This document shows positions 1 through 53,277 of a stretch of DNA of 53,277 bases, piece by piece. The stretch covers positions 1-53,277 of the IMG/VR virus record IMGVR_UViG_3300002053_000026. The stretch is one strand, 5' to 3'. A model generated the notes under the pieces. The model worked only from the letters and a program-made list of their open reading frames with translations. It did no database searches and was not told the DNA's origin. Positions within the stretch are counted from its first letter, which is position 1, and the number at the start of each line of letters is the position of its first letter. Made by a program: the position numbers and the translations under genes. The stretch comes from a virus (Duplodnaviria; Caudoviricetes).

Positions 1-106
1 TGGATGCATTATTGGTTATTGTATGTCCATATCTTTGTAATGTTGGTATTAGTACTTGCATCCTCAATTCTGCTGCTATATGGGTTGTAACTATTTTAAT
101 TATCAT
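1..106 (-). CDS. 5' part of a gene running off the left edge (MIIKIVTTHIAAELRMQVLIPTLQRYGH...), unknown product
   Basis: ATG at 104-106 with an open frame to the window edge, on the same strand as the operon. Confidence 0.5.
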   Translation of the reverse strand, partial: MIIKIVTTHIAAELRMQVLIPTLQRYGHTITNNAS

Positions 107-107
107 T

Positions 108-182
108 TCATACCTCACCATAATTAAAAACTTGATATTTGTTGTTTGTTTCTTCTATGGACTGCCAAATTTCTCTACGCAT
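108..182 (-). pseudogene. NUMOD4 motif remnant of a homing endonuclease
   Basis: Manual translation MRREIWQSIEETNNKYQVFNYGEV* matches the NUMOD4 pattern EIWK.I.....YQVSN.G.V and stops immediately after it. Confidence 0.65.
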
Positions 183-930
183 TGTTATTCATAGCTCTTC
201 TAAATATTTGTCCCAATAATGTTGGTGATGTTATGAGTTGTTCGCGGCTCATTGTTAGAAATGGGCTATTGGCTTGTTTAAACATTTCATGGAAAAGCAT
301 ACATCCATACGATCCTTCAATGCAATATTTGTTTATTGACTCTTTGCCACTAAATCTAAACGCTTCCCATGAGGCTATGGGTTGAATTAATCTATGATCA
401 AGATGATGATAATTTTTCCCTTTGACGGCTTGTCGAATAATTCCAGGCCCCATGGAACCCCATTGAAATATATGATGAGGAGGATGTAAACTAAGCATAT
501 GTTCTATTAGAGAAACAGCTTTGGAAATCACTGTACCGCTCTTTTCTGAAAGTAAAAAACCACATTCTGGTTCACCATATTTTAGGGTAGGGGATGCTGT
601 CGCCACTAAATCAATTCCATCTTTTAAGAATTCAAATAATGGTTTTAAACTTTGGAATAAAACTATATCAACATCAAGCCAGATATCCCCGTATTCTCGC
701 AAAAGCATATATCTCAAATAATTAGATTTATTATTAATTTGTGATATCTGAAAGAAAGCATCAGGGATATTGGGAAGAAATTGTTTAACATTTTTAGTTG
801 TGAGTAGATGGATATCAAAATCTATATCACAATATTTATGAATAGTTTCTAAACAAAGTTTTATATAGTCTGGAATATCGGTTTGGCCTGGTGGGTTATC
901 CCAAAATTGCCAAATTTTCTTTTTCGTCAT
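175..930 (-). CDS. DXD-type glycosyltransferase (capsular polysaccharide synthesis / GT32-like)
   Basis: KKIWQFWD start, S.YLRY.LL.EYGDIWLDVD motif and MGP motif; start moved to ATG 930, which overlaps the upstream stop. Confidence 0.85.
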   Translation of the reverse strand: MTKKKIWQFWDNPPGQTDIPDYIKLCLETIHKYCDIDFDIHLLTTKNVKQFLPNIPDAFFQISQINNKSNYLRYMLLREYGDIWLDVDIVLFQSLKPLFEFLKDGIDLVATASPTLKYGEPECGFLLSEKSGTVISKAVSLIEHMLSLHPPHHIFQWGSMGPGIIRQAVKGKNYHHLDHRLIQPIASWEAFRFSGKESINKYCIEGSYGCMLFHEMFKQANSPFLTMSREQLITSPTLLGQIFRRAMNNNA

Positions 931-1571
931 TTTTTTATTTTCCTTACTGGAGTTGTCAATGCCTTTTCTGCTGACCAACCATATTTATAGATTCTTTGGT
1001 GAAGAACATAATATGGAACTTTAGTTTCTTCAGCCCAAGCAGCAATGCATTTAAATTTTCCGTCAAATAAAATTAAACAATTATTACGTTTATTCCGACT
1101 ATTCTGTTTTGATGTAACCCATTTACAATTTTCTTTGCAATATCCTTTATCGTTATCAATTCGGTCAATTTGGTGATCCTTTGGCGATTCGCCCATATCC
1201 TCAAAGAAATTTTTGAATGAATTTAACCATCTATCACAAACAATAATTTTTCTATCCCCGTAGTGCGGATAACTTTCATCATTGGGATTATAGCATCGTT
1301 GTTTCATGTTATGCCATTATATATATTCTTTAGACATTTTCCCTCTTATGCTATGTCCATGTTTTGTTGATTTTTTAATTATTATTTCTTTTCGTAAACA
1401 ACCGCAACTTTTAATATTACCTCGTTTAATTTCACTACCACAAGCAATTATTTTATTGTTGCAATCACATCTGCATAACCAATGTGGTTTATAATATTTA
1501 CAATTATTAACCCTTTCGAGGACGGTCAATCTACCAAATTTTTGCCCAGTTAAATCAATAAATCTACTCAT
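927..1571 (-). pseudogene. HNH homing endonuclease interrupted by an in-frame TAA (1317-1319)
   Basis: ORFs 1317..1571 and 927..1307 share one frame (EYI*WHNMKQRC); DLTGQKFGRLTV, WLCRCDC, KSCGC and IDRIDNDKGYCKENCKW motifs; paralog of 41407..42018. Confidence 0.85.
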
Positions 1572-1573
1572 TT

Positions 1574-2149
1574 TTACCTCAATATCGAAGGTAGCAACAT
1601 GTGCCTATGATCACCGGCATAAATATGTAGATTGTTAATACCTTCAGTTTTTAGTCTTTCACGCAACTCATTTTCCTGTGGCCTGGCCGTAGGAGATTTT
1701 CTTACATCGAAATCTACTAATACAGCCTTTATTTTACCATATTCTCCTGAGTCAATAAGGTCCGTTATAATCCGGCATTCACTACCCTCACAATTTAGTT
1801 TTAGAAAAACTTCGTCGTCTTTACAAACAGAATCCTTAAACCAATCTGATGCTTTAATAAATTTGCACTTGGTGATACGTGGTTCAGGAGCGCAAGTTGT
1901 TTGATAGTCGGAATGTACGGTACCACCGACTGAACCCTCATTATATAAATTCATTTCACACGTTTCTGACCATAATCCTGCTCGCACAATTGTTACTTTG
2001 GAATGCTTTTTAAATTTACGTTCTAAAATATTGTAACATATAGGTGAAGGCTCAAATCCAACAATATGATCAATCCTAAATCGTGGTCGTAATATTAATT
2101 CTATAGTTTGTCCAATGTTACTTCCTACATCCAAAAAAATACGACTCAT
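1574..2149 (-). CDS. FkbM-family SAM-dependent methyltransferase
   Basis: FLDVGSNIG, GFEPSP and LKLNCEGSE motifs; start at ATG 2149. Confidence 0.85.
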   Translation of the reverse strand: MSRIFLDVGSNIGQTIELILRPRFRIDHIVGFEPSPICYNILERKFKKHSKVTIVRAGLWSETCEMNLYNEGSVGGTVHSDYQTTCAPEPRITKCKFIKASDWFKDSVCKDDEVFLKLNCEGSECRIITDLIDSGEYGKIKAVLVDFDVRKSPTARPQENELRERLKTEGINNLHIYAGDHRHMLLPSILR

Positions 2150-2991
2150 TATTTTCTCCAATCGGTATATACAAAACGAGCCAAGAAACAATCATTATGT
2201 ATATGGAATGCAAATTTTAATTGAGACAAAAGACCTGTTATTTTTAATTGTTTAAGAGCAAATTCATGATTAGATGGCACACCCTCTCTTAGAAAACGAC
2301 CTACGTTGTCATATAAATTACCAAATTTATCAACTATTTCGGAACCACCAAAAAACCAATAATCTGCCAATGCTGGATAATGTGGTGTATGCGGGTAACC
2401 AGTATGTGTATGTTGTAAAGTGGGATCATTTTTCTTATCCCATCCATGGAAAAACCAATCTTCATGTCTAATTCCTTGACCATTTGGGAGTTTCATGACA
2501 CACCAATTCGACGCATAAAAAAAATTGGGATCAAACTTATTAAAGTGTACATCAACCATCCAAGCAACATCAAACCTACCAATCATCACCATATCATACT
2601 TGAAACCATGCTCTTGTTCATATTGTTTCTTTAATTGCATACATTTCTGGATGCTATACCAACGAGCGATTGTTATTTGTATCTTAGAAGTAATACCATC
2701 TGGATAATTTTTATCAACTTTTGCGCCAGTAATACTGAATTTTGGAATTGGTTCAAATATAGCCTTTTTAGGTTGATAAGCATTAATTAATTCCTGCTGG
2801 ACATTCATGCTAGGGGTATGTATAAATACGTCTATATCATTGTGGGCGAATAAATGTCGTTGATAATGTTCGAATCCTTTCGTCCATTCGACAGGTGTTC
2901 TTTTCCCCGTCTTGCCGTCCCACATTTGACCACCAACTATTTTTTGGCCAGGATGTGATGCTAAACCAGTTAAGCATAATGCTACTCTCAT
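2149..2991 (-). CDS. Putative glycosyltransferase-like protein
   Basis: RVALCLTG, DVFIHT, YDMV...RFD and D.WFFG motifs typical of a viral GT-like family; cluster context. Confidence 0.55.
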   Translation of the reverse strand: MRVALCLTGLASHPGQKIVGGQMWDGKTGKRTPVEWTKGFEHYQRHLFAHNDIDVFIHTPSMNVQQELINAYQPKKAIFEPIPKFSITGAKVDKNYPDGITSKIQITIARWYSIQKCMQLKKQYEQEHGFKYDMVMIGRFDVAWMVDVHFNKFDPNFFYASNWCVMKLPNGQGIRHEDWFFHGWDKKNDPTLQHTHTGYPHTPHYPALADYWFFGGSEIVDKFGNLYDNVGRFLREGVPSNHEFALKQLKITGLLSQLKFAFHIHNDCFLARFVYTDWRK

Positions 2992-3000
2992 GTGTAACTC

Positions 3001-3606
3001 CTATTTCAGTATACGAACTATTTTTCGTTCTTCTCCAGATGCTGTATCGTCTGTAAATGGTACAAATTGATATTCACGGCCAAATTCCTTTACCCATTCG
3101 TAGAATGCTTTTTGTTCATGATCGTCGTACTTAGCGTCATGTCTATAAAACCATTCATCAAAAACAATAATTGTTCCTTCTGTTATCCAAGCATTTAAAG
3201 CCCACAAAACTTCTTTAGCAGAGCTATATAAGTCGGAATCAATATGTAATAGTGCTATTGGTTGTGCTATTTTTAGATATTTGGGTAGTGTATCAGTAAA
3301 CCATCCGGCATAAAATTTCACGCCTGAAACATCAGGTATGACGCCGTTAGTGGAGAAGTATTGTGACGGCACAACGACTGTTCCATTTTTATCTATCCAA
3401 TCTTCTGGTAATCCAACGAAAGAATCAAAACCAAATATTTTAAATGATTCATCAAGTGATTGTCGAATAACTCTAATAGTGGTACCACGACAGACACCAA
3501 ACTCCAAAACATGTTTGTATCTTTTGTCCACCAATGTTAATCCGTATTGTAGACTAGAACGTGCCACGATTACATCTCTCTTTGTATTCTTCCAACAGTT
3601 TATCAA
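3001..3606 (-). CDS. TylF/MycF-like class I SAM methyltransferase
   Basis: LEFGV, FGFDSFVGLPEDW, GWFTDTL, LHIDSDLYSS and IVFDE motifs; start uncertain because of a 53-nt overlap with the upstream gene. Confidence 0.85.
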   Translation of the reverse strand: MINCWKNTKRDVIVARSSLQYGLTLVDKRYKHVLEFGVCRGTTIRVIRQSLDESFKIFGFDSFVGLPEDWIDKNGTVVVPSQYFSTNGVIPDVSGVKFYAGWFTDTLPKYLKIAQPIALLHIDSDLYSSAKEVLWALNAWITEGTIIVFDEWFYRHDAKYDDHEQKAFYEWVKEFGREYQFVPFTDDTASGEERKIVRILK

Positions 3607-4225
3607 AATTATTTAAAAATTCTTGATCCTCAACCGAAACATCAAAGGGTTTATTATCTGGCGGATGCCAACCAACAGTATCGGTAATAATACTAGATGG
3701 CTTTCTTTTCCATCCTAATTGCTGTTCAATCTTTTCCAAAATAACTTCCTGATCTTTTTTCATTTGTTCGTATGTTATAGTCCAATCGGCATACGACATC
3801 CAAAACATATTGGTTATTATCCATAATTCAGGTGGTGTAGCAAGTTGATCCTGTATCCAACTCCTTCTTGATTGAATAGTAATTTTATCATCAAGAAAGA
3901 TCTTACACTTACCTTCTATTCTCGGCATTTTTCTGTATGGTATTCGTATAAAATCGGAAAAACTATTGAGCCCAATACCATTACGCTCTCTCATTCTAAA
4001 AACAGACATTAAAACTGGTTGTATGCTACGACTACAGTGAACTATGTGTGCTCGCTGAAAGCGATCTCGTATTTCTGGCTCAAGCTTATGGCCGCCAAAC
4101 ATATCCATATATTTTTTATATGGGGTAACGAAATTATCAAATATAGTTCTGAGTACCCAATGTGTTCCACTTCTTGGATGAGTCACCAGTCGCAATCGAT
4201 CTTTTTTGAGATTTGATTTAGCCAT
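3554..4225 (-). CDS. Sulfotransferase-like protein
   Basis: HPRSGTHW 5'-PSB loop, R.......S 3'-PB-like motif and ITYEQM. Confidence 0.75.
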   Translation of the reverse strand: MAKSNLKKDRLRLVTHPRSGTHWVLRTIFDNFVTPYKKYMDMFGGHKLEPEIRDRFQRAHIVHCSRSIQPVLMSVFRMRERNGIGLNSFSDFIRIPYRKMPRIEGKCKIFLDDKITIQSRRSWIQDQLATPPELWIITNMFWMSYADWTITYEQMKKDQEVILEKIEQQLGWKRKPSSIITDTVGWHPPDNKPFDVSVEDQEFLNNFDKLLEEYKERCNRGTF

Positions 4226-5795
4226 TTGTCTCCAATAGATTGAATAACATCAACTTCCCAAGATGAAATAACATTTCCGCATATGGTTGATGATGAAGGG
4301 CAGCAATATTTAAATAAATTAAAGCAGTCAAAATTTCTACCTTGTGAAAATCATAATGATGTTGTATCAAATGTCGCCTAAACCAAGTTTCGCAATCAAT
4401 CAATGTCTGTCGTCTCAATAAATCAAAATTGACGACAGTACCATCTATGTCAATTTCGTACAAACCTTTATTAATGATACCATGTGAGACAATCAAACCA
4501 TGCCATAATTTGGCTAAATCATAATAGATATCTCCGTAATCAGTTAGTCCACCAAAGTTTTGTCTCCAATCCAAGAGTTTAAAATTATCGCCAGTATCTA
4601 TCACGTTTTCAAAATGCAGATCACCATGAAATCTTACAGGAATACCTTCCGATATCCATTTCCAGTCTACGCAATTTAGTAATTCTGCTATTGGTGGAAC
4701 AACGACACTATTAATACATTGATATGTATCTTCATATCCAAAACGATCGAAATATTCCTGCACTCTCAATTTGGTTTTATCTTCATAAAACTGTCGATAT
4801 ATTTCACGATCATCAACAGTTAGCAATCTACTATCACTCCACAAATCATTCAGCCATTCCAGGAAATCTTTGAATCTAGCAATAGTGATAATTTCTGATA
4901 AAGTTCTTCCTGCTACCATATTGTAACAATACATATTAGATGTACTATCAATAACAGTTGGTACATATCTATCTAATTGTTTTGCTCTATTGACTCTTTG
5001 TTTGATAAACGATTTATCTGTAGAAAACTTAATAACTCGATTATTACAAAACCAAATGTGTTCCTGTTCTTTTGGTAAAATATGTGGATCACCTTCATTA
5101 CCAAAAACTTTATTTGCATGAGTTAAAGCTTCTATTGTACCAGTATCATACCAAGTAAATCTTTTTCCTTGGACCTTTTGACCTTTTACCATTCTTGACA
5201 AAGCGAACGATTCGCCTTGTTTTGTACCCCCAATCGTTAATGCAATTTGCATATTGCTCCAGAATGCTTCGTAATCGTTGATACCACAAATCCCAATATA
5301 CGCTGGAGCTTCTGTATGAATTCCTTTTTCTCCTAAATCCTTAACTATTGTATTATCCCATGAGTCCACAATAACAGAACGATAATCTTGACTAGCGCGA
5401 ACGTCGGCATATCCTATCCAATCACAGTCCGGTATTGGCATATCTTCTTTTATTATACCATCATTTGTAATAAAAATGAATGGACACTGCAAGTATTCTC
5501 TACAATCATATAAATTTGCACCAAAACCTTTGGGCTTATCCCATGCATTTTTAGCCCATACGAATGTGAAATTACGATCTGGATAAGCTAACATTAGAAA
5601 TTCTTTAACTAATTCACCTTTATATCCTAAATTAATAATCAATTCTATATCTGGCGGAAACTTCTCGATAATATATGAAATGATTGGACGATTGGCTACT
5701 GGTACAAGTGTTTTATTAACATGGTCACAATGATTACCAAGTCTTGATCCAACTCCAGCCGTTGGAATTAATACTTTATATTTACTGTCGCCCAT
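4218..5795 (-). CDS. Sugar-phosphate nucleotidyltransferase fused to an APH/choline-kinase-like phosphotransferase
   Basis: N-terminal PTAGVGSRL...NKTLV and WYDTGT; C-terminal FHGDLHFENVI, LLDWR and GDIYYDLAKL. Confidence 0.85.
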   Translation of the reverse strand: MGDSKYKVLIPTAGVGSRLGNHCDHVNKTLVPVANRPIISYIIEKFPPDIELIINLGYKGELVKEFLMLAYPDRNFTFVWAKNAWDKPKGFGANLYDCREYLQCPFIFITNDGIIKEDMPIPDCDWIGYADVRASQDYRSVIVDSWDNTIVKDLGEKGIHTEAPAYIGICGINDYEAFWSNMQIALTIGGTKQGESFALSRMVKGQKVQGKRFTWYDTGTIEALTHANKVFGNEGDPHILPKEQEHIWFCNNRVIKFSTDKSFIKQRVNRAKQLDRYVPTVIDSTSNMYCYNMVAGRTLSEIITIARFKDFLEWLNDLWSDSRLLTVDDREIYRQFYEDKTKLRVQEYFDRFGYEDTYQCINSVVVPPIAELLNCVDWKWISEGIPVRFHGDLHFENVIDTGDNFKLLDWRQNFGGLTDYGDIYYDLAKLWHGLIVSHGIINKGLYEIDIDGTVVNFDLLRRQTLIDCETWFRRHLIQHHYDFHKVEILTALIYLNIAALHHQPYAEMLFHLGKLMLFNLLETNG

Positions 5796-6129
5796 AATCA
5801 TCCTCAACGCGTATGGTATCATCTTGTTCCGGCGTAGATGCTTCTAAATAAACTACGTCTGTTAAACCTTCCATGCGATGTGTTCTTCCTGCTGGAATAG
5901 TATGAAATTCTCCAGAACCTAAAGTTATATTTTCCCAAGTCGAATCTGCACCTTCAAAATTTCTAGTAATAAGCAACGTGCCACTTATCACTATAATAGT
6001 TTCTTCTTTTTGTTCATGATATTGTAAACTACAACGTTTTCCTGCTTGCATAAACAAGCGTTTAACCATATAGTGATCATTAACTTCTAAAATTTCTTCT
6101 TTCCCCCATGGTTTACAAACAACTTTCAT
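5782..6129 (-). CDS. Cupin protein (mannose-6-phosphate isomerase type II C-terminal-like)
   Basis: KPWGKE, SLQYH..KEE, H.IP.G..HR and EASTP motifs. Confidence 0.85.
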   Translation of the reverse strand: MKVVCKPWGKEEILEVNDHYMVKRLFMQAGKRCSLQYHEQKEETIIVISGTLLITRNFEGADSTWENITLGSGEFHTIPAGRTHRMEGLTDVVYLEASTPEQDDTIRVEDDYGRQ

Positions 6130-7135
6130 CTACTTCTCCTAATGCAACCATATAATGCTCAATTACTTGGGTTACTTCATCGACAATACCTTGTCGTATA
6201 TCGAATAATTTATCTAACTTATTTATTATAGCAGAATAATTTGATCCATTAAAATGGTAATGACCAGCCACTAATGTATTTAGCATCCGTTGTGGATTAT
6301 TGGTTGGATCAACCCATTTGCGCCATCTATCCCCCCGGATCACTTCGTCTATAAATGATTGTGTATCAATACCATATATCAAGGCTTGAGATAATACATA
6401 ATTAGTTTGCACGACACCCAATTGCGGTGCGATATTTACTGCATCTACTAATCCTTGTCTAGCTTTTATTCCTCTATCGCTAAGATAATCTGCATTATGT
6501 TCTTTTAATTTAATTCCATGATAATGAATGATTTCATGAAGTTTATTAACTTTTTCCTCATTAAAAATACCAGCTTGATAATTTTCTCGTACTAAACTGC
6601 CAGTTTGTACGACATAAAACTCTGGTTTCTCTGTTTTTTTAATAAATTCTATGTCAGCAGTAACGCGATCTACATCATTTTCTGCCTCACCAATATTTTC
6701 GTCTGTACCAATTTCGAAAAGAATTTTGGAATTAAATTGTTTTGCTAGTTCCATTAGTGAAATCGTAGATTGTAATTTAGTTTGATGATTCCCTTGCAAA
6801 TGACACAAGTCTATGTGAATTAAATCAAAACCATATTCTATATCGCTAATAATGACATCGCGGAAAGTAGTAACTTCTTTTGCAAATCCAGGACCACAGT
6901 GATCACGACAAATCACAACATCAGCATCAGGATACTGCTGCCTCATATTGGCTATATATTTGGCATATTCTGAAGTTGTAAAAACATATCCCCCTTTCCA
7001 ATGAACTTGATTCAAAGAACAAATTAACATTAATTGTTTTTTATATCTACCTGAAAAACGAAATACTGCCTCTATAATTTCTTTACTCATCGGCCCAATA
7101 GCTAACTTAGATGTTAACATTTTCCATCCCACCAT
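6113..7135 (-). CDS. GatZ/KbaZ-like TIM-barrel aldolase/epimerase
   Basis: S.NQV...GGY, RDHCGP, FDLIHID, EIGTDE, KEHNADY and NIAP motifs. Confidence 0.65.
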   Translation of the reverse strand: MVGWKMLTSKLAIGPMSKEIIEAVFRFSGRYKKQLMLICSLNQVHWKGGYVFTTSEYAKYIANMRQQYPDADVVICRDHCGPGFAKEVTTFRDVIISDIEYGFDLIHIDLCHLQGNHQTKLQSTISLMELAKQFNSKILFEIGTDENIGEAENDVDRVTADIEFIKKTEKPEFYVVQTGSLVRENYQAGIFNEEKVNKLHEIIHYHGIKLKEHNADYLSDRGIKARQGLVDAVNIAPQLGVVQTNYVLSQALIYGIDTQSFIDEVIRGDRWRKWVDPTNNPQRMLNTLVAGHYHFNGSNYSAIINKLDKLFDIRQGIVDEVTQVIEHYMVALGEVDESCL

Positions 7136-7487
7136 TTCTTTCTAAATTAATACATGCAGCAGTAGGAATATTACTATCTGGTTTTACATCATTAATTACT
7201 ACTCTTTGTCCTCTGGGTAAACCCATAATCAATGCATGATAATACAATCCCAACCTTTCTATTTGTTTCATTGTAAATAACCTTGCACTTTCTGGTCGTC
7301 CGGTTGTAATTATAACTTTATACCCACAACGACACCATATATCGAATTTTTCTTTTACACCAGGTAATAATACACAAGGACTATTAAGAATTTGCGATAA
7401 ACTACCGTAGTGTTTGACAATACAGCCATCAAAATCACAAAAAATAGTTTTTATATATTCAGCATGATTAATGTCTGACATTAGCAA
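7107..7487 (-). CDS. Small HAD-superfamily phosphatase
   Basis: FCDFDG motif I, TTGR motif II and INDVKP. Confidence 0.8.
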   Translation of the reverse strand: MLMSDINHAEYIKTIFCDFDGCIVKHYGSLSQILNSPCVLLPGVKEKFDIWCRCGYKVIITTGRPESARLFTMKQIERLGLYYHALIMGLPRGQRVVINDVKPDSNIPTAACINLERNGGMENVNI

Positions 7488-7496
7488 TCTCCCAGC

Positions 7497-9815
7497 TTAA
7501 AATGTTTCATTATTATAATTGTTGATTAAATCCTGAGCTTTCCATATTTTATCTAGAGCAACAACTCCAAGAAAATCAAATTTAACAGCACCCATTGCTT
7601 CCGCATCACCCATCTCTAATCCGACTATACGACTTTTGTCTTTGGTATTATATGTCAATGGCATAAATTCGATTAATGGACGGCTTGCTATAACAACACC
7701 AGCAGCATGTTTTGATTGTGATTTTTTAGTACCTTCTATTCTTATAGCTTGATCAAATAAAGGTTTATACCATTCATAAGCATTTCCAACCTGTTCAATG
7801 TTGTGAATAGCCCATTGTAGAATTCCATAATCATCATTCTGTTCACCACGCATCTGTTCCAATTCATCTGCTATTGCCGCTTCGTCAGGTATGTATTTGG
7901 TAATTTCATTGCATAAATCATGCGGTGTCATATGCACATCGTCGGAGTTTTTTCCTTCTTTAATAGCCTTTACCTTCATTAAATGTCTAACTGTATCTGG
8001 ATTAGCTCGAAACACCTCTTTTAGTGCAGCTTTTCCTTGTAGACGATCGAAGGTAATCATCTGCGCTACATAATCATCACCCCAACGTTTCTTTAAATAT
8101 GAAATTACTTCTCCACGAAATACAACACCAATGTCTGTATCAATATCGGGTAAGCTGATATGCCCAGGATGGGTCTTTACCCTTTTCGCTGTGTCTAGTT
8201 CATCCCTGCCAGCCAGTGTCATCCCAAGACCATGCGCCAAATGAGAATTGGATGGATTTTTCGTTGGCTTAAGCTTGAGCATATCATATAGATACATCCA
8301 CATGCGAGGATTATTCTCATCGATCCATTTAACTTCCTCTCGCATAGCATCGGTGAATGTCACCCCATATTGCTTTATTCGTCTGGCCAAATATTTGGCT
8401 ATTTCCTTTCGTTCAATATCCACATTTCTAGTGTGTAATAGTTCAAAATTTTCTGACATCCACGACATGAAATCGTATTGCCCAATATCGAAATGTGGAG
8501 GAATATTACGACTCACGTTATAAAATCTTTCGAAATATAATCCATATTCAATTGGATCAATACCAGTGATTCCTGTTAAATAATTTACTAACGAACCAGC
8601 CCCAGAACCCCTTCCTCTACCTCTTGGCCCGTTTTGTTTATCTACAAATCTACAAACATCCCATACAATTAGAAAATAATCTGCTAAACTAGCTTCTTGT
8701 ATAACAATAAGCTCTTTTTGTAATCGCTCCCAATATATTTTCTTTTGTTGCCGATTTAAATGTGCCAATTTTACTTTTGCCTCTTCAATACATAAATAGC
8801 GTAAATATTCATTGGAATCTAGTCCCAGCTTGTTTGATTCATCATTAGTAAATATAGGTAAATATGGACTATGTCCTAATGAAGAATAATTAATTTGTGA
8901 TGCAATATCCAGTGTTATCTGTAATTCAGCTTCAGTAAATCGTTTTCTCATTTCATTATATGATGGAATATAGTAATTATCAGATATCATGAAATCCATT
9001 ACATCGCCAGTTTGTTGTAATCTGCGTTCTTGTTCTTCCCTCGTTGTATGTAAATTGGCGTAAAGCAATAGGCGTTGATCCTCTGCTTCTTCTTTACGAC
9101 AATAATGCGCATCAATAGTTGCTACAGTAGGAACTCCAGTTAATTCGCTTAATTCTCGCAGACATTCAACAACTACCTGCTGGATATCCATCCCTTCGTT
9201 TTGAAGTTCAAGATAGTAATTATTTTTGCCGAATATGGCTAAATGTTTACGAATAATCGCTTGACCAACATCCCTCCAATCGGACCGCAATGTTCTACGT
9301 ACCTTTTCCACACTTGTCCCATGCTGACTGACTATCATGGTTTGACGAAAATCAGTGAATAGATTGGATGGTAATTCACCAGCTATACATGCTGTTAGAA
9401 ATAATAAATTATTCTTTTTCGCAAACGATTTTATACCTTCTAAATGTATACGTGGGCGCCGATAAAAATAATCTGGTCTATTCATTTCCGAAACTAACGA
9501 TATTAAATCTTTTATTCCTTCATCATTCTTAGCTAATATTATCAAATGATATCTTTTATCGTTTTCAGAAGTTTTAATATTTGCATTTAATGGACAAATA
9601 TATGCTTCTATACCTATAATCGGTTTTATTTTTTGTTTTCTGCACTCATCATAAAATGTCTTCATACCGGCAATGTTTCCGTGATCTGTGATACTACATC
9701 CCGGTAAACCCAATTCAATGCAACGACTTACAATATCTTTAGGAGAACATAGTCCATCCAATAATGAATTAAAGCTATGGACGTGAAGAGGTATATATGT
9801 TTTATCACTATGCAT
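7497..9815 (-). CDS. dnaE: DNA polymerase III alpha subunit, N-terminal part only (PHP plus palm/thumb)
   Basis: HVHS..SLLDG, ITDHG, GRGSGAGSLV.Y..GIT.IDP, PDIDTD, HAAGVVI and KFDFLG; the ORF ends about 25 aa after KFDFLG. Confidence 0.92.
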   Translation of the reverse strand: MHSDKTYIPLHVHSFNSLLDGLCSPKDIVSRCIELGLPGCSITDHGNIAGMKTFYDECRKQKIKPIIGIEAYICPLNANIKTSENDKRYHLIILAKNDEGIKDLISLVSEMNRPDYFYRRPRIHLEGIKSFAKKNNLLFLTACIAGELPSNLFTDFRQTMIVSQHGTSVEKVRRTLRSDWRDVGQAIIRKHLAIFGKNNYYLELQNEGMDIQQVVVECLRELSELTGVPTVATIDAHYCRKEEAEDQRLLLYANLHTTREEQERRLQQTGDVMDFMISDNYYIPSYNEMRKRFTEAELQITLDIASQINYSSLGHSPYLPIFTNDESNKLGLDSNEYLRYLCIEEAKVKLAHLNRQQKKIYWERLQKELIVIQEASLADYFLIVWDVCRFVDKQNGPRGRGRGSGAGSLVNYLTGITGIDPIEYGLYFERFYNVSRNIPPHFDIGQYDFMSWMSENFELLHTRNVDIERKEIAKYLARRIKQYGVTFTDAMREEVKWIDENNPRMWMYLYDMLKLKPTKNPSNSHLAHGLGMTLAGRDELDTAKRVKTHPGHISLPDIDTDIGVVFRGEVISYLKKRWGDDYVAQMITFDRLQGKAALKEVFRANPDTVRHLMKVKAIKEGKNSDDVHMTPHDLCNEITKYIPDEAAIADELEQMRGEQNDDYGILQWAIHNIEQVGNAYEWYKPLFDQAIRIEGTKKSQSKHAAGVVIASRPLIEFMPLTYNTKDKSRIVGLEMGDAEAMGAVKFDFLGVVALDKIWKAQDLINNYNNETF

Positions 9816-9829
9816 TTAACCAGACCCAA

Positions 9830-10744
9830 CTATTTTTTACACTCACCAATATATTTATTTTTAACATATTCACTACCAAACGTATTTAAATCACTCCATA
9901 TTCGTGAACAAATATCATCGCGATTAAACCCACACATTTTACATGTCCAATGGCGATTACGACATATCAAAGTATCCCCTTTTATTGTAGTAAAAAAACG
10001 ATATAAAGCAGCAATAGTCATAGACAAATTATCATAAGATAAAGCTATTGTAATCGGCCCTCCATTGTTAGCGTAATAAAAAGTAACAAATATATTTTTA
10101 TATTGAGGATAAAGAAAATAAGACGCCAAATGATATAATCTTGATTGTACGTTTTGTGTCAATGATTGTTCATCAACCGGCTGCTGAGTATAAAAATCTT
10201 TTCTATTACCAGTTTTCCAATCAATAATTTCTATTGTTTCAGCATCGATTTCGTGCACAAGATCAATGAAACCACGTACTGTAAACTGATGAGATTTACC
10301 ATTTTCATCGAAACATTTCCATTCATTTCCTGGTATCTCCATGGTAAACCATTTTTCCACATCTATTACATTAATATTATAAGGATTATAAAATTCATCA
10401 GAGAATATAGTTTCTAATGCTACACGACATTTTTTAAAATCTGCTGCTTCCTTAAAATTTCCAGTTTCTTTATCTATTAGTGTGGTTGTTTTGCGCATTT
10501 CTATCTCTGTATGTTTTGCGACTAATGTATCCCACGCACGATTTAATAACCACGATGGATCGATAGTAGTTTTACCTCGTTTCCGCAGTTTTGCCATCCA
10601 TCCTAAAGCTTGATGAACTATGCTACCTTGCAAAGCTGCTTTTCCCGCCTTTAATTCTAAACCAAGAATATAATGTAGAAAATAACAAAACGGACAATTA
10701 TAATATGTATTAATAGCACTTGCGCTACATTTAACTACCTTCAT
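9830..10744 (-). CDS. PD-(D/E)XK nuclease (RecB/Cas4-like)
   Basis: SASAINTY..CP, GSIVH, RGFIDL, IIDWKTG, Q..LY and a C-terminal CxxC..C. Confidence 0.85.
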   Translation of the reverse strand: MKVVKCSASAINTYYNCPFCYFLHYILGLELKAGKAALQGSIVHQALGWMAKLRKRGKTTIDPSWLLNRAWDTLVAKHTEIEMRKTTTLIDKETGNFKEAADFKKCRVALETIFSDEFYNPYNINVIDVEKWFTMEIPGNEWKCFDENGKSHQFTVRGFIDLVHEIDAETIEIIDWKTGNRKDFYTQQPVDEQSLTQNVQSRLYHLASYFLYPQYKNIFVTFYYANNGGPITIALSYDNLSMTIAALYRFFTTIKGDTLICRNRHWTCKMCGFNRDDICSRIWSDLNTFGSEYVKNKYIGECKK

Positions 10745-10755
10745 TGTATTAGCTC

Positions 10756-11424
10756 CTAGAAGCTTATTTTCTCATCGCATATCAATTGTTTTTGATGACT
10801 TTTCTGTTCCTCAAGTCTAGGAGTAATATCATCCAAATCAGTTCTGCCAATAATACTAAAATGAAGAATACAGGCTGCGTTAAAAAATACTGCGCTTAAG
10901 TGATCTTCGTCATCCTGATCCTGCGTGACAGCAAAAATATGTCGCATAAGACTGGCGTAAAATACGCTAAACGGCATTCCTTTTGACCAGTTCCATGGAT
11001 CATACTTCTTAGCCCCATTACCATAATGATTAGCGATTCTTAAATAAGTTTTTTGAGAAATTAATTGAATTCTTGGATAAATAGAGTCATCGGTAACAAG
11101 TATGTTATCATCTTCTTGTAAGTTTATACATTTAAGTATTATCCAAATAATCTCAAGTAATAGTTGATCATTCGGTCGGTGTCCCCACAAGAAACCAAGA
11201 GACCATAATCTTGCTTTTGTTTGACCATCAATAGCTTTATATCTTGGTTCTGAATAATTGACTTGTTCATGTGAATCAAGTATTTTGAACAGTACTGTTG
11301 TGGGAATTAAATCGAATCTGGGCTTATTGTAATCAATATCTCTTTTAGCTCCAGTATTAAAATCTCTTCGTTTACCAGAATCTTTGATCTCAAATTGATT
11401 CACCATTTTCTTTATTGGCTCCAT
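10756..11424 (-). CDS. dATP/dGTP diphosphohydrolase domain protein (DUF5664-like)
   Basis: F.TGAKRD...KPRFDLIP, GAKKY..WNW.KG, SLMRH and EDHL.A..FNA motifs. Confidence 0.8.
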   Translation of the reverse strand: MEPIKKMVNQFEIKDSGKRRDFNTGAKRDIDYNKPRFDLIPTTVLFKILDSHEQVNYSEPRYKAIDGQTKARLWSLGFLWGHRPNDQLLLEIIWIILKCINLQEDDNILVTDDSIYPRIQLISQKTYLRIANHYGNGAKKYDPWNWSKGMPFSVFYASLMRHIFAVTQDQDDEDHLSAVFFNAACILHFSIIGRTDLDDITPRLEEQKSHQKQLICDEKISF

Positions 11425-12562
11425 ATTCGTCAGACAACATTTTTTCTCTTGACACCTTTTTTAATATAGGATATATTTTGTTGGCTAAATCTTCGCCCAA
11501 CATCTCACCAACATCATTGGTTGCGTCTGGCGTAATACAAAAAATTCTGAAATATTGTATTAAATTGCGTTCTAGTTTTTCCATAGTTCTTTTGCCAGCC
11601 TCATCATTATCAAACGTACAAATTATTGTTAATGCCCCAGCATTCTGAAGCATAAGCCTCTGATGTCTGGACATATTTAATCCCAATAAGGCTATACTGT
11701 TGCGTATACCGATCATTTCATATGCCCATACATCCCCTGGTCCTTCACATAAAATTACTGTACCTGTTTTTCTGATAAACGGTTTAGCATACCAAATATT
11801 GTATAGGCATAGTTCACTATGAAAATTGCGTGAATGCTTCCATTTGGTGTAGATGCTTTTATATTTTGGTTCTGGACATTGTATTCTTTGTGGATGATGA
11901 TGCATTCCACATTTATTACATTTTTCATAAATACTACGACCAGACCAACCAACAACGTATTTTCCTGTTTCGTCTAGAATAGGAAAAAATGCTCTTTGAT
12001 ACATTGGTTTGCCCTTAGTATTACAGAATGATATATGATATCGATTAATGATCTCTTGTACAATACCTCGTTTTGGATAATAAATCTGGTCTGATTTCAA
12101 GTATGGAATAAATGTTGCAAGTGGTGTTCTATTTTTCTGTGTCGTAAATTGTTTCTTTCGATGTTGTTTTATTATTTTAGCTATTTCCATATCCTGAATT
12201 GTAGTTTCGTCAATATCATATTGTTTAAAGCCCAATATCTTGGCTATAAAATTAACAGTTTGTTGAAAATTCCATTTTCGCTTTGTCCTATGACTCATAG
12301 TACCACGAACTAATCCAAAAATACTATTGGATGGACCTGTAATAGGATTGCAATGACATCCTCTTGTTTTGCATTGCCAGTGATTGGAACGGATTGCCCA
12401 GAACATTGCTCTTGTATTATCTCCACCATGGACTGAACAAGCAGACTGTAAATAATCGCATCGCTCAGTGTATTCAATATTTAACGCATCAAAAATTTCT
12501 GCAACACGTTCACATGCACGATTTTGAATAAATGAAATTTCCTGTGCGCTAAATTGTTTCAT
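11390..12562 (-). CDS. dnaG: DNA primase (Zn-binding plus TOPRIM)
   Basis: C..H.GDN zinc region, CEGPGD and FDNDEAG TOPRIM motifs; adjacent to the helicase. Confidence 0.85.
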   Translation of the reverse strand: MKQFSAQEISFIQNRACERVAEIFDALNIEYTERCDYLQSACSVHGGDNTRAMFWAIRSNHWQCKTRGCHCNPITGPSNSIFGLVRGTMSHRTKRKWNFQQTVNFIAKILGFKQYDIDETTIQDMEIAKIIKQHRKKQFTTQKNRTPLATFIPYLKSDQIYYPKRGIVQEIINRYHISFCNTKGKPMYQRAFFPILDETGKYVVGWSGRSIYEKCNKCGMHHHPQRIQCPEPKYKSIYTKWKHSRNFHSELCLYNIWYAKPFIRKTGTVILCEGPGDVWAYEMIGIRNSIALLGLNMSRHQRLMLQNAGALTIICTFDNDEAGKRTMEKLERNLIQYFRIFCITPDATNDVGEMLGEDLANKIYPILKKVSREKMLSDEYGANKENGESI

Positions 12563-13988
12563 GACTACAATTCTCAAAAATAGATTGAGCAATGACCGAA
12601 AATGGTTTTCCTTCTGATAATTTCGCTATTCGCAAATTATCAATTATATTAATATATTCACCATTTTCCATGCCTGGACCAAAACGTGTGTCAGTTACTA
12701 CCAATTTTTTAGTACCGTTAGATGGTGGATCTTCGTTAAGTTCAGTTTGTATTTTCTTTTTCAAAATTGTAAAATTTGAACAGAGCCATCCAATTCTATC
12801 TGATCCAGATATTACATCAGCACCTTCTTTTTCTATACCGTCACGATTTAATTGAACAGTGGCTAAGATTGGTAACTTAAATTTAACAGCAAAATTATGT
12901 AACGTTGTCGTTAAAAATCCCAATAGTTGATATTCTTGTAAATTTTTCTTAAATCCACTGTCGTCCATTAATTTGATATAATCATAAATTATTAAACACG
13001 GTTTAGCCGTACCACTATCAGTGAACCCAACCCTTTTAGATAGCCATCGTCTAGCTATTGACATAATTGCATGTGGTGCTAAGCCCGCTATGGAAAAATG
13101 ATCAATCAGCAATTTTTCAACATGCTTTTGACAACTCCAAATTGCTTCTGATTCATGTGAATTATGAATAAATTTGCCAGTTTCTATATGTTCCAATTCT
13201 ACACCAGACACCAAGGAAGTGAGGCGATGTAATTGTAAATCATTTGTAAGTTCGGTATCTAAATATAATACTGGAATATTATTTTCAGCCATGTTGCGGG
13301 CAATGTTCAAACAAAGAAAGCTCTTTCCAACTTTTTGTCTAGCGCCAACCACATTAACTGTAGCTGGTCTGAAACCACCACCAATGGCTATATCCCATGA
13401 CGGAAATCCGGTCGGCAGGCCAACGATATCTTTTGGTGTAGATGCAACTGCTGTCATTGCTGTTTTGAATTTTTGTCCTAGAGATATTATATTGGCATCA
13501 TGCGCCATTATTCGACCAGTAAATTCAAAAATGGGTTCTTCTATTTGGCTTATGATAGAATCAACATCTTCTGCTCCAGTAATATTTGTAAGATTCTTTT
13601 GTACAGCTTTAGCAGCAAACCATCCTTTGCGAGCCAAAGATAATTTATACACAGTGCTTACCAATAGGCGCACATTATCTTTAGATAATCCTACTTCATC
13701 AATAATAGATGTTAAGTATTCAGAATATTTGCCACCGTTAGCAAAATTGGTATGCCCAAGAACTTTAGCAGCAGTTTGTATACTTGGGATATCGAATGTT
13801 TTAGCATCATTATTGTGAACCAGATGAGATAGTATGCTAAACATTTCCTGATTGCATTGCCAGTAAAAATCGGTTGTGTTTAATATATCTTCTACTTCGA
13901 AAAAGCAATCAACACCATGGCTGGTAATACCAGCCAAAATGGCTCGTTCTATACCCGAATCTTGTAATATGGCATTTGGTTTGTTCAC
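12549..13988 (-). CDS. dnaB: Replicative DNA helicase
   Basis: GLPTGF..WD, GARQKVGKS Walker A, IYDYIKL, QLNR and TRFG. Confidence 0.92.
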   Translation of the reverse strand: MNKPNAILQDSGIERAILAGITSHGVDCFFEVEDILNTTDFYWQCNQEMFSILSHLVHNNDAKTFDIPSIQTAAKVLGHTNFANGGKYSEYLTSIIDEVGLSKDNVRLLVSTVYKLSLARKGWFAAKAVQKNLTNITGAEDVDSIISQIEEPIFEFTGRIMAHDANIISLGQKFKTAMTAVASTPKDIVGLPTGFPSWDIAIGGGFRPATVNVVGARQKVGKSFLCLNIARNMAENNIPVLYLDTELTNDLQLHRLTSLVSGVELEHIETGKFIHNSHESEAIWSCQKHVEKLLIDHFSIAGLAPHAIMSIARRWLSKRVGFTDSGTAKPCLIIYDYIKLMDDSGFKKNLQEYQLLGFLTTTLHNFAVKFKLPILATVQLNRDGIEKEGADVISGSDRIGWLCSNFTILKKKIQTELNEDPPSNGTKKLVVTDTRFGPGMENGEYINIIDNLRIAKLSEGKPFSVIAQSIFENCSHETI

Positions 13989-14536
13989 CGAACGAATCTA
14001 TCCTTTTTATCATTCAGACATTTACGACACTTTTGACCCATTTTACCATTAGGACGTTCTGATTCAAATTTTTCTCCACATTCATTGCACTCAACTTTGT
14101 ATGTTCTTATTGGAGGCCTATTGAGTTTAGTTTTGTTTTCTTGAGCCTTGGCCGCTTTGACTTTGTTTGATCTTATCTCGTCTGGATTCGGGTCATTAGT
14201 AATTAATCTTATTCCGCCTACTTCTTTTTGTATCGATGTCCTATCGTTATCGTCCAGTTGTAGTGAAGTATCTTCCCATTCTGTTGTAGTGGATGACTTC
14301 TTTTTATTATTTCTTTTATGACAACCACTCTTTTTCTTTATTGGTCTTGATTTTACTTTATAATCTTGCGGCAAAATATTGTGTATTATAATAGCTATTT
14401 CACGCAAAGCTTCATGTGTTTTGGTAATTGTCATTGGTAAGGGCAAAACTTTATTGGTTAATTGTTTATAGCCCTCACAAACAAATTTCCAATTACCGTC
14501 AACTATGCCTTGTTCTATATATTCTAGTGGGCTCAT
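13985..14536 (-). CDS. Hypothetical protein with a C-terminal Zn ribbon
   Basis: CNEC...CRKC; ORF coupled to its neighbours. Confidence 0.6.
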   Translation of the reverse strand: MSPLEYIEQGIVDGNWKFVCEGYKQLTNKVLPLPMTITKTHEALREIAIIIHNILPQDYKVKSRPIKKKSGCHKRNNKKKSSTTTEWEDTSLQLDDNDRTSIQKEVGGIRLITNDPNPDEIRSNKVKAAKAQENKTKLNRPPIRTYKVECNECGEKFESERPNGKMGQKCRKCLNDKKDRFVR

Positions 14537-14539
14537 TGA

Positions 14540-14953
14540 TTATTTCCTTTCGTTATATCTAGCCCTAATTAAATTATTAATACTTTGTCCTATCAATTCT
14601 ATTCGGCGAGCTAAATATTGTATACGTTCTAATCTTAATTCTGCTTCTCTTGTCCATTGAACTAGTTTTGGTCTATCATCACCAGCGAGGCGACCAACAA
14701 TTTGTTTTGACCATTTCAAAAATGTTTGACATTCATTGGCTTTTTGTTGTAGGAAAAATGAATATTTAGTCAACACGATAGTATCTTCGGCTAATTGTAC
14801 AGATGATCGTTGTCTTAATTTTTCTAATGTTAAACTAATAATTACTTCAATTTCTGAATTTGGCGGTTGATACTGTGGCAAGCCTAGAGTCTGCATCCAC
14901 TGTTTTAGTTGTGATTTATAAGTTATTATCTCCTGTTTTAAATCACTCATCAT
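14540..14953 (-). CDS. Hypothetical helical protein (possibly a recombination mediator)
   Basis: 137-aa coiled-coil-like ORF between recA and dnaB; function is a guess from context. Confidence 0.55.
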   Translation of the reverse strand: MMSDLKQEIITYKSQLKQWMQTLGLPQYQPPNSEIEVIISLTLEKLRQRSSVQLAEDTIVLTKYSFFLQQKANECQTFLKWSKQIVGRLAGDDRPKLVQWTREAELRLERIQYLARRIELIGQSINNLIRARYNERK

Positions 14954-15314
14954 ATATTTCGATCAATCGGAAGTCATTTAACTTACACCAATCTCGCTTT
15001 ATTTGATCTATTTTTTGCTGCTTATGAAATTCTTTTTTGGTTTTATGAAAATACCGTATATGTTCATTATGTTGACGGCCATGGCACTCTATAACCAAAT
15101 TTAACGATGGAATAAAAAAATCCAAAATAAAACCATCATTAGGTATTATTATTTCTGTAAAAACAGTATAATGAGGATATTGATGAAGCAATTGTTGCCC
15201 TATATTATGTTGAAATTTTGATTTAGATTTTATTTCGATATTAAATATCTTATTTTTTAACCTTAGTCGTGCGATTCCACCATTGAGTAATTTCACTTCC
15301 ATATTATACTTCAA
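14943..15314 (-). CDS. Vsr/DUF559-like endonuclease
   Basis: LDFFIP...VIECHGRQH and D..K..WC..N...LIEI. Confidence 0.75.
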   Translation of the reverse strand: MKYNMEVKLLNGGIARLRLKNKIFNIEIKSKSKFQHNIGQQLLHQYPHYTVFTEIIIPNDGFILDFFIPSLNLVIECHGRQHNEHIRYFHKTKKEFHKQQKIDQIKRDWCKLNDFRLIEIYDE

Positions 15315-15858
15315 TATCCATATTATTCAATCTAGTCATAATACCAATAGTCCCATCAAATAACGCACATTTAATGCCAGCTTCACATGTCATTTTCAGT
15401 CCATGTCTAATTGACTCTGTCCATACTGTGTGTGTTGACGCAATAGCCATAAGTTGGGCATGACCAACAATTTTATTAATACCAGCTTGAATAATAGCTT
15501 TTGCGCATTCAGAACAAGTCAAAAAGGGACAATACAGAACGGAATTATTAGTACTTTTTCCAAGTCGTGCGGCGTTAAGTATGGTTTCGTTTTCTGCATG
15601 TATTATTGTGGCATACTTTATGAACTTATTATTAAGACGCGGTTGTGTTTCTGCTATACCGTTCGGAAATTTATTTGTCCCATATACAATAATCTTATTG
15701 TCAGACCCAACCAATACGGCACCATTTTTTGTACTTGGATCTGGACTGGTAGAATTTCCGTATCCATACGCCAGTTTAAGAAAATGTTTATCATTACTAC
15801 AATGGGTTACCACAAATGGTATGGACAACCAACTTAATTGTTCTAATATATTAGTCAT
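15304..15858 (-). CDS. dCMP deaminase
   Basis: SPDPSTKNGAVLV, HAE.E.I and PF.TCSECAKAIIQAGI. Confidence 0.88.
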   Translation of the reverse strand: MTNILEQLSWLSIPFVVTHCSNDKHFLKLAYGYGNSTSPDPSTKNGAVLVGSDNKIIVYGTNKFPNGIAETQPRLNNKFIKYATIIHAENETILNAARLGKSTNNSVLYCPFLTCSECAKAIIQAGINKIVGHAQLMAIASTHTVWTESIRHGLKMTCEAGIKCALFDGTIGIMTRLNNMDIEV

Positions 15859-15862
15859 TGTC

Positions 15863-16909
15863 TTACTCCAGTATTTTGGGAAATATGATATCTCTGATCC
15901 TATTTTCAAGTTTATTTAGATTATCTGGATTAGCTTTTAAAGCATTGTATAATCTAGTTAGTCCTTGAAACTTTTCAACGCCATCGTCAGGGTGTTCAAA
16001 CATCGGAATTGAATACCATGCACCAGCCTTTTCAATTAGTCCCAAATTTTCTGCTGTAGTTATGATGTCCCTTATAATATCAATTCCAACACCATATCTC
16101 AACGGCAAGATACATGGCAAAAATGGTCTTCCCATTGCCGATGATTGTATGGTAATATGTATATCGTGACCATCTGGGGCGTTAGTTTCTAGATTACGTT
16201 CCCATTGTTGAATCCAATTAATTTTCAACCAAATAGAACATGCATATTGAATAGCTACTCCACCTTTTTCTATGTATTTAGGACCACGAGGTTCTCGATT
16301 GCTCATTAATTGAGATATAAAAATTAATATTACATTTTGGGTATCTATTATTTGTTGAGCCCGTCGAAAAAATGCCGACAATAATTTTGCTGGGCCTGCC
16401 ATATCTTTGTTAGACCCTATTTGGTCTTCTTGTTCTGTCATAGTTGAGAGCGCCGCAATACTATCAACAACAATCACAGCTTTCTTTTGTGTTTTGACAA
16501 TATGTTCAATTATATTCAAATAATCTTCTGCTGTTAATGGTTTATCCATTTGATGGGGAATCACCTTAAGTTTTGTTGTATCGAGCCCCTTTATGGTTGC
16601 TAATAATGATGGCGTACATCTTCTTTCAATGTTAATATAGAAAGTTGGACGACCAACCATTTGGGCACTACGAATTAAATCTAGACACAGTGTAGTTTTG
16701 CCGCTTTTCGCTTTACCAGTAATCAAGCATATGGTTCCGTCTGGAATACCCCCACTTAGAGCTATATCAAGCGATAATGGAGTATGTAAAATATCCTTTT
16801 TGGTTGGTGCTAAAGCGTCGGCAGCGGTAGCTATTATACCATCGCCGTGCATTCTAATAAGGAACGCATCTAATGACTCTTTATCGATATTTAATCTTTT
16901 CTTAGCCAT
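15863..16909 (-). CDS. recA: RecA/UvsX recombinase
   Basis: LDIALSGGIP.G, GKAKSGKTT, VVDSIAAL, FISQL and GAWY. Confidence 0.92.
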   Translation of the reverse strand: MAKKRLNIDKESLDAFLIRMHGDGIIATAADALAPTKKDILHTPLSLDIALSGGIPDGTICLITGKAKSGKTTLCLDLIRSAQMVGRPTFYINIERRCTPSLLATIKGLDTTKLKVIPHQMDKPLTAEDYLNIIEHIVKTQKKAVIVVDSIAALSTMTEQEDQIGSNKDMAGPAKLLSAFFRRAQQIIDTQNVILIFISQLMSNREPRGPKYIEKGGVAIQYACSIWLKINWIQQWERNLETNAPDGHDIHITIQSSAMGRPFLPCILPLRYGVGIDIIRDIITTAENLGLIEKAGAWYSIPMFEHPDDGVEKFQGLTRLYNALKANPDNLNKLENRIRDIIFPKILE

Positions 16910-17372
16910 TCTCTATTTTTCTTATTTTTGCAGGAGTATTTTTTTCGCCAATATCAATAATGGTAGAATTTTTCTTTATATCAAATATCGCCGGTGGCTG
17001 ATCGTTTGCCAATAGCATTCGTTGTTTCTTTAATAACTCAATACGATGATAAGTAAGTCTTATCACTCGCTCATTGGTTTTCTTGGCTATCAATGCTTTT
17101 ATACGATATTCCTTAATAATTTGTATTAAAGCTGTTTGTGTTAAAGCATTGGTTAGATCCAATTGTCTGCTGAGGTTTGATACGCCTTTTACTTCACGTT
17201 TATATTTTGGAGCCCAATAATTTTGATCCGACCAAAATCGTGGACCAATTCTTGGATTAACATTTAAACATATTAATTCAATAATATAATCACGAATAGA
17301 TACATATAGTCCTGGAGTTGTTGGGGACTGATATGGACGTTTCTCACTTTTAGGATAATTTTTTTGTATCAT
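16902..17372 (-). CDS. Hypothetical protein
   Basis: ORF overlapping its neighbours in the minus-strand operon. Confidence 0.6.
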   Translation of the reverse strand: MIQKNYPKSEKRPYQSPTTPGLYVSIRDYIIELICLNVNPRIGPRFWSDQNYWAPKYKREVKGVSNLSRQLDLTNALTQTALIQIIKEYRIKALIAKKTNERVIRLTYHRIELLKKQRMLLANDQPPAIFDIKKNSTIIDIGEKNTPAKIRKIENG

Positions 17373-17823
17373 TTAAATTTTCTATTAAAAAGAATCCAGC
17401 CCTTTTTGCTGTTCTTTCTTCTGTAAATGCATGATCAAAACGCGGTTGTTTATACCAACATATATTTACTTTTTGCCCATCATAATATCCAATCCCAGTA
17501 TAATTATACTGAGGACCTTGCCATACCGCGTGCTGTTTTTGTCCCCAAAAATAACCCTTTTGATTTGATGGCATCGTAAAATTAATGTTCGTTGGTCCTT
17601 GCAATCTAATGCCCGTAATAGATATTTGTGGATTTGATTTAATCCACTTCGATAATCTTATCCAAGCATGTTGCTGTTTAGGTCTATCGTCTTGAATAAC
17701 AGTACGACCATCAGATAAAGACGCCAAAAATCGTATCTTAGGAGTTTCATTTGTAATGTTAAATGCCAATGTGTGATCATTTATTGTTTCATTCATCGTT
17801 TGGTCTCTTTGTTTTGGCTCCAA
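17350..17823 (-). CDS. Hypothetical protein
   Basis: ORF in operon; true start may be MNETIND near 17796. Confidence 0.6.
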   Translation of the reverse strand: MEPKQRDQTMNETINDHTLAFNITNETPKIRFLASLSDGRTVIQDDRPKQQHAWIRLSKWIKSNPQISITGIRLQGPTNINFTMPSNQKGYFWGQKQHAVWQGPQYNYTGIGYYDGQKVNICWYKQPRFDHAFTEERTAKRAGFFLIENLNDTKKLS

Positions 17824-18127
17824 ATGGAGAACGATTTAACTGCTCATCTGCTCGCATGGACTCACTAGGGGTCATAGCGTGAACACCCTTTCCAATATCT
17901 AAAGCTTTATTACTATTAGTCGGCTTAATACATATTATTCTATCATTAATAGGGCCGGTTTTCGCATCTTGCACACCCTCTGAAGGAACATTGTTTTCAA
18001 AAGATTCAAATTTCTCTTTGACGGTTTCGAGAAATTTATCTCGTGTTTTAGAATGTAGGCGACCCAAATTAACATTTGATGCTTGAAGAAAGCTTAAAAG
18101 GTCTTTTTTAAATTTACCGAAAGTCAT
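17789..18127 (-). CDS. Hypothetical protein
   Basis: ORF in operon. Confidence 0.55.
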   Translation of the reverse strand: MTFGKFKKDLLSFLQASNVNLGRLHSKTRDKFLETVKEKFESFENNVPSEGVQDAKTGPINDRIICIKPTNSNKALDIGKGVHAMTPSESMRADEQLNRSPFGAKTKRPNDE

Positions 18128-18434
18128 TGTACAATCTCCGTTGCGCTAAAAGGTATGAGGCTTTATTCTTATTTCTAAGAAAAGTCGTGTATTGTAAGTA
18201 ACATTCTTGACTACATGTTCGTAGTTTCCAAAATAAACCACCACGTTCTTTGTCCCGCTTATTGATGTTGTTATTAGGATCTAGTGGATTAAATAAATCA
18301 TTTTCATTAGAAGCAAGAACCAAATATCTATTGCCAGACCACCTTGCCAAAACATTAAAATCGGGTTGTGATTCTTGGTCAATTTCGTGTTGTGTCCCAT
18401 TAATGTCTGCGACGATTACTTTCATTTTTGCCAC
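18114..18434 (-). CDS. Hypothetical protein
   Basis: ORF in operon. Confidence 0.55.
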   Translation of the reverse strand: MAKMKVIVADINGTQHEIDQESQPDFNVLARWSGNRYLVLASNENDLFNPLDPNNNINKRDKERGGLFWKLRTCSQECYLQYTTFLRNKNKASYLLAQRRLYNDFR

Positions 18435-18685
18435 GCCTTAAACAAAATATCCACTTCTGGTGCATCGGTGTCATTATGTGTAATATCAAAAGCAATATCA
18501 TCGCTTGGAGATCCTGGATAAAATTGGCCAATCACCCTTTCTATTTGCGAAAAACCACCACACCATTGACATTTGACAGCAATTTTTGTTGGTGTATTTC
18601 CAAGTAATAATTTATTATCGATGGATTTTAAATAAAGATGTAATAATTGCCTACCACATTTAAGACATTTTAATGTAGTATTCAT
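18422..18685 (-). CDS. Small Zn-ribbon protein
   Basis: CLKC...CQWC; start taken at MNTTLK, coupled to the upstream stop. Confidence 0.55.
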   Translation of the reverse strand: MNTTLKCLKCGRQLLHLYLKSIDNKLLLGNTPTKIAVKCQWCGGFSQIERVIGQFYPGSPSDDIAFDITHNDTDAPEVDILFKAWQK

Positions 18686-18999
18686 TAATCTATTTCTCCA
18701 GTACGAATATATTTCTGAGTATTCTTTAATATTTTTTTGTTTACCGGACCATCTCTCCAAAATGGTTTATTAACTTTATGTTTGCCAAATTCATTCTTAT
18801 TTTTTAATATATTGTTACATCTATTGCCTCTACATGGCGTTGTGGTACCCTTGATAATTGGAGATAATCCTGCACCAACCAATTTTATTAGTTTTGGTTG
18901 ATTACACCTAGGACAATCAACCAAAGGTTGTGCTGACATTGCATGAAAACTTTCGAATTCATAACCACAAGATTGGCATTCATAATCAAAATGTGGCAA
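18685..18999 (-). CDS. FmdB-family zinc-ribbon protein
   Basis: MPHFDYECQSCG..FE.......CPRC signature. Confidence 0.85.
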   Translation of the reverse strand: MPHFDYECQSCGYEFESFHAMSAQPLVDCPRCNQPKLIKLVGAGLSPIIKGTTTPCRGNRCNNILKNKNEFGKHKVNKPFWRDGPVNKKILKNTQKYIRTGEID

Positions 19000-19446
19000 T
19001 TATTTTCTCCCGGAAAAGAATGAATGTCTAGATCGTTTTTTGATGGGTGTATTATTTTCATATTTCTTAGTTCTTTGATCAACTGTATGTAAATTTGAAT
19101 TATTCCTCTGAACACGATCTGATCGAATTATTTCTGTAGACCCATTGGTTTTTAGAAATTGCATCTTTTGTCCACGATAAGGCATTTTAGCATCAATTTT
19201 TTGTATTGAATCTTGGGGGATTTCAACAATATCTTCTAAAGGATCAATTTCATGAGCTAATTTATTTAAATGCTCCACATCTAAATCTTCAACCAAATTA
19301 TCATCAATTCCATCATCATCAACTGTAGAGCCAGTGCTTACAAATTGATCAATAAAACTTTTTGCAACATTGTCCCAATTTGTATCTTTATATTTGTCAC
19401 CATCTGATGTATAACCAAACAGACATTTCCATATTTTTTTAAACAT
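19000..19446 (-). CDS. Hypothetical protein (acidic centre, basic C-terminus)
   Basis: 148-aa ORF abutting the downstream gene. Confidence 0.55.
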   Translation of the reverse strand: MFKKIWKCLFGYTSDGDKYKDTNWDNVAKSFIDQFVSTGSTVDDDGIDDNLVEDLDVEHLNKLAHEIDPLEDIVEIPQDSIQKIDAKMPYRGQKMQFLKTNGSTEIIRSDRVQRNNSNLHTVDQRTKKYENNTPIKKRSRHSFFSGRK

Positions 19447-19610
19447 TACCCAATAATCCCAAGAGAGTTATCTATTCACAGCTACTCCGTTATACGTCCT
19501 AAGATGATTTTTGTTCCATAAAAGTTCCTTTTTTCCTAGCGAAATTGCAAAGATTTTGGCAATCTTGTCCTGTAAATCTTCCTTCAATTACTTCCTGTTT
19601 TAATTGATCT

Positions 19611-19883
19611 TTAATAGCTTGTATTGCTCCTGGTGATTGTCCATCGGTTTTCTCCATGTTTTCGAATTATTGACTCAAGAAAATTACGATTTGTTATATT
19701 AGATGTTTGGTTAAGAGGATCATCATCATTCCATGATCTATTTAATTCTGCTGTTTTTATTTCTACAATGTGAGCACCACAATTATGGTGACAGTCTCCT
19801 TGTAATTTATCTAGAGCTTGTTCGTCTAGGTTTCCAGTATCAACAACGAAGATTGTTACTTTGTGAAGTTTAACGTTATTCAC
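19611..19883 (-). CDS. Hypothetical protein
   Basis: ORF with a GGAG RBS-like sequence upstream. Confidence 0.55.
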   Translation of the reverse strand: MNNVKLHKVTIFVVDTGNLDEQALDKLQGDCHHNCGAHIVEIKTAELNRSWNDDDPLNQTSNITNRNFLESIIRKHGENRWTITRSNTSY

Positions 19884-19977
19884 TTATATTTCTCCACTAA
19901 TTGTCTCACTCATTAGATAATCTGCCGTATTTGTGTCCGGTGATATCAAGAAATTTAGACATTCACGATTTCCTAAA

Positions 19978-20931
19978 TCAAAATGGAGTTTCGTTGTCTC
20001 CAACTTCAGTTTTCGCACCGCTACATATTTCTCTAAAATGACATTTTTTACAAGCTCGTTCATTATCGGTATGCTCAAAATAAGATGGATCATTTCTGTT
20101 TTCGTGAGCTTGTGTTAATAATGGATATTCACTCCGGATTATACCAGCTTGCCGTTGCATATGTCGCATAGTAACTTCTAAATGGGGTGTAGCCTGCTCA
20201 CCTAACTCTGTATAAGCGGCCAAATAAACGGGTGTAATTATAATATCATCTGGTTTGGTGGCCCATTTTTTCTTCAATGCATACATAGCGTAAGTGACCA
20301 GTTGATCGATTACGCTATCATTAACCTTGCCAGTTTTCCAATCCAATAAATATACTTTACCTTGATAAATAAAACCGCAGTCAATTTTAACAGTGACTTC
20401 TTCTCCAGTATTTAATTGAAATTTTTGAAAATCTTCAAGAGAAAGCCAAGCATCTGCTTCTAATTGACATAAAATTTGGAATAACGGCATATCATAAAAT
20501 GCTTTGAGTGATCGTAGTACTTTTTGTTTATATTGTTTTATACTATCTGGCTGGATTTCTTCTTGATAGAAATGTTCTGCTAGATTGACATTTTGTTTCG
20601 GATTAACTTGCCACCGTTTATCTATAGACTGTTTCCATCCTTTTCTCAACCTTTGTGTTGCATGTTTCTGTGCTGATTCTAGTGAACACCATTTTCCTGT
20701 CGCGCGACCCTCTAATATAATTTCTTCTATAATATCGTGAACTATACTGCCGACCCACATAGGTAAATTGGTCATATTTTTGAGCATGTATGCACGTTGT
20801 TTTTCTTGTGGTGCGCTAGATAACCATCCTTCCCATGCTTGATAATATGTAAGATAATATTTCCAAGGGCATTCACGTAAAATTTTCATGCGAGATTCGC
20901 TCCACGCATATGATTGTTTAATTTTGCTCAT
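19978..20931 (-). CDS. Second PD-(D/E)XK nuclease (RecB/Cas4-like)
   Basis: WSESR....ECP, GSIVH, KIDC, LLDWKTGK, QL..Y and CKKCHFREIC. Confidence 0.85.
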   Translation of the reverse strand: MSKIKQSYAWSESRMKILRECPWKYYLTYYQAWEGWLSSAPQEKQRAYMLKNMTNLPMWVGSIVHDIIEEIILEGRATGKWCSLESAQKHATQRLRKGWKQSIDKRWQVNPKQNVNLAEHFYQEEIQPDSIKQYKQKVLRSLKAFYDMPLFQILCQLEADAWLSLEDFQKFQLNTGEEVTVKIDCGFIYQGKVYLLDWKTGKVNDSVIDQLVTYAMYALKKKWATKPDDIIITPVYLAAYTELGEQATPHLEVTMRHMQRQAGIIRSEYPLLTQAHENRNDPSYFEHTDNERACKKCHFREICSGAKTEVGDNETPF

Positions 20932-20933
20932 TA

Positions 20934-22100
20934 TTATTCAACCCAAATCGGTGCTTCTACAGTTTTTCCGTGTTTTGGATGCATTAAGAAAAATGTCTGT
21001 TGTGGTTTTTCAAATGGTGCTTTAATACTAACGGCATACGGGTTATACCCAACAATCGATCCATTTCCTACAAAATTTCTCGCAGACAATCTTTGATGCC
21101 AATGACCAAAAACATCTATATCAGCTCGTCTGGCTTTATTCCACTCCGCAATAGCTTTATTCAATGGAATAGTTATGCCACCAATACCACCAGCATAACG
21201 AACGTAATTGCCATGATGAAACCTCAAATCATATCCATATATATTTAAATAATTAAAATATCCCCTGGACAATTGAAATTCTACTATGTCCGATCTTTCA
21301 TAATGGGACATCAAAAAATTATATATTAACCATTCAAAACTATTTTCGACACTAGTAGCAATTCGTATTTTATCAGTAGTTCTGCCATGATTACCTACAT
21401 TAGTAACCACAATTATTTTCCTAAATTTACCATGCTCTACTAAAAAATTAATGGCAGAAACGCACATCTTATAAACATCTATACTCGCTTCTACTGGTGA
21501 CAGAGCATTTCCTTCCATTAACTCTTCGTGAATATATCCATTAATCAGATCGCCACCAAGCCATAATACTAATGTGTGGATACTTGATCGACTTCTACAC
21601 ATTTCAATTAATTTTAATCCATTACGAAAAATATTATCAAATCTTTTCCTTGCTATTTCAGTATTATATTCATTCAAATTGTCAATAGTCCTCGGATCAA
21701 CCGTCTCTTCATAATGTAAATCAGAACAACATATTATTGCAGTCGATTCAGAGTTTTTGCCATCTTTTATAACTTTAATTTCTTTATGATTAATAAGTTC
21801 CAAGTTTCGACTAAATAAATGCATGGTGTTAAGTCGTTGTTTCTGGATTTCAAATATCCTTAATAATTCATCGTATTTTTTCTGAAGTTCTCTCTTGTCC
21901 CTTACAACAGACTTAAGTTTAGCATCTAAGCCAATTTGTTGGTCTGGAGATAGAGATGGTGTTCCTGGAATATATCCTTTGTCTACAGCTTTATTATATC
22001 TACTACTAAGCGTTCTTCTTGCAATTTTGAGTTGTTTAGCCGCTTCAGTAATAGAACTATATTTTGCGACAACATCAATGGCTTCTTGTAATTTATCCAT
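20934..22100 (-). CDS. Calcineurin-like metallophosphoesterase with N-terminal HTH and coiled coil
   Basis: SDLH, GDLING, GNHGR, HHG and FGHWH motifs. Confidence 0.85.
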   Translation of the reverse strand: MDKLQEAIDVVAKYSSITEAAKQLKIARRTLSSRYNKAVDKGYIPGTPSLSPDQQIGLDAKLKSVVRDKRELQKKYDELLRIFEIQKQRLNTMHLFSRNLELINHKEIKVIKDGKNSESTAIICCSDLHYEETVDPRTIDNLNEYNTEIARKRFDNIFRNGLKLIEMCRSRSSIHTLVLWLGGDLINGYIHEELMEGNALSPVEASIDVYKMCVSAINFLVEHGKFRKIIVVTNVGNHGRTTDKIRIATSVENSFEWLIYNFLMSHYERSDIVEFQLSRGYFNYLNIYGYDLRFHHGNYVRYAGGIGGITIPLNKAIAEWNKARRADIDVFGHWHQRLSARNFVGNGSIVGYNPYAVSIKAPFEKPQQTFFLMHPKHGKTVEAPIWVE

Positions 22101-24662
22101 TTATGCGCCTTTCTCTGTTATTTCACAGGTTCCATTAGGACAATCATTAACTGATGCCCGTTCTTTGGTTTCTTCTAAGTGATTTTTTGCTTCAGATAAT
22201 GGAAGTGGAACAAGTGGTGATTCACCCCTACTACCGTTTCTGTAAATTGTAATACCTTTAAGTTCTCTAATATAACTTAATATATCTTTAGATAATTGAT
22301 CCACTGAATAATCTTCTCGCAAATTAATAGTCTTAGAAATAGAATTATCTATGTGTTTTTGACAAACTACCTGCATAGCAAGATGTGCTTCGGGAGGAAT
22401 GTCATGCGCGCTTTGAAAATGCTCAATCGATTTACCATCCTTTAAAAACTGTTTTAACAAAGGATGCACAACTACTTCTACCGATTGATCTCTTTTTTCA
22501 TCTTTGTGGATATTATTATGTTCATTAAAACGTCTTTCATATATTGGTTGAAAAAGTGGTTCAATACCAGATGAACAACCTGCCACAATAGATATTGTTC
22601 CAGTTGGAGCCACACAAAGTAAAGCACAATTCCTAATACCATGTTCTTTTATTAAACGATGAAATCTACGAGTTAGACATTTTTTCACAAATCCAGTTTT
22701 TACGTGTTGATCTGTATCTAGATTATGGAACGATCCCTTTTCAATGGCAATTGCAATACTAGCGTGATATGCTTGTTTCTTGATAAAATCCATTACTTTA
22801 TCCACAACGTTTCTTGCTTCTTGACTAGAATATTTTAAGCCAAGTTCTAACAACATATCATGAAGTCCCATTACACCCAAACCAATTCGTCTATTTCTTT
22901 GAGATGTTTCTTGTATTATAGGCAATGGATAATTATTTTGATCTAACACATTGTCAAGAAATCTAACTCCTATAGCAACTGTTTCTTCAAGTAAATCCCA
23001 GTCAATATTTTCATTAACAATGTGAGTATGCAGATTAATTGCTCCCAGATTACAACAATCCGCATGGGACAACCATTGCTCGCCACATGGATTAGTGGAC
23101 AATAAATCACACTTATAACTTATGGTATTCATTTCATTGGCTAGACTGTAATTAAGTAGTCCCGGTTCACCGCTTAACCATGAATTGTATATAATTTTAT
23201 CCCAGATATCTTGGGCAGACATTCGTCCACGTTCTTCACCTTGCCACTTAAACACTACTTCCTTTTTGCTGTCAAGCAATTCTAAAAATTCATTGTCAAT
23301 CAAAACAGATATATTAGCATTCTTTAATTCTTTTTTATCTAATTTTACTTCCATAAATTCTCGAAGATCAGGATGGTCATATCTCAAACAAAAGAGTATG
23401 GCAACTCTTCTACCACCTCCTTCTTTCAATTCATTACCAACGGCATTGATAGCCCGCATTAGACTAACAGCACCAGTAGCTTCCCCTCCGGTACCACGGA
23501 TTGCACTACCTCTTGGACGTATTTTGGAATTGTGTTGGAAAAATCCATCACCGATAAATGTATGTGTAGATGTACTCATAGCGATAAGTTTTTGTTCTCC
23601 AATATACTCTATCGAATGAATTTTAACATGCTTGTTGTTTTTACTATAAATTTTAGCGCCATTCCAAATACTATCACAATTTGGCCATATTTTAATTGTT
23701 TGACAATTAGCAAGAACCTTCATAGAATCCCATTTAGAAGACATAACATATTGGTAACAATTATTTGTGCTATTTTTATATATCTTATAATTAATGTCCA
23801 GGCATTTTAAGATATGGCCAATCTTGTCAAATATTGGTCCCCTATTTTGTCCTATGCTTAATCTTGAATTATATTTTCTACCCCCATCTTTCAGAATTGG
23901 TTGGTCTGAATAAGCACCCTTTAATATTTCACCCAACCATGCACAAGATTCTATGTCATACGAATTAGTTGGCCATGGATCACAGGCGTATGCTAATACA
24001 TGGTTTATGGTAATGTCTTGAGCTTGCACCCAATCAAAACTGTCTTTTTTGTGTTTATAATTTTTCTTGATTTTTCTTGCCAATATGGGGTGAGTAGATG
24101 AGACAATCATTTCTCCTTTTTCTGTTGTGATTTTATATGATGGCAGAATAATTGGGTTAACAGAAAGCACTTCTGCTGGTCGTAAATGACGACCAGAACT
24201 ATTATTTTCTTCATCTACTCCAATAATTTTATCACCAACATTCAATCGCTCAAGTGGTATCCATTTAAAGTTTCGTGTTAATACCTTAGTTTTGGGGCTC
24301 ATACAAAAGTTAATACCAACTCCACCACCAGTACCAGATATGATAGTGAAAGCCCTTAATGTATCTCCCCATCCTTCTCTGGAATCAATATTCTCATCAC
24401 AATAAACAAAACAATTAAGTAACTGTCCTCTTGGGCGACCTGCTCCACGCCATATTCTTCCGCCAGGAGAAAAACGATTAGTTTGTAGTATTTCTAGAAA
24501 ACGTTCAAAATATTCATCACGTTTAACACCAGACTCGGCATCCGCCATTGTTTTAGCCACTCGTTTACATGCCTGTTCAAATGTTTCTTCTGGATGAATA
24601 GCATATCTGTCTTTAAAGATACGTTCGGCAAAACCGATTGGTTTATACGTTGGGAGCCCCAT
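22101..24662 (-). CDS. nrdJ: Class II (B12-dependent) ribonucleotide reductase containing an intein
   Basis: FSPGGR, NCFV, GGGVG, TNPCGEQ, CNLG, RRIGLG and APTGTIS motifs; no adjacent nrdB. Confidence 0.88.
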   Translation of the reverse strand: MGLPTYKPIGFAERIFKDRYAIHPEETFEQACKRVAKTMADAESGVKRDEYFERFLEILQTNRFSPGGRIWRGAGRPRGQLLNCFVYCDENIDSREGWGDTLRAFTIISGTGGGVGINFCMSPKTKVLTRNFKWIPLERLNVGDKIIGVDEENNSSGRHLRPAEVLSVNPIILPSYKITTEKGEMIVSSTHPILARKIKKNYKHKKDSFDWVQAQDITINHVLAYACDPWPTNSYDIESCAWLGEILKGAYSDQPILKDGGRKYNSRLSIGQNRGPIFDKIGHILKCLDINYKIYKNSTNNCYQYVMSSKWDSMKVLANCQTIKIWPNCDSIWNGAKIYSKNNKHVKIHSIEYIGEQKLIAMSTSTHTFIGDGFFQHNSKIRPRGSAIRGTGGEATGAVSLMRAINAVGNELKEGGGRRVAILFCLRYDHPDLREFMEVKLDKKELKNANISVLIDNEFLELLDSKKEVVFKWQGEERGRMSAQDIWDKIIYNSWLSGEPGLLNYSLANEMNTISYKCDLLSTNPCGEQWLSHADCCNLGAINLHTHIVNENIDWDLLEETVAIGVRFLDNVLDQNNYPLPIIQETSQRNRRIGLGVMGLHDMLLELGLKYSSQEARNVVDKVMDFIKKQAYHASIAIAIEKGSFHNLDTDQHVKTGFVKKCLTRRFHRLIKEHGIRNCALLCVAPTGTISIVAGCSSGIEPLFQPIYERRFNEHNNIHKDEKRDQSVEVVVHPLLKQFLKDGKSIEHFQSAHDIPPEAHLAMQVVCQKHIDNSISKTINLREDYSVDQLSKDILSYIRELKGITIYRNGSRGESPLVPLPLSEAKNHLEETKERASVNDCPNGTCEITEKGA
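23529..24305 (-). mobile_element. Intein (259 aa) in the RNR, with a degenerate endonuclease region
   Basis: GINF|CMSPKTKVLT ... THP block B ... TFIGDGFFQHN|SKIRP; Cys1, terminal His-Asn and +1 Ser. Confidence 0.92.
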
Positions 24663-25294
24663 TAATTATCTATTCCTTCGATTTGAATATTTCCAGCATT
24701 GTCAAATTGATACCTATCATCGCCTGGCTGTTTTTGTAGATATCCAGAAATAATTAATTTAAATGGAGCCAAAAAACGATCATAATATTGTTCAACCACT
24801 CCATAAGACGCCGAATCTGCTTCTCGTAATATAAACCAATTTTCTATATTATCATGTCCAACATCTGCTATGAATTTTCTTATGGTTTGTTCTTTAAACG
24901 ATCCAACAAGGTCATACATATGCATTGATATTAAACGACAAACTCTATCAATTAAATATTCATTGGCTCCCCACTCAACCAATTTAGTTTTGGCAATTCT
25001 AACAGATTTATTTACATGACCAGGAAACTTTGATATTTTTTGATTGTCTAATGATACAATCTCATACTCATATTTACCTAAATCATGAAAAAGGCCAGAC
25101 AGCAAAGTTATCCTATTCTTTATTCTTAACATATCTAATACAGTCATCGTATGTTCCCATACGGATTTTTTATCTCGTTGTATAACTGTATGACTAGCTT
25201 TTAATTCAGCAAATTCGTTGTTGGTGTCTTTCCAATAATCGCTAGGATTATCAGCAGATAACATACCATTGATAACTATATTAACTTGATTCAT
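24662..25294 (-). CDS. HD-domain phosphohydrolase (like the HD domain of CCA-adding enzymes)
   Basis: VWEHT, LFHDLGK, FPGH, HM and EAD motifs. Confidence 0.8.
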   Translation of the reverse strand: MNQVNIVINGMLSADNPSDYWKDTNNEFAELKASHTVIQRDKKSVWEHTMTVLDMLRIKNRITLLSGLFHDLGKYEYEIVSLDNQKISKFPGHVNKSVRIAKTKLVEWGANEYLIDRVCRLISMHMYDLVGSFKEQTIRKFIADVGHDNIENWFILREADSASYGVVEQYYDRFLAPFKLIISGYLQKQPGDDRYQFDNAGNIQIEGIDN

Positions 25295-26109
25295 GGATAA
25301 TTTACCATGTTTTGATTTATAAAATTCTTCGCAGTTTTCATAGAAATCGCATATGCAAGATGCGGAATGATCTGACCATTAGTCAATGTTTCTACGCAGA
25401 ATGGAATTCCTATCATATAATAATGGTCGTTGTATTTTTTAAATAATCCGCCACCACTTGAACCAGGAGCAACTTGTGCTGTATGTCCATAAACTATAAA
25501 TTGTTCCAGATCATCATTATTAATAAGTATTTGTGTTATAATACCGGCAGTAGGTATCGGAATGTTGCCGAGTTGGCACCCAACAGCAAAAACGTCATCA
25601 AAAACACGAACTTGTTCTAACATTATATTATCTGCTAACCGTGCGACAGCCAATTTTCGTGCAGTCTTGAGCGACAATAATGATAAATCGCGATTTGTAT
25701 CTTCAGCTATTACATCAACATCGTATTTATGATAATCTCTATTTTGATGATCAAAAACTATTACTTTGCAACCGGTGTCTATTTTTTCTATATCAATTTT
25801 TCCTGTTAATGAATCAATATTTTCTATAACAACAATAAATCTAGTACGTGTTATATGTGCGTTTGTTAATATAAGATATTCTAATACATTGTTCAAATCC
25901 GTTTCTAAATAACCAATGATAGTTCCGGAACCACCACTATGGTGTGTTTGAACAAGAACAATCGTATCGCGTATTTCTTTCTGTCGGAGACAGATTTCAT
26001 CTATTAATTCTCTATTATCTTGTGCGGGAATTTTATTTGTTAGACCAATAGATAATATAAATATTGCGACAAGGGCATAAACAGAAATAAGCTGAATGCA
26101 AAGTTTCAT
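25291..26109 (-). CDS. Trypsin-like serine protease with an N-terminal signal or TM segment
   Basis: GSG, LTNAH, DLSLL and PGSSGGGLF catalytic triad motifs. Confidence 0.85.
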   Translation of the reverse strand: MKLCIQLISVYALVAIFILSIGLTNKIPAQDNRELIDEICLRQKEIRDTIVLVQTHHSGGSGTIIGYLETDLNNVLEYLILTNAHITRTRFIVVIENIDSLTGKIDIEKIDTGCKVIVFDHQNRDYHKYDVDVIAEDTNRDLSLLSLKTARKLAVARLADNIMLEQVRVFDDVFAVGCQLGNIPIPTAGIITQILINNDDLEQFIVYGHTAQVAPGSSGGGLFKKYNDHYYMIGIPFCVETLTNGQIIPHLAYAISMKTAKNFINQNMVNYP

Positions 26110-26129
26110 ATATTCTCCCTGTCAATGAA

Positions 26130-26573
26130 TTATGATCCGAATTCTTGAACTGCCTCGATCGCACCGTTTATACCAGATGCAATTAGAGTAATAATTAGCT
26201 CATGGTCTTCATTAATATCTAAATTAATAGTTCTCAAATATCTTTCTAAGATATCAACAACAGTTAAACAGTAGATTCGATATTTAGGGGCTAAACGTGT
26301 ATTTATTAATACTCTAGCACCAGCGAAATCAACATGATCCGAAATAATTAAAAAATCTTTCAAAACAATTAGATATTCTTCAATAGCTGTAGCATCATCC
26401 TTTGATACGTTCGTCTCTACCAAAATTATTCGAGTAGCCAATTTTGATAATAGATGAATATCCATCTCCAATTGCTCAGTATTATCTCCCCAATTACTGG
26501 TACCAAAGAGGGCACAGCCGGTTGTTGGTAGTGCAATAATTATCGTTAATATTAGAGCAATTAACCTTTTCAT
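26130..26573 (-). CDS. Putative lipoprotein
   Basis: MKR followed by a hydrophobic stretch and a TTGC lipobox-like site. Confidence 0.65.
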   Translation of the reverse strand: MKRLIALILTIIIALPTTGCALFGTSNWGDNTEQLEMDIHLLSKLATRIILVETNVSKDDATAIEEYLIVLKDFLIISDHVDFAGARVLINTRLAPKYRIYCLTVVDILERYLRTINLDINEDHELIITLIASGINGAIEAVQEFGS

Positions 26574-26617
26574 TTTTTTTACCTTTCCTTAAAGAAGAAG
26601 CAGATCAATTTACCGAA

Positions 26618-26630
26618 TATTTATACACCA
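26618..26630 (-). promoter_or_regulatory. Candidate phage promoter motif TGGTGTATAAATA
   Basis: Sits at a gene boundary about 45 nt upstream of the lipoprotein start; similar to the motif at 29021-29030. Confidence 0.3.
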
Positions 26631-26959
26631 GTTAATGATTCCGATTTATCTCTTTCACGTTTTTTATAGCGCTTATACTTCTCCAATTTATTTCCATTCT
26701 CATCCTTTTGAGAACCATATTTCCATGTACGTTTTGGTCGCTGCGAATTCTTTGGTTGTACGGAGTTACAATCAATCTGATAATATTCTCCACATTCTAC
26801 CTTACCAGTTGTCGAATTCATATGCTTAACTTTGCATGTACCATGGCATCGCAATTGATGACCACCGCCACATGAACACAAATCAACGCCCAACAATCGT
26901 TGTAGTCTTTCTCTTTTTTTTCTTTCATTATTTTTACCTTTGTTGCTTTTTTCATTCAT
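26621..26959 (-). CDS. Basic Cys-containing hypothetical protein
   Basis: 112-aa ORF in operon. Confidence 0.55.
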   Translation of the reverse strand: MNEKSNKGKNNERKKRERLQRLLGVDLCSCGGGHQLRCHGTCKVKHMNSTTGKVECGEYYQIDCNSVQPKNSQRPKRTWKYGSQKDENGNKLEKYKRYKKRERDKSESLTGV

Positions 26960-26974
26960 TATAATTTATTCCAA

Positions 26975-27478
26975 TCAAATTATACATAGTCGCTTCATTT
27001 TATCAATTGCTTTATGCTTGATGCGGTGAACTGTCGATGGTACAATTCCATATTTTTGGGATATTTCTCTCATCGTCTCTTTACCGAAAAATGATCCTAC
27101 AATTACATTACGTTCCATACATGTTAAACATTCCATCAAATCTTTAATAATTAACTTTAAATCTGAATTAACGTTGTGCTCGGAGAGATCAATCATCATA
27201 TCTATTGGAATTATTTCAATTCGTTTGAATCTATTTTCCGCATCACGCATATGTCGAAAAACTCCAGATAATCTAGAATAAAGAAAAGTCATAAATGATC
27301 CAGTATGATTATAACAAATCATACATTTCAATAATTCTTCAAGAGCTTTATTTTTTAGTTCTTCAATTAAGATATTTTTTGCACCAATTCTAAAAGCTAA
27401 TTGGTGTATTAATGGAGCATACTGGAAACGAGCCAAATCGAAATATGCTTTTGTTATGCGACGACGTACTCTCATCAT
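26975..27478 (-). CDS. Sigma-70 family (ECF-like) sigma factor
   Basis: Region 2-like QYAPLI...EEL...SFMTFLY and region 4 HTH ETMREISQKYGI...TVHRIKHKAIDKMK. Confidence 0.75.
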   Translation of the reverse strand: MMRVRRRITKAYFDLARFQYAPLIHQLAFRIGAKNILIEELKNKALEELLKCMICYNHTGSFMTFLYSRLSGVFRHMRDAENRFKRIEIIPIDMMIDLSEHNVNSDLKLIIKDLMECLTCMERNVIVGSFFGKETMREISQKYGIVPSTVHRIKHKAIDKMKRLCII

Positions 27479-28164
27479 TTGTTTAATTCCTGGACAATGG
27501 ACCGCTCTAAGGATGGTGTCCAAATACCATCTATCAAACCAATTTTAATTGCTTGTTTTGGGGATATCCATGCTGTTTCGTCCATTAATTTAATCAACTG
27601 TTTCATTGTAATTTTAAGTCTTTTAGAAAGACTAACCAATTTTGTACGATAATCATTTAACAAATAAGTTGTCATTTTTTTGTGTTGTTCTATTGGTTCA
27701 GAAACATTTTGAATACTGATGGAATGCAACATTAATGATGAATTTGGAGTAGCATATCTATGTCCATTAGTTCCAAAAGCGGCAATGATAGCACCCATTG
27801 AATATCCATGCCCACGTACAATAGTATAAATTGGACATCCGCACGTTAACATTTGGTCAATTATAGCATAACCAGAAGCAAAACACCCACCATGGCTATG
27901 AATATATATATATACCGGTTGTGATTCGGTGGCTAGAAATTGCAAATAGCTGCATACGTGTGCTGACATTGTTTCATCAATTTCACCAACAATTAATATA
28001 CGACGTGTTCGTATCAAAAATTCTTCTACCATTTCGTCTAGTTGAATAGGTGTAAGTGTTTCTATATATGTTTCACGTCCTATATTGGGCTTACGACCAT
28101 TCCACTGTTGTTTTTTATTGATTTTCACATTTTTCTCCAAAAGGATGATGGCGTTTATAAACAT
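27475..28164 (-). CDS. clpP: ClpP-family protease
   Basis: YIHSHGG, AIIDQM, YSMGA (Ser), PNSSLMLH (His) and GLID; start uncertain. Confidence 0.85.
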   Translation of the reverse strand: MFINAIILLEKNVKINKKQQWNGRKPNIGRETYIETLTPIQLDEMVEEFLIRTRRILIVGEIDETMSAHVCSYLQFLATESQPVYIYIHSHGGCFASGYAIIDQMLTCGCPIYTIVRGHGYSMGAIIAAFGTNGHRYATPNSSLMLHSISIQNVSEPIEQHKKMTTYLLNDYRTKLVSLSKRLKITMKQLIKLMDETAWISPKQAIKIGLIDGIWTPSLERSIVQELNK

Positions 28165-29002
28165 CCATTAACATGTTATTATTAATCGCTAAATAATTTT
28201 GTGTTGTTGATAAATGCTGATGTCCTAGTAAAATTTGTATAAGTTCTAAATCTACGCCACGATTCATCAGTGACGTAGCACAACTTCTACGTAATGTATG
28301 AGCAGTAGTATGTTTAATATTTGCTCGACGAGAAAGGGACATAAGCATATCGCTAACAGTACGACGGGTAATCCTTTTATTATTTGATTGAACAAATAAT
28401 GCATTCGCATCAGATCGACGGCCATTATTTATGTAATCAATAATAGCTTTAATACATCTTGATGTAGTTGGAACTATCCGTTCACGCCTACCCTTACCTA
28501 TTATTCTTATTTCGCGTTTGTTGAAATTTACATTTTTGAGATTTAGACTGCATAACTCAGATACTCGTAAACCACTATCGTAAAGAGTCAGTATAATTGC
28601 CACATTACGGCGAACGTTAATTGCTCGCCATGTAGATATATCTTGTTCCAAAATATCCAAAAGAATATCAACATCTGAGGGATTAAGAGCATTCGGTGTT
28701 CCCCTTTCTATTCGAATTGAATTCATGATATTTAGAATATTGGGATCAAGATATTTAAGGCTAATGAGATGGTGACACAAACAACGAATTGACATATATT
28801 TTCTGCGTATTGTCGTAGATTTAAGTTTACGCGATTTTAAATAATCAATAAATATCTCGATTGACCTAGCCGTCACCTCTTGTGTCCCTAGGAATGTCAA
28901 TAATTCTTGTACGTCATAGACATATGACGATAATGTCTCTTTTGATAAACCAAGTTCAGTCTTAATATATATTTTAAAATCATCCATGAGAAATTGTTTC
29001 AT
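28115..29002 (-). CDS. XerC/XerD-like tyrosine recombinase
   Basis: SAM-like N-terminal domain, LYDSGLRVSEL, GKGRRER, HTLRRSCAT and LLGH..LSTTQNY. Confidence 0.9.
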   Translation of the reverse strand: MKQFLMDDFKIYIKTELGLSKETLSSYVYDVQELLTFLGTQEVTARSIEIFIDYLKSRKLKSTTIRRKYMSIRCLCHHLISLKYLDPNILNIMNSIRIERGTPNALNPSDVDILLDILEQDISTWRAINVRRNVAIILTLYDSGLRVSELCSLNLKNVNFNKREIRIIGKGRRERIVPTTSRCIKAIIDYINNGRRSDANALFVQSNNKRITRRTVSDMLMSLSRRANIKHTTAHTLRRSCATSLMNRGVDLELIQILLGHQHLSTTQNYLAINNNMLMDVYKRHHPFGEKCENQ

Positions 29003-29020
29003 GTCAATCCTTTCATTTTA

Positions 29021-29030
29021 TTGTACACCA
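29021..29030 (-). promoter_or_regulatory. Candidate phage promoter motif TGGTGTACAA
   Basis: Intergenic, upstream of an AAAGGA RBS of the recombinase gene; similar to 26618-26630. Confidence 0.3.
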
Positions 29031-29067
29031 AAGCTCAATTTATGTTCCGTAAATATTTTTATTATAT

Positions 29068-29895
29068 TCATTTATTATGATTAGATTCTACTCCTTTTGT
29101 GCCATCATCTAAATCAACAATATTTAATCCATGTGCGAATAATGGCGCTTTTTCTTGTAAAATACGACATACCTTTATTGCTAAGGCACGAATCTCAACA
29201 TCTGCCGCTGGATTGGCACGTAATTTAATCAAATGACGCAAAGCTCTGGCGTTCATACTAACCACCATTTTCGTTTCAGTAGCATTGGGCAATACCGATC
29301 TAGCAGCTTGTCTGGCTTTCTTGCGCCTTTCTAGTTTACTATCAATATTCTGGTACATATCCGAAAGTTTTTCTGTTAATATCTCATACAATTGTCGAGA
29401 TTTTTCGCAATGTTCAATCCATGTTCTATATGTATCCGGGTCAATTTTTGCAAGTTCTTGAATGGCCGGAGGAATGATAAAAGACACACTTGAAGAATCA
29501 CAGTAGCGCTGAGACAATTGTGAGTATGATGCAATCCTGTGACGAACCAATTCATGTGAACATGAACGAGAAATATTCCAAATAGCAAAATTAAACTGTG
29601 AGTGTTCTAAAACAGATGTGTGTCCAATGTCAATTAGATTCTTAATATGATCGCTGTGAGACCTCCCCGTGGCTTCTTCCCCATACTTAGGCCATGACTG
29701 ATAACACATCCTTCCAGCTAACTCAACCAACCATTCACCATCATCGTCACCAAAAGACATCATCGACTTAAGTTTATCGGTAAATTCTGGCCACGAATAA
29801 CCGTGATCATCAAGAAATTTCATTACCCCATCAATTTCAATGATTGGTTTACCAATCAACGCTACTTCTGGCTCAGTGATAAACTCACCCATCAA
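29068..29895 (-). CDS. thyX: FAD-dependent thymidylate synthase
   Basis: GH.SVLEH, SR..SHELVRHR..SYSQLSQRY, AR.VLP and N.R.L.H...LR. Confidence 0.95.
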   Translation of the reverse strand: MMGEFITEPEVALIGKPIIEIDGVMKFLDDHGYSWPEFTDKLKSMMSFGDDDGEWLVELAGRMCYQSWPKYGEEATGRSHSDHIKNLIDIGHTSVLEHSQFNFAIWNISRSCSHELVRHRIASYSQLSQRYCDSSSVSFIIPPAIQELAKIDPDTYRTWIEHCEKSRQLYEILTEKLSDMYQNIDSKLERRKKARQAARSVLPNATETKMVVSMNARALRHLIKLRANPAADVEIRALAIKVCRILQEKAPLFAHGLNIVDLDDGTKGVESNHNK

Positions 29896-30134
29896 CCTTT
29901 CCTTTCATTGTCAAAATATTTTTCAACAGATACATCCAACCGCTTCGCTTGTTGTCCTGCTTGTATTAATTTTCTTCCAATAACAATTGCCTCTTCTCCG
30001 GTAAAATCTAACGGAAAAAATCCTTTAGTCAAATGCTTATGTCTTCTGTAATCATAATAAATATTGACACATACGTCTGGTCCATCTCCCCATGTACATG
30101 AAATGTCTATTTTATCTCCAGTTGTGAGTTCCAT
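29892..30134 (-). CDS. Hypothetical protein
   Basis: Coupled ORF with RBS. Confidence 0.55.
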   Translation of the reverse strand: MELTTGDKIDISCTWGDGPDVCVNIYYDYRRHKHLTKGFFPLDFTGEEAIVIGRKLIQAGQQAKRLDVSVEKYFDNERKG

Positions 30135-30145
30135 ATTTTACCTTT

Positions 30146-30694
30146 TTATTTAGTTAATTTCCAACAATTCCCGTTTACAATAAGTTTCAAATTGTTGTCT
30201 TGAGCGAATTTATCGGTCACAAACATAACTGATCCCCAAGAATAATCGTGACCACCTAATGTTCCACCCAGTTTAATCTTAGGCCACCAAGCTTCCATGT
30301 CCCTTTTCACATTTTCTGCTACGTGAGAAGCATCAATAAAGCAAAAATCTACACTTCCATCATCAAACAGACTAGCTGATTCCGCGCTATCTCTTTGAAG
30401 AACAAATATGTTATCAATGAGTCCCAGTTTTTTCATGTTTGTTTCAAAAATTTGTCGCATATCTCTTGACTGTTGCGACTTAGTAGCTGGATCACGAGGA
30501 CTACCACCTTCACAATTATCAACTGTGTAGTACTCATTATTATTGTTTTGACAAATAGGTGCCATAACAGCAGTACATCTACCAGCAAAAAATCCTAATT
30601 CCACAACTATTCCATTATGAATATTATTACATATCTGTCTTACAAATTGTGCATCTTGTGCTGAAAACCAACCTTCTATATCATCCCATTTCAT
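30146..30694 (-). CDS. Class I SAM methyltransferase (Methyltransf_24-like)
   Basis: IEGWFS, VELGFFAG, FIDASH and GGTLGGHDY. Confidence 0.85.
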   Translation of the reverse strand: MKWDDIEGWFSAQDAQFVRQICNNIHNGIVVELGFFAGRCTAVMAPICQNNNNEYYTVDNCEGGSPRDPATKSQQSRDMRQIFETNMKKLGLIDNIFVLQRDSAESASLFDDGSVDFCFIDASHVAENVKRDMEAWWPKIKLGGTLGGHDYSWGSVMFVTDKFAQDNNLKLIVNGNCWKLTK

Positions 30695-31077
30695 ACTTTC
30701 ATCCTTCGTTTTTCTATAACCCGTTTAATCAAATTTAACATAGGAGTCACTTTGTTACATTCTAACATTTGCGTATATGGTTTGTCGCATGAAACTAATG
30801 GGCAAGAACTTTTTTTTAGAATTGCTTGACAGCCATTGTCAAAATCCCGATCTTCGCAGGTAAAATGTTGACATAAAGCGCACGAATCACAACTTATCTC
30901 CAAAATATTACTATTATCATCACGTAAACAAGCCATATCTAATTTTATTTTATGTTTCTTTAGATTAATTGGCAATAATCCAGTCCATTTTTTCAACGAA
31001 TGACGCAAAGCATATCTCTTAGATACTCTATCTGCCGGTGTTCTATAAAATTCTCTCTTCCACGAAGCTAGACTCAT
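30691..31077 (-). CDS. Cys-rich hypothetical protein
   Basis: SL.KW.GL, CALC and CPL; coupled ORF. Confidence 0.55.
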   Translation of the reverse strand: MSLASWKREFYRTPADRVSKRYALRHSLKKWTGLLPINLKKHKIKLDMACLRDDNSNILEISCDSCALCQHFTCEDRDFDNGCQAILKKSSCPLVSCDKPYTQMLECNKVTPMLNLIKRVIEKRRMKV

Positions 31078-31328
31078 CTTTTTCCCTTTCTTAATTCAGC
31101 CAACATTTGACACCTTTCTTTTTCTACTTTCTTTAAATCTATATTAAAGAATTCTGCCAAGAGTTCTTCTGTGTTTAAATATATTGGGGAATATTCCATT
31201 TCACCTTCTCCTTCAACTAATTTACATATTGTCATTTCTTTAAAATATTGTAACCATTCTAAAAATTCACCAATAACCTGAGACTTATCTTTTACTTCCG
31301 CCATTTTTTCACACTCTGAATATTTCAT
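31074..31328 (-). CDS. Hypothetical phage protein
   Basis: SQ.IGEFLEWL...LLAEFF.ID..K.E.ER; ATGA-coupled to neighbours. Confidence 0.6.
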   Translation of the reverse strand: MKYSECEKMAEVKDKSQVIGEFLEWLQYFKEMTICKLVEGEGEMEYSPIYLNTEELLAEFFNIDLKKVEKERCQMLAELRKGKR

Positions 31329-31594
31329 TTAACTATCATCCCATTTAATTTACAAAAATTATCATATTTCTTTATTTTGTCTAAAAAATCATACATTTTT
31401 TTATACCATTCTGTATAAATGAAACTTAATAATTTATACATTAGATAATCACCACACTTGTTTACATAAATAACAGATATTTCATTAATCCATTTATTTT
31501 TACGACGACAATCAATGATAATCAATTTATCAACCTTATTACGAATTCTATATCTAACTCTAAAATTTCCACTAATCATTGTTGGTGGTCTCAT
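31325..31594 (-). CDS. Hypothetical protein
   Basis: Coupled ORF. Confidence 0.5.
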   Translation of the reverse strand: MRPPTMISGNFRVRYRIRNKVDKLIIIDCRRKNKWINEISVIYVNKCGDYLMYKLLSFIYTEWYKKMYDFLDKIKKYDNFCKLNGMIVK

Positions 31595-31596
31595 TT

Positions 31597-31884
31597 CTAG
31601 TTTTCCTTCTGTTGTTCCCTGATTCTTGCCAATTCCCCCTCCTCATAAGCACAATAATCACAACACATGTGTTCTAGCGTATCATAGCATACTCCACACA
31701 GATAAAAATCATGAATTTTAGACCTGTTTTTAGATGTGTTGTTTACAACAGTCAAAACTGTAGCGCTATTACCTTCAGTAATTGTTTTATAACAACCACG
31801 ATATTTATGGTCTTTTCTTGTTCTTTGAACACGTTTAGTACGCATTGTCCAACATTCTGATGGTGATATACCTGGTTTTTTCAC
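31597..31884 (-). CDS. Hypothetical Cys-containing protein
   Basis: RTRKDH...C...I..G...CxxC pattern. Confidence 0.5.
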   Translation of the reverse strand: MKKPGISPSECWTMRTKRVQRTRKDHKYRGCYKTITEGNSATVLTVVNNTSKNRSKIHDFYLCGVCYDTLEHMCCDYCAYEEGELARIREQQKEN

Positions 31885-31887
31885 CTT

Positions 31888-33345
31888 TTAATCCTTCATG
31901 GTATAACTCAACTTAATTCCACCAAATTCACTTGGCGCAATAACAGCTAATTGTTGTATTACTCTTTGTCGTAAATCAACAGCTATATCTAATACAGTTT
32001 TCAACTCTTTTAAAGTAACTGTATCCGCTGTTTTGTGAGGAAACACCAGTTTTAACAATCCAGACCCAATTCTGACTAATGATCGCTGATTACGCTGAGA
32101 CATTTGACCAAAATCAACGTTACCAAGAATTAAAGATGCATAGCTTCTATCTCGCATTTTATGTATTATTTCACTCAAATAATCAGCCATAAAACCGTGT
32201 TGTCTTGCTAAACGTGCTTCGCATATTTGTGGTATTTTCCACCCAGGTATAAAACCGTGAATGCGATCTAAAAAAGCTCGATCTTGATTGATCATTGATG
32301 GTAACGGAGCAAACAAATTCCTGTATCTGGCGGCAACAATTTTTTGCTTACGATCACAATCGATATTGCCAGCAAACATTGTAGAACAGCCAGATGAAAA
32401 TTCAGCGGTACCCCTACCGAACCGACCGCTATTCATGAAATCCTTTAACATATCAGCAAGATCATTTTGGCTTGACCATTTATTCCCACCGCGTCCACTA
32501 GCAAATTCATCGAACATAACAACATCTTTATAGCCAACCAAACCAAGTTGACGCCTTAATTTATCATAAAATAATGATGCTACAGTGGTTTGACCACCAG
32601 ATACCACAAAACCATGAGAACTTAAGGACTGATAAGCAAACGTTTTCCCTGTCTCTGGTGGGCCAAGTTCTATCATATTAATATTAGATTCGATAAATGG
32701 AACTAATCTTACTAAATATAACCATTTTTCTGTATCAGAGAGATAATCAGGATCAAAACCGATGCTGGTAATAAGAAGATTAATCCATTCGTCATCGCTA
32801 AATTGTTCACGACGACTTATCCAATTATCAACATTAATGTTAATGATTTGAATTGGCCTGAACTCAGTTACCAAAAATGGATATAGTCTTTTCCTGATAG
32901 AGTAGGACTCATCATAAACAATTTTGAACACGCCCCACGCACCTGATGTGAGCAAAATTTCTCCATATTGAGCAATTATTTGTGGGTTAATTCTCACATA
33001 CTGATTACCGAGCGCCGTCACATCAACCCAATACTCATCCTTTGCTTCGTCGAGCCTACATCGAATATGGCCTATTAATACAAATTCACCACGTTCCCTG
33101 ATATGACTTTTAACCAATTCCTTTTGATCAGAATCCATAAAATGGTCATTTAATAATTTACTAATTTTCTCCAAACCAATAGTTGGATTTGATGGATCAA
33201 CCATTTGGGATAACAAATAATCGATTACAAAACTTGGCAATTTTCTCCACTGATCGTCCCATTTAGACATACTCTTATCAATAATAATTCCTGGTTCACG
33301 AAATATAACTCGCAATTTATTTTTTTCTTTTTCCCCAATCATCAA
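31888..33345 (-). CDS. brxL: BrxL-like MCM-related AAA+ ATPase lacking the C-terminal Lon protease domain
   Basis: R.QFS..EWI.LL..SIG..P, RLVPFIE.N.N.IELGP..TGKT, T.A.LFY, FDE, LKDFM.SG.F.RG, AFLDRIH..IPGW and GF..DYLSE. Confidence 0.85.
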   Translation of the reverse strand: MMIGEKEKNKLRVIFREPGIIIDKSMSKWDDQWRKLPSFVIDYLLSQMVDPSNPTIGLEKISKLLNDHFMDSDQKELVKSHIRERGEFVLIGHIRCRLDEAKDEYWVDVTALGNQYVRINPQIIAQYGEILLTSGAWGVFKIVYDESYSIRKRLYPFLVTEFRPIQIININVDNWISRREQFSDDEWINLLITSIGFDPDYLSDTEKWLYLVRLVPFIESNINMIELGPPETGKTFAYQSLSSHGFVVSGGQTTVASLFYDKLRRQLGLVGYKDVVMFDEFASGRGGNKWSSQNDLADMLKDFMNSGRFGRGTAEFSSGCSTMFAGNIDCDRKQKIVAARYRNLFAPLPSMINQDRAFLDRIHGFIPGWKIPQICEARLARQHGFMADYLSEIIHKMRDRSYASLILGNVDFGQMSQRNQRSLVRIGSGLLKLVFPHKTADTVTLKELKTVLDIAVDLRQRVIQQLAVIAPSEFGGIKLSYTMKD

Positions 33346-33353
33346 TCTCCCTT

Positions 33354-33611
33354 TTAATTAATGTTATCAAAAAGATCTAAAGCATCTGATCTTTCAACAA
33401 CAAGCTCATTTTCATCCATGATAGACTTAGGAATCGTCATATTAAATTCTATTAAATTCTCCAGACACGCAAGATGCATCCCGCCCATCAATCCTTCTAA
33501 ATCCGCAGAATAATTACAATCATCATCCCCCGGACCACAATACGTCATCTGATTACCCCAGAAGATTAATTCATCGCACATTATTTTTTGATGACATATC
33601 AAACAATTCAT
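33354..33611 (-). CDS. Hypothetical protein (CxxC...HxxC)
   Basis: ORF with a possible metal-binding pattern. Confidence 0.55.
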   Translation of the reverse strand: MNCLICHQKIMCDELIFWGNQMTYCGPGDDDCNYSADLEGLMGGMHLACLENLIEFNMTIPKSIMDENELVVERSDALDLFDNIN

Positions 33612-33699
33612 TAAATAATCTCATCTTAAAAAACAATCCCCAATAGAGCCCGATTCGTTCAATTCATGGTCGAGCGAAGCACAGGAGCCCAGGAACAAT

Positions 33700-33793
33700 G
33701 GATGACGGCACACGAATTCACACACAGAGGAACGCTGTAGAGGCCCGTGGTGGTCTCAGGTGTGACCGGATGACTCAGGAAGGCAAGGATGAC
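33700..33793. repeat. Three GGATGAC direct repeats in a GC-rich intergenic patch
   Basis: Copies at 33700-33706, 33768-33774 and 33787-33793. Confidence 0.6.
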
Positions 33794-33863
33794 CCGTAGA
33801 ACTCAACAGCAACGCTCTTACGAATTAAAAGAGGCGTTCTTAACAGACTCATCCAAGATAAAC

Positions 33864-34130
33864 TTAAGAATCGTCCAATAAACCCCATACACCAATCTTA
33901 CCCATCAAACGACCGCATTTAGCATCAATGATCGTGCCAGCAGATTGAATTTCGCCCAAATCGTTAATATAAAGATTCTGATGTGGCGTATTACTCACTA
34001 ATTTATTCGCCAAAGACAATAGGTGTTGAGATAAAATTCTACAATCCTGAGCCAACCCATCGCGCGCTATTTGAATTTGAATGTCAACCTTTTCTTTAAT
34101 GTTCATTTCCTTTTCCTTACCTTTGACCAA
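33864..34130 (-). CDS. Hypothetical protein
   Basis: ORF; likely start is MNIKEK after an AAGGA RBS. Confidence 0.55.
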   Translation of the reverse strand: MVKGKEKEMNIKEKVDIQIQIARDGLAQDCRILSQHLLSLANKLVSNTPHQNLYINDLGEIQSAGTIIDAKCGRLMGKIGVWGLLDDS

Positions 34131-34347
34131 TAACAGAGAAACTTATTACCATTCCTTGTTTACCACATGCGCTAAATAATTCTAGTACCCATTCTGGTGC
34201 TTTCCACCTACCTGACGAAATAGACCCATTTATAATACGCTGCTCTATCATTTCCATCTTGAATATCCTTCAGATAAACCAAATAACCGCATTAATTGAT
34301 CAGATAAATATGTGCGCGCAGAACGCTTTACTTTTAAATCGCTTAAA

Positions 34348-34474
34348 CTTGCGCTTATAGATATTATTAACTTTAGTATTTATCTGAAACATTTATTTAC
34401 CAATCACATTAATTATTGTAATCTAATTTGTTGTGTTAAATTTCAATGACTTATGTATTACTATAAAGCGCAAG
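34348..34474. repeat. Inverted repeat CTTGCGCTTATAG / CTATAAAGCGCAAG flanking about 100 bp of AT-rich DNA
   Basis: Arms at 34348-34360 and 34461-34474 with one extra A; lies in the largest non-coding gap. Confidence 0.65.
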
Positions 34475-34713
34475 ACAGAGAAAATGTAGTGTTAAGGGTT
34501 GGCGCAATGCAACAAAGTGATAAGAAATCTTATAGCTAATTTAGCTAGCCAGCAATTTAGTACAAGAAAAAGTTCAATACTTTTACAGTATAGAGAGGCC
34601 AAAAACGAATAAGTATTCCAAGAAAAATATTAAAAAAATAAAAAAGGTTGAAAAATATTGAAATTTTATATCAAATCTTTTATATATCAATTTGTGCTGT
34701 ATTCTACTCACAC

Positions 34714-34938
34714 CTATTTTTTCTTGTCATGCGATTCCGGACTTAAATTATGGTGATGATATTTATTGGCAAATAATATTCCTATAATGCGCTTGGTTGC
34801 GCTCCCAATCAATGTTTTTGTGATTGGGCCATGAGCGCGAATTGTTTCTCTAAGTCCGCCCATGATTAATCTACTAATTTGTTTTTGTTCTATTTGTTTT
34901 TTGTTCACCAATTTCTCCTGTTTTGAAAACACGCACAA
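34714..34938 (-). CDS. Hypothetical protein
   Basis: GGL..TI.AHGPIT...IGSATKRI small phage-protein pattern. Confidence 0.6.
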   Translation of the reverse strand: MCVFSKQEKLVNKKQIEQKQISRLIMGGLRETIRAHGPITKTLIGSATKRIIGILFANKYHHHNLSPESHDKKK

Positions 34939-34987
34939 TAAACTGCTTCGATAAAAAGATCGAAAGAACCACTGCTCAAGGTCTAAA

Positions 34988-35272
34988 TTAGAGAGGGGAT
35001 TCTTGTTTTGATGCTACACAGAAACCAGCAACGAATGCTGCTACTTCATCTAATGTACTAAATAAGGATATTGGGCATTTATCTTGGGTACATGCCGATT
35101 GATGGTGATATATAATTTCTCTGACTTTTGGTTTCGTGTCATATTTTTTTGGTCCGACAGCAAATCTGTGGTATGGGTGTTCTGGTGCATCTACAATAAT
35201 TAGGGCTAAACCTATTTTTCGTATTCTGGATCGAAATTTTTCATATACGCCTACTACTGTTGATTCATACAT
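34988..35272 (-). CDS. Hypothetical protein
   Basis: ORF with AAAGGA RBS. Confidence 0.5.
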   Translation of the reverse strand: MYESTVVGVYEKFRSRIRKIGLALIIVDAPEHPYHRFAVGPKKYDTKPKVREIIYHHQSACTQDKCPISLFSTLDEVAAFVAGFCVASKQESPL

Positions 35273-35276
35273 AATA

Positions 35277-35489
35277 TTATCCTTTCAGTTCAGCCACTCT
35301 TCTTCTGGCGGACGATACCATATCTAAATATGTGTGGATATTTTCTCTCAATGCTACATCCCCTCTACGGGCTTCAGCCAATGATTCTAATGCTGCAACT
35401 AATGTTTTATATGCTTCTATTAAATCTATGTCAGAACATTTTAAAGCTCTACAGCAGAATTCACATTTTTGTATACCTTGACATACCAT
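35277..35489 (-). CDS. Hypothetical protein (Cys-rich N-terminus)
   Basis: ORF in operon. Confidence 0.5.
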   Translation of the reverse strand: MVCQGIQKCEFCCRALKCSDIDLIEAYKTLVAALESLAEARRGDVALRENIHTYLDMVSSARRRVAELKG

Positions 35490-35493
35490 TTGT

Positions 35494-35853
35494 TTACTCG
35501 CTTTTTAATCGGTATATTTGTTGATCCCATCCGGAATATAAAATATTTGCAGGATATTCTTGCAATAATTTTTGACATTTATTGCATGGTTTTGCCATTG
35601 ACAATCCAAAGATGTTTATTCTTATCACAAGAATTATTATATTTTTGAATCTATCAAAGGCTCTAAGTTTATTTAATTTTTGTATAAGAACTTCTTCTGC
35701 GTGTTGTGTAAATTTTTTGGGATTGCCAGATATGCGCTTGTTGTGGGCAAAAGCTATTATTTGGCCAGAACTAGTTAGTGCGATTGCTGCAACTTTTGCC
35801 TTTTTAACATTAGAATAATTTGCGACCCTAATTGCTTTTTCTGGTACTATCAT
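35494..35853 (-). CDS. Zn-dependent cytidine/dCMP deaminase-like protein
   Basis: HAEE and AKPCNKC motifs. Confidence 0.8.
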   Translation of the reverse strand: MIVPEKAIRVANYSNVKKAKVAAIALTSSGQIIAFAHNKRISGNPKKFTQHAEEVLIQKLNKLRAFDRFKNIIILVIRINIFGLSMAKPCNKCQKLLQEYPANILYSGWDQQIYRLKSE

Positions 35854-35864
35854 ATATTTATCAG

Positions 35865-36053
35865 CTATGGTTTGAAGGTGACACCTATAGATGGATGACT
35901 CTTAATATCTGTTATTATTTTATTTTTTAACCATGCTTCTAGATTATTAAGATATTCTTGAGATACACGAGTCATGGGTGATCCAGAGCGTAAGTCTTTA
36001 AATCTGGTTAAAATAAATTTTTTAGTTGCCGATTTGTTAAGAAGATTTGTCAC
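35865..36053 (-). CDS. Possible minimal histone-fold protein
   Basis: LLNKSATKKFI-loop-RVS.E.L..L...L...I...-G.TFKP resembles short bacterial histones; GGAGG RBS upstream. Confidence 0.45.
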   Translation of the reverse strand: MTNLLNKSATKKFILTRFKDLRSGSPMTRVSQEYLNNLEAWLKNKIITDIKSHPSIGVTFKP

Positions 36054-36094
36054 TTGGTTACCTCCATAAGACGTATATCTAAATTTTATTTTTA

Positions 36095-36392
36095 TTATCT
36101 CATCTTTAATTGTTGGTTGACGAATAACTGGATTTTATTTTGTTGTTTACTCCACTCCGGGAAATCTTGTAATAATCTTTTACATTCTGGACATTCGCAT
36201 TCAAACGGTGCTAACTAATTATCTAATTTTGACCATACCTCATGCCGATTAATAATCGCGCCTTGTTCATATAACAATTTTTCTATTTGTTTTTGTTGTG
36301 ATTCCCATGGTTGGTGGGTGTTTTGTGGCTTTATAAGACCAATTTTCAAATTCTTCCCAGACTTTTTTCCAATCAACTTTTGGCTTAGCCAT
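36095..36392 (-). pseudogene. Broken small gene with an internal repeat (+1 frameshift and premature TAG)
   Basis: MAKPKVDWKKVWEEFENW...[+1]PWESQQKQIEKLL...HEVWSKLDN*LAPFECECPEC...PEWSKQQNKIQ. Confidence 0.55.
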
Positions 36393-36598
36393 TATCTTCC
36401 CCCTCGTTGTAGATTTCGATTTCTGGTTGCTGCTCGTTGATAGTATGCTGGTTTATTCTTCTGGGAGGTACGAGTACCCAGTGCTTTTTCTACTTCGCCT
36501 ATAAAATTGGCGCATTCAGGCCCAACGAATCCTTCACCATCGATTGAACAATTACCTTCCTCATCAATGTCTATAACGATCTTTTTTTGCGGTGTCAC
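36392..36598 (-). CDS. DUF2997-like protein
   Basis: KKIVIDIDEEG.....GEGF.G..C......VEKALG.....KP.YY signature; GTG start overlaps the upstream TGA. Confidence 0.75.
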   Translation of the reverse strand: MTPQKKIVIDIDEEGNCSIDGEGFVGPECANFIGEVEKALGTRTSQKNKPAYYQRAATRNRNLQRGGR

Positions 36599-36900
36599 GA
36601 TGTACTCCCTTCTTCCTTGTTCAAGAAACTCATTATTGCTCTTACTAAAGCTTCTGGTAGACAAATTCTTTTTTCTGGGTGGTACCCATTTTTTGATTTT
36701 TCAATAAAAAATATACCATCATCAGTTTTCCAAATACCATATGTTACTGAACGTTGTGGATAAACACCATCTTCATCATTAATGCTTGTTACAACTTCAG
36801 CGTCCGGTGGGAAATCACGATTCCATCTCCTTCTAGTATCATTTCTTTCTCTTGATGATCGTTTCAAAAATTCATTTATTTGATTAAGTGTCCATGTCAT
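36595..36900 (-). CDS. Hypothetical protein
   Basis: Coupled ORF. Confidence 0.55.
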   Translation of the reverse strand: MTWTLNQINEFLKRSSRERNDTRRRWNRDFPPDAEVVTSINDEDGVYPQRSVTYGIWKTDDGIFFIEKSKNGYHPEKRICLPEALVRAIMSFLNKEEGSTS

Positions 36901-36901
36901 T

Positions 36902-37465
36902 TTATCTATGCTCCGCTTTATCTAGGAGTTCTTCAAAAAACTCTTGACTTCCCCTACCCGATTTTTTCGCCAATGCGTCAGAAGCATCACACACATCTAA
37001 TACACGCCGTCCCATTTCCTCAATCGTTGAATGGACGGAATTAAGCGAGACACATTTGCGCAATTTAGCTTTGGTAAGATAGCACATACTACAATTTTCT
37101 ACAGAAATGGTAGCATCGCTTTTCCAGGCGACTTCAATCTCTACTCCATATACACCGTGGATATGGACTATAAAAAATGTTGGTTTGATTAAATCACGGA
37201 TTTCTGAGATGATTCCTTTTCTAGTCTTTAATTTTTGTTCAATCGTTGGTATTCGACTATATAAGGATTCTTTTGTTATTTCTGCTGCTCTACTGATGTA
37301 GTAGCAATGTTGACATACCATATGATTTAACGGCGCCATATGGCATTCGGCTTTCTTAGCAGGTATCCTTATGCCGCATAAGGTTGTTGCCATTTGCGGG
37401 TCTTGTAATATTGAGTCCACTTTGTGGACTCGGTGCCACTTACCATATCGCCTAAATACTTTCAT
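36902..37465 (-). CDS. Hypothetical protein with an N-terminal H..CG..CxxC Zn-binding motif
   Basis: WH...TLCG...CQHC. Confidence 0.55.
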   Translation of the reverse strand: MKVFRRYGKWHRVHKVDSILQDPQMATTLCGIRIPAKKAECHMAPLNHMVCQHCYYISRAAEITKESLYSRIPTIEQKLKTRKGIISEIRDLIKPTFFIVHIHGVYGVEIEVAWKSDATISVENCSMCYLTKAKLRKCVSLNSVHSTIEEMGRRVLDVCDASDALAKKSGRGSQEFFEELLDKAEHR

Positions 37466-37481
37466 TATATTGCTCTTTTTG

Positions 37482-37697
37482 TCAATCTAGGTCTACTTCT
37501 TTGGAATTAAATAATGCCTGTAGATAGGGTTCTGATGAATTTTGGCCCAATTGCTGTGCTGCTTTGTCAGCCACTTCTCTTAAAGAGAGACAGATATTTG
37601 GGTCAGAACAACATCTATTCTCATCTCCTCTCTGTTGTGCTTCAATACAAATATGGGGACGATTTGCGTTCTTTTTACATTGTCTACACTGATACAT
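37482..37697 (-). CDS. Cys-rich hypothetical protein
   Basis: ORF with RBS. Confidence 0.5.
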   Translation of the reverse strand: MYQCRQCKKNANRPHICIEAQQRGDENRCCSDPNICLSLREVADKAAQQLGQNSSEPYLQALFNSKEVDLD

Positions 37698-37708
37698 TTT
37701 TTATCCTT

Positions 37709-37933
37709 TCAATATGGATGTTTATCTGCTTCGCAGATTAAGCACTGTTCATGACTGTACGGATGCTTTTTCCAATCTAACTTATCAATGTTTTCACCTA
37801 GGAATTTTCCGCATCTTGTTTGTAGATTGCCATCTCGTATATCAAATATTTTATGGTATTTATTTGTTGTTAATGGTTTACGAAACCATCTACCATATTC
37901 GTCTCCTTGCGGCTCGTTTTCATAGGATTTCAT
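37709..37933 (-). CDS. Small H..CG..CxxC Zn-binding protein
   Basis: YH...TRCG...CLIC. Confidence 0.55.
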   Translation of the reverse strand: MKSYENEPQGDEYGRWFRKPLTTNKYHKIFDIRDGNLQTRCGKFLGENIDKLDWKKHPYSHEQCLICEADKHPY

Positions 37934-38012
37934 AGTTCTGAGTTCTGAGGTAACAGTTGTTTGGGCTATAGCCGAAATTGTTAAGCTACAACTTTTGCAC
38001 TAATCCAAAATC

Positions 38013-38294
38013 CTATTTATTGCGGTCATTTTTTTCCCCTATGAATGCTTGGACACATTGTCTACAGCAATTAAATTGTAGATGATGATGGTTTATTTCT
38101 ACCTTTAAGTCCCAAGCCACTTTTCTACCGCATAAAGCTTTTGTGTCAGCGCCTCCACCTAGTTTTAATCCACTATCTGTTAATTGGCGTATGTGCCATG
38201 GACTAGTTGCTGTGGCATATTGTATTTCGCAAAAAGCAAATTTCATAATTCTATATCGCATTTTTTTTGAAAGAGTTTGATAAGATTTGCACAT
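38013..38294 (-). CDS. Small H..CG..CxxC Zn-binding protein
   Basis: WH...ALCG...CRQC; likely start is MKFAF. Confidence 0.55.
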   Translation of the reverse strand: MCKSYQTLSKKMRYRIMKFAFCEIQYATATSPWHIRQLTDSGLKLGGGADTKALCGRKVAWDLKVEINHHHLQFNCCRQCVQAFIGEKNDRNK

Positions 38295-38497
38295 TCATGA
38301 CAATATTCTACAATTCTTTCTGCTATACTTAGAACTGTTTCTGCGTGTTCTAACTTTTCTGTTTGCTCAGATAATTGAGCTTTTAATTTTTGATTTCTTG
38401 ATTCTAATGTGGCTATACGCCTTTTAAGTTTTTGAATTTCCTTCTTTATTTCTGGTTCTAGATTTTTGTCAAGAATGTCTGCGACTACTTTTGTCAT
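38243..38497 (-). CDS. Coiled-coil hypothetical protein
   Basis: KKEIQKLKRRIATL...AETVLSIAERIVEYC, shared with 38627..39013; AGGAGG RBS. Confidence 0.6.
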   Translation of the reverse strand: MTKVVADILDKNLEPEIKKEIQKLKRRIATLESRNQKLKAQLSEQTEKLEHAETVLSIAERIVEYCHECANLIKLFQKKCDIEL

Positions 38498-38626
38498 TAT
38501 TTAATCCTCCTGAATTAATTTCAACAATTCTCTTGCGAAGATAACTTCACCAGTGTGGCGTCCACCTTTGTATATGGTTCGATATCTTTATCTGGAATAT
38601 TTACGGTTACTTTCGCCATGATATTT

Positions 38627-39013
38627 TTACAGGGTGGCTATGCGTCTTCCTAATTTTTGAATTTCTTTTTTAACTTCTTCATCCAATATTGTGTTGTATG
38701 AACAGTATTCAACGATCCTTTCTGCTATACTTAAAACCGTTTCTGCATTATCTACTTTATCTTTTTGTTCTGCTAGTTTTCCTTTTAATTTTCTATTACT
38801 TGATTCTCCGATTAACTTTAGTAAATACCTAGAGAACATAACTTCTCCAGCTATTTTTCCACCCTCATATGCATCGTAGAAATTGCTACCAGAGAATTCT
38901 ATTGGACAAAAATCATCTTCGTCTGGCCAACAATCTCTTTCTGCTACTTCCTTTATGTGGTTTAAAAGTTTGTCAAATTTTTCAGCTTTGTCTTCGTTAC
39001 GTCCCCACCCCAT
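38627..39013 (-). CDS. Chimeric hypothetical protein containing permuted blocks of 38243..38497
   Basis: AETVLSIAERIVEYC precedes KKEIQKLGRRIATL, the reverse of the order in the neighbour. Confidence 0.55.
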   Translation of the reverse strand: MGWGRNEDKAEKFDKLLNHIKEVAERDCWPDEDDFCPIEFSGSNFYDAYEGGKIAGEVMFSRYLLKLIGESSNRKLKGKLAEQKDKVDNAETVLSIAERIVEYCSYNTILDEEVKKEIQKLGRRIATL

Positions 39014-39079
39014 TATTTTTTCCTTTCAAATGACATTATCTACCTTTTTCTGCGTTTTATCACTGCTAAAACTGGATTT

Positions 39080-39307
39080 TTATCCGATAACCGTTTTTAG
39101 GTCACAAAAACAAATTTCCATAATTTTGTATTGACACTTTTTTGAGTGTCCTTCTACATCTCCATTCCGAAGATCATTAAGGACTTCGTGTGCATCTCTT
39201 AGTGTGTACGCCTCAACACTTCCATATTCTTTAACTGGAATCCATTCTCTATTATGGAATTTTGCTATTATATAATCTTTTGTTCGTATCATTGAAATCT
39301 CTCCCAT
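39080..39307 (-). CDS. Hypothetical protein
   Basis: ORF in operon. Confidence 0.45.
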   Translation of the reverse strand: MGEISMIRTKDYIIAKFHNREWIPVKEYGSVEAYTLRDAHEVLNDLRNGDVEGHSKKCQYKIMEICFCDLKTVIG

Positions 39308-39576
39308 AAATTAAAGTGCGGAATTTTTTTATAAACAAATGGAACTCTTAGTAAATCGCGGCATTTATAGCATTTGAATTTTGCTTTATCATTGCATTCT
39401 TCTATTCTTTCGATTGGTATCCATAGTCCGCAGATTGTTTGCACGGTATGTTTATTCTGTGTATGTATGGTAATGCGATGCCAATAGTTTTGTCTCCACA
39501 AGCCATTACTTTTAACAGCTTTTCTAAACCATTTATCGCATATATGTATCATAATGTTTCTCCTGGTTGATAACAA
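39289..39576 (-). CDS. Small H..CG..CxxC Zn-binding protein
   Basis: WH...TICG...CYKC. Confidence 0.55.
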   Translation of the reverse strand: MLSTRRNIMIHICDKWFRKAVKSNGLWRQNYWHRITIHTQNKHTVQTICGLWIPIERIEECNDKAKFKCYKCRDLLRVPFVYKKIPHFNLWERFQ

Positions 39577-39660
39577 GTTTCTGAAGGTAAGTTTTTATTG
39601 CCATCTATATACACACCATGATCTTGCCATATTTCGGCGTTGCTTTATCCATTTATTCCT

Positions 39661-39918
39661 TTACCAAGTCCATTCCACATTTTTATAATCTATATATGGG
39701 TTATTTCTAGCCAAAAACCTTATAACATCTGGCGTTGGTCTTTTCCCAGAATAGAATACAGCAAGATAGTCTCCATCATATCCAAACTGATATGACTTTA
39801 TCCTGTTACCTATTAATATCATATTGATATTTTGGACAAATTCTTCTATTGAATGGTAGAATTCAAACGACATTACAAATGGTAAAAGTATTGTGGCTTT
39901 ATTCATTATTTTCCTCAC
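39661..39918 (-). CDS. Hypothetical protein
   Basis: ORF in operon. Confidence 0.5.
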   Translation of the reverse strand: MRKIMNKATILLPFVMSFEFYHSIEEFVQNINMILIGNRIKSYQFGYDGDYLAVFYSGKRPTPDVIRFLARNNPYIDYKNVEWTW

Positions 39919-40189
39919 GTTTAATTAAATTCCTTGCAAATTTTACTGCTGAATTAAAATCGAAAAAATCTTTATACCAAGATGTACGCTTTGGAGATTT
40001 TGATACAGCATAATATATATGTGATTGATTGTGTCCAAAATAGTGAACATATTTTTTTATAGCGAATTCCCCCTTGAGATTTCGGTGATATATATTATAA
40101 TCAATATGAATATAATTTTCCCATGGTTCTAATCGCCTATACTCTCTAATCCAAATTGTTTTTTTTCTTTTCATATTATTAGTTCCCAA
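39899..40189 (-). CDS. Hypothetical protein
   Basis: ORF in operon. Confidence 0.5.
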   Translation of the reverse strand: MGTNNMKRKKTIWIREYRRLEPWENYIHIDYNIYHRNLKGEFAIKKYVHYFGHNQSHIYYAVSKSPKRTSWYKDFFDFNSAVKFARNLIKREENNE

Positions 40190-40412
40190 GAGTTATTCTC
40201 AAATATGGCAATGCAGACGTTATATTATTGGAGAATCCAATAGCATGTAGCTTTGATGTAAAATCAAACCACATATTTCGACTATTATGTGTATTAAAAT
40301 TCCCTTCGTATTGCAATTGTATGTCGGTAAGTTTTTCAGCGTCATCATCTGTTTTAACACATGATCTGTGAATTCTTACTCACCAAAAACGTTTGTTTTT
40401 ATTTTTGCTCAT
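40179..40412 (-). pseudogene. Small gene with a premature TGA at codon 11
   Basis: MSKNKNKRFW*VRIHRSCVKTDDDAEKL...RITLGN* fills the gap between neighbouring genes. Confidence 0.5.
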
Positions 40413-40439
40413 AATTTTTCTCTATTTTCTATTATTAAT

Positions 40440-40769
40440 TTATATATCAAAAGGTAATGTACCGGACAATATTGCATTACCACATGTTATTCTTCCAAGG
40501 TCTTCTTCTGTGGATGCTATAAAGACAAAAACATCATATCCTGCATTTCTCAAATTTTCTTCATGGCTTTCATATGGTTTATATGTTGTGTAGTCTCCAG
40601 ATGTTGTTATATTATTTTGCATACATGATCTTGTTTTATGTAGTGGAGTTAATTTTATCATAAAATCGCGTGGATTAAAATATTCTAAAAGGACTTCTGG
40701 ATTAATTTTATATGGTCCTACGGCAAAGTTTAACGTTATTTTACGTCCTGCTGGTATTATCCCCTCCAT
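40440..40769 (-). pseudogene. C-terminal fragment of an RlmN-like radical SAM enzyme
   Basis: GRKITLNF, IKLTPL and a terminal TCGNA (compare RlmN ACGQL); no CxxxCxxC. Confidence 0.55.
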
Positions 40770-40791
40770 TCTTTTGGATATTTTATTTTTA

Positions 40792-41142
40792 TTACTTCGT
40801 CCTCTTGAACAGTATGATATCTTCTATCCTATTAGAACAATGTGTTGTAATAACTTTACCAATTTTTTCTAGCCATTCTTGCGGTAGTTTTCCTGTACCA
40901 ATATCTGTTGGCTCTTTATTCATATCAGAGTAAAACATTATATAACGAATAGTAATCCATCCCTTTTTTTCGTGAATATCTATAACGTTCCACGACTTAT
41001 CTTTTTTGTTTTCTGATATCTTCCAATCGATATCTTCTCCATCAAAACCAACTGCATGCCCATCTGATTCTCCCATAATTTCTTCTAGATCGCATACTCC
41101 ATTGGTGCGGATAGAAGAATCGTCTTTTAGTTTAATTTTCAT
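40792..41142 (-). CDS. Hypothetical protein
   Basis: Coupled ORF. Confidence 0.5.
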   Translation of the reverse strand: MKIKLKDDSSIRTNGVCDLEEIMGESDGHAVGFDGEDIDWKISENKKDKSWNVIDIHEKKGWITIRYIMFYSDMNKEPTDIGTGKLPQEWLEKIGKVITTHCSNRIEDIILFKRTK

Positions 41143-41395
41143 AATATTTGCCTCCAGGCGAAAATGCCATTATCTCCCATCCGATAGCCTTTTCCCTGTT
41201 TGTATTTTCATGTAATACTTTTCCGTTAAGGGATGTAACTTCCCACTTTTGCGTTTCGACGTTAAATTCGACATTGGATGCTTTTCGCACATTGGTAATT
41301 TTCCCGATGGCGAACAAGTTGATATCGTCAGTATATAAACCATGCACATCTCCACATTCATCTATTTCCAATATGATATTGATTTTTTTAGACAT
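41132..41395 (-). CDS. Small conserved protein of the type found beside DUF1257/DUF2997/AAA genes
   Basis: I...G.V..LY.D.I.L..IG.....RAS.VE......W.V.........RE.AI.WE pattern, recognised from memory. Confidence 0.55.
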   Translation of the reverse strand: MSKKINIILEIDECGDVHGLYTDDINLFAIGKITNVRKASNVEFNVETQKWEVTSLNGKVLHENTNREKAIGWEIMAFSPGGKYYEN

Positions 41396-41406
41396 TGCAA
41401 AATACC

Positions 41407-42018
41407 CTACTTATGTTGTTCACTTAGTGTTCTTTTTATTGACCATCCACGCCAAAAGCGTGACTGTATTGTGCTTTTATTTATTCCTAATTCTTCTGCC
41501 CATGCTGCTATACACTGTGTTTTGCCTCTAAAAGATAGTAAATTATTTTTACTTCTGTTACGACTGTTCTGGACTGGCGTGACCCACCGACAGTTTTCTT
41601 TATAATATCCAAGATCGTTATTTATTCTGTCTAGCTGATGACCATCAGGGCGTTCCCCCATGTCGGATAAAAAATTATCAAATTTTAGCCACCGATCACA
41701 AACTGTAATACCTCTGCCACCGTATCTATGATATCTATTGTTGGATGGATCATTACATCTTCCCTTCATTCTTACCCACGAATGATATGTTGGTGATATT
41801 TTGTTTCTTCGCGAGTGTCCATGGAGGCAATTAGATGCTGATTCTACTCTTAGGCATCCACAGCTTTTTATTTTTCCGCTTAGTAAATGATAACCACGAA
41901 CAACAGAAGTCTTACCACAGTTGCACATACATAACCATGTTGTATGACCATGTTTGGTATTCTTATCACGCCTTATGACGGTTAATCTATTGAATTTTTG
42001 TCCAGTTAAATCAATCAA
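41407..42018 (-). CDS. HNH homing endonuclease (intact)
   Basis: DLTGQKFNRLTV, WLCMCNCG, KSCGC, YGGRGITVCDRW and LDRINNDLGYYKENCRW. Confidence 0.88.
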   Translation of the reverse strand: MIDLTGQKFNRLTVIRRDKNTKHGHTTWLCMCNCGKTSVVRGYHLLSGKIKSCGCLRVESASNCLHGHSRRNKISPTYHSWVRMKGRCNDPSNNRYHRYGGRGITVCDRWLKFDNFLSDMGERPDGHQLDRINNDLGYYKENCRWVTPVQNSRNRSKNNLLSFRGKTQCIAAWAEELGINKSTIQSRFWRGWSIKRTLSEQHK

Positions 42019-43036
42019 TTAAGTTTTCCTCGGCATTGTTTCTTCCATAGACAATGAACTAACCATGACATATTGTCCCTTTTCTCTAAGTTCTTTAATA
42101 TTGTGAGCACCACTCATAGCTAGGCCAGACTTTATTTCTTTTGCAGAATTAAGAATAACATTTTCTGTTTCGCCTTTGTATCCGGTTTCAATCTCTATAC
42201 CTTCTGGCGCTATATCTGGTCTGCCAGAAGCGTTTCTACTGCTCATTCCTCTATAAACTCTTTTCCCATCTATCAATGGTGTACAATTAGTCCCTGCCAG
42301 CATGTAACCTATCATACATGCATCAGCACCAGCGAAGAGAGACTTTACCATATCTCCACCTGTTCTTAAGCCACCATCTACTATAATGGATGTTGATCTA
42401 TTTGTTGTTTTCTTGGTGGGTTTCAAGTATTGCTGATAATTGTGGGTACCCGTGCCCAGTTATAATTCTTGTGGTACAAGCAGCCCCCGGACCTATGCCG
42501 ACCTTAATTGCGTCAACACCATGCATTGCAAATTTAGTAGCTGCATCTCTGGTACATACATTACCAGCCATTATTATGAAATCATACGTATCTGAACATT
42601 TAATATCTACCAGAATATCAATGGCTTTATACATCATCTTATGGTCACCATGAGCCACATCTAAACACAGCACATTACATCCAACATCAAGTAATTTTTG
42701 CGCATTCCAATTTATATCCCCTTTTATGCCCATGGCACATCCAATATTTTTAGTGTTTTGATGTTTGGCATGAATGATTTCGGATGTTTGTTTTTTTATT
42801 TCCTCGTCTTCGGATAACCCAATATTTCTACTGATAATACCTAAACCACCAAGACGATCAAGAGTCACTGCCATTTCTGCGCCTGTTACAGAATCCATTG
42901 GTGATGATATAATCGGAATACCTAATTTTAACTTCCCACCCAAACATGTTGAGATGTTTGGTGTTGTGCGTGAATCTAGTTCTGAATATTGCGGGACAAG
43001 CAAGATGTCATTGAAACACAATTTCCTGTCTTGCAT
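42019..43036 (-). pseudogene. IMP dehydrogenase / GMP reductase family gene split by a +1 frameshift near 42400-42425
   Basis: N-part has FNDILLVP, SSPMD, DVAHG, AGNV and GIGPGAACTTR; C-part has DGGLR..GD..K, M.G.MLAG, YRGMSS and PEG; no CBS domains. Confidence 0.85.
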
Positions 43037-43072
43037 GTTTACTCCTAGCCTTCAAGCTCTTCAGCCAATTCC

Positions 43073-44056
43073 TCAAGTCCATCGAATTTTAATAGGATGG
43101 GATACTGCTGCAATATCATTATAATCTACACATACATCCAAACAATTTTTAGCACAAATTGGATCAGCAATACTGTCATGTTCAAAAATCCATTGTAATC
43201 GTTCATTTCTCATATCTGGTCCAACTTCACCAATAGGATCGCCACCCTCTCGTAAATGGATAATACATGGGAAATGCCATTTACCGGCTACAGCCATATC
43301 GTCTAGTGCTAACCAACACTTACGACAGTTGCCTCCAAAAATTCCACGTACATTTCTACCAGCTTTCAAGTTCTCAATCCGGTACTTCAGGATCGGGTAC
43401 TTGTTCAATACCTCGTCTGGTAAATCGACCAGCTTGGTCAGAGCCTTGTTGTACTGTGCCGCTGGGATGACTCGGATATCCGAAGCCCCCAGGCTGTCCA
43501 CGAACAGCACAGCCTCAACACACTGGTCAACATTAGCCTCGGTGAAGACCATGCCAACGGTTACGTAGGTGATCTTGCTCAGGGTGCGGATAGACTCTAC
43601 AGTCTTCGCCCATGCACCCTTCACTCCACCAGTCATGTCCGTACCGACAGCGCAGCAGCCACTATCAAGACTGATAGAGAAGTCGTTAACACCCGCTCCG
43701 ATCAAAGCAAGATAGGTCTCAGGCTTTGCCGTACCATTGGTGGAGATTGCAATGCGCTCGACTCCACCTTCACGACAGCGATCAATCAACTTGCCCAGAC
43801 CCTTGTATAGAGTAGGCTCCCCACCGGAGAACCTGACGTTCTTTAGCCCTTGAGCAATCCAGAGGTTGACAGTTTTGAGCGCCTGTTTGAACGGCATATC
43901 TCCACGAATCTCCGGTCTTACACCACGGCAATACGGACACCGTAGGTTACAGCGATCCGTAAGAATCAACTCACACCGCTGCAACGGAGAGGTAGCGCTA
44001 GCGTTCAACGCACGCTTGTCAGATAGCGTGTAGAATCCAATGTCTTCAAGCTTCAT
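43073..44056 (-). CDS. Radical SAM enzyme with a C-terminal Cys-rich (SPASM/twitch-like) region
   Basis: CNLRCPYC, FSGGEPT, ISTNG and ISLD; C-terminal CW...FPC...C...C..C; AAAGGAGG RBS. Confidence 0.88.
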   Translation of the reverse strand: MKLEDIGFYTLSDKRALNASATSPLQRCELILTDRCNLRCPYCRGVRPEIRGDMPFKQALKTVNLWIAQGLKNVRFSGGEPTLYKGLGKLIDRCREGGVERIAISTNGTAKPETYLALIGAGVNDFSISLDSGCCAVGTDMTGGVKGAWAKTVESIRTLSKITYVTVGMVFTEANVDQCVEAVLFVDSLGASDIRVIPAAQYNKALTKLVDLPDEVLNKYPILKYRIENLKAGRNVRGIFGGNCRKCWLALDDMAVAGKWHFPCIIHLREGGDPIGEVGPDMRNERLQWIFEHDSIADPICAKNCLDVCVDYNDIAAVSHPIKIRWT

Positions 44057-44074
44057 GACAACCTCCTTTACTAC

Positions 44075-44149
44075 CGGGCTGGGTCGGACTCGAACTCACG
44101 ACCTGCGGGGTAGAAACCCGCTGTTCTTGATCCACTGAGCTACCAGCCC
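44075..44149 (-). tRNA. tRNA-Arg(TCT), with degenerate D and T stems
   Basis: GGGCTGG/CCAGCCC acceptor stem, GCGGG-TTTCTAC-CCCGC anticodon arm and GTTCGA loop. Confidence 0.75.
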
Positions 44150-44153
44150 TTAC

Positions 44154-44225
44154 TACCAGCGACAGGGCTCGAACCTGCATCTCCCGGTCCACAGCCGAGC
44201 GTTCTACCAGTTGAACTACACCAGC
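44154..44225 (-). tRNA. tRNA-His(GTG), with a weak acceptor stem (possibly a pseudo-tRNA)
   Basis: GTTC/GAAC D stem, CTCGG-CTGTGGA-CCGGG anticodon arm and GCAGG-TTCGAGC-CCTGT T arm; acceptor stem has four G:U pairs. Confidence 0.7.
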
Positions 44226-44230
44226 TCAAA

Positions 44231-44304
44231 TGGGCAGTGCAAGGCTTGAACCTGTGACCTCGTGTTTATAATACACGTGATCGTACCAACTGAGCTACCG
44301 GCCC
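44231..44304 (-). tRNA. tRNA with TAT anticodon (Ile-like), degenerate
   Basis: TAGCTCAGTTGG D region, CGTGT-ATTATAA-ACACG anticodon arm and GGTTCAAG; mismatches in the acceptor, D and T stems. Confidence 0.6.
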
Positions 44305-45347
44305 TCCATGACATTATTTTTAGGACGAATCTTTTTCATAATATATCTATCTAACCTATCCCAATGTCCATCATATAACATGAACATTGCAGCACGATGT
44401 TTCATATTAGCAACAGTGTTTGCAAATCTAGCTCTATCGGGGATATATTTAATTAAATCAAAATATTCTTGAATTTCACATTTGGTTAATTCATATTTAC
44501 CTTCAAGATTAGATGCTAAATCGGTAAGAGTTTCATGATAATCTACATCAACTATATCCCAAAGAAATGCAGGAACTTCTCCATTAACCATTTCTTTCCA
44601 AATGCCGAGAAGTGTTAAGTGCATAAGCATAGCATGACGACGAAAATAATCCTCACACTTGATTTTTACTCTCAAGCCATTGTTAAATCGAATAACAAAT
44701 CCTTCCAATTTATCACCAGATGCAGTTTTAATTTGTCCACGACAATATCCTAACCAATTCTGATCATATGAATCAATTAAAGTAAATCCAAATTCTTTAT
44801 TCCATTCTCTAACTTGTCCCCAACTGTATTCTTCACCAGTATGACGATTATATGCAGCAAGCAAAACCAAATCTCGACGGTCACCATAATTAACCACAAT
44901 ATGTGTAATTGGACAAATAATCTCAAATAACAATGTTACTTCATCTGGTAAAGTGCTTAGATCGTATCGTTTCAACCAAGCAGTAGCCCAAACAGCACCA
45001 TCACTTCTGAAAGACCCTCTGGTAGCAATACGATGTTCACCATTAACTCGATAAAGAATTCCTAACCAACCGTCTTCCTTCTTAAAAATACGAAAACCAT
45101 CTTTCCATGGAAGATTGCATTCTTGTGTATCGTGTCGTTGATTCATATTGAAAAATTTGGGAAAAGGTTGCGATACTACTTCTCCTGTCTTACGATTTAA
45201 AATTATGCCTCTGCTATTTAAAGTAATATTATCCCAAGTCTTACATCCATCAGTATAACTATATACACGAAGATCATCTAAATCATCGCATCGAAGCAAA
45301 CCATCCTCCACCAATTTATCTCTGGCTTCAATAAAATCAAATTTCAT
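44295..45347 (-). CDS. T4 Rnl1-like RNA ligase
   Basis: SRGII, PFPKFFN, KEDG (motif I), ATRGSF, FEII, EGFVI and RVKIK. Confidence 0.9.
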   Translation of the reverse strand: MKFDFIEARDKLVEDGLLRCDDLDDLRVYSYTDGCKTWDNITLNSRGIILNRKTGEVVSQPFPKFFNMNQRHDTQECNLPWKDGFRIFKKEDGWLGILYRVNGEHRIATRGSFRSDGAVWATAWLKRYDLSTLPDEVTLLFEIICPITHIVVNYGDRRDLVLLAAYNRHTGEEYSWGQVREWNKEFGFTLIDSYDQNWLGYCRGQIKTASGDKLEGFVIRFNNGLRVKIKCEDYFRRHAMLMHLTLLGIWKEMVNGEVPAFLWDIVDVDYHETLTDLASNLEGKYELTKCEIQEYFDLIKYIPDRARFANTVANMKHRAAMFMLYDGHWDRLDRYIMKKIRPKNNVMEGR

Positions 45348-45521
45348 GATCTTTCACGCCTTATTCTCCATAATTCAGTAGCCTGACATACATGACCACG
45401 CTGATCAAATTTATCACTAATACCACTAACCATCTTCAAAATATCAAGTAAATGTGGATTCTCATCAATGGAATAAAGCTACGCAGACAACAGCTAGCAC
45501 AAACCCGATTGATTTCCACAT
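45344..45521 (-). pseudogene. Small gene apparently broken by a +1 frameshift
   Basis: MWKSIGFVLAVVCVA then, in the +1 frame, YSIDENPHLLDILK...RERS*, ending ATGA-coupled to the ligase. Confidence 0.4.
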
Positions 45522-45533
45522 TTCTATCTCCTA

Positions 45534-45566
45534 TGGCCCCGGCTGGACTCGAACCAGCACGCCCTT
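45534..45566 (-). other. Isolated 3' half of a tRNA (T arm plus acceptor 3' strand)
   Basis: GGGCGT-GCTGG-TTCGAGT-CCAGC-CGGGGCCA with a perfect T arm; no matching 5' half upstream. Confidence 0.7.
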
Positions 45567-45702
45567 ATAGATATTCATCTAGGCGAGTGGTTTGTTTGTG
45601 ATAGATACGGCTACTATCATCGCTATAAATTTCTATTATCATATCTTCGCCGAATTTTTTGTGTATTAAATCAAGAAATTTTAATGTAGGGTTGCTCATT
45701 CT

Positions 45703-45906
45703 TTATTCAGGTCCCCATTCATAAGAATGGAGAACTTCTCCATCTCTAGTGATCATAACGTATCCACTTCCATTTGCGTTTACGTGCGTTTTAGAGAATG
45801 TTCGCCACGTATTTGCTTCCGCAGTAGAAGCCTTGCTTCCTAGGCGATGAGTCTCTTTTGATCTGTTGTTGTCATGACCGAATGCTTTTGCTATTGTATT
45901 CGCCAT
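45703..45906 (-). CDS. Hypothetical protein
   Basis: ORF with AGGAG RBS. Confidence 0.6.
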   Translation of the reverse strand: MANTIAKAFGHDNNRSKETHRLGSKASTAEANTWRTFSKTHVNANGSGYVMITRDGEVLHSYEWGPE

Positions 45907-45917
45907 TATTTTACTCC

Positions 45918-46331
45918 TTATCTGTATCCAGTTATTGTTATACGCTGTCTGCCGTTTGACAATTTTTCTCGGTTAATTGTTCTGTCACGTTGGATTTGAT
46001 CTCTAGATAGTTTATGGAATACATAGTTTGTTTTTAATTGACCCAACCATTGATCACTATATTTTCGGGCGTCGTATTCAGAGATGATAGCATTGTAATG
46101 GCCATTTTCATCTTTGGCAAAGCCAATGTCATTAGAGGCTTTTCCGACATGTTTGCGCCTTATAATGATGTTGGCCTTTTCATTGCGCATATCACCCCTA
46201 TATCCATATAGGCCGACTGGATCGTCGTAAATTTCTATCTGATCGGTAGTCCAATTTCCTGTTTCTACTAAAGCGCAAATTAATGACGCGCTGTCTTTAA
46301 AGATAGTCTTTACTTCGCAAAATCTGCTCAT
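45918..46331 (-). CDS. DUF1257 / Ycf35-like protein
   Basis: MS.F..VKT...D...L..AL, L.GY.GD.R...A.I.IRR, NDIGF....G.Y..I...YD and L..L...Y. Confidence 0.8.
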   Translation of the reverse strand: MSRFCEVKTIFKDSASLICALVETGNWTTDQIEIYDDPVGLYGYRGDMRNEKANIIIRRKHVGKASNDIGFAKDENGHYNAIISEYDARKYSDQWLGQLKTNYVFHKLSRDQIQRDRTINREKLSNGRQRITITGYR

Positions 46332-46489
46332 TTTAGTTGGTCCTCACCATTTTTTATAAACGAAAGAATAGCCTCAAGTTCACCGCATTCACCGCAAGTC
46401 AGTTTGTGAACACAATTAACACATACGTCTTCGAAGTCTGGATGTGTATCATTTGATAGTTATGTGCTACAGAATCTACATAACTTCAT
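46328..46489 (-). pseudogene. Small Cys-rich gene with a premature TAA (46460-46462)
   Basis: MKLCRFCST*LSNDTHPDFEDVCVNCVHKLTCGEC...; ATGA-coupled at both ends. Confidence 0.55.
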
Positions 46490-46908
46490 GATAAAACCTT
46501 TCTTGCCCTATCGAATGGGTTCATTTTGTTTATGGTAGCCTGATTATCATTGATTTCACGACAATTGTTTGGTTCTTTCCGGGAATCTTCGCCATTGTTG
46601 AGTCCATAATTATCACATTTTGCATTATTAATGCTTTCATCATATGTAATATCAAAAGCAATATCATCATTTTGGATGTCGGTGATTATGTGAACCGGTT
46701 TGAGTGCGACAACAAATTTTGGTAAATCCCTAGATCTATCAAAATTCGCGTTAATACGGTTTAATTCACCCAGGACTCCTCCGTCAATGCCAGTATCGAA
46801 TGTAGTAAAAATTTTATCTTCTAATTCAATCGTTCCAAAACCATTATTATATCCAATTGCGTAAGCTACCCCGTCGTGATAACATTCGCCAAGTTTAATT
46901 CTACACAT
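46486..46908 (-). CDS. Hypothetical protein
   Basis: ORF with GGAG RBS. Confidence 0.55.
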   Translation of the reverse strand: MCRIKLGECYHDGVAYAIGYNNGFGTIELEDKIFTTFDTGIDGGVLGELNRINANFDRSRDLPKFVVALKPVHIITDIQNDDIAFDITYDESINNAKCDNYGLNNGEDSRKEPNNCREINDNQATINKMNPFDRARKVLS

Positions 46909-46922
46909 ATATCTTCTCCATA

Positions 46923-47906
46923 CTACAAAATTACTTTTCTCTGAATTTCATCAATAAATGAATTTTCGCTACTTCCGTCGGTATCAGCTTTCAGCCTGAT
47001 AGATTCTAATACTTTTGTTATGCCATTCTTAACATTGGCGGATTCAAAATCCTTTGGACCAATTCCGGAGTTAAGAAAGTTGGTTTTAAATTCATCTAAC
47101 ATTTTCTCTACTTCATTGTCTTCAAAGATATTCATTTCTTTAAATCGATCAACGTATTTTCGAAAGCACCCTATAGATCTGGGGGTTAATTTTTTACTCT
47201 CTGTTTCTTCTCCAAATGGTTTCCCATTAATGCGAGCAGTCATTAGGTCGCAGAATTTGACAGTTTCTTGTCTCATTGATGTTACATACTCCTTCACAAA
47301 CCTACTTACTTCGTCCTGCATTTGCTTACGTAGTTCTTGCTCTTTCTCATTTATAATTTTTTGCTCAGTGATTATTTGGGTTGCACTAGTTTCTTCTATC
47401 GAGTTTAGTCCTGCTATTCTAAATGTAAACCACTGGAAAGCAAACTTTCCCCTTAATGTTTGTGGGTCACGCGGATAATGACCTTTTAAACATTTTTCCC
47501 AAAATTCTGGAAATTGTCCTTTGACTGTGCTTACTAACTTATCGAATCTAACTATAAGACTATCTATTCGCTGAAAGAATTCATCTTTTAACTCTTGTAA
47601 TTGTTGTTCAACACTAGGAAGCATTTTTATTGGTACAAAGTGAGAATTCGCTATGCCAAAAGGTACGGACCATTTCTCTAAAATTTTTCTAGCTCTCTGT
47701 TCTATTTGTGTGATTGCGGCCAGTTCTTCTTTTGGTATCATTAATTTTCTGCCCAGATTTACCAAATCTACTGGCAATGCATCTGGGTCATATCCAACCT
47801 TTAGAAGGTCAGCCCGTGTTAGCATTTTTCTACCACCCCATCGGCTTACTCTCAAATTGATAAGACAGCCGACTTCAAAAAGATTGATTGTGTTTTCGCT
47901 TTCCAT
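46923..47906 (-). CDS. DUF3150-like helical protein
   Basis: L.VS.W.G.K.L...DL......LP.DLV.LG.K.....E.L, FVP and YP....LR.KF.F.W motifs; next to the AAA gene. Confidence 0.7.
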   Translation of the reverse strand: MESENTINLFEVGCLINLRVSRWGGRKMLTRADLLKVGYDPDALPVDLVNLGRKLMIPKEELAAITQIEQRARKILEKWSVPFGIANSHFVPIKMLPSVEQQLQELKDEFFQRIDSLIVRFDKLVSTVKGQFPEFWEKCLKGHYPRDPQTLRGKFAFQWFTFRIAGLNSIEETSATQIITEQKIINEKEQELRKQMQDEVSRFVKEYVTSMRQETVKFCDLMTARINGKPFGEETESKKLTPRSIGCFRKYVDRFKEMNIFEDNEVEKMLDEFKTNFLNSGIGPKDFESANVKNGITKVLESIRLKADTDGSSENSFIDEIQRKVIL

Positions 47907-47918
47907 AATAATCTCCTA

Positions 47919-49478
47919 TTAATTTAATGTTACCTTTCTCTCGTTCGTGCGAGAAGATGAAATATTTTTTGTCAGATTGGCTGGTTTTGCATGTTCAGCA
48001 CACCATTGTCTTATTATTGACAAGCGCTCACCATCAGTTTTACAAAGTGGAATTATTTCGGAAATGGATGTCGTGAGATGTTCGGTTGATAATTCTGTTT
48101 TTTCTGAGAAAGCCAATTTTAGACTAAGTTTAACGATTTGTTCAATATCAGCACCGGTGTACCCACTCGTATTTTTGGCTAAATCTGGAATATTAAACTT
48201 ACTTGGGTTGCGATTTCTTTTGCTTAGATGAATAGAGAAGATTTCATATCGCTCCTGCTCATTTGGTAAATCCAGGCCATATATCTCATCAAACCGACCT
48301 TTTCTGGTTAGTTCTGGTGGTAAAGATTGTATTTGGTTTGCGGTTGCTATTGTATATATTGGTGATTTTCTGTCGTTTAACCATTTGATAAATGTACCGA
48401 ACACGCGACGGGATGAACCACCATCCATATCCCCAGTGCCACCAAAGCCCTTTTCAATTTCATCGACCTGTAAGACACAAGGAGCCATGCTTTCTAACAT
48501 TCTAAGTGCTTCTCTCATGTGGTTCTCAGATTCGCCCACATATTTATCCATCAAATTTCCAACGTCCATAGCTATTAATGGCAATTTTAGTTCAGATGCT
48601 ATCGCTGTTGATAGAAGTGTTTTTCCGCACCCAGGAATTCCGACCAACATTAATCCTCTTGGAAATTCAATGCCAAATTCACGTGCTTCGTTGGTGAAGC
48701 ATGGTTGATCTAATTTAACATGACGTTTAATTGCTTCATATCCGCCAACGTTATTTAAGCCACCATCTTGAGGTTCGACATATGTCAATAATCCTGATGA
48801 TCGGATTACTCCAGCTTTTTCCTCAATAATGGTCTTTACGGCGTCGAAATTTAATTCTTTATGTTTCCTTAATGTTAATGCGAGTCTATCTGTGATTTGT
48901 GATTGTGTCATACCCCGACATGCATCGATAATTTTTGGTATTATTTTATTGTCTAATTCGATTGATTGGTTAACCCCAGAACATACAAATTTAATTCTAT
49001 CATGTATGTGTTCATTGTCTGGCAATGCGAAATCTATACGTGTAATATCGTGTAAAAGCGGTTTTGGTACTCTAAATTCTGGACCAACGAAAATAATGGT
49101 CTGATATACCGAAGAAGCTATTCGTCTAATATCATCAAGGATACCTATTACTATATCATGATTTGGATATGTTTCATGCCACAAATATTCACCAAAATCG
49201 CGCAATATAAATATGGTTTCTTGATCAAATTCGAAAATAGCTTCTAGTTGTTGTTCTGGCTGTGCTGTCCGATTTGGTGCCTTATCTGGCTGACGACCAT
49301 TTATATCAGTCCATCCTCGCGAAATGGACCAAATATAAACTTTGCGACCGGTCTCGCCGATATCTGGTGTAATTTTTATTATGTCGGCTATTGCGCGATC
49401 TTTTTCAAAAGTATCGACATACAACAAAGTGTGACCAGAACATATGTAGTCTGTTATTGTTTTTTGAAAATTGTTCAT
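47919..49478 (-). CDS. Ycf46-like AAA+ ATPase (degenerate first AAA domain, intact second)
   Basis: FILRDF remnant, VGG, PRGLMLVGIPGCGKT, KYVGESE, PCVLQVDEIEKGF and ATAN....LPPEL.RKGRFDE. Confidence 0.9.
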   Translation of the reverse strand: MNNFQKTITDYICSGHTLLYVDTFEKDRAIADIIKITPDIGETGRKVYIWSISRGWTDINGRQPDKAPNRTAQPEQQLEAIFEFDQETIFILRDFGEYLWHETYPNHDIVIGILDDIRRIASSVYQTIIFVGPEFRVPKPLLHDITRIDFALPDNEHIHDRIKFVCSGVNQSIELDNKIIPKIIDACRGMTQSQITDRLALTLRKHKELNFDAVKTIIEEKAGVIRSSGLLTYVEPQDGGLNNVGGYEAIKRHVKLDQPCFTNEAREFGIEFPRGLMLVGIPGCGKTLLSTAIASELKLPLIAMDVGNLMDKYVGESENHMREALRMLESMAPCVLQVDEIEKGFGGTGDMDGGSSRRVFGTFIKWLNDRKSPIYTIATANQIQSLPPELTRKGRFDEIYGLDLPNEQERYEIFSIHLSKRNRNPSKFNIPDLAKNTSGYTGADIEQIVKLSLKLAFSEKTELSTEHLTTSISEIIPLCKTDGERLSIIRQWCAEHAKPANLTKNISSSRTNERKVTLN

Positions 49479-49663
49479 TGTTGAGGTTCCCTTTAATTGG
49501 AATGGATATTGGTACGGCTCTATTGAATTAATTCACGTAATGATATATTGATATAGGCATGAATATCGTTATTTGATTCGTAATAAATTTTTAAGGTGCC
49601 TAATCATTAAAAGTGTATCCTGTGAAAATTGAAATTTAATGATGTTGGACATGAGTTATTTTT

Positions 49664-49879
49664 CTATTCTTCAAGAATATTTTGTGCTTCAGACAATTCA
49701 TGTAGTGTTGCTGTTAGCTGAAATTTTAAATCAGTGATCAATAATGATATGTGCTCTAATAGTACTTCTAATTCGTCATCGTGTTTTGATGATTGTTTGC
49801 GGCTAATTAATCCATTCGGTTCTATATCACATCTATTTAAAATTTCTATTAATTTAGATGTAATTTGTTTGTTTGTCAT
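49664..49879 (-). CDS. Hypothetical protein
   Basis: ORF. Confidence 0.5.
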   Translation of the reverse strand: MTNKQITSKLIEILNRCDIEPNGLISRKQSSKHDDELEVLLEHISLLITDLKFQLTATLHELSEAQNILEE

Positions 49880-49932
49880 AATTTATTATATGTTTATCAC
49901 CAAGGCTATTTGATAATTTTAGTTCTTTATGT

Positions 49933-50199
49933 TTATCGGCCAACAATTTTTGGATCTATGTTTGTCCCAGAGACATCGGCGCCATATTGCACGTCACCGC
50001 AATCCGCAAGGACATAGCCAAGTTTGCGAAGAATGGTAAATCCCTTTCTGCGGTCATCTGTGTTTTTTAGTTGATTTGCTAATGCTCCTATAATTTCCTT
50101 GCGAATGACAACAATTGTTTCACCATTTACGACATCTATCTTGTCAATTCGGAACGCTGGATTATTGACGACCGTGTTCTGTGCTTGCGACATTTTCAT
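49933..50199 (-). CDS. Hypothetical protein
   Basis: ORF with AGGAG RBS. Confidence 0.55.
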   Translation of the reverse strand: MKMSQAQNTVVNNPAFRIDKIDVVNGETIVVIRKEIIGALANQLKNTDDRRKGFTILRKLGYVLADCGDVQYGADVSGTNIDPKIVGR

Positions 50200-50282
50200 T
50201 GCTCCTGTTTAAAATAAATTTATACCCATTAACATAACCGATCTTTAGCTAACAGAATTATACATTTAACCTTCTAGTTTGT

Positions 50283-50489
50283 TCAAATTCTTTCGGACAT
50301 GCTGACAATATTTTTGCGAGAAATTACTTCAGTGTGATATTGTTTTTGTATTTCGCCTGTTTCTGAAAATTTTGAAGAACAGGTGTAATATGCAATAGTA
50401 ATATTTTTTGCATTTATAGAGATAATTTTACATGTGGAATAAACAGCGTCTTTGGTCATAAGAACGACTGTACTACCATCGTGGATCAT
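50283..50489 (-). CDS. Hypothetical protein
   Basis: ORF with GGAG RBS. Confidence 0.5.
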   Translation of the reverse strand: MIHDGSTVVLMTKDAVYSTCKIISINAKNITIAYYTCSSKFSETGEIQKQYHTEVISRKNIVSMSERI

Positions 50490-50510
50490 TGATTGATTCT
50501 CCGATTTTAT

Positions 50511-51467
50511 TTAACTTTTGTTAAGATAACGATTACCTACGACTTTTAATTGGACGCGACCTATCTCGTGGTGGGTGCGTTCGTGTACTGGTTTTATTAC
50601 GACGCCTTCGCGGTAATGATGCGCTCCGGGGTAGATACTATCCCCTTCTGCAAACGCTAGTATTTTTTCTTTATCAAAAGGACCACGATAAACCAAAGGA
50701 ACCCACGGTAATGGAGCACCAATTTTATGAGCTTCATCGTAGTTAAGCCATTGACTTCCTTTTAGAATATCAAAAGCAGCAAAATAAATTTCATCTTTTG
50801 TAGCACCATATTTTAAATTTTGGACTTGACCGAATACTTCGCCATATACTGCCATGCCCTGGTTTTGTCTACACCAAGCCTCAAGCACATCATAATTATT
50901 AAGAGCTTTCCACCAAAGATTATTTGAATCTTGTTTTTTCCAGTGTCGTCTTGAACCAGCGTACATTATATCATTTACACATACATAGCGGCTCGATGTT
51001 CCGTGCGTTTTTTCAGTCACAATTACTTCTTCATCATCAGTAAAATATCTAGAATATTTGCGAAAATTCAATACATCATAGACTGGGAAAAATCCTATGG
51101 GGGGAGATATGTTTTCTCCACCGGTACTGAAATGTCCACGTATTTCTGGTTCATAATGGACAATGCCTAATTGTTTCATGCAATCATCTCCAAGCTGAGT
51201 GCCAGACGGAGCAGGAATCAATAGGCCCATAGACCATTCACCACGAAATTTGCAAGCTTTGATGCGTTTGTGTTTACCTAGGAATTCGAATTCTTTGGTT
51301 TCTGGAACTACACTGTCTGGTGGAATATAAACAGCCAAATCACCATCATTCCATTCATTTGTTCGAACGACGCATTGAAAATCGTCAATTTTAACAACAC
51401 TCAGTGTATCCGCATTAGGGTGTGGTTCTAATTTTATTTTGACAACATCGCATGTATGATCTGACAC
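50511..51467 (-). CDS. RNA ligase, DRB0094 family
   Basis: N-terminal HPNADTL...VYIPPDS and S.GLL; EKTHG (motif I), YGEVFG, FDI, REGVVIK and LK. Confidence 0.88.
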   Translation of the reverse strand: MSDHTCDVVKIKLEPHPNADTLSVVKIDDFQCVVRTNEWNDGDLAVYIPPDSVVPETKEFEFLGKHKRIKACKFRGEWSMGLLIPAPSGTQLGDDCMKQLGIVHYEPEIRGHFSTGGENISPPIGFFPVYDVLNFRKYSRYFTDDEEVIVTEKTHGTSSRYVCVNDIMYAGSRRHWKKQDSNNLWWKALNNYDVLEAWCRQNQGMAVYGEVFGQVQNLKYGATKDEIYFAAFDILKGSQWLNYDEAHKIGAPLPWVPLVYRGPFDKEKILAFAEGDSIYPGAHHYREGVVIKPVHERTHHEIGRVQLKVVGNRYLNKS

Positions 51468-51667
51468 AATTTATCTCCATTTTCTCTATATAGTTGTCGG
51501 TACGGTACTCAGTTCTTTCGCTTCACTTGACCACAAACTAGTGATTTGAATCGTGTCTAATGCTTCACTAATAAGGATAGACGGTTTTATATCGTGAATT
51601 CGTTTGGCAGGTATATTGGTTATTGTCTGGAGACAATAGACCGCCTTTGCATATATGTTTCACTGCC

Positions 51668-52324
51668 CTATTTTGTTTCTATTTCATTAGTCAGTAAATT
51701 GAAATTAATTTCTTTGTCAAGAAGACATCCACGTAACCATTTGGTAAATTGAGATATTCTTATTCCAGCAGATATATTAGCGCAATATATAGTTGTTTTG
51801 GCTGTACATGAACCATTGTATGCTTCCGACTGAGGGAATAATGTTGTAAGGTAATGTTCACGAGAAGCTTCATCATAAACAGTGAATATTCTCATATATT
51901 CGGCGCTCATACGCCCATCTATAAATAAATCTGCATATTTTTGTGTTGCGTTGAATACAGTTTTTCTTGTGCTGATTTTATCTACACAACAGAATAATAT
52001 ACCACCAACAAAATAAAGTGGACTGAATTTTCTGTAAATAGCGGTAACTTCAGTCGTAGAATTTATAGCCATACAAACATCTTTTACAGCATCGACTTTT
52101 GGACGGCCCAAATCGGCTTCATAAAACCCCTGAGCAGCCAAATTTTCTACTTCAACTGTGTCAAAATCTATAATTGTTATGTTAGGTACACCGATCGCTG
52201 CTAGCTGAAGTGCTACCTGACGACCACCTGCACCTACCCCAACGACTGTTGCTCTGGTTTTAGATATTTTTTCAAACGGAACCAAATCCCTTTGTCTAAT
52301 ATCTCGATTGATTAAATTTTCCAT
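51668..52324 (-). CDS. ThiF/E1-like adenylating enzyme
   Basis: R..RQ, VVGVGAGG, DFD.VE..NL..Q, K, CVD....R, DGRM and a candidate catalytic Cys in SCTAK. Confidence 0.9.
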   Translation of the reverse strand: MENLINRDIRQRDLVPFEKISKTRATVVGVGAGGRQVALQLAAIGVPNITIIDFDTVEVENLAAQGFYEADLGRPKVDAVKDVCMAINSTTEVTAIYRKFSPLYFVGGILFCCVDKISTRKTVFNATQKYADLFIDGRMSAEYMRIFTVYDEASREHYLTTLFPQSEAYNGSCTAKTTIYCANISAGIRISQFTKWLRGCLLDKEINFNLLTNEIETK

Positions 52325-52494
52325 GTGGATTTTCCTCTATTATTAACAAATGCTGTTTCCATACACAAATTGCAATTCATACCCTTTGACAGTTGGTCTA
52401 GTCGCCATTTTGATTACATTGATTTATTAAACGGATAACACATGCTCTAGAAATAGACGATATACCCCACTGAGTATACCAATAGCTTTGTACA

Positions 52495-53277
52495 TTATTC
52501 CACTGGAGATTCGCGTTCATTCCAATATTTCTCTGCCCATTTGACGATTAATGATGGAAGATATTTTAACTTGCCATTTTTATTTGTCATGCGATCCTTG
52601 GCTATTTCACCAATATCATTGTACCATTGGTTATTAATTGGGTTATACATATACCATTCTTCGCTATTTTTATCCCAGAATTCAACGTCACAATCCATAT
52701 TCCAAAAACAATCTAGATTTTTCAATTCATCATCTATATCTGAGATATTGTATTTTTCTAATTCAATTGCCATACTATTTGCCATATTTATGGTGTATAA
52801 TTGTCTAACTTTTAATTTGTATTCATTTTCCCAGTTTTTATGTTCTGAGCCCCGAAATTCCTGACTAAAATCGACAGTTACTTTGAGTTGTTTGGTTATA
52901 CCTGGGCCTACATTCACCTTTAGGCGACAGTACGTTTCCCCATTCTTTGCAACAATTAACATGATTGCCCAATCCGGTGCACCAAAGGCTCTCTCAAAAT
53001 TTTCTTCATCGGCCGGGGACGGATGTGGAGAATTACCTGGGTGGGTGTGTGCTAAAATCCTGACCGACTGCCACATTGCTAAACCAGTATCAAGCATTAA
53101 ATCTTGATATTCGGCCAGATCGTTCGTATCTAGATCGAACGATGCGATCGTACACTTTTCTTTGATAAGGTTAAAATCTGTGACCAACAATGGGTCATTA
53201 GTTGCTGTGACACAGAATCCTGCCACTTCTGTATTTCCTTTGTCTCGCATCCATATAAGTTTACTCCATGCGTATGG
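52495..53277 (-). CDS. JAB/MPN (JAMM) metallo-isopeptidase, 5' end outside the window
   Basis: Frame is open to the window edge (PYAWSKLIWMRD..TEV.GF); JAMM motif HTHPG.S..PS..D. Confidence 0.88.
   Translation of the reverse strand, partial: PYAWSKLIWMRDKGNTEVAGFCVTATNDPLLVTDFNLIKEKCTIASFDLDTNDLAEYQDLMLDTGLAMWQSVRILAHTHPGNSPHPSPADEENFERAFGAPDWAIMLIVAKNGETYCRLKVNVGPGITKQLKVTVDFSQEFRGSEHKNWENEYKLKVRQLYTINMANSMAIELEKYNISDIDDELKNLDCFWNMDCDVEFWDKNSEEWYMYNPINNQWYNDIGEIAKDRMTNKNGKLKYLPSLIVKWAEKYWNERESPVE

What the first reader, a model, noticed from the sequence alone, without database searches (positions are those of the whole stretch)
47919..53277. Candidate phage-encoded ubiquitin-like conjugation system coupled to an AAA+ ATPase
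Seen: an adjacent JAMM isopeptidase and ThiF/E1 enzyme with a candidate catalytic Cys, no thiamine or molybdopterin genes, and about 2 kb downstream a Ycf46-like AAA+ with its DUF3150/DUF1257/DUF2997 partners. Known: E1 plus JAB (with E2 and Ubl) form bacterial conjugation systems, including the antiviral CBASS Cap2/Cap3 and Bil systems. Recalled but unverified: a similar E1-JAB-AAA-DUF1257-DUF2997 neighbourhood occurs in Planctomycetota elements. Inference: the phage tags proteins with a Ubl and remodels or degrades them through the ATPase (possibly with its ClpP), or uses JAB to strip host antiviral conjugates. Ubl and E2 genes are predicted just beyond the right edge.
Basis: partly seen in the sequence, partly recalled or inferred. 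Interest (0 to 1): 0.85.

Follow-up and report, generated by a model that had tools for sequence, protein, structure and literature searches.

The report
Phage ubiquitin-like tagging operon, truncated
The right end of this phage fragment carries the last two genes (a tag-removing peptidase and a tag-activating enzyme) of a four-gene ubiquitin-like protein-tagging system whose first two genes lie beyond the fragment's edge, and an unfoldase-type ATPase module often, but not always, travels with it.

Summary
At the window's right edge a JAB/JAMM peptidase gene, cut by the contig end, is followed by a 218-aa ThiF/E1 gene. An AAA+/DUF3150/DUF1257 module starts 2.2 kb downstream. DUF2997 could not be confirmed.

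In 19 of 23 IMG/VR loci and 46 of 49 GTDB loci with enough upstream DNA, the order is Ubl, E2-like, JAB, E1.
- The Ubl is 75-76 aa up to an invariant Gly, followed by a 0-10 aa tail. Its model has a ubiquitin fold.
- The E2-like protein has HPH-x6/7-C-x-G in 87 of 87 sequences and a C-terminal CxxC array.

The system resembles Bil but is not a member. Its E1 is a single domain and its E2 belongs to no known sequence family.

Coupling to the AAA+ is partly supported. The ATPase lies within 10 kb in 27 of 50 classifiable loci, in two different gene orders. One order is a contiguous cluster in Planctomycetota chromosomes. Each module also occurs alone in complete genomes. Degradation via ClpP and anti-defence roles are untested.

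Verdict: a new variant of a known kind. The biochemistry is inferred, not shown.

The parts
52495..53277 (-). JAB/JAMM metallopeptidase gene, third gene of the Ubl-E2-JAB-E1 operon. Its 5' end is cut off by the contig edge, losing about 30-40 codons.
   Evidence: Pfam Prok-JAB E 9.7e-5. The best NCBIfam hit is Cap3, weak at E 0.0018. E17/H77/H79/S87/D90 are invariant in 10 of 10 homologues, and the window's first residues align about 30-40 residues into the full-length relatives.
51668..52324 (-). Minimal E1 (ThiF/MoeB-type adenylating enzyme, 218 aa), fourth gene of the operon.
   Evidence: PF00899 E 5.5e-27. The nearest solved relative is MoeB, E 2.1e-14. The adenylation residues and C173 are conserved across 51 sequences. 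The predicted E1 dimer:Ubl complex scores 0.81 against 0.41 for the best control.
50511..51467 (-). RNA ligase (PHA02142 OB domain plus RNA_ligase). A variable insert between the two modules, not part of either.
   Evidence: Pfam 5.6e-26 and 6.8e-17, phrog_968 3.6e-40. Found between E1 and the AAA+ in few relatives.
49933..50199 (-). Conserved 88-aa ORF that precedes the AAA+ gene in this phage clade. Function unknown.
   Evidence: Homologue found in 23 of 24 AAA-centred loci of the clade.
49664..49879 (-). Conserved 71-aa ORF directly upstream of the AAA+ gene. Function unknown.
   Evidence: Homologue found in 22 of 24 AAA-centred loci of the clade.
47919..49478 (-). Classical-clade AAA+ ATPase (519 aa) with a 230-aa N-terminal domain. 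A recurrent but dispensable neighbour of the Ubl operon.
   Evidence: PF00004 3.3e-29, AAA_lid_3 5e-7, phrog_8638 7e-121. Sub-cut-off NCBIfam hits to PAN, CDC48 and FtsH. The Atlas names the N-domain PF30482. Co-occurrence data.
46923..47906 (-). DUF3150 protein, constant partner of the AAA+ gene.
   Evidence: PF11348 E 3.2e-20. Follows the AAA+ gene in 24 of 24 clade loci. A divergent homologue follows it in the Planctomycetia arrangement.
46486..46908 (-). 140-aa ORF between DUF3150 and DUF1257. Variable, unknown.
   Evidence: No Pfam, PHROG, PADLOC or NCBIfam hit. Homologue present in only some relatives.
45918..46331 (-). DUF1257 protein of the AAA+ module.
   Evidence: PF06868 E 1.5e-7. 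Found in 24 of 24 clade loci.
45703..45906 (-). 67-aa ORF in the position where related phages carry DUF2997. Identity not confirmed.
   Evidence: No Pfam hit. No BLASTP similarity to the RHph_I4 DUF2997 protein. Homologue detected in 3 of 24 clade loci by phmmer.

Best explanation
The JAB and E1 genes at the window's right edge are the 3' half of a four-gene operon, Ubl, E2-like, JAB, E1, that the contig end cuts through. They encode a ubiquitin-like protein-conjugation cascade carried by a clade of roughly 140-180 kb phages and, in a sister form, by Planctomycetota chromosomes.

Inferred mechanism:
1. A 75-76-residue beta-grasp Ubl is made with a short tail after an invariant glycine.
2. The JAB metallopeptidase trims the tail, and probably also reverses conjugation.
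3. The 218-aa E1, a MoeB/ThiF-type homodimer, adenylates the terminal Gly and takes it onto Cys173.
4. The Ubl passes to the invariant Cys of the E2-like protein (HPH-x6-C). Its C-terminal stack of about 10 CxxC zinc ribbons likely serves as a built-in substrate-recognition or E3-like part.
5. The Ubl is then attached to target proteins, which are unknown.

The AAA+/DUF3150 module downstream is a frequent but dispensable companion. It may act on the conjugates as an unfoldase or segregase. That step is inference from gene neighbourhood only.

Shown here: gene content, conserved residues, predicted folds, predicted E1:Ubl docking, and co-occurrence. Inferred: every chemical step, the targets and the biological role.
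For: 1. JAB and E1 are intact in their catalytic residues.
2. The operon is complete in relatives. All four genes are present in 19 of 23 IMG/VR and 46 of 49 GTDB E1-centred loci with at least 3.5 kb upstream. Four of the complete relative genomes are 165-181 kb, two of them with terminal repeats. The window shares 58 of 86 ORFs with one of them.
3. Ubl. The Gly is invariant, with tails of 0-10 aa, in 19 of 19 aligned sequences. The L138 copy passes Pfam's ThiS cut-off at 24.7 against 22.5 bits. The AF2 model has pLDDT 84 and beta-beta-alpha-beta-beta-beta order. All 50 listed Foldseek PDB matches are ubiquitin, ubiquitin-like proteins (SUMO, NEDD8, bacterial and archaeal Ubls) or engineered ubiquitin variants, the best at E 2.3e-4 with prob 1.0.
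4. E2-like protein.
- HPH-x6/7-C-x-G is present in 87 of 87 distinct sequences.
- The AF2 model has pLDDT 92.5, with a helix, a beta-meander, the HPH-Cys loop and then two helices.
- Weak Foldseek hits include UBE2L3, UbcH5b/c, UbcH7, UBE2H and TSG101-UEV, with E 0.036-0.28 and TM 0.31-0.49 normalised to the target.
- Atlas structural neighbours outside its own family are UQ_con/RWD clusters at TM 0.56-0.57.
- It sits where BilB sits in BilABCD (passages read).
5. E1:Ubl complex. The score is 0.81 against 0.41 for the best control. That mark was reached by 58 of 80 solved complexes and 2 of 110 mismatched pairs. The runs agree in at least 97% of contacts and the partner's pLDDT is at least 87. 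Ubl residues 69-75 contact E1 residues 114-117, 138-145 and 163-175. This may pass through likeness to solved MoeB/ThiF-type complexes.
6. AAA+ link.
- 27 of 50 classifiable loci have the ATPase within 10 kb: 16 downstream of E1 and 11 upstream of the Ubl gene, the latter as a contiguous co-directional cluster.
- On the E1 tree the association appears in at least four places.
- The two sets of ATPases are not sisters on the AAA tree.
Against: - The window itself holds neither the Ubl nor the E2 gene, because the contig ends inside JAB. Their presence in this phage is by analogy.
- The E2 fold is not statistically established. No Foldseek PDB match reaches E<=1e-3. None of 85 family members hits any Pfam E2 family at E<=1. 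PADLOC and NCBIfam give nothing. The profile search against PDB sequences gives nothing relevant. The VIA second look was swamped by the N-terminal coiled coil.
- By sequence the Ubl is ThiS-like and the E1 is nearest MoeB, ThiF, PaaA and MccB. This also fits sulfur transfer or peptide modification.
- AAA+ coupling is weak in several respects. 23 of 50 classifiable loci lack the ATPase. Three complete Ubl-carrying phage records lack it. Four Planctomycetota genomes with the operon have no DUF3150-like gene anywhere. Five records of the window's AAA+ clade (one complete with terminal repeats, the others 82-96% complete) and two Rhizobium-phage-type records, carry the ATPase module without E1. 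In the window's own clade, variable genes spanning 2-8 kb separate the modules.
- No experiment of any kind exists.
Confidence: 0.7

Rival explanations
1. The Ubl operon and the AAA+/DUF3150/DUF1257 module are two independent accessory modules. They lie near each other only because both sit in the same variable early region of related phages and mobile elements. On this reading the system is Ubl-E2-JAB-E1 alone.
For: - Each module is complete without the other. No AAA+ match was found in three complete Ubl-carrying phage records (G006, G007, G009).
- The DUF3150-like profile hits 0 of 4 Planctomycetota genomes that carry the operon, while the control genome is found.
- E1 is absent from 5 of 5 AAA-carrying records of the window's AAA+ clade and from 2 of 2 Rhizobium-phage-type records, with 3 of 3 positive controls found.
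- None of 16 distant AAA-centred IMG/VR loci has any Ubl-system gene within 10 kb.
- In the GenBank phage collection, E1 matches fall in Flavobacterium, Bacteroides/crAss-like and uncultured phages. At least 119 of 136 AAA matches fall in other genera.
- In the window's clade the gap between modules is 2-8 kb and is filled with variable genes.
Against: - The linkage recurs in two different gene orders. One is a tight co-directional run, AAA, DUF3150-like, two small genes, Ubl, E2, JAB, E1, in 11 loci from several Planctomycetota lineages.
- One such locus is chromosomal and lies beside Tn7-like genes.
- The association appears at four or more places on the E1 tree.
- The ATPases of the two arrangements are not sisters.
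Confidence: 0.35
2. The Ubl/E1/JAB trio is a sulfur-carrier pathway of the ThiS-ThiF, MoaD-MoeB, CysO-MoeZ-Mec or TtuB-TtuC type. It would make a thio-modified tRNA, nucleotide or cofactor for the phage. The 'E2-like' protein would be a zinc-rich accessory factor rather than a conjugating enzyme.
For: - The Ubl matches Pfam ThiS (weaker).
- The top E1 hits are ThiF and MoeB models, all far below their cut-offs, and the MoeB and ThiF structures.
- The window region is rich in RNA-related genes: two RNA ligases, three tRNAs and a radical-SAM enzyme.
- The E2 fold is not proven.
Against: - No ThiG above cut-off in 0 of 5 records and no PP-loop ATP_bind_3 in 0 of 5 records, counting the window and four complete relatives.
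- The E1 has no rhodanese domain. It is 218 aa with only PF00899.
- The four-gene set stays together across phages and Planctomycetota chromosomes with unrelated neighbours.
- The E2-like protein keeps an invariant Cys in an HPH-x6-C loop in 87 of 87 sequences.
- The Ubl carries variable tails after the Gly, as Type II BilA precursors do.
- MoaE and CysM were not searched for.
Confidence: 0.08
3. The biochemistry is as in the best explanation, but the operon is a defence cargo. It would be a Bil-like system that phages and mobile elements carry to exclude competing phages by tagging their virion proteins, rather than a tool for the phage's own infection cycle.
For: - The gene order is the same as BilABCD, with the same glycine-plus-tail Ubl and a JAB (passages read).
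- The Planctomycetota copies lie beside mobile or defence-like genes: Ku plus TnsA/TnsB/TniB/TniQ in L113, and an RT-RNaseH in L145.
- Some genomes hold two copies, for example L144/L149 and L115/L116.
- The window phage carries an integrase.
Against: - No PADLOC model recognises the E2-like protein, and the E1 and JAB are hit only weakly or partially.
- The operon is kept in nearly all members of a large lytic-looking phage clade, next to replication and nucleotide-metabolism genes. That pattern suits a role in the phage's own cycle.
- No phenotype has been tested.
Confidence: 0.3
4. Counter-defence: the phage JAB strips host antiviral conjugates (Bil Ubl or CBASS cGAS conjugates), and the E1 sequesters or mis-activates host Ubls.
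For: The weak best named hits of the JAB are CBASS Cap3 models (NCBIfam E 0.0018, PADLOC JAB E 1.4e-4).
Against: - In relatives the JAB and E1 always come with their own Ubl and E2-like genes.
- The E1 is predicted to dock that Ubl, scoring 0.81 against 0.41 for the best control, with the caveats given elsewhere in this report.
- The same operon sits in bacterial chromosomes.
Confidence: 0.05

Closest known systems
Type II (and Type I) BilABCD antiphage ubiquitination-like operons (passages read: 10.1101/2023.09.04.556158; PMC10557695; PMC11601596)
   Same: Four separate genes in the same order, Ubl, E2, JAB peptidase, E1. A single beta-grasp Ubl has a universally conserved Gly followed by up to about nine non-conserved residues, which the JAB removes. 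A thioester-type Cys is expected on E1 and E2.
   Different: [quoted passage not shown] Here the E1 is 218 aa with one adenylation domain.
- BilB has a catalytic Cys with a conserved His after it. Here an HPH motif precedes the Cys, and the protein carries a long N-terminal coiled coil and a C-terminal CxxC array.
- No PADLOC model matches the E2-like protein.
- The system is found in phage genomes and is often linked to an AAA+/DUF3150 pair.
Archaeal SAMP / UbaA / HvJAMM1 system (search listings and abstract starts only; details recalled)
   Same: A small ThiS/MoaD-like Ubl ending in Gly, a small MoeB-type E1, and a JAMM peptidase that reverses conjugation. It is linked in the literature to AAA+ and proteasome-mediated turnover.
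   Different: SAMPylation has no E2 (recalled). The present operon always carries the E2-like gene. The NCBIfam SAMP-E1 model hits the window E1 only weakly, at 38.7 bits against a cut-off of 450.
Caldiarchaeum-type and prokaryotic E1/E2/RING/Rpn11 operons (search listing of PMC5654768 and PMC3082918; the Burroughs-Iyer-Aravind 2011 RING paper is recalled, not seen)
   Same: A Ubl, an E1, a classical-looking E2 and zinc-finger E3-like elements are encoded together with a JAMM peptidase. The Ubl model also matches Caldiarchaeum ubiquitin (6fnn_C, 2mqj).
   Different: There the E2 and the small RING E3 are separate proteins recognisable by sequence. Here the zinc-rich part is fused to the E2-like domain and is a long run of CxxC ribbons. 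Its fold hits are to LIM and PHD fingers only, and the E2 has no sequence-family match.
Type II CBASS Cap2/Cap3 (passages in PMC10557695; abstract starts)
   Same: E1, E2 and JAB activities together. The weak best named hits of the window JAB are Cap3 models, and of the E1 are Cap2 'E1-E2' models.
   Different: Cap2 is an E2-E1 fusion and conjugates the CD-NTase itself, with no Ubl gene. Here the proteins are separate and a dedicated Ubl exists. PADLOC Cap2 models match only E1 residues ~2-102.
Bub (6E/DUF6527) operons (passages read, PMC11601596)
   Same: Ubl, E1, E2 and peptidase genes in mobile or defence contexts. The BubCD structure appears among distant E1 matches at E 1.3e-8.
   Different: Bub uses fused proteins, oxyester (Tyr/Ser) intermediates and a DUF6527 serine protease. 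Here Cys is conserved on both the E1 (49 of 51) and the E2-like protein (87 of 87), and no DUF6527 was seen.

Membership tests
E1 / ThiF-MoeB adenylating superfamily (PF00899) | Rossmann-type adenylation domain with a GxGxxG loop, a ribose-binding Asp, a Lys, a Mg-binding Asp and an Arg | tested here: met
   PF00899 at 94.9 bits against a cut-off of 28.1. Across 51 sequences, G29, G31, G34, D53, K76 and R138 are in 51 of 51 and D115 in 50 of 51.
E1 / ThiF-MoeB adenylating superfamily (PF00899) | Cys in the crossover-loop region able to take the Ubl as a thioester or acyl-disulfide | tested here: inconclusive
   C173 is conserved in 49 of 51 sequences. Neighbouring residues 171-172 and 175 touch the Ubl tail in the predicted complex. 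Its equivalence to MoeB C187 and ThiF C184 rests on my recalled alignment. No chemistry was tested.
JAMM/MPN+ (JAB) metallopeptidases | E ... HxH x7 S xx D zinc site | tested here: met
   E17, H77, H79, S87 and D90 are invariant in 10 of 10 sequences. The Pfam Prok-JAB score for the window copy is below the cut-off (22.7 against 25). The full-length L007 copy scores 25.2.
ThiS/MoaD/ubiquitin-like beta-grasp modifiers | Beta-grasp fold of about 70-100 aa ending in a conserved Gly that is the site of activation | tested here: met
   Tested in relatives only, since the window has no such gene. PF02597 scores 24.7 against 22.5 bits in L138. The AF2 model has pLDDT 84. All 50 listed Foldseek matches are ubiquitin, ubiquitin-like proteins or engineered ubiquitin variants. 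G75 is invariant in 19 of 19 sequences.
UBC/E2 (incl. Prok-E2, UEV/RWD superfold) | Sequence membership in a known E2 family (UQ_con, Prok-E2_A-E, UFC1) | tested here: not met
   None of 85 family members hits any such Pfam model at E<=1. There are no PADLOC or NCBIfam hits.
UBC/E2 (incl. Prok-E2, UEV/RWD superfold) | UBC fold with a catalytic Cys a few residues after an HPN-like motif (signature recalled) | tested here: inconclusive
   HPH-x6/7-C-x-G is present in 87 of 87 sequences. The model topology fits. Foldseek hits to E2 and UEV proteins are only E 0.036-0.28. The Atlas UQ_con/RWD clusters at TM 0.56-0.57 are 'under the bar'. The VIA look was uninformative.
BilABCD (Type I/II) | Operon of Ubl, E2, JAB and E1 in that order | tested here: met
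   Seen in relatives: 19 of 23 IMG/VR and 46 of 49 GTDB loci. The window holds only JAB and E1.
BilABCD (Type I/II) | E1 (BilD) with IAD-AAD-CYS architecture | tested here: not met
   The E1 is 215-241 aa in the 120 listed homologues, apart from one of 191 and one of 274. It has a single PF00899 domain.
BilABCD (Type I/II) | E2 (BilB) with a catalytic Cys followed by a conserved His | tested here: not met
   The invariant residues are HPH before the Cys. No invariant His follows it in 87 sequences.
BilABCD (Type I/II) | Protects cells against phage | not testable with these tools
Type II CBASS Cap2/Cap3 | E2-E1 fusion protein plus a CD-NTase substrate | tested here: not met
   The E1 and E2-like proteins are separate. 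PADLOC Cap2 models align only to E1 residues ~2-102. A CD-NTase was not specifically searched for.
Sulfur-carrier pathways (thiamine, tRNA thiolation, molybdopterin) | A partner sulfur-insertion enzyme (ThiG, TtuA/NcsA-type PP-loop ATPase, MoaE) in the genome | tested here: not met
   ThiG above cut-off in 0 of 5 records and ATP_bind_3 in 0 of 5, counting the window and four complete relatives. MoaE and CysM were not tested.
Membership of Ycf46 proper. | tested here: inconclusive
   PF00004 scores 102 bits and AAA_lid_3 29.6 bits, both above their cut-offs. The N-domain equals PF30482 in the Atlas, with cyanobacterial clusters among its nearest. No model named Ycf46 was available to test.

The most novel reading that the evidence does not exclude
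The Ubl-E2-JAB-E1 operon and the AAA+/DUF3150 pair form one pathway. It would be a compact, mobile 'tag-and-unfold' machine, a prokaryotic-virus counterpart of ubiquitin plus Cdc48 or the proteasome ATPases. Proteins tagged through the zinc-rich E2 would be recognised and remodelled or extracted by the ATPase, with DUF3150 as adaptor. Phages would use it to rewire host or virion proteins. The syntenic copy inside a record titled as a Heimdallarchaeota chromosome, with matching GC, leaves open that some of these viruses infect Asgard archaea.
Probability: 0.22. Interest if true: 0.9.

Novelty: new variant of a known kind. Interest (0 to 1): 0.7.

Why it matters
Complete ubiquitin-like conjugation cascades in prokaryotes have so far been described as bacterial antiphage systems (Bil, Type II CBASS, Bub). 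Here the same logic is carried by large phages themselves and by Planctomycetota mobile regions.
- The E1 is stripped down to 218 aa.
- The E2-like family is unrecognised by sequence. It is large, with 3,806 cluster representatives at E<=1e-3, and fused to a zinc-ribbon array.

If the chemistry is confirmed, three things follow:
- It gives a minimal, tractable E1-E2(-E3) system.
- It opens the question of what a virus of prokaryotes tags.
- Through the recurrent AAA+/DUF3150 neighbour, it makes the old question of how Ubl tagging became coupled to AAA+ unfoldases directly testable outside eukaryotes and archaea.

Five library searches found no paper describing a phage-encoded Ubl-E2-JAB-E1 operon. 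Two searches found no functional study of DUF1257, DUF2997 or DUF3150. The library lacks most subscription journals and supplements were closed, so the system may be listed somewhere I could not see.

Tried and rejected
- Reading beyond 53277 is impossible. The held genome is this contig only, and it has no terminal repeat.
- The single-protein IMG/VR scans gave almost nothing. E1 gave 3 distant loci and JAB gave none. The E1 alignment was needed.
- I looked for a conserved small ORF between JAB and E1 as a Ubl candidate and rejected it. The two genes usually abut or overlap, and the occasional inserts are unrelated to each other.
- Prok_Ub (PF14454) is absent from five complete relatives.
- A word-index search with the E2-like domain found only 6 proteins.
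- The E2 domain profile against PDB sequences gave only a chance hit to adenylosuccinate lyase at E 0.29.
- Foldseek against BFVD matched uncharacterised viral proteins and Cys-rich domains only.
- The VIA second look was dominated by the coiled coil at residues 22-111.
- The Pfam DUF3150 model failed on the Planctomycetia homologues, even in the positive control. I therefore used my own alignment, A8.
- crAss-like and FpV4-type phages carry a ThiF gene after two ORFs of about 420 aa. My Ubl and E2-domain profiles did not hit them at E<=0.01. I leave them out of the family.
- The window's DNA polymerase was not found in the record holding L072.
- ClpP as a partner of the ATPase has no support beyond its presence 20 kb away.

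Rows dropped before counts:
- L114 was left out of the table because its E1 hit lay on the opposite strand.
- 52 of 102 rows were too short to classify.
- L011/L012 and L013/L014 are near-duplicates and were both counted.
- Several AAA-centred loci come from the same contigs as E1-centred loci.

The trees are FastTree trees with midpoint roots. Their support values were not examined.

Full report
WHAT IS IN THE WINDOW

The window is a single 53,277-bp contig and is all that is held of its genome. It has no terminal repeat, and 81 of 82 ORFs (at least 70 aa) kept in a first pass lie on the minus strand. GC is about 0.33-0.38 over most of the window, with a 0.43 peak at 42-44 kb.

PHROG matches show the replication and nucleotide-metabolism region of a large tailed phage. 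They include DNA polymerase, a DnaB-type helicase, exonucleases, ribonucleotide reductase, thymidylate synthase and a tyrosine integrase.

Reading right to left on the coding strand, the flagged stretch holds:
- a JAB gene whose frame runs open into the contig end (52495-53277);
- a 218-aa ThiF/E1 gene (51668-52324);
- a PHA02142-type RNA ligase (50511-51467);
- three small ORFs;
- a 519-aa AAA+ gene (47919-49478).

To the left, outside the finding's coordinates, lie:
- DUF3150 (46923-47906);
- a 140-aa ORF;
- DUF1257 (45918-46331);
- a 67-aa ORF;
- a T4 Rnl1-like RNA ligase;
- three tRNAs;
- a radical-SAM gene.

The JAB active-site residues are invariant in 10 of 10 homologues, and the window copy lacks about 30-40 N-terminal residues. 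The E1 keeps its nucleotide-binding and catalytic residues, and Cys173 is conserved in 49 of 51 diverse sequences.

WHAT LIES BEYOND THE EDGE

The E1 belongs to a tight family of 215-241-aa proteins. There are 4,963 matches at E<=1e-3, and the listed ones are 56-74% identical. Many sit on contigs of 110-180 kb.

An alignment-based scan of IMG/VR gave 23 loci. Four of the records behind them are complete by CheckV at 165-181 kb, two with terminal repeats. The window shares 58 of 86 ORFs with one of them.

In these relatives JAB is always preceded by a 380-465-aa protein with no Pfam, PADLOC or NCBIfam match. That protein is preceded in turn by a small ORF. Two weak ThiS hits in complete relatives pointed to that small ORF.

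The small ORF has these properties:
- It runs 75-76 residues to an invariant glycine, followed by 0-10 variable residues. In one phage the tail is a fused extra domain.
- The Gimesia copy passes Pfam's ThiS threshold.
- Its AlphaFold model (pLDDT 84) has beta-grasp order.
- All 50 listed PDB matches are ubiquitin, ubiquitin-like proteins (SUMO, NEDD8, bacterial and archaeal Ubls) or engineered ubiquitin variants.

With profiles of both genes, all four genes are present in 19 of 23 IMG/VR loci and 46 of 49 GTDB loci that have at least 3.5 kb upstream of E1. It cannot be read in this contig.

THE E2-LIKE PROTEIN

Its central domain defines a large family. A full HMMER pass over 1.84 billion representatives gave 3,806 hits at E<=1e-3 and 1,637 at E<=1e-10.

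All 87 distinct copies in my loci carry HPH-x6/7-C-x-G. The C-terminal half holds a median of 10 CxxC pairs, ranging from 0 to 21.

The model (pLDDT 92.5) shows:
- an N-terminal coiled coil;
- a helix, a beta-meander, the HPH-Cys loop and two helices;
- a stack of zinc-ribbon-like hairpins.

From recall, the motif and its spacing resemble the HPN-x7-Cys signature of classical E2s.

Structural searches agree in direction but not in strength:
- Foldseek lists UBE2L3, UbcH5b/c, UbcH7, UBE2H and TSG101-UEV among its best PDB rows, at E 0.036-0.28. LIM and PHD fingers match the tail.
- The ESM Atlas lists UQ_con/RWD clusters at TM 0.56-0.57 as the first neighbours outside the family.
- No known E2 sequence family matches any of 85 members.

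I therefore call the protein E2-like with about 0.8 confidence and record sequence membership as not met.

DOES THE E1 TAKE THIS UBL?

I predicted a complex of two copies of the window's E1 with the L007 Ubl cut at Gly75.
- It scored 0.81, against 0.41 for the best of three controls.
- That mark was reached by 58 of 80 solved complexes and 2 of 110 mismatched pairs.
- The runs agree in at least 97% of contacts, and the partner's pLDDT is at least 87.
- The Ubl tail (residues 69-75) lies against E1 residues 114-117, 138-145 and 163-175, that is, the Mg-Asp, the Arg and the Cys173 region.

MoeB- and ThiF-type E1s are solved, and their carrier complexes are known from recall. The pass may therefore reflect likeness rather than prove binding.

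IS IT A SULFUR-CARRIER PATHWAY INSTEAD?

The Ubl and E1 are nearest ThiS and to ThiF/MoeB by sequence. Several points count against a sulfur-carrier role:
- The window and four complete relatives hold no ThiG above cut-off and no PP-loop ATPase of the TtuA/NcsA/TilS family.
- The E1 has no rhodanese domain.
- The operon keeps an E2-like protein with an invariant Cys.
- The four genes stay together in quite different surroundings.

MoaE and CysM were not tested. I give this rival 0.08.

THE AAA+ QUESTION

My first results spoke against coupling:
- Cultured phages with the ATPase module, for example Rhizobium phage RHph_I4 with AAA, a hypothetical gene, DUF1257 and DUF2997, have no E1.
- Three complete Ubl-carrying phage records have no such ATPase.
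- Even within the window's AAA+ clade, five records carry the ATPase module without E1. One is complete with terminal repeats, the others are 82-96% complete. Positive controls were found.
- None of 16 distant AAA-centred loci has any Ubl-system gene nearby.

The scan of one genome per prokaryotic species changed the picture. Of 110 E1 relatives, 80 loci were kept. Most records are titled Planctomycetota lineages (Phycisphaerae, Planctomycetaceae, Pirellulales, Gemmatales, Gimesia, Planctomicrobium), with a few titled otherwise or unclassified.

In 11 of them a homologous AAA+ and a divergent DUF3150-like gene lie upstream of the Ubl gene, on the same strand. Two conserved small genes lie in between. 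Together these make a contiguous run, AAA, DUF3150-like, p80, p67', Ubl, E2, JAB, E1. An example is L138 4791-10672.

Over all E1-centred loci that can be classified:
- 16 have the ATPase downstream, which is the window's arrangement;
- 11 have it upstream;
- 23 have none within at least 9 kb on both sides;
- 52 of the 102 rows are too short to say.

On an E1 tree the association appears in the window's clade, in a Planctomycetia clade, and in two single loci nested among ATPase-free lineages. On an AAA tree the two sets of ATPases are not sisters. Four Planctomycetota genomes with the operon have no DUF3150-like gene anywhere, while the control genome was found.

My reading is that the Ubl cascade is self-sufficient. 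The ATPase/DUF3150 pair is an add-on that has been linked to it more than once. This is suggestive of a functional tie but falls short of showing one. I put the odds that they work together at roughly even where both are present. The stronger 'one machine' reading gets 0.22.

CONTEXT IN CELLS

In the Planctomicrobium chromosome the E1 gene is followed by Ku and by TnsA-, TnsB-, TniB- and TniQ-like genes. Another locus carries an RT-RNaseH gene nearby. These surroundings look mobile or defence-like, which keeps a Bil-like defence role open (0.3). The operon's near-universal presence in a large phage clade, next to replication genes, fits a role in the phage's own cycle equally well.

COMPARISON WITH KNOWN SYSTEMS

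The gene order and the glycine-plus-tail Ubl match BilABCD, especially Type II (passages read). Two defining Bil features are not met:
- The tandem-domain E1 with a mobile Cys domain.
- The BilB-type E2 with a His after the Cys.

Cap2/Cap3 (an E2-E1 fusion with no Ubl) and Bub (fusions, oxyester chemistry, DUF6527) fit worse. The small E1, ThiS-like Ubl and JAMM recall archaeal SAMPylation, which lacks an E2 (recalled). The E2 with zinc fingers recalls Caldiarchaeum-type operons (abstracts only).

I therefore class this as a new variant of a known kind. It works like a Ubl conjugation cascade and is a member of none of the named operon families.

LITERATURE

Searches for phage-encoded E1/E2/JAB/Ubl systems returned the bacterial and archaeal work but no description of this operon. 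Searches for DUF1257, DUF2997 and DUF3150 returned no functional study of those domains. Supplementary tables of the Bil and Bub papers, which were closed, could list related operons.

VERDICT

- The Ubl/E2 prediction is supported through relatives.
- The mechanism is a plausible thioester cascade, inferred and not shown.
- The AAA+ link is facultative and unproven.
- The ClpP and anti-defence ideas are unsupported.

Interest is 0.7.

Noticed in passing
window 43073-45347 and 50511-51467: The Ubl and AAA modules are flanked by an RNA-related set on the minus strand. It comprises a T4 Rnl1-like RNA ligase (44295-45347), a PHA02142-type RNA ligase (50511-51467), three tRNA genes (Arg-TCT, His-GTG, Ile-TAT at 44075-44304) and a radical-SAM enzyme (43073-44056). 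This may be a tRNA repair or modification kit.
   Followed up: no
window 27475-29895: A ClpP-family protease gene (27475-28164; Pfam CLP_protease 2e-34, with PHROG hits to head-maturation proteases) sits beside a tyrosine integrase (28115-29002) and a thymidylate synthase. It is inside the replication region rather than a structural module.
   Followed up: partly
L072 = G022:C1:152719-173363; G022:C1:1-320000: A syntenic relative of the window lies inside a 4.94-Mb record titled as a Heimdallarchaeota chromosome. Its E1 is 65% identical, the module order is the same, and further window genes are shared. In the first 320 kb, phage-like ORFs form two patches at about 48-100 kb and 150-178 kb. 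They are separated by about 50 kb without phage matches, and GC is 0.31-0.38 throughout, like the window. This could be a provirus remnant, a mis-join or mis-binning, and I could not tell which. The window's DNA polymerase was not found there.
   Followed up: partly
L113 10718-17418; L145 17472-19433: In a complete Planctomicrobium chromosome the eight-gene AAA...E1 cluster is followed directly by Ku and by TnsA-, TnsB(Mu/rve)-, TniB- and TniQ-like genes, which are Tn7-like. In a Pirellulaceae MAG a reverse transcriptase-RNase H gene lies 7 kb away.
   Followed up: partly
L009 6873-7349 vs L010 7105-7362 and 7368-7715: In one complete relative the Ubl is fused, directly after its conserved Gly, to an ~80-aa domain that is a separate downstream gene in another relative. 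JAB cleavage would release both parts.
   Followed up: no
L001 (bajarodcaudo virus 1), L002 (Flavobacterium phage FpV4), L004: crAss-like and FpV4-type phages carry a distant ThiF/E1 (about 29-33% identical) inside their replication module. It is preceded by two conserved hypothetical proteins of about 400-435 aa. My Ubl and E2-domain profiles did not hit these, so it may be a different E1-based system.
   Followed up: partly
L022 2801-10741, L023 2407-9445: In two high-GC viral contigs the JAB protein is 574-662 aa and the E2-like protein 579-590 aa, with long extra regions. Two large ORFs of 404-510 aa precede the Ubl gene. Neither the extra regions nor those ORFs were analysed.
   Followed up: no
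L088-type loci: L110-L145, between the DUF3150-like gene and the Ubl gene: Two small proteins are conserved in the Planctomycetia arrangement and have no Pfam match. One is about 80 aa and the other about 65-70 aa. They take the place that DUF1257 and the 67-aa ORF hold in the phage arrangement.
   Followed up: partly
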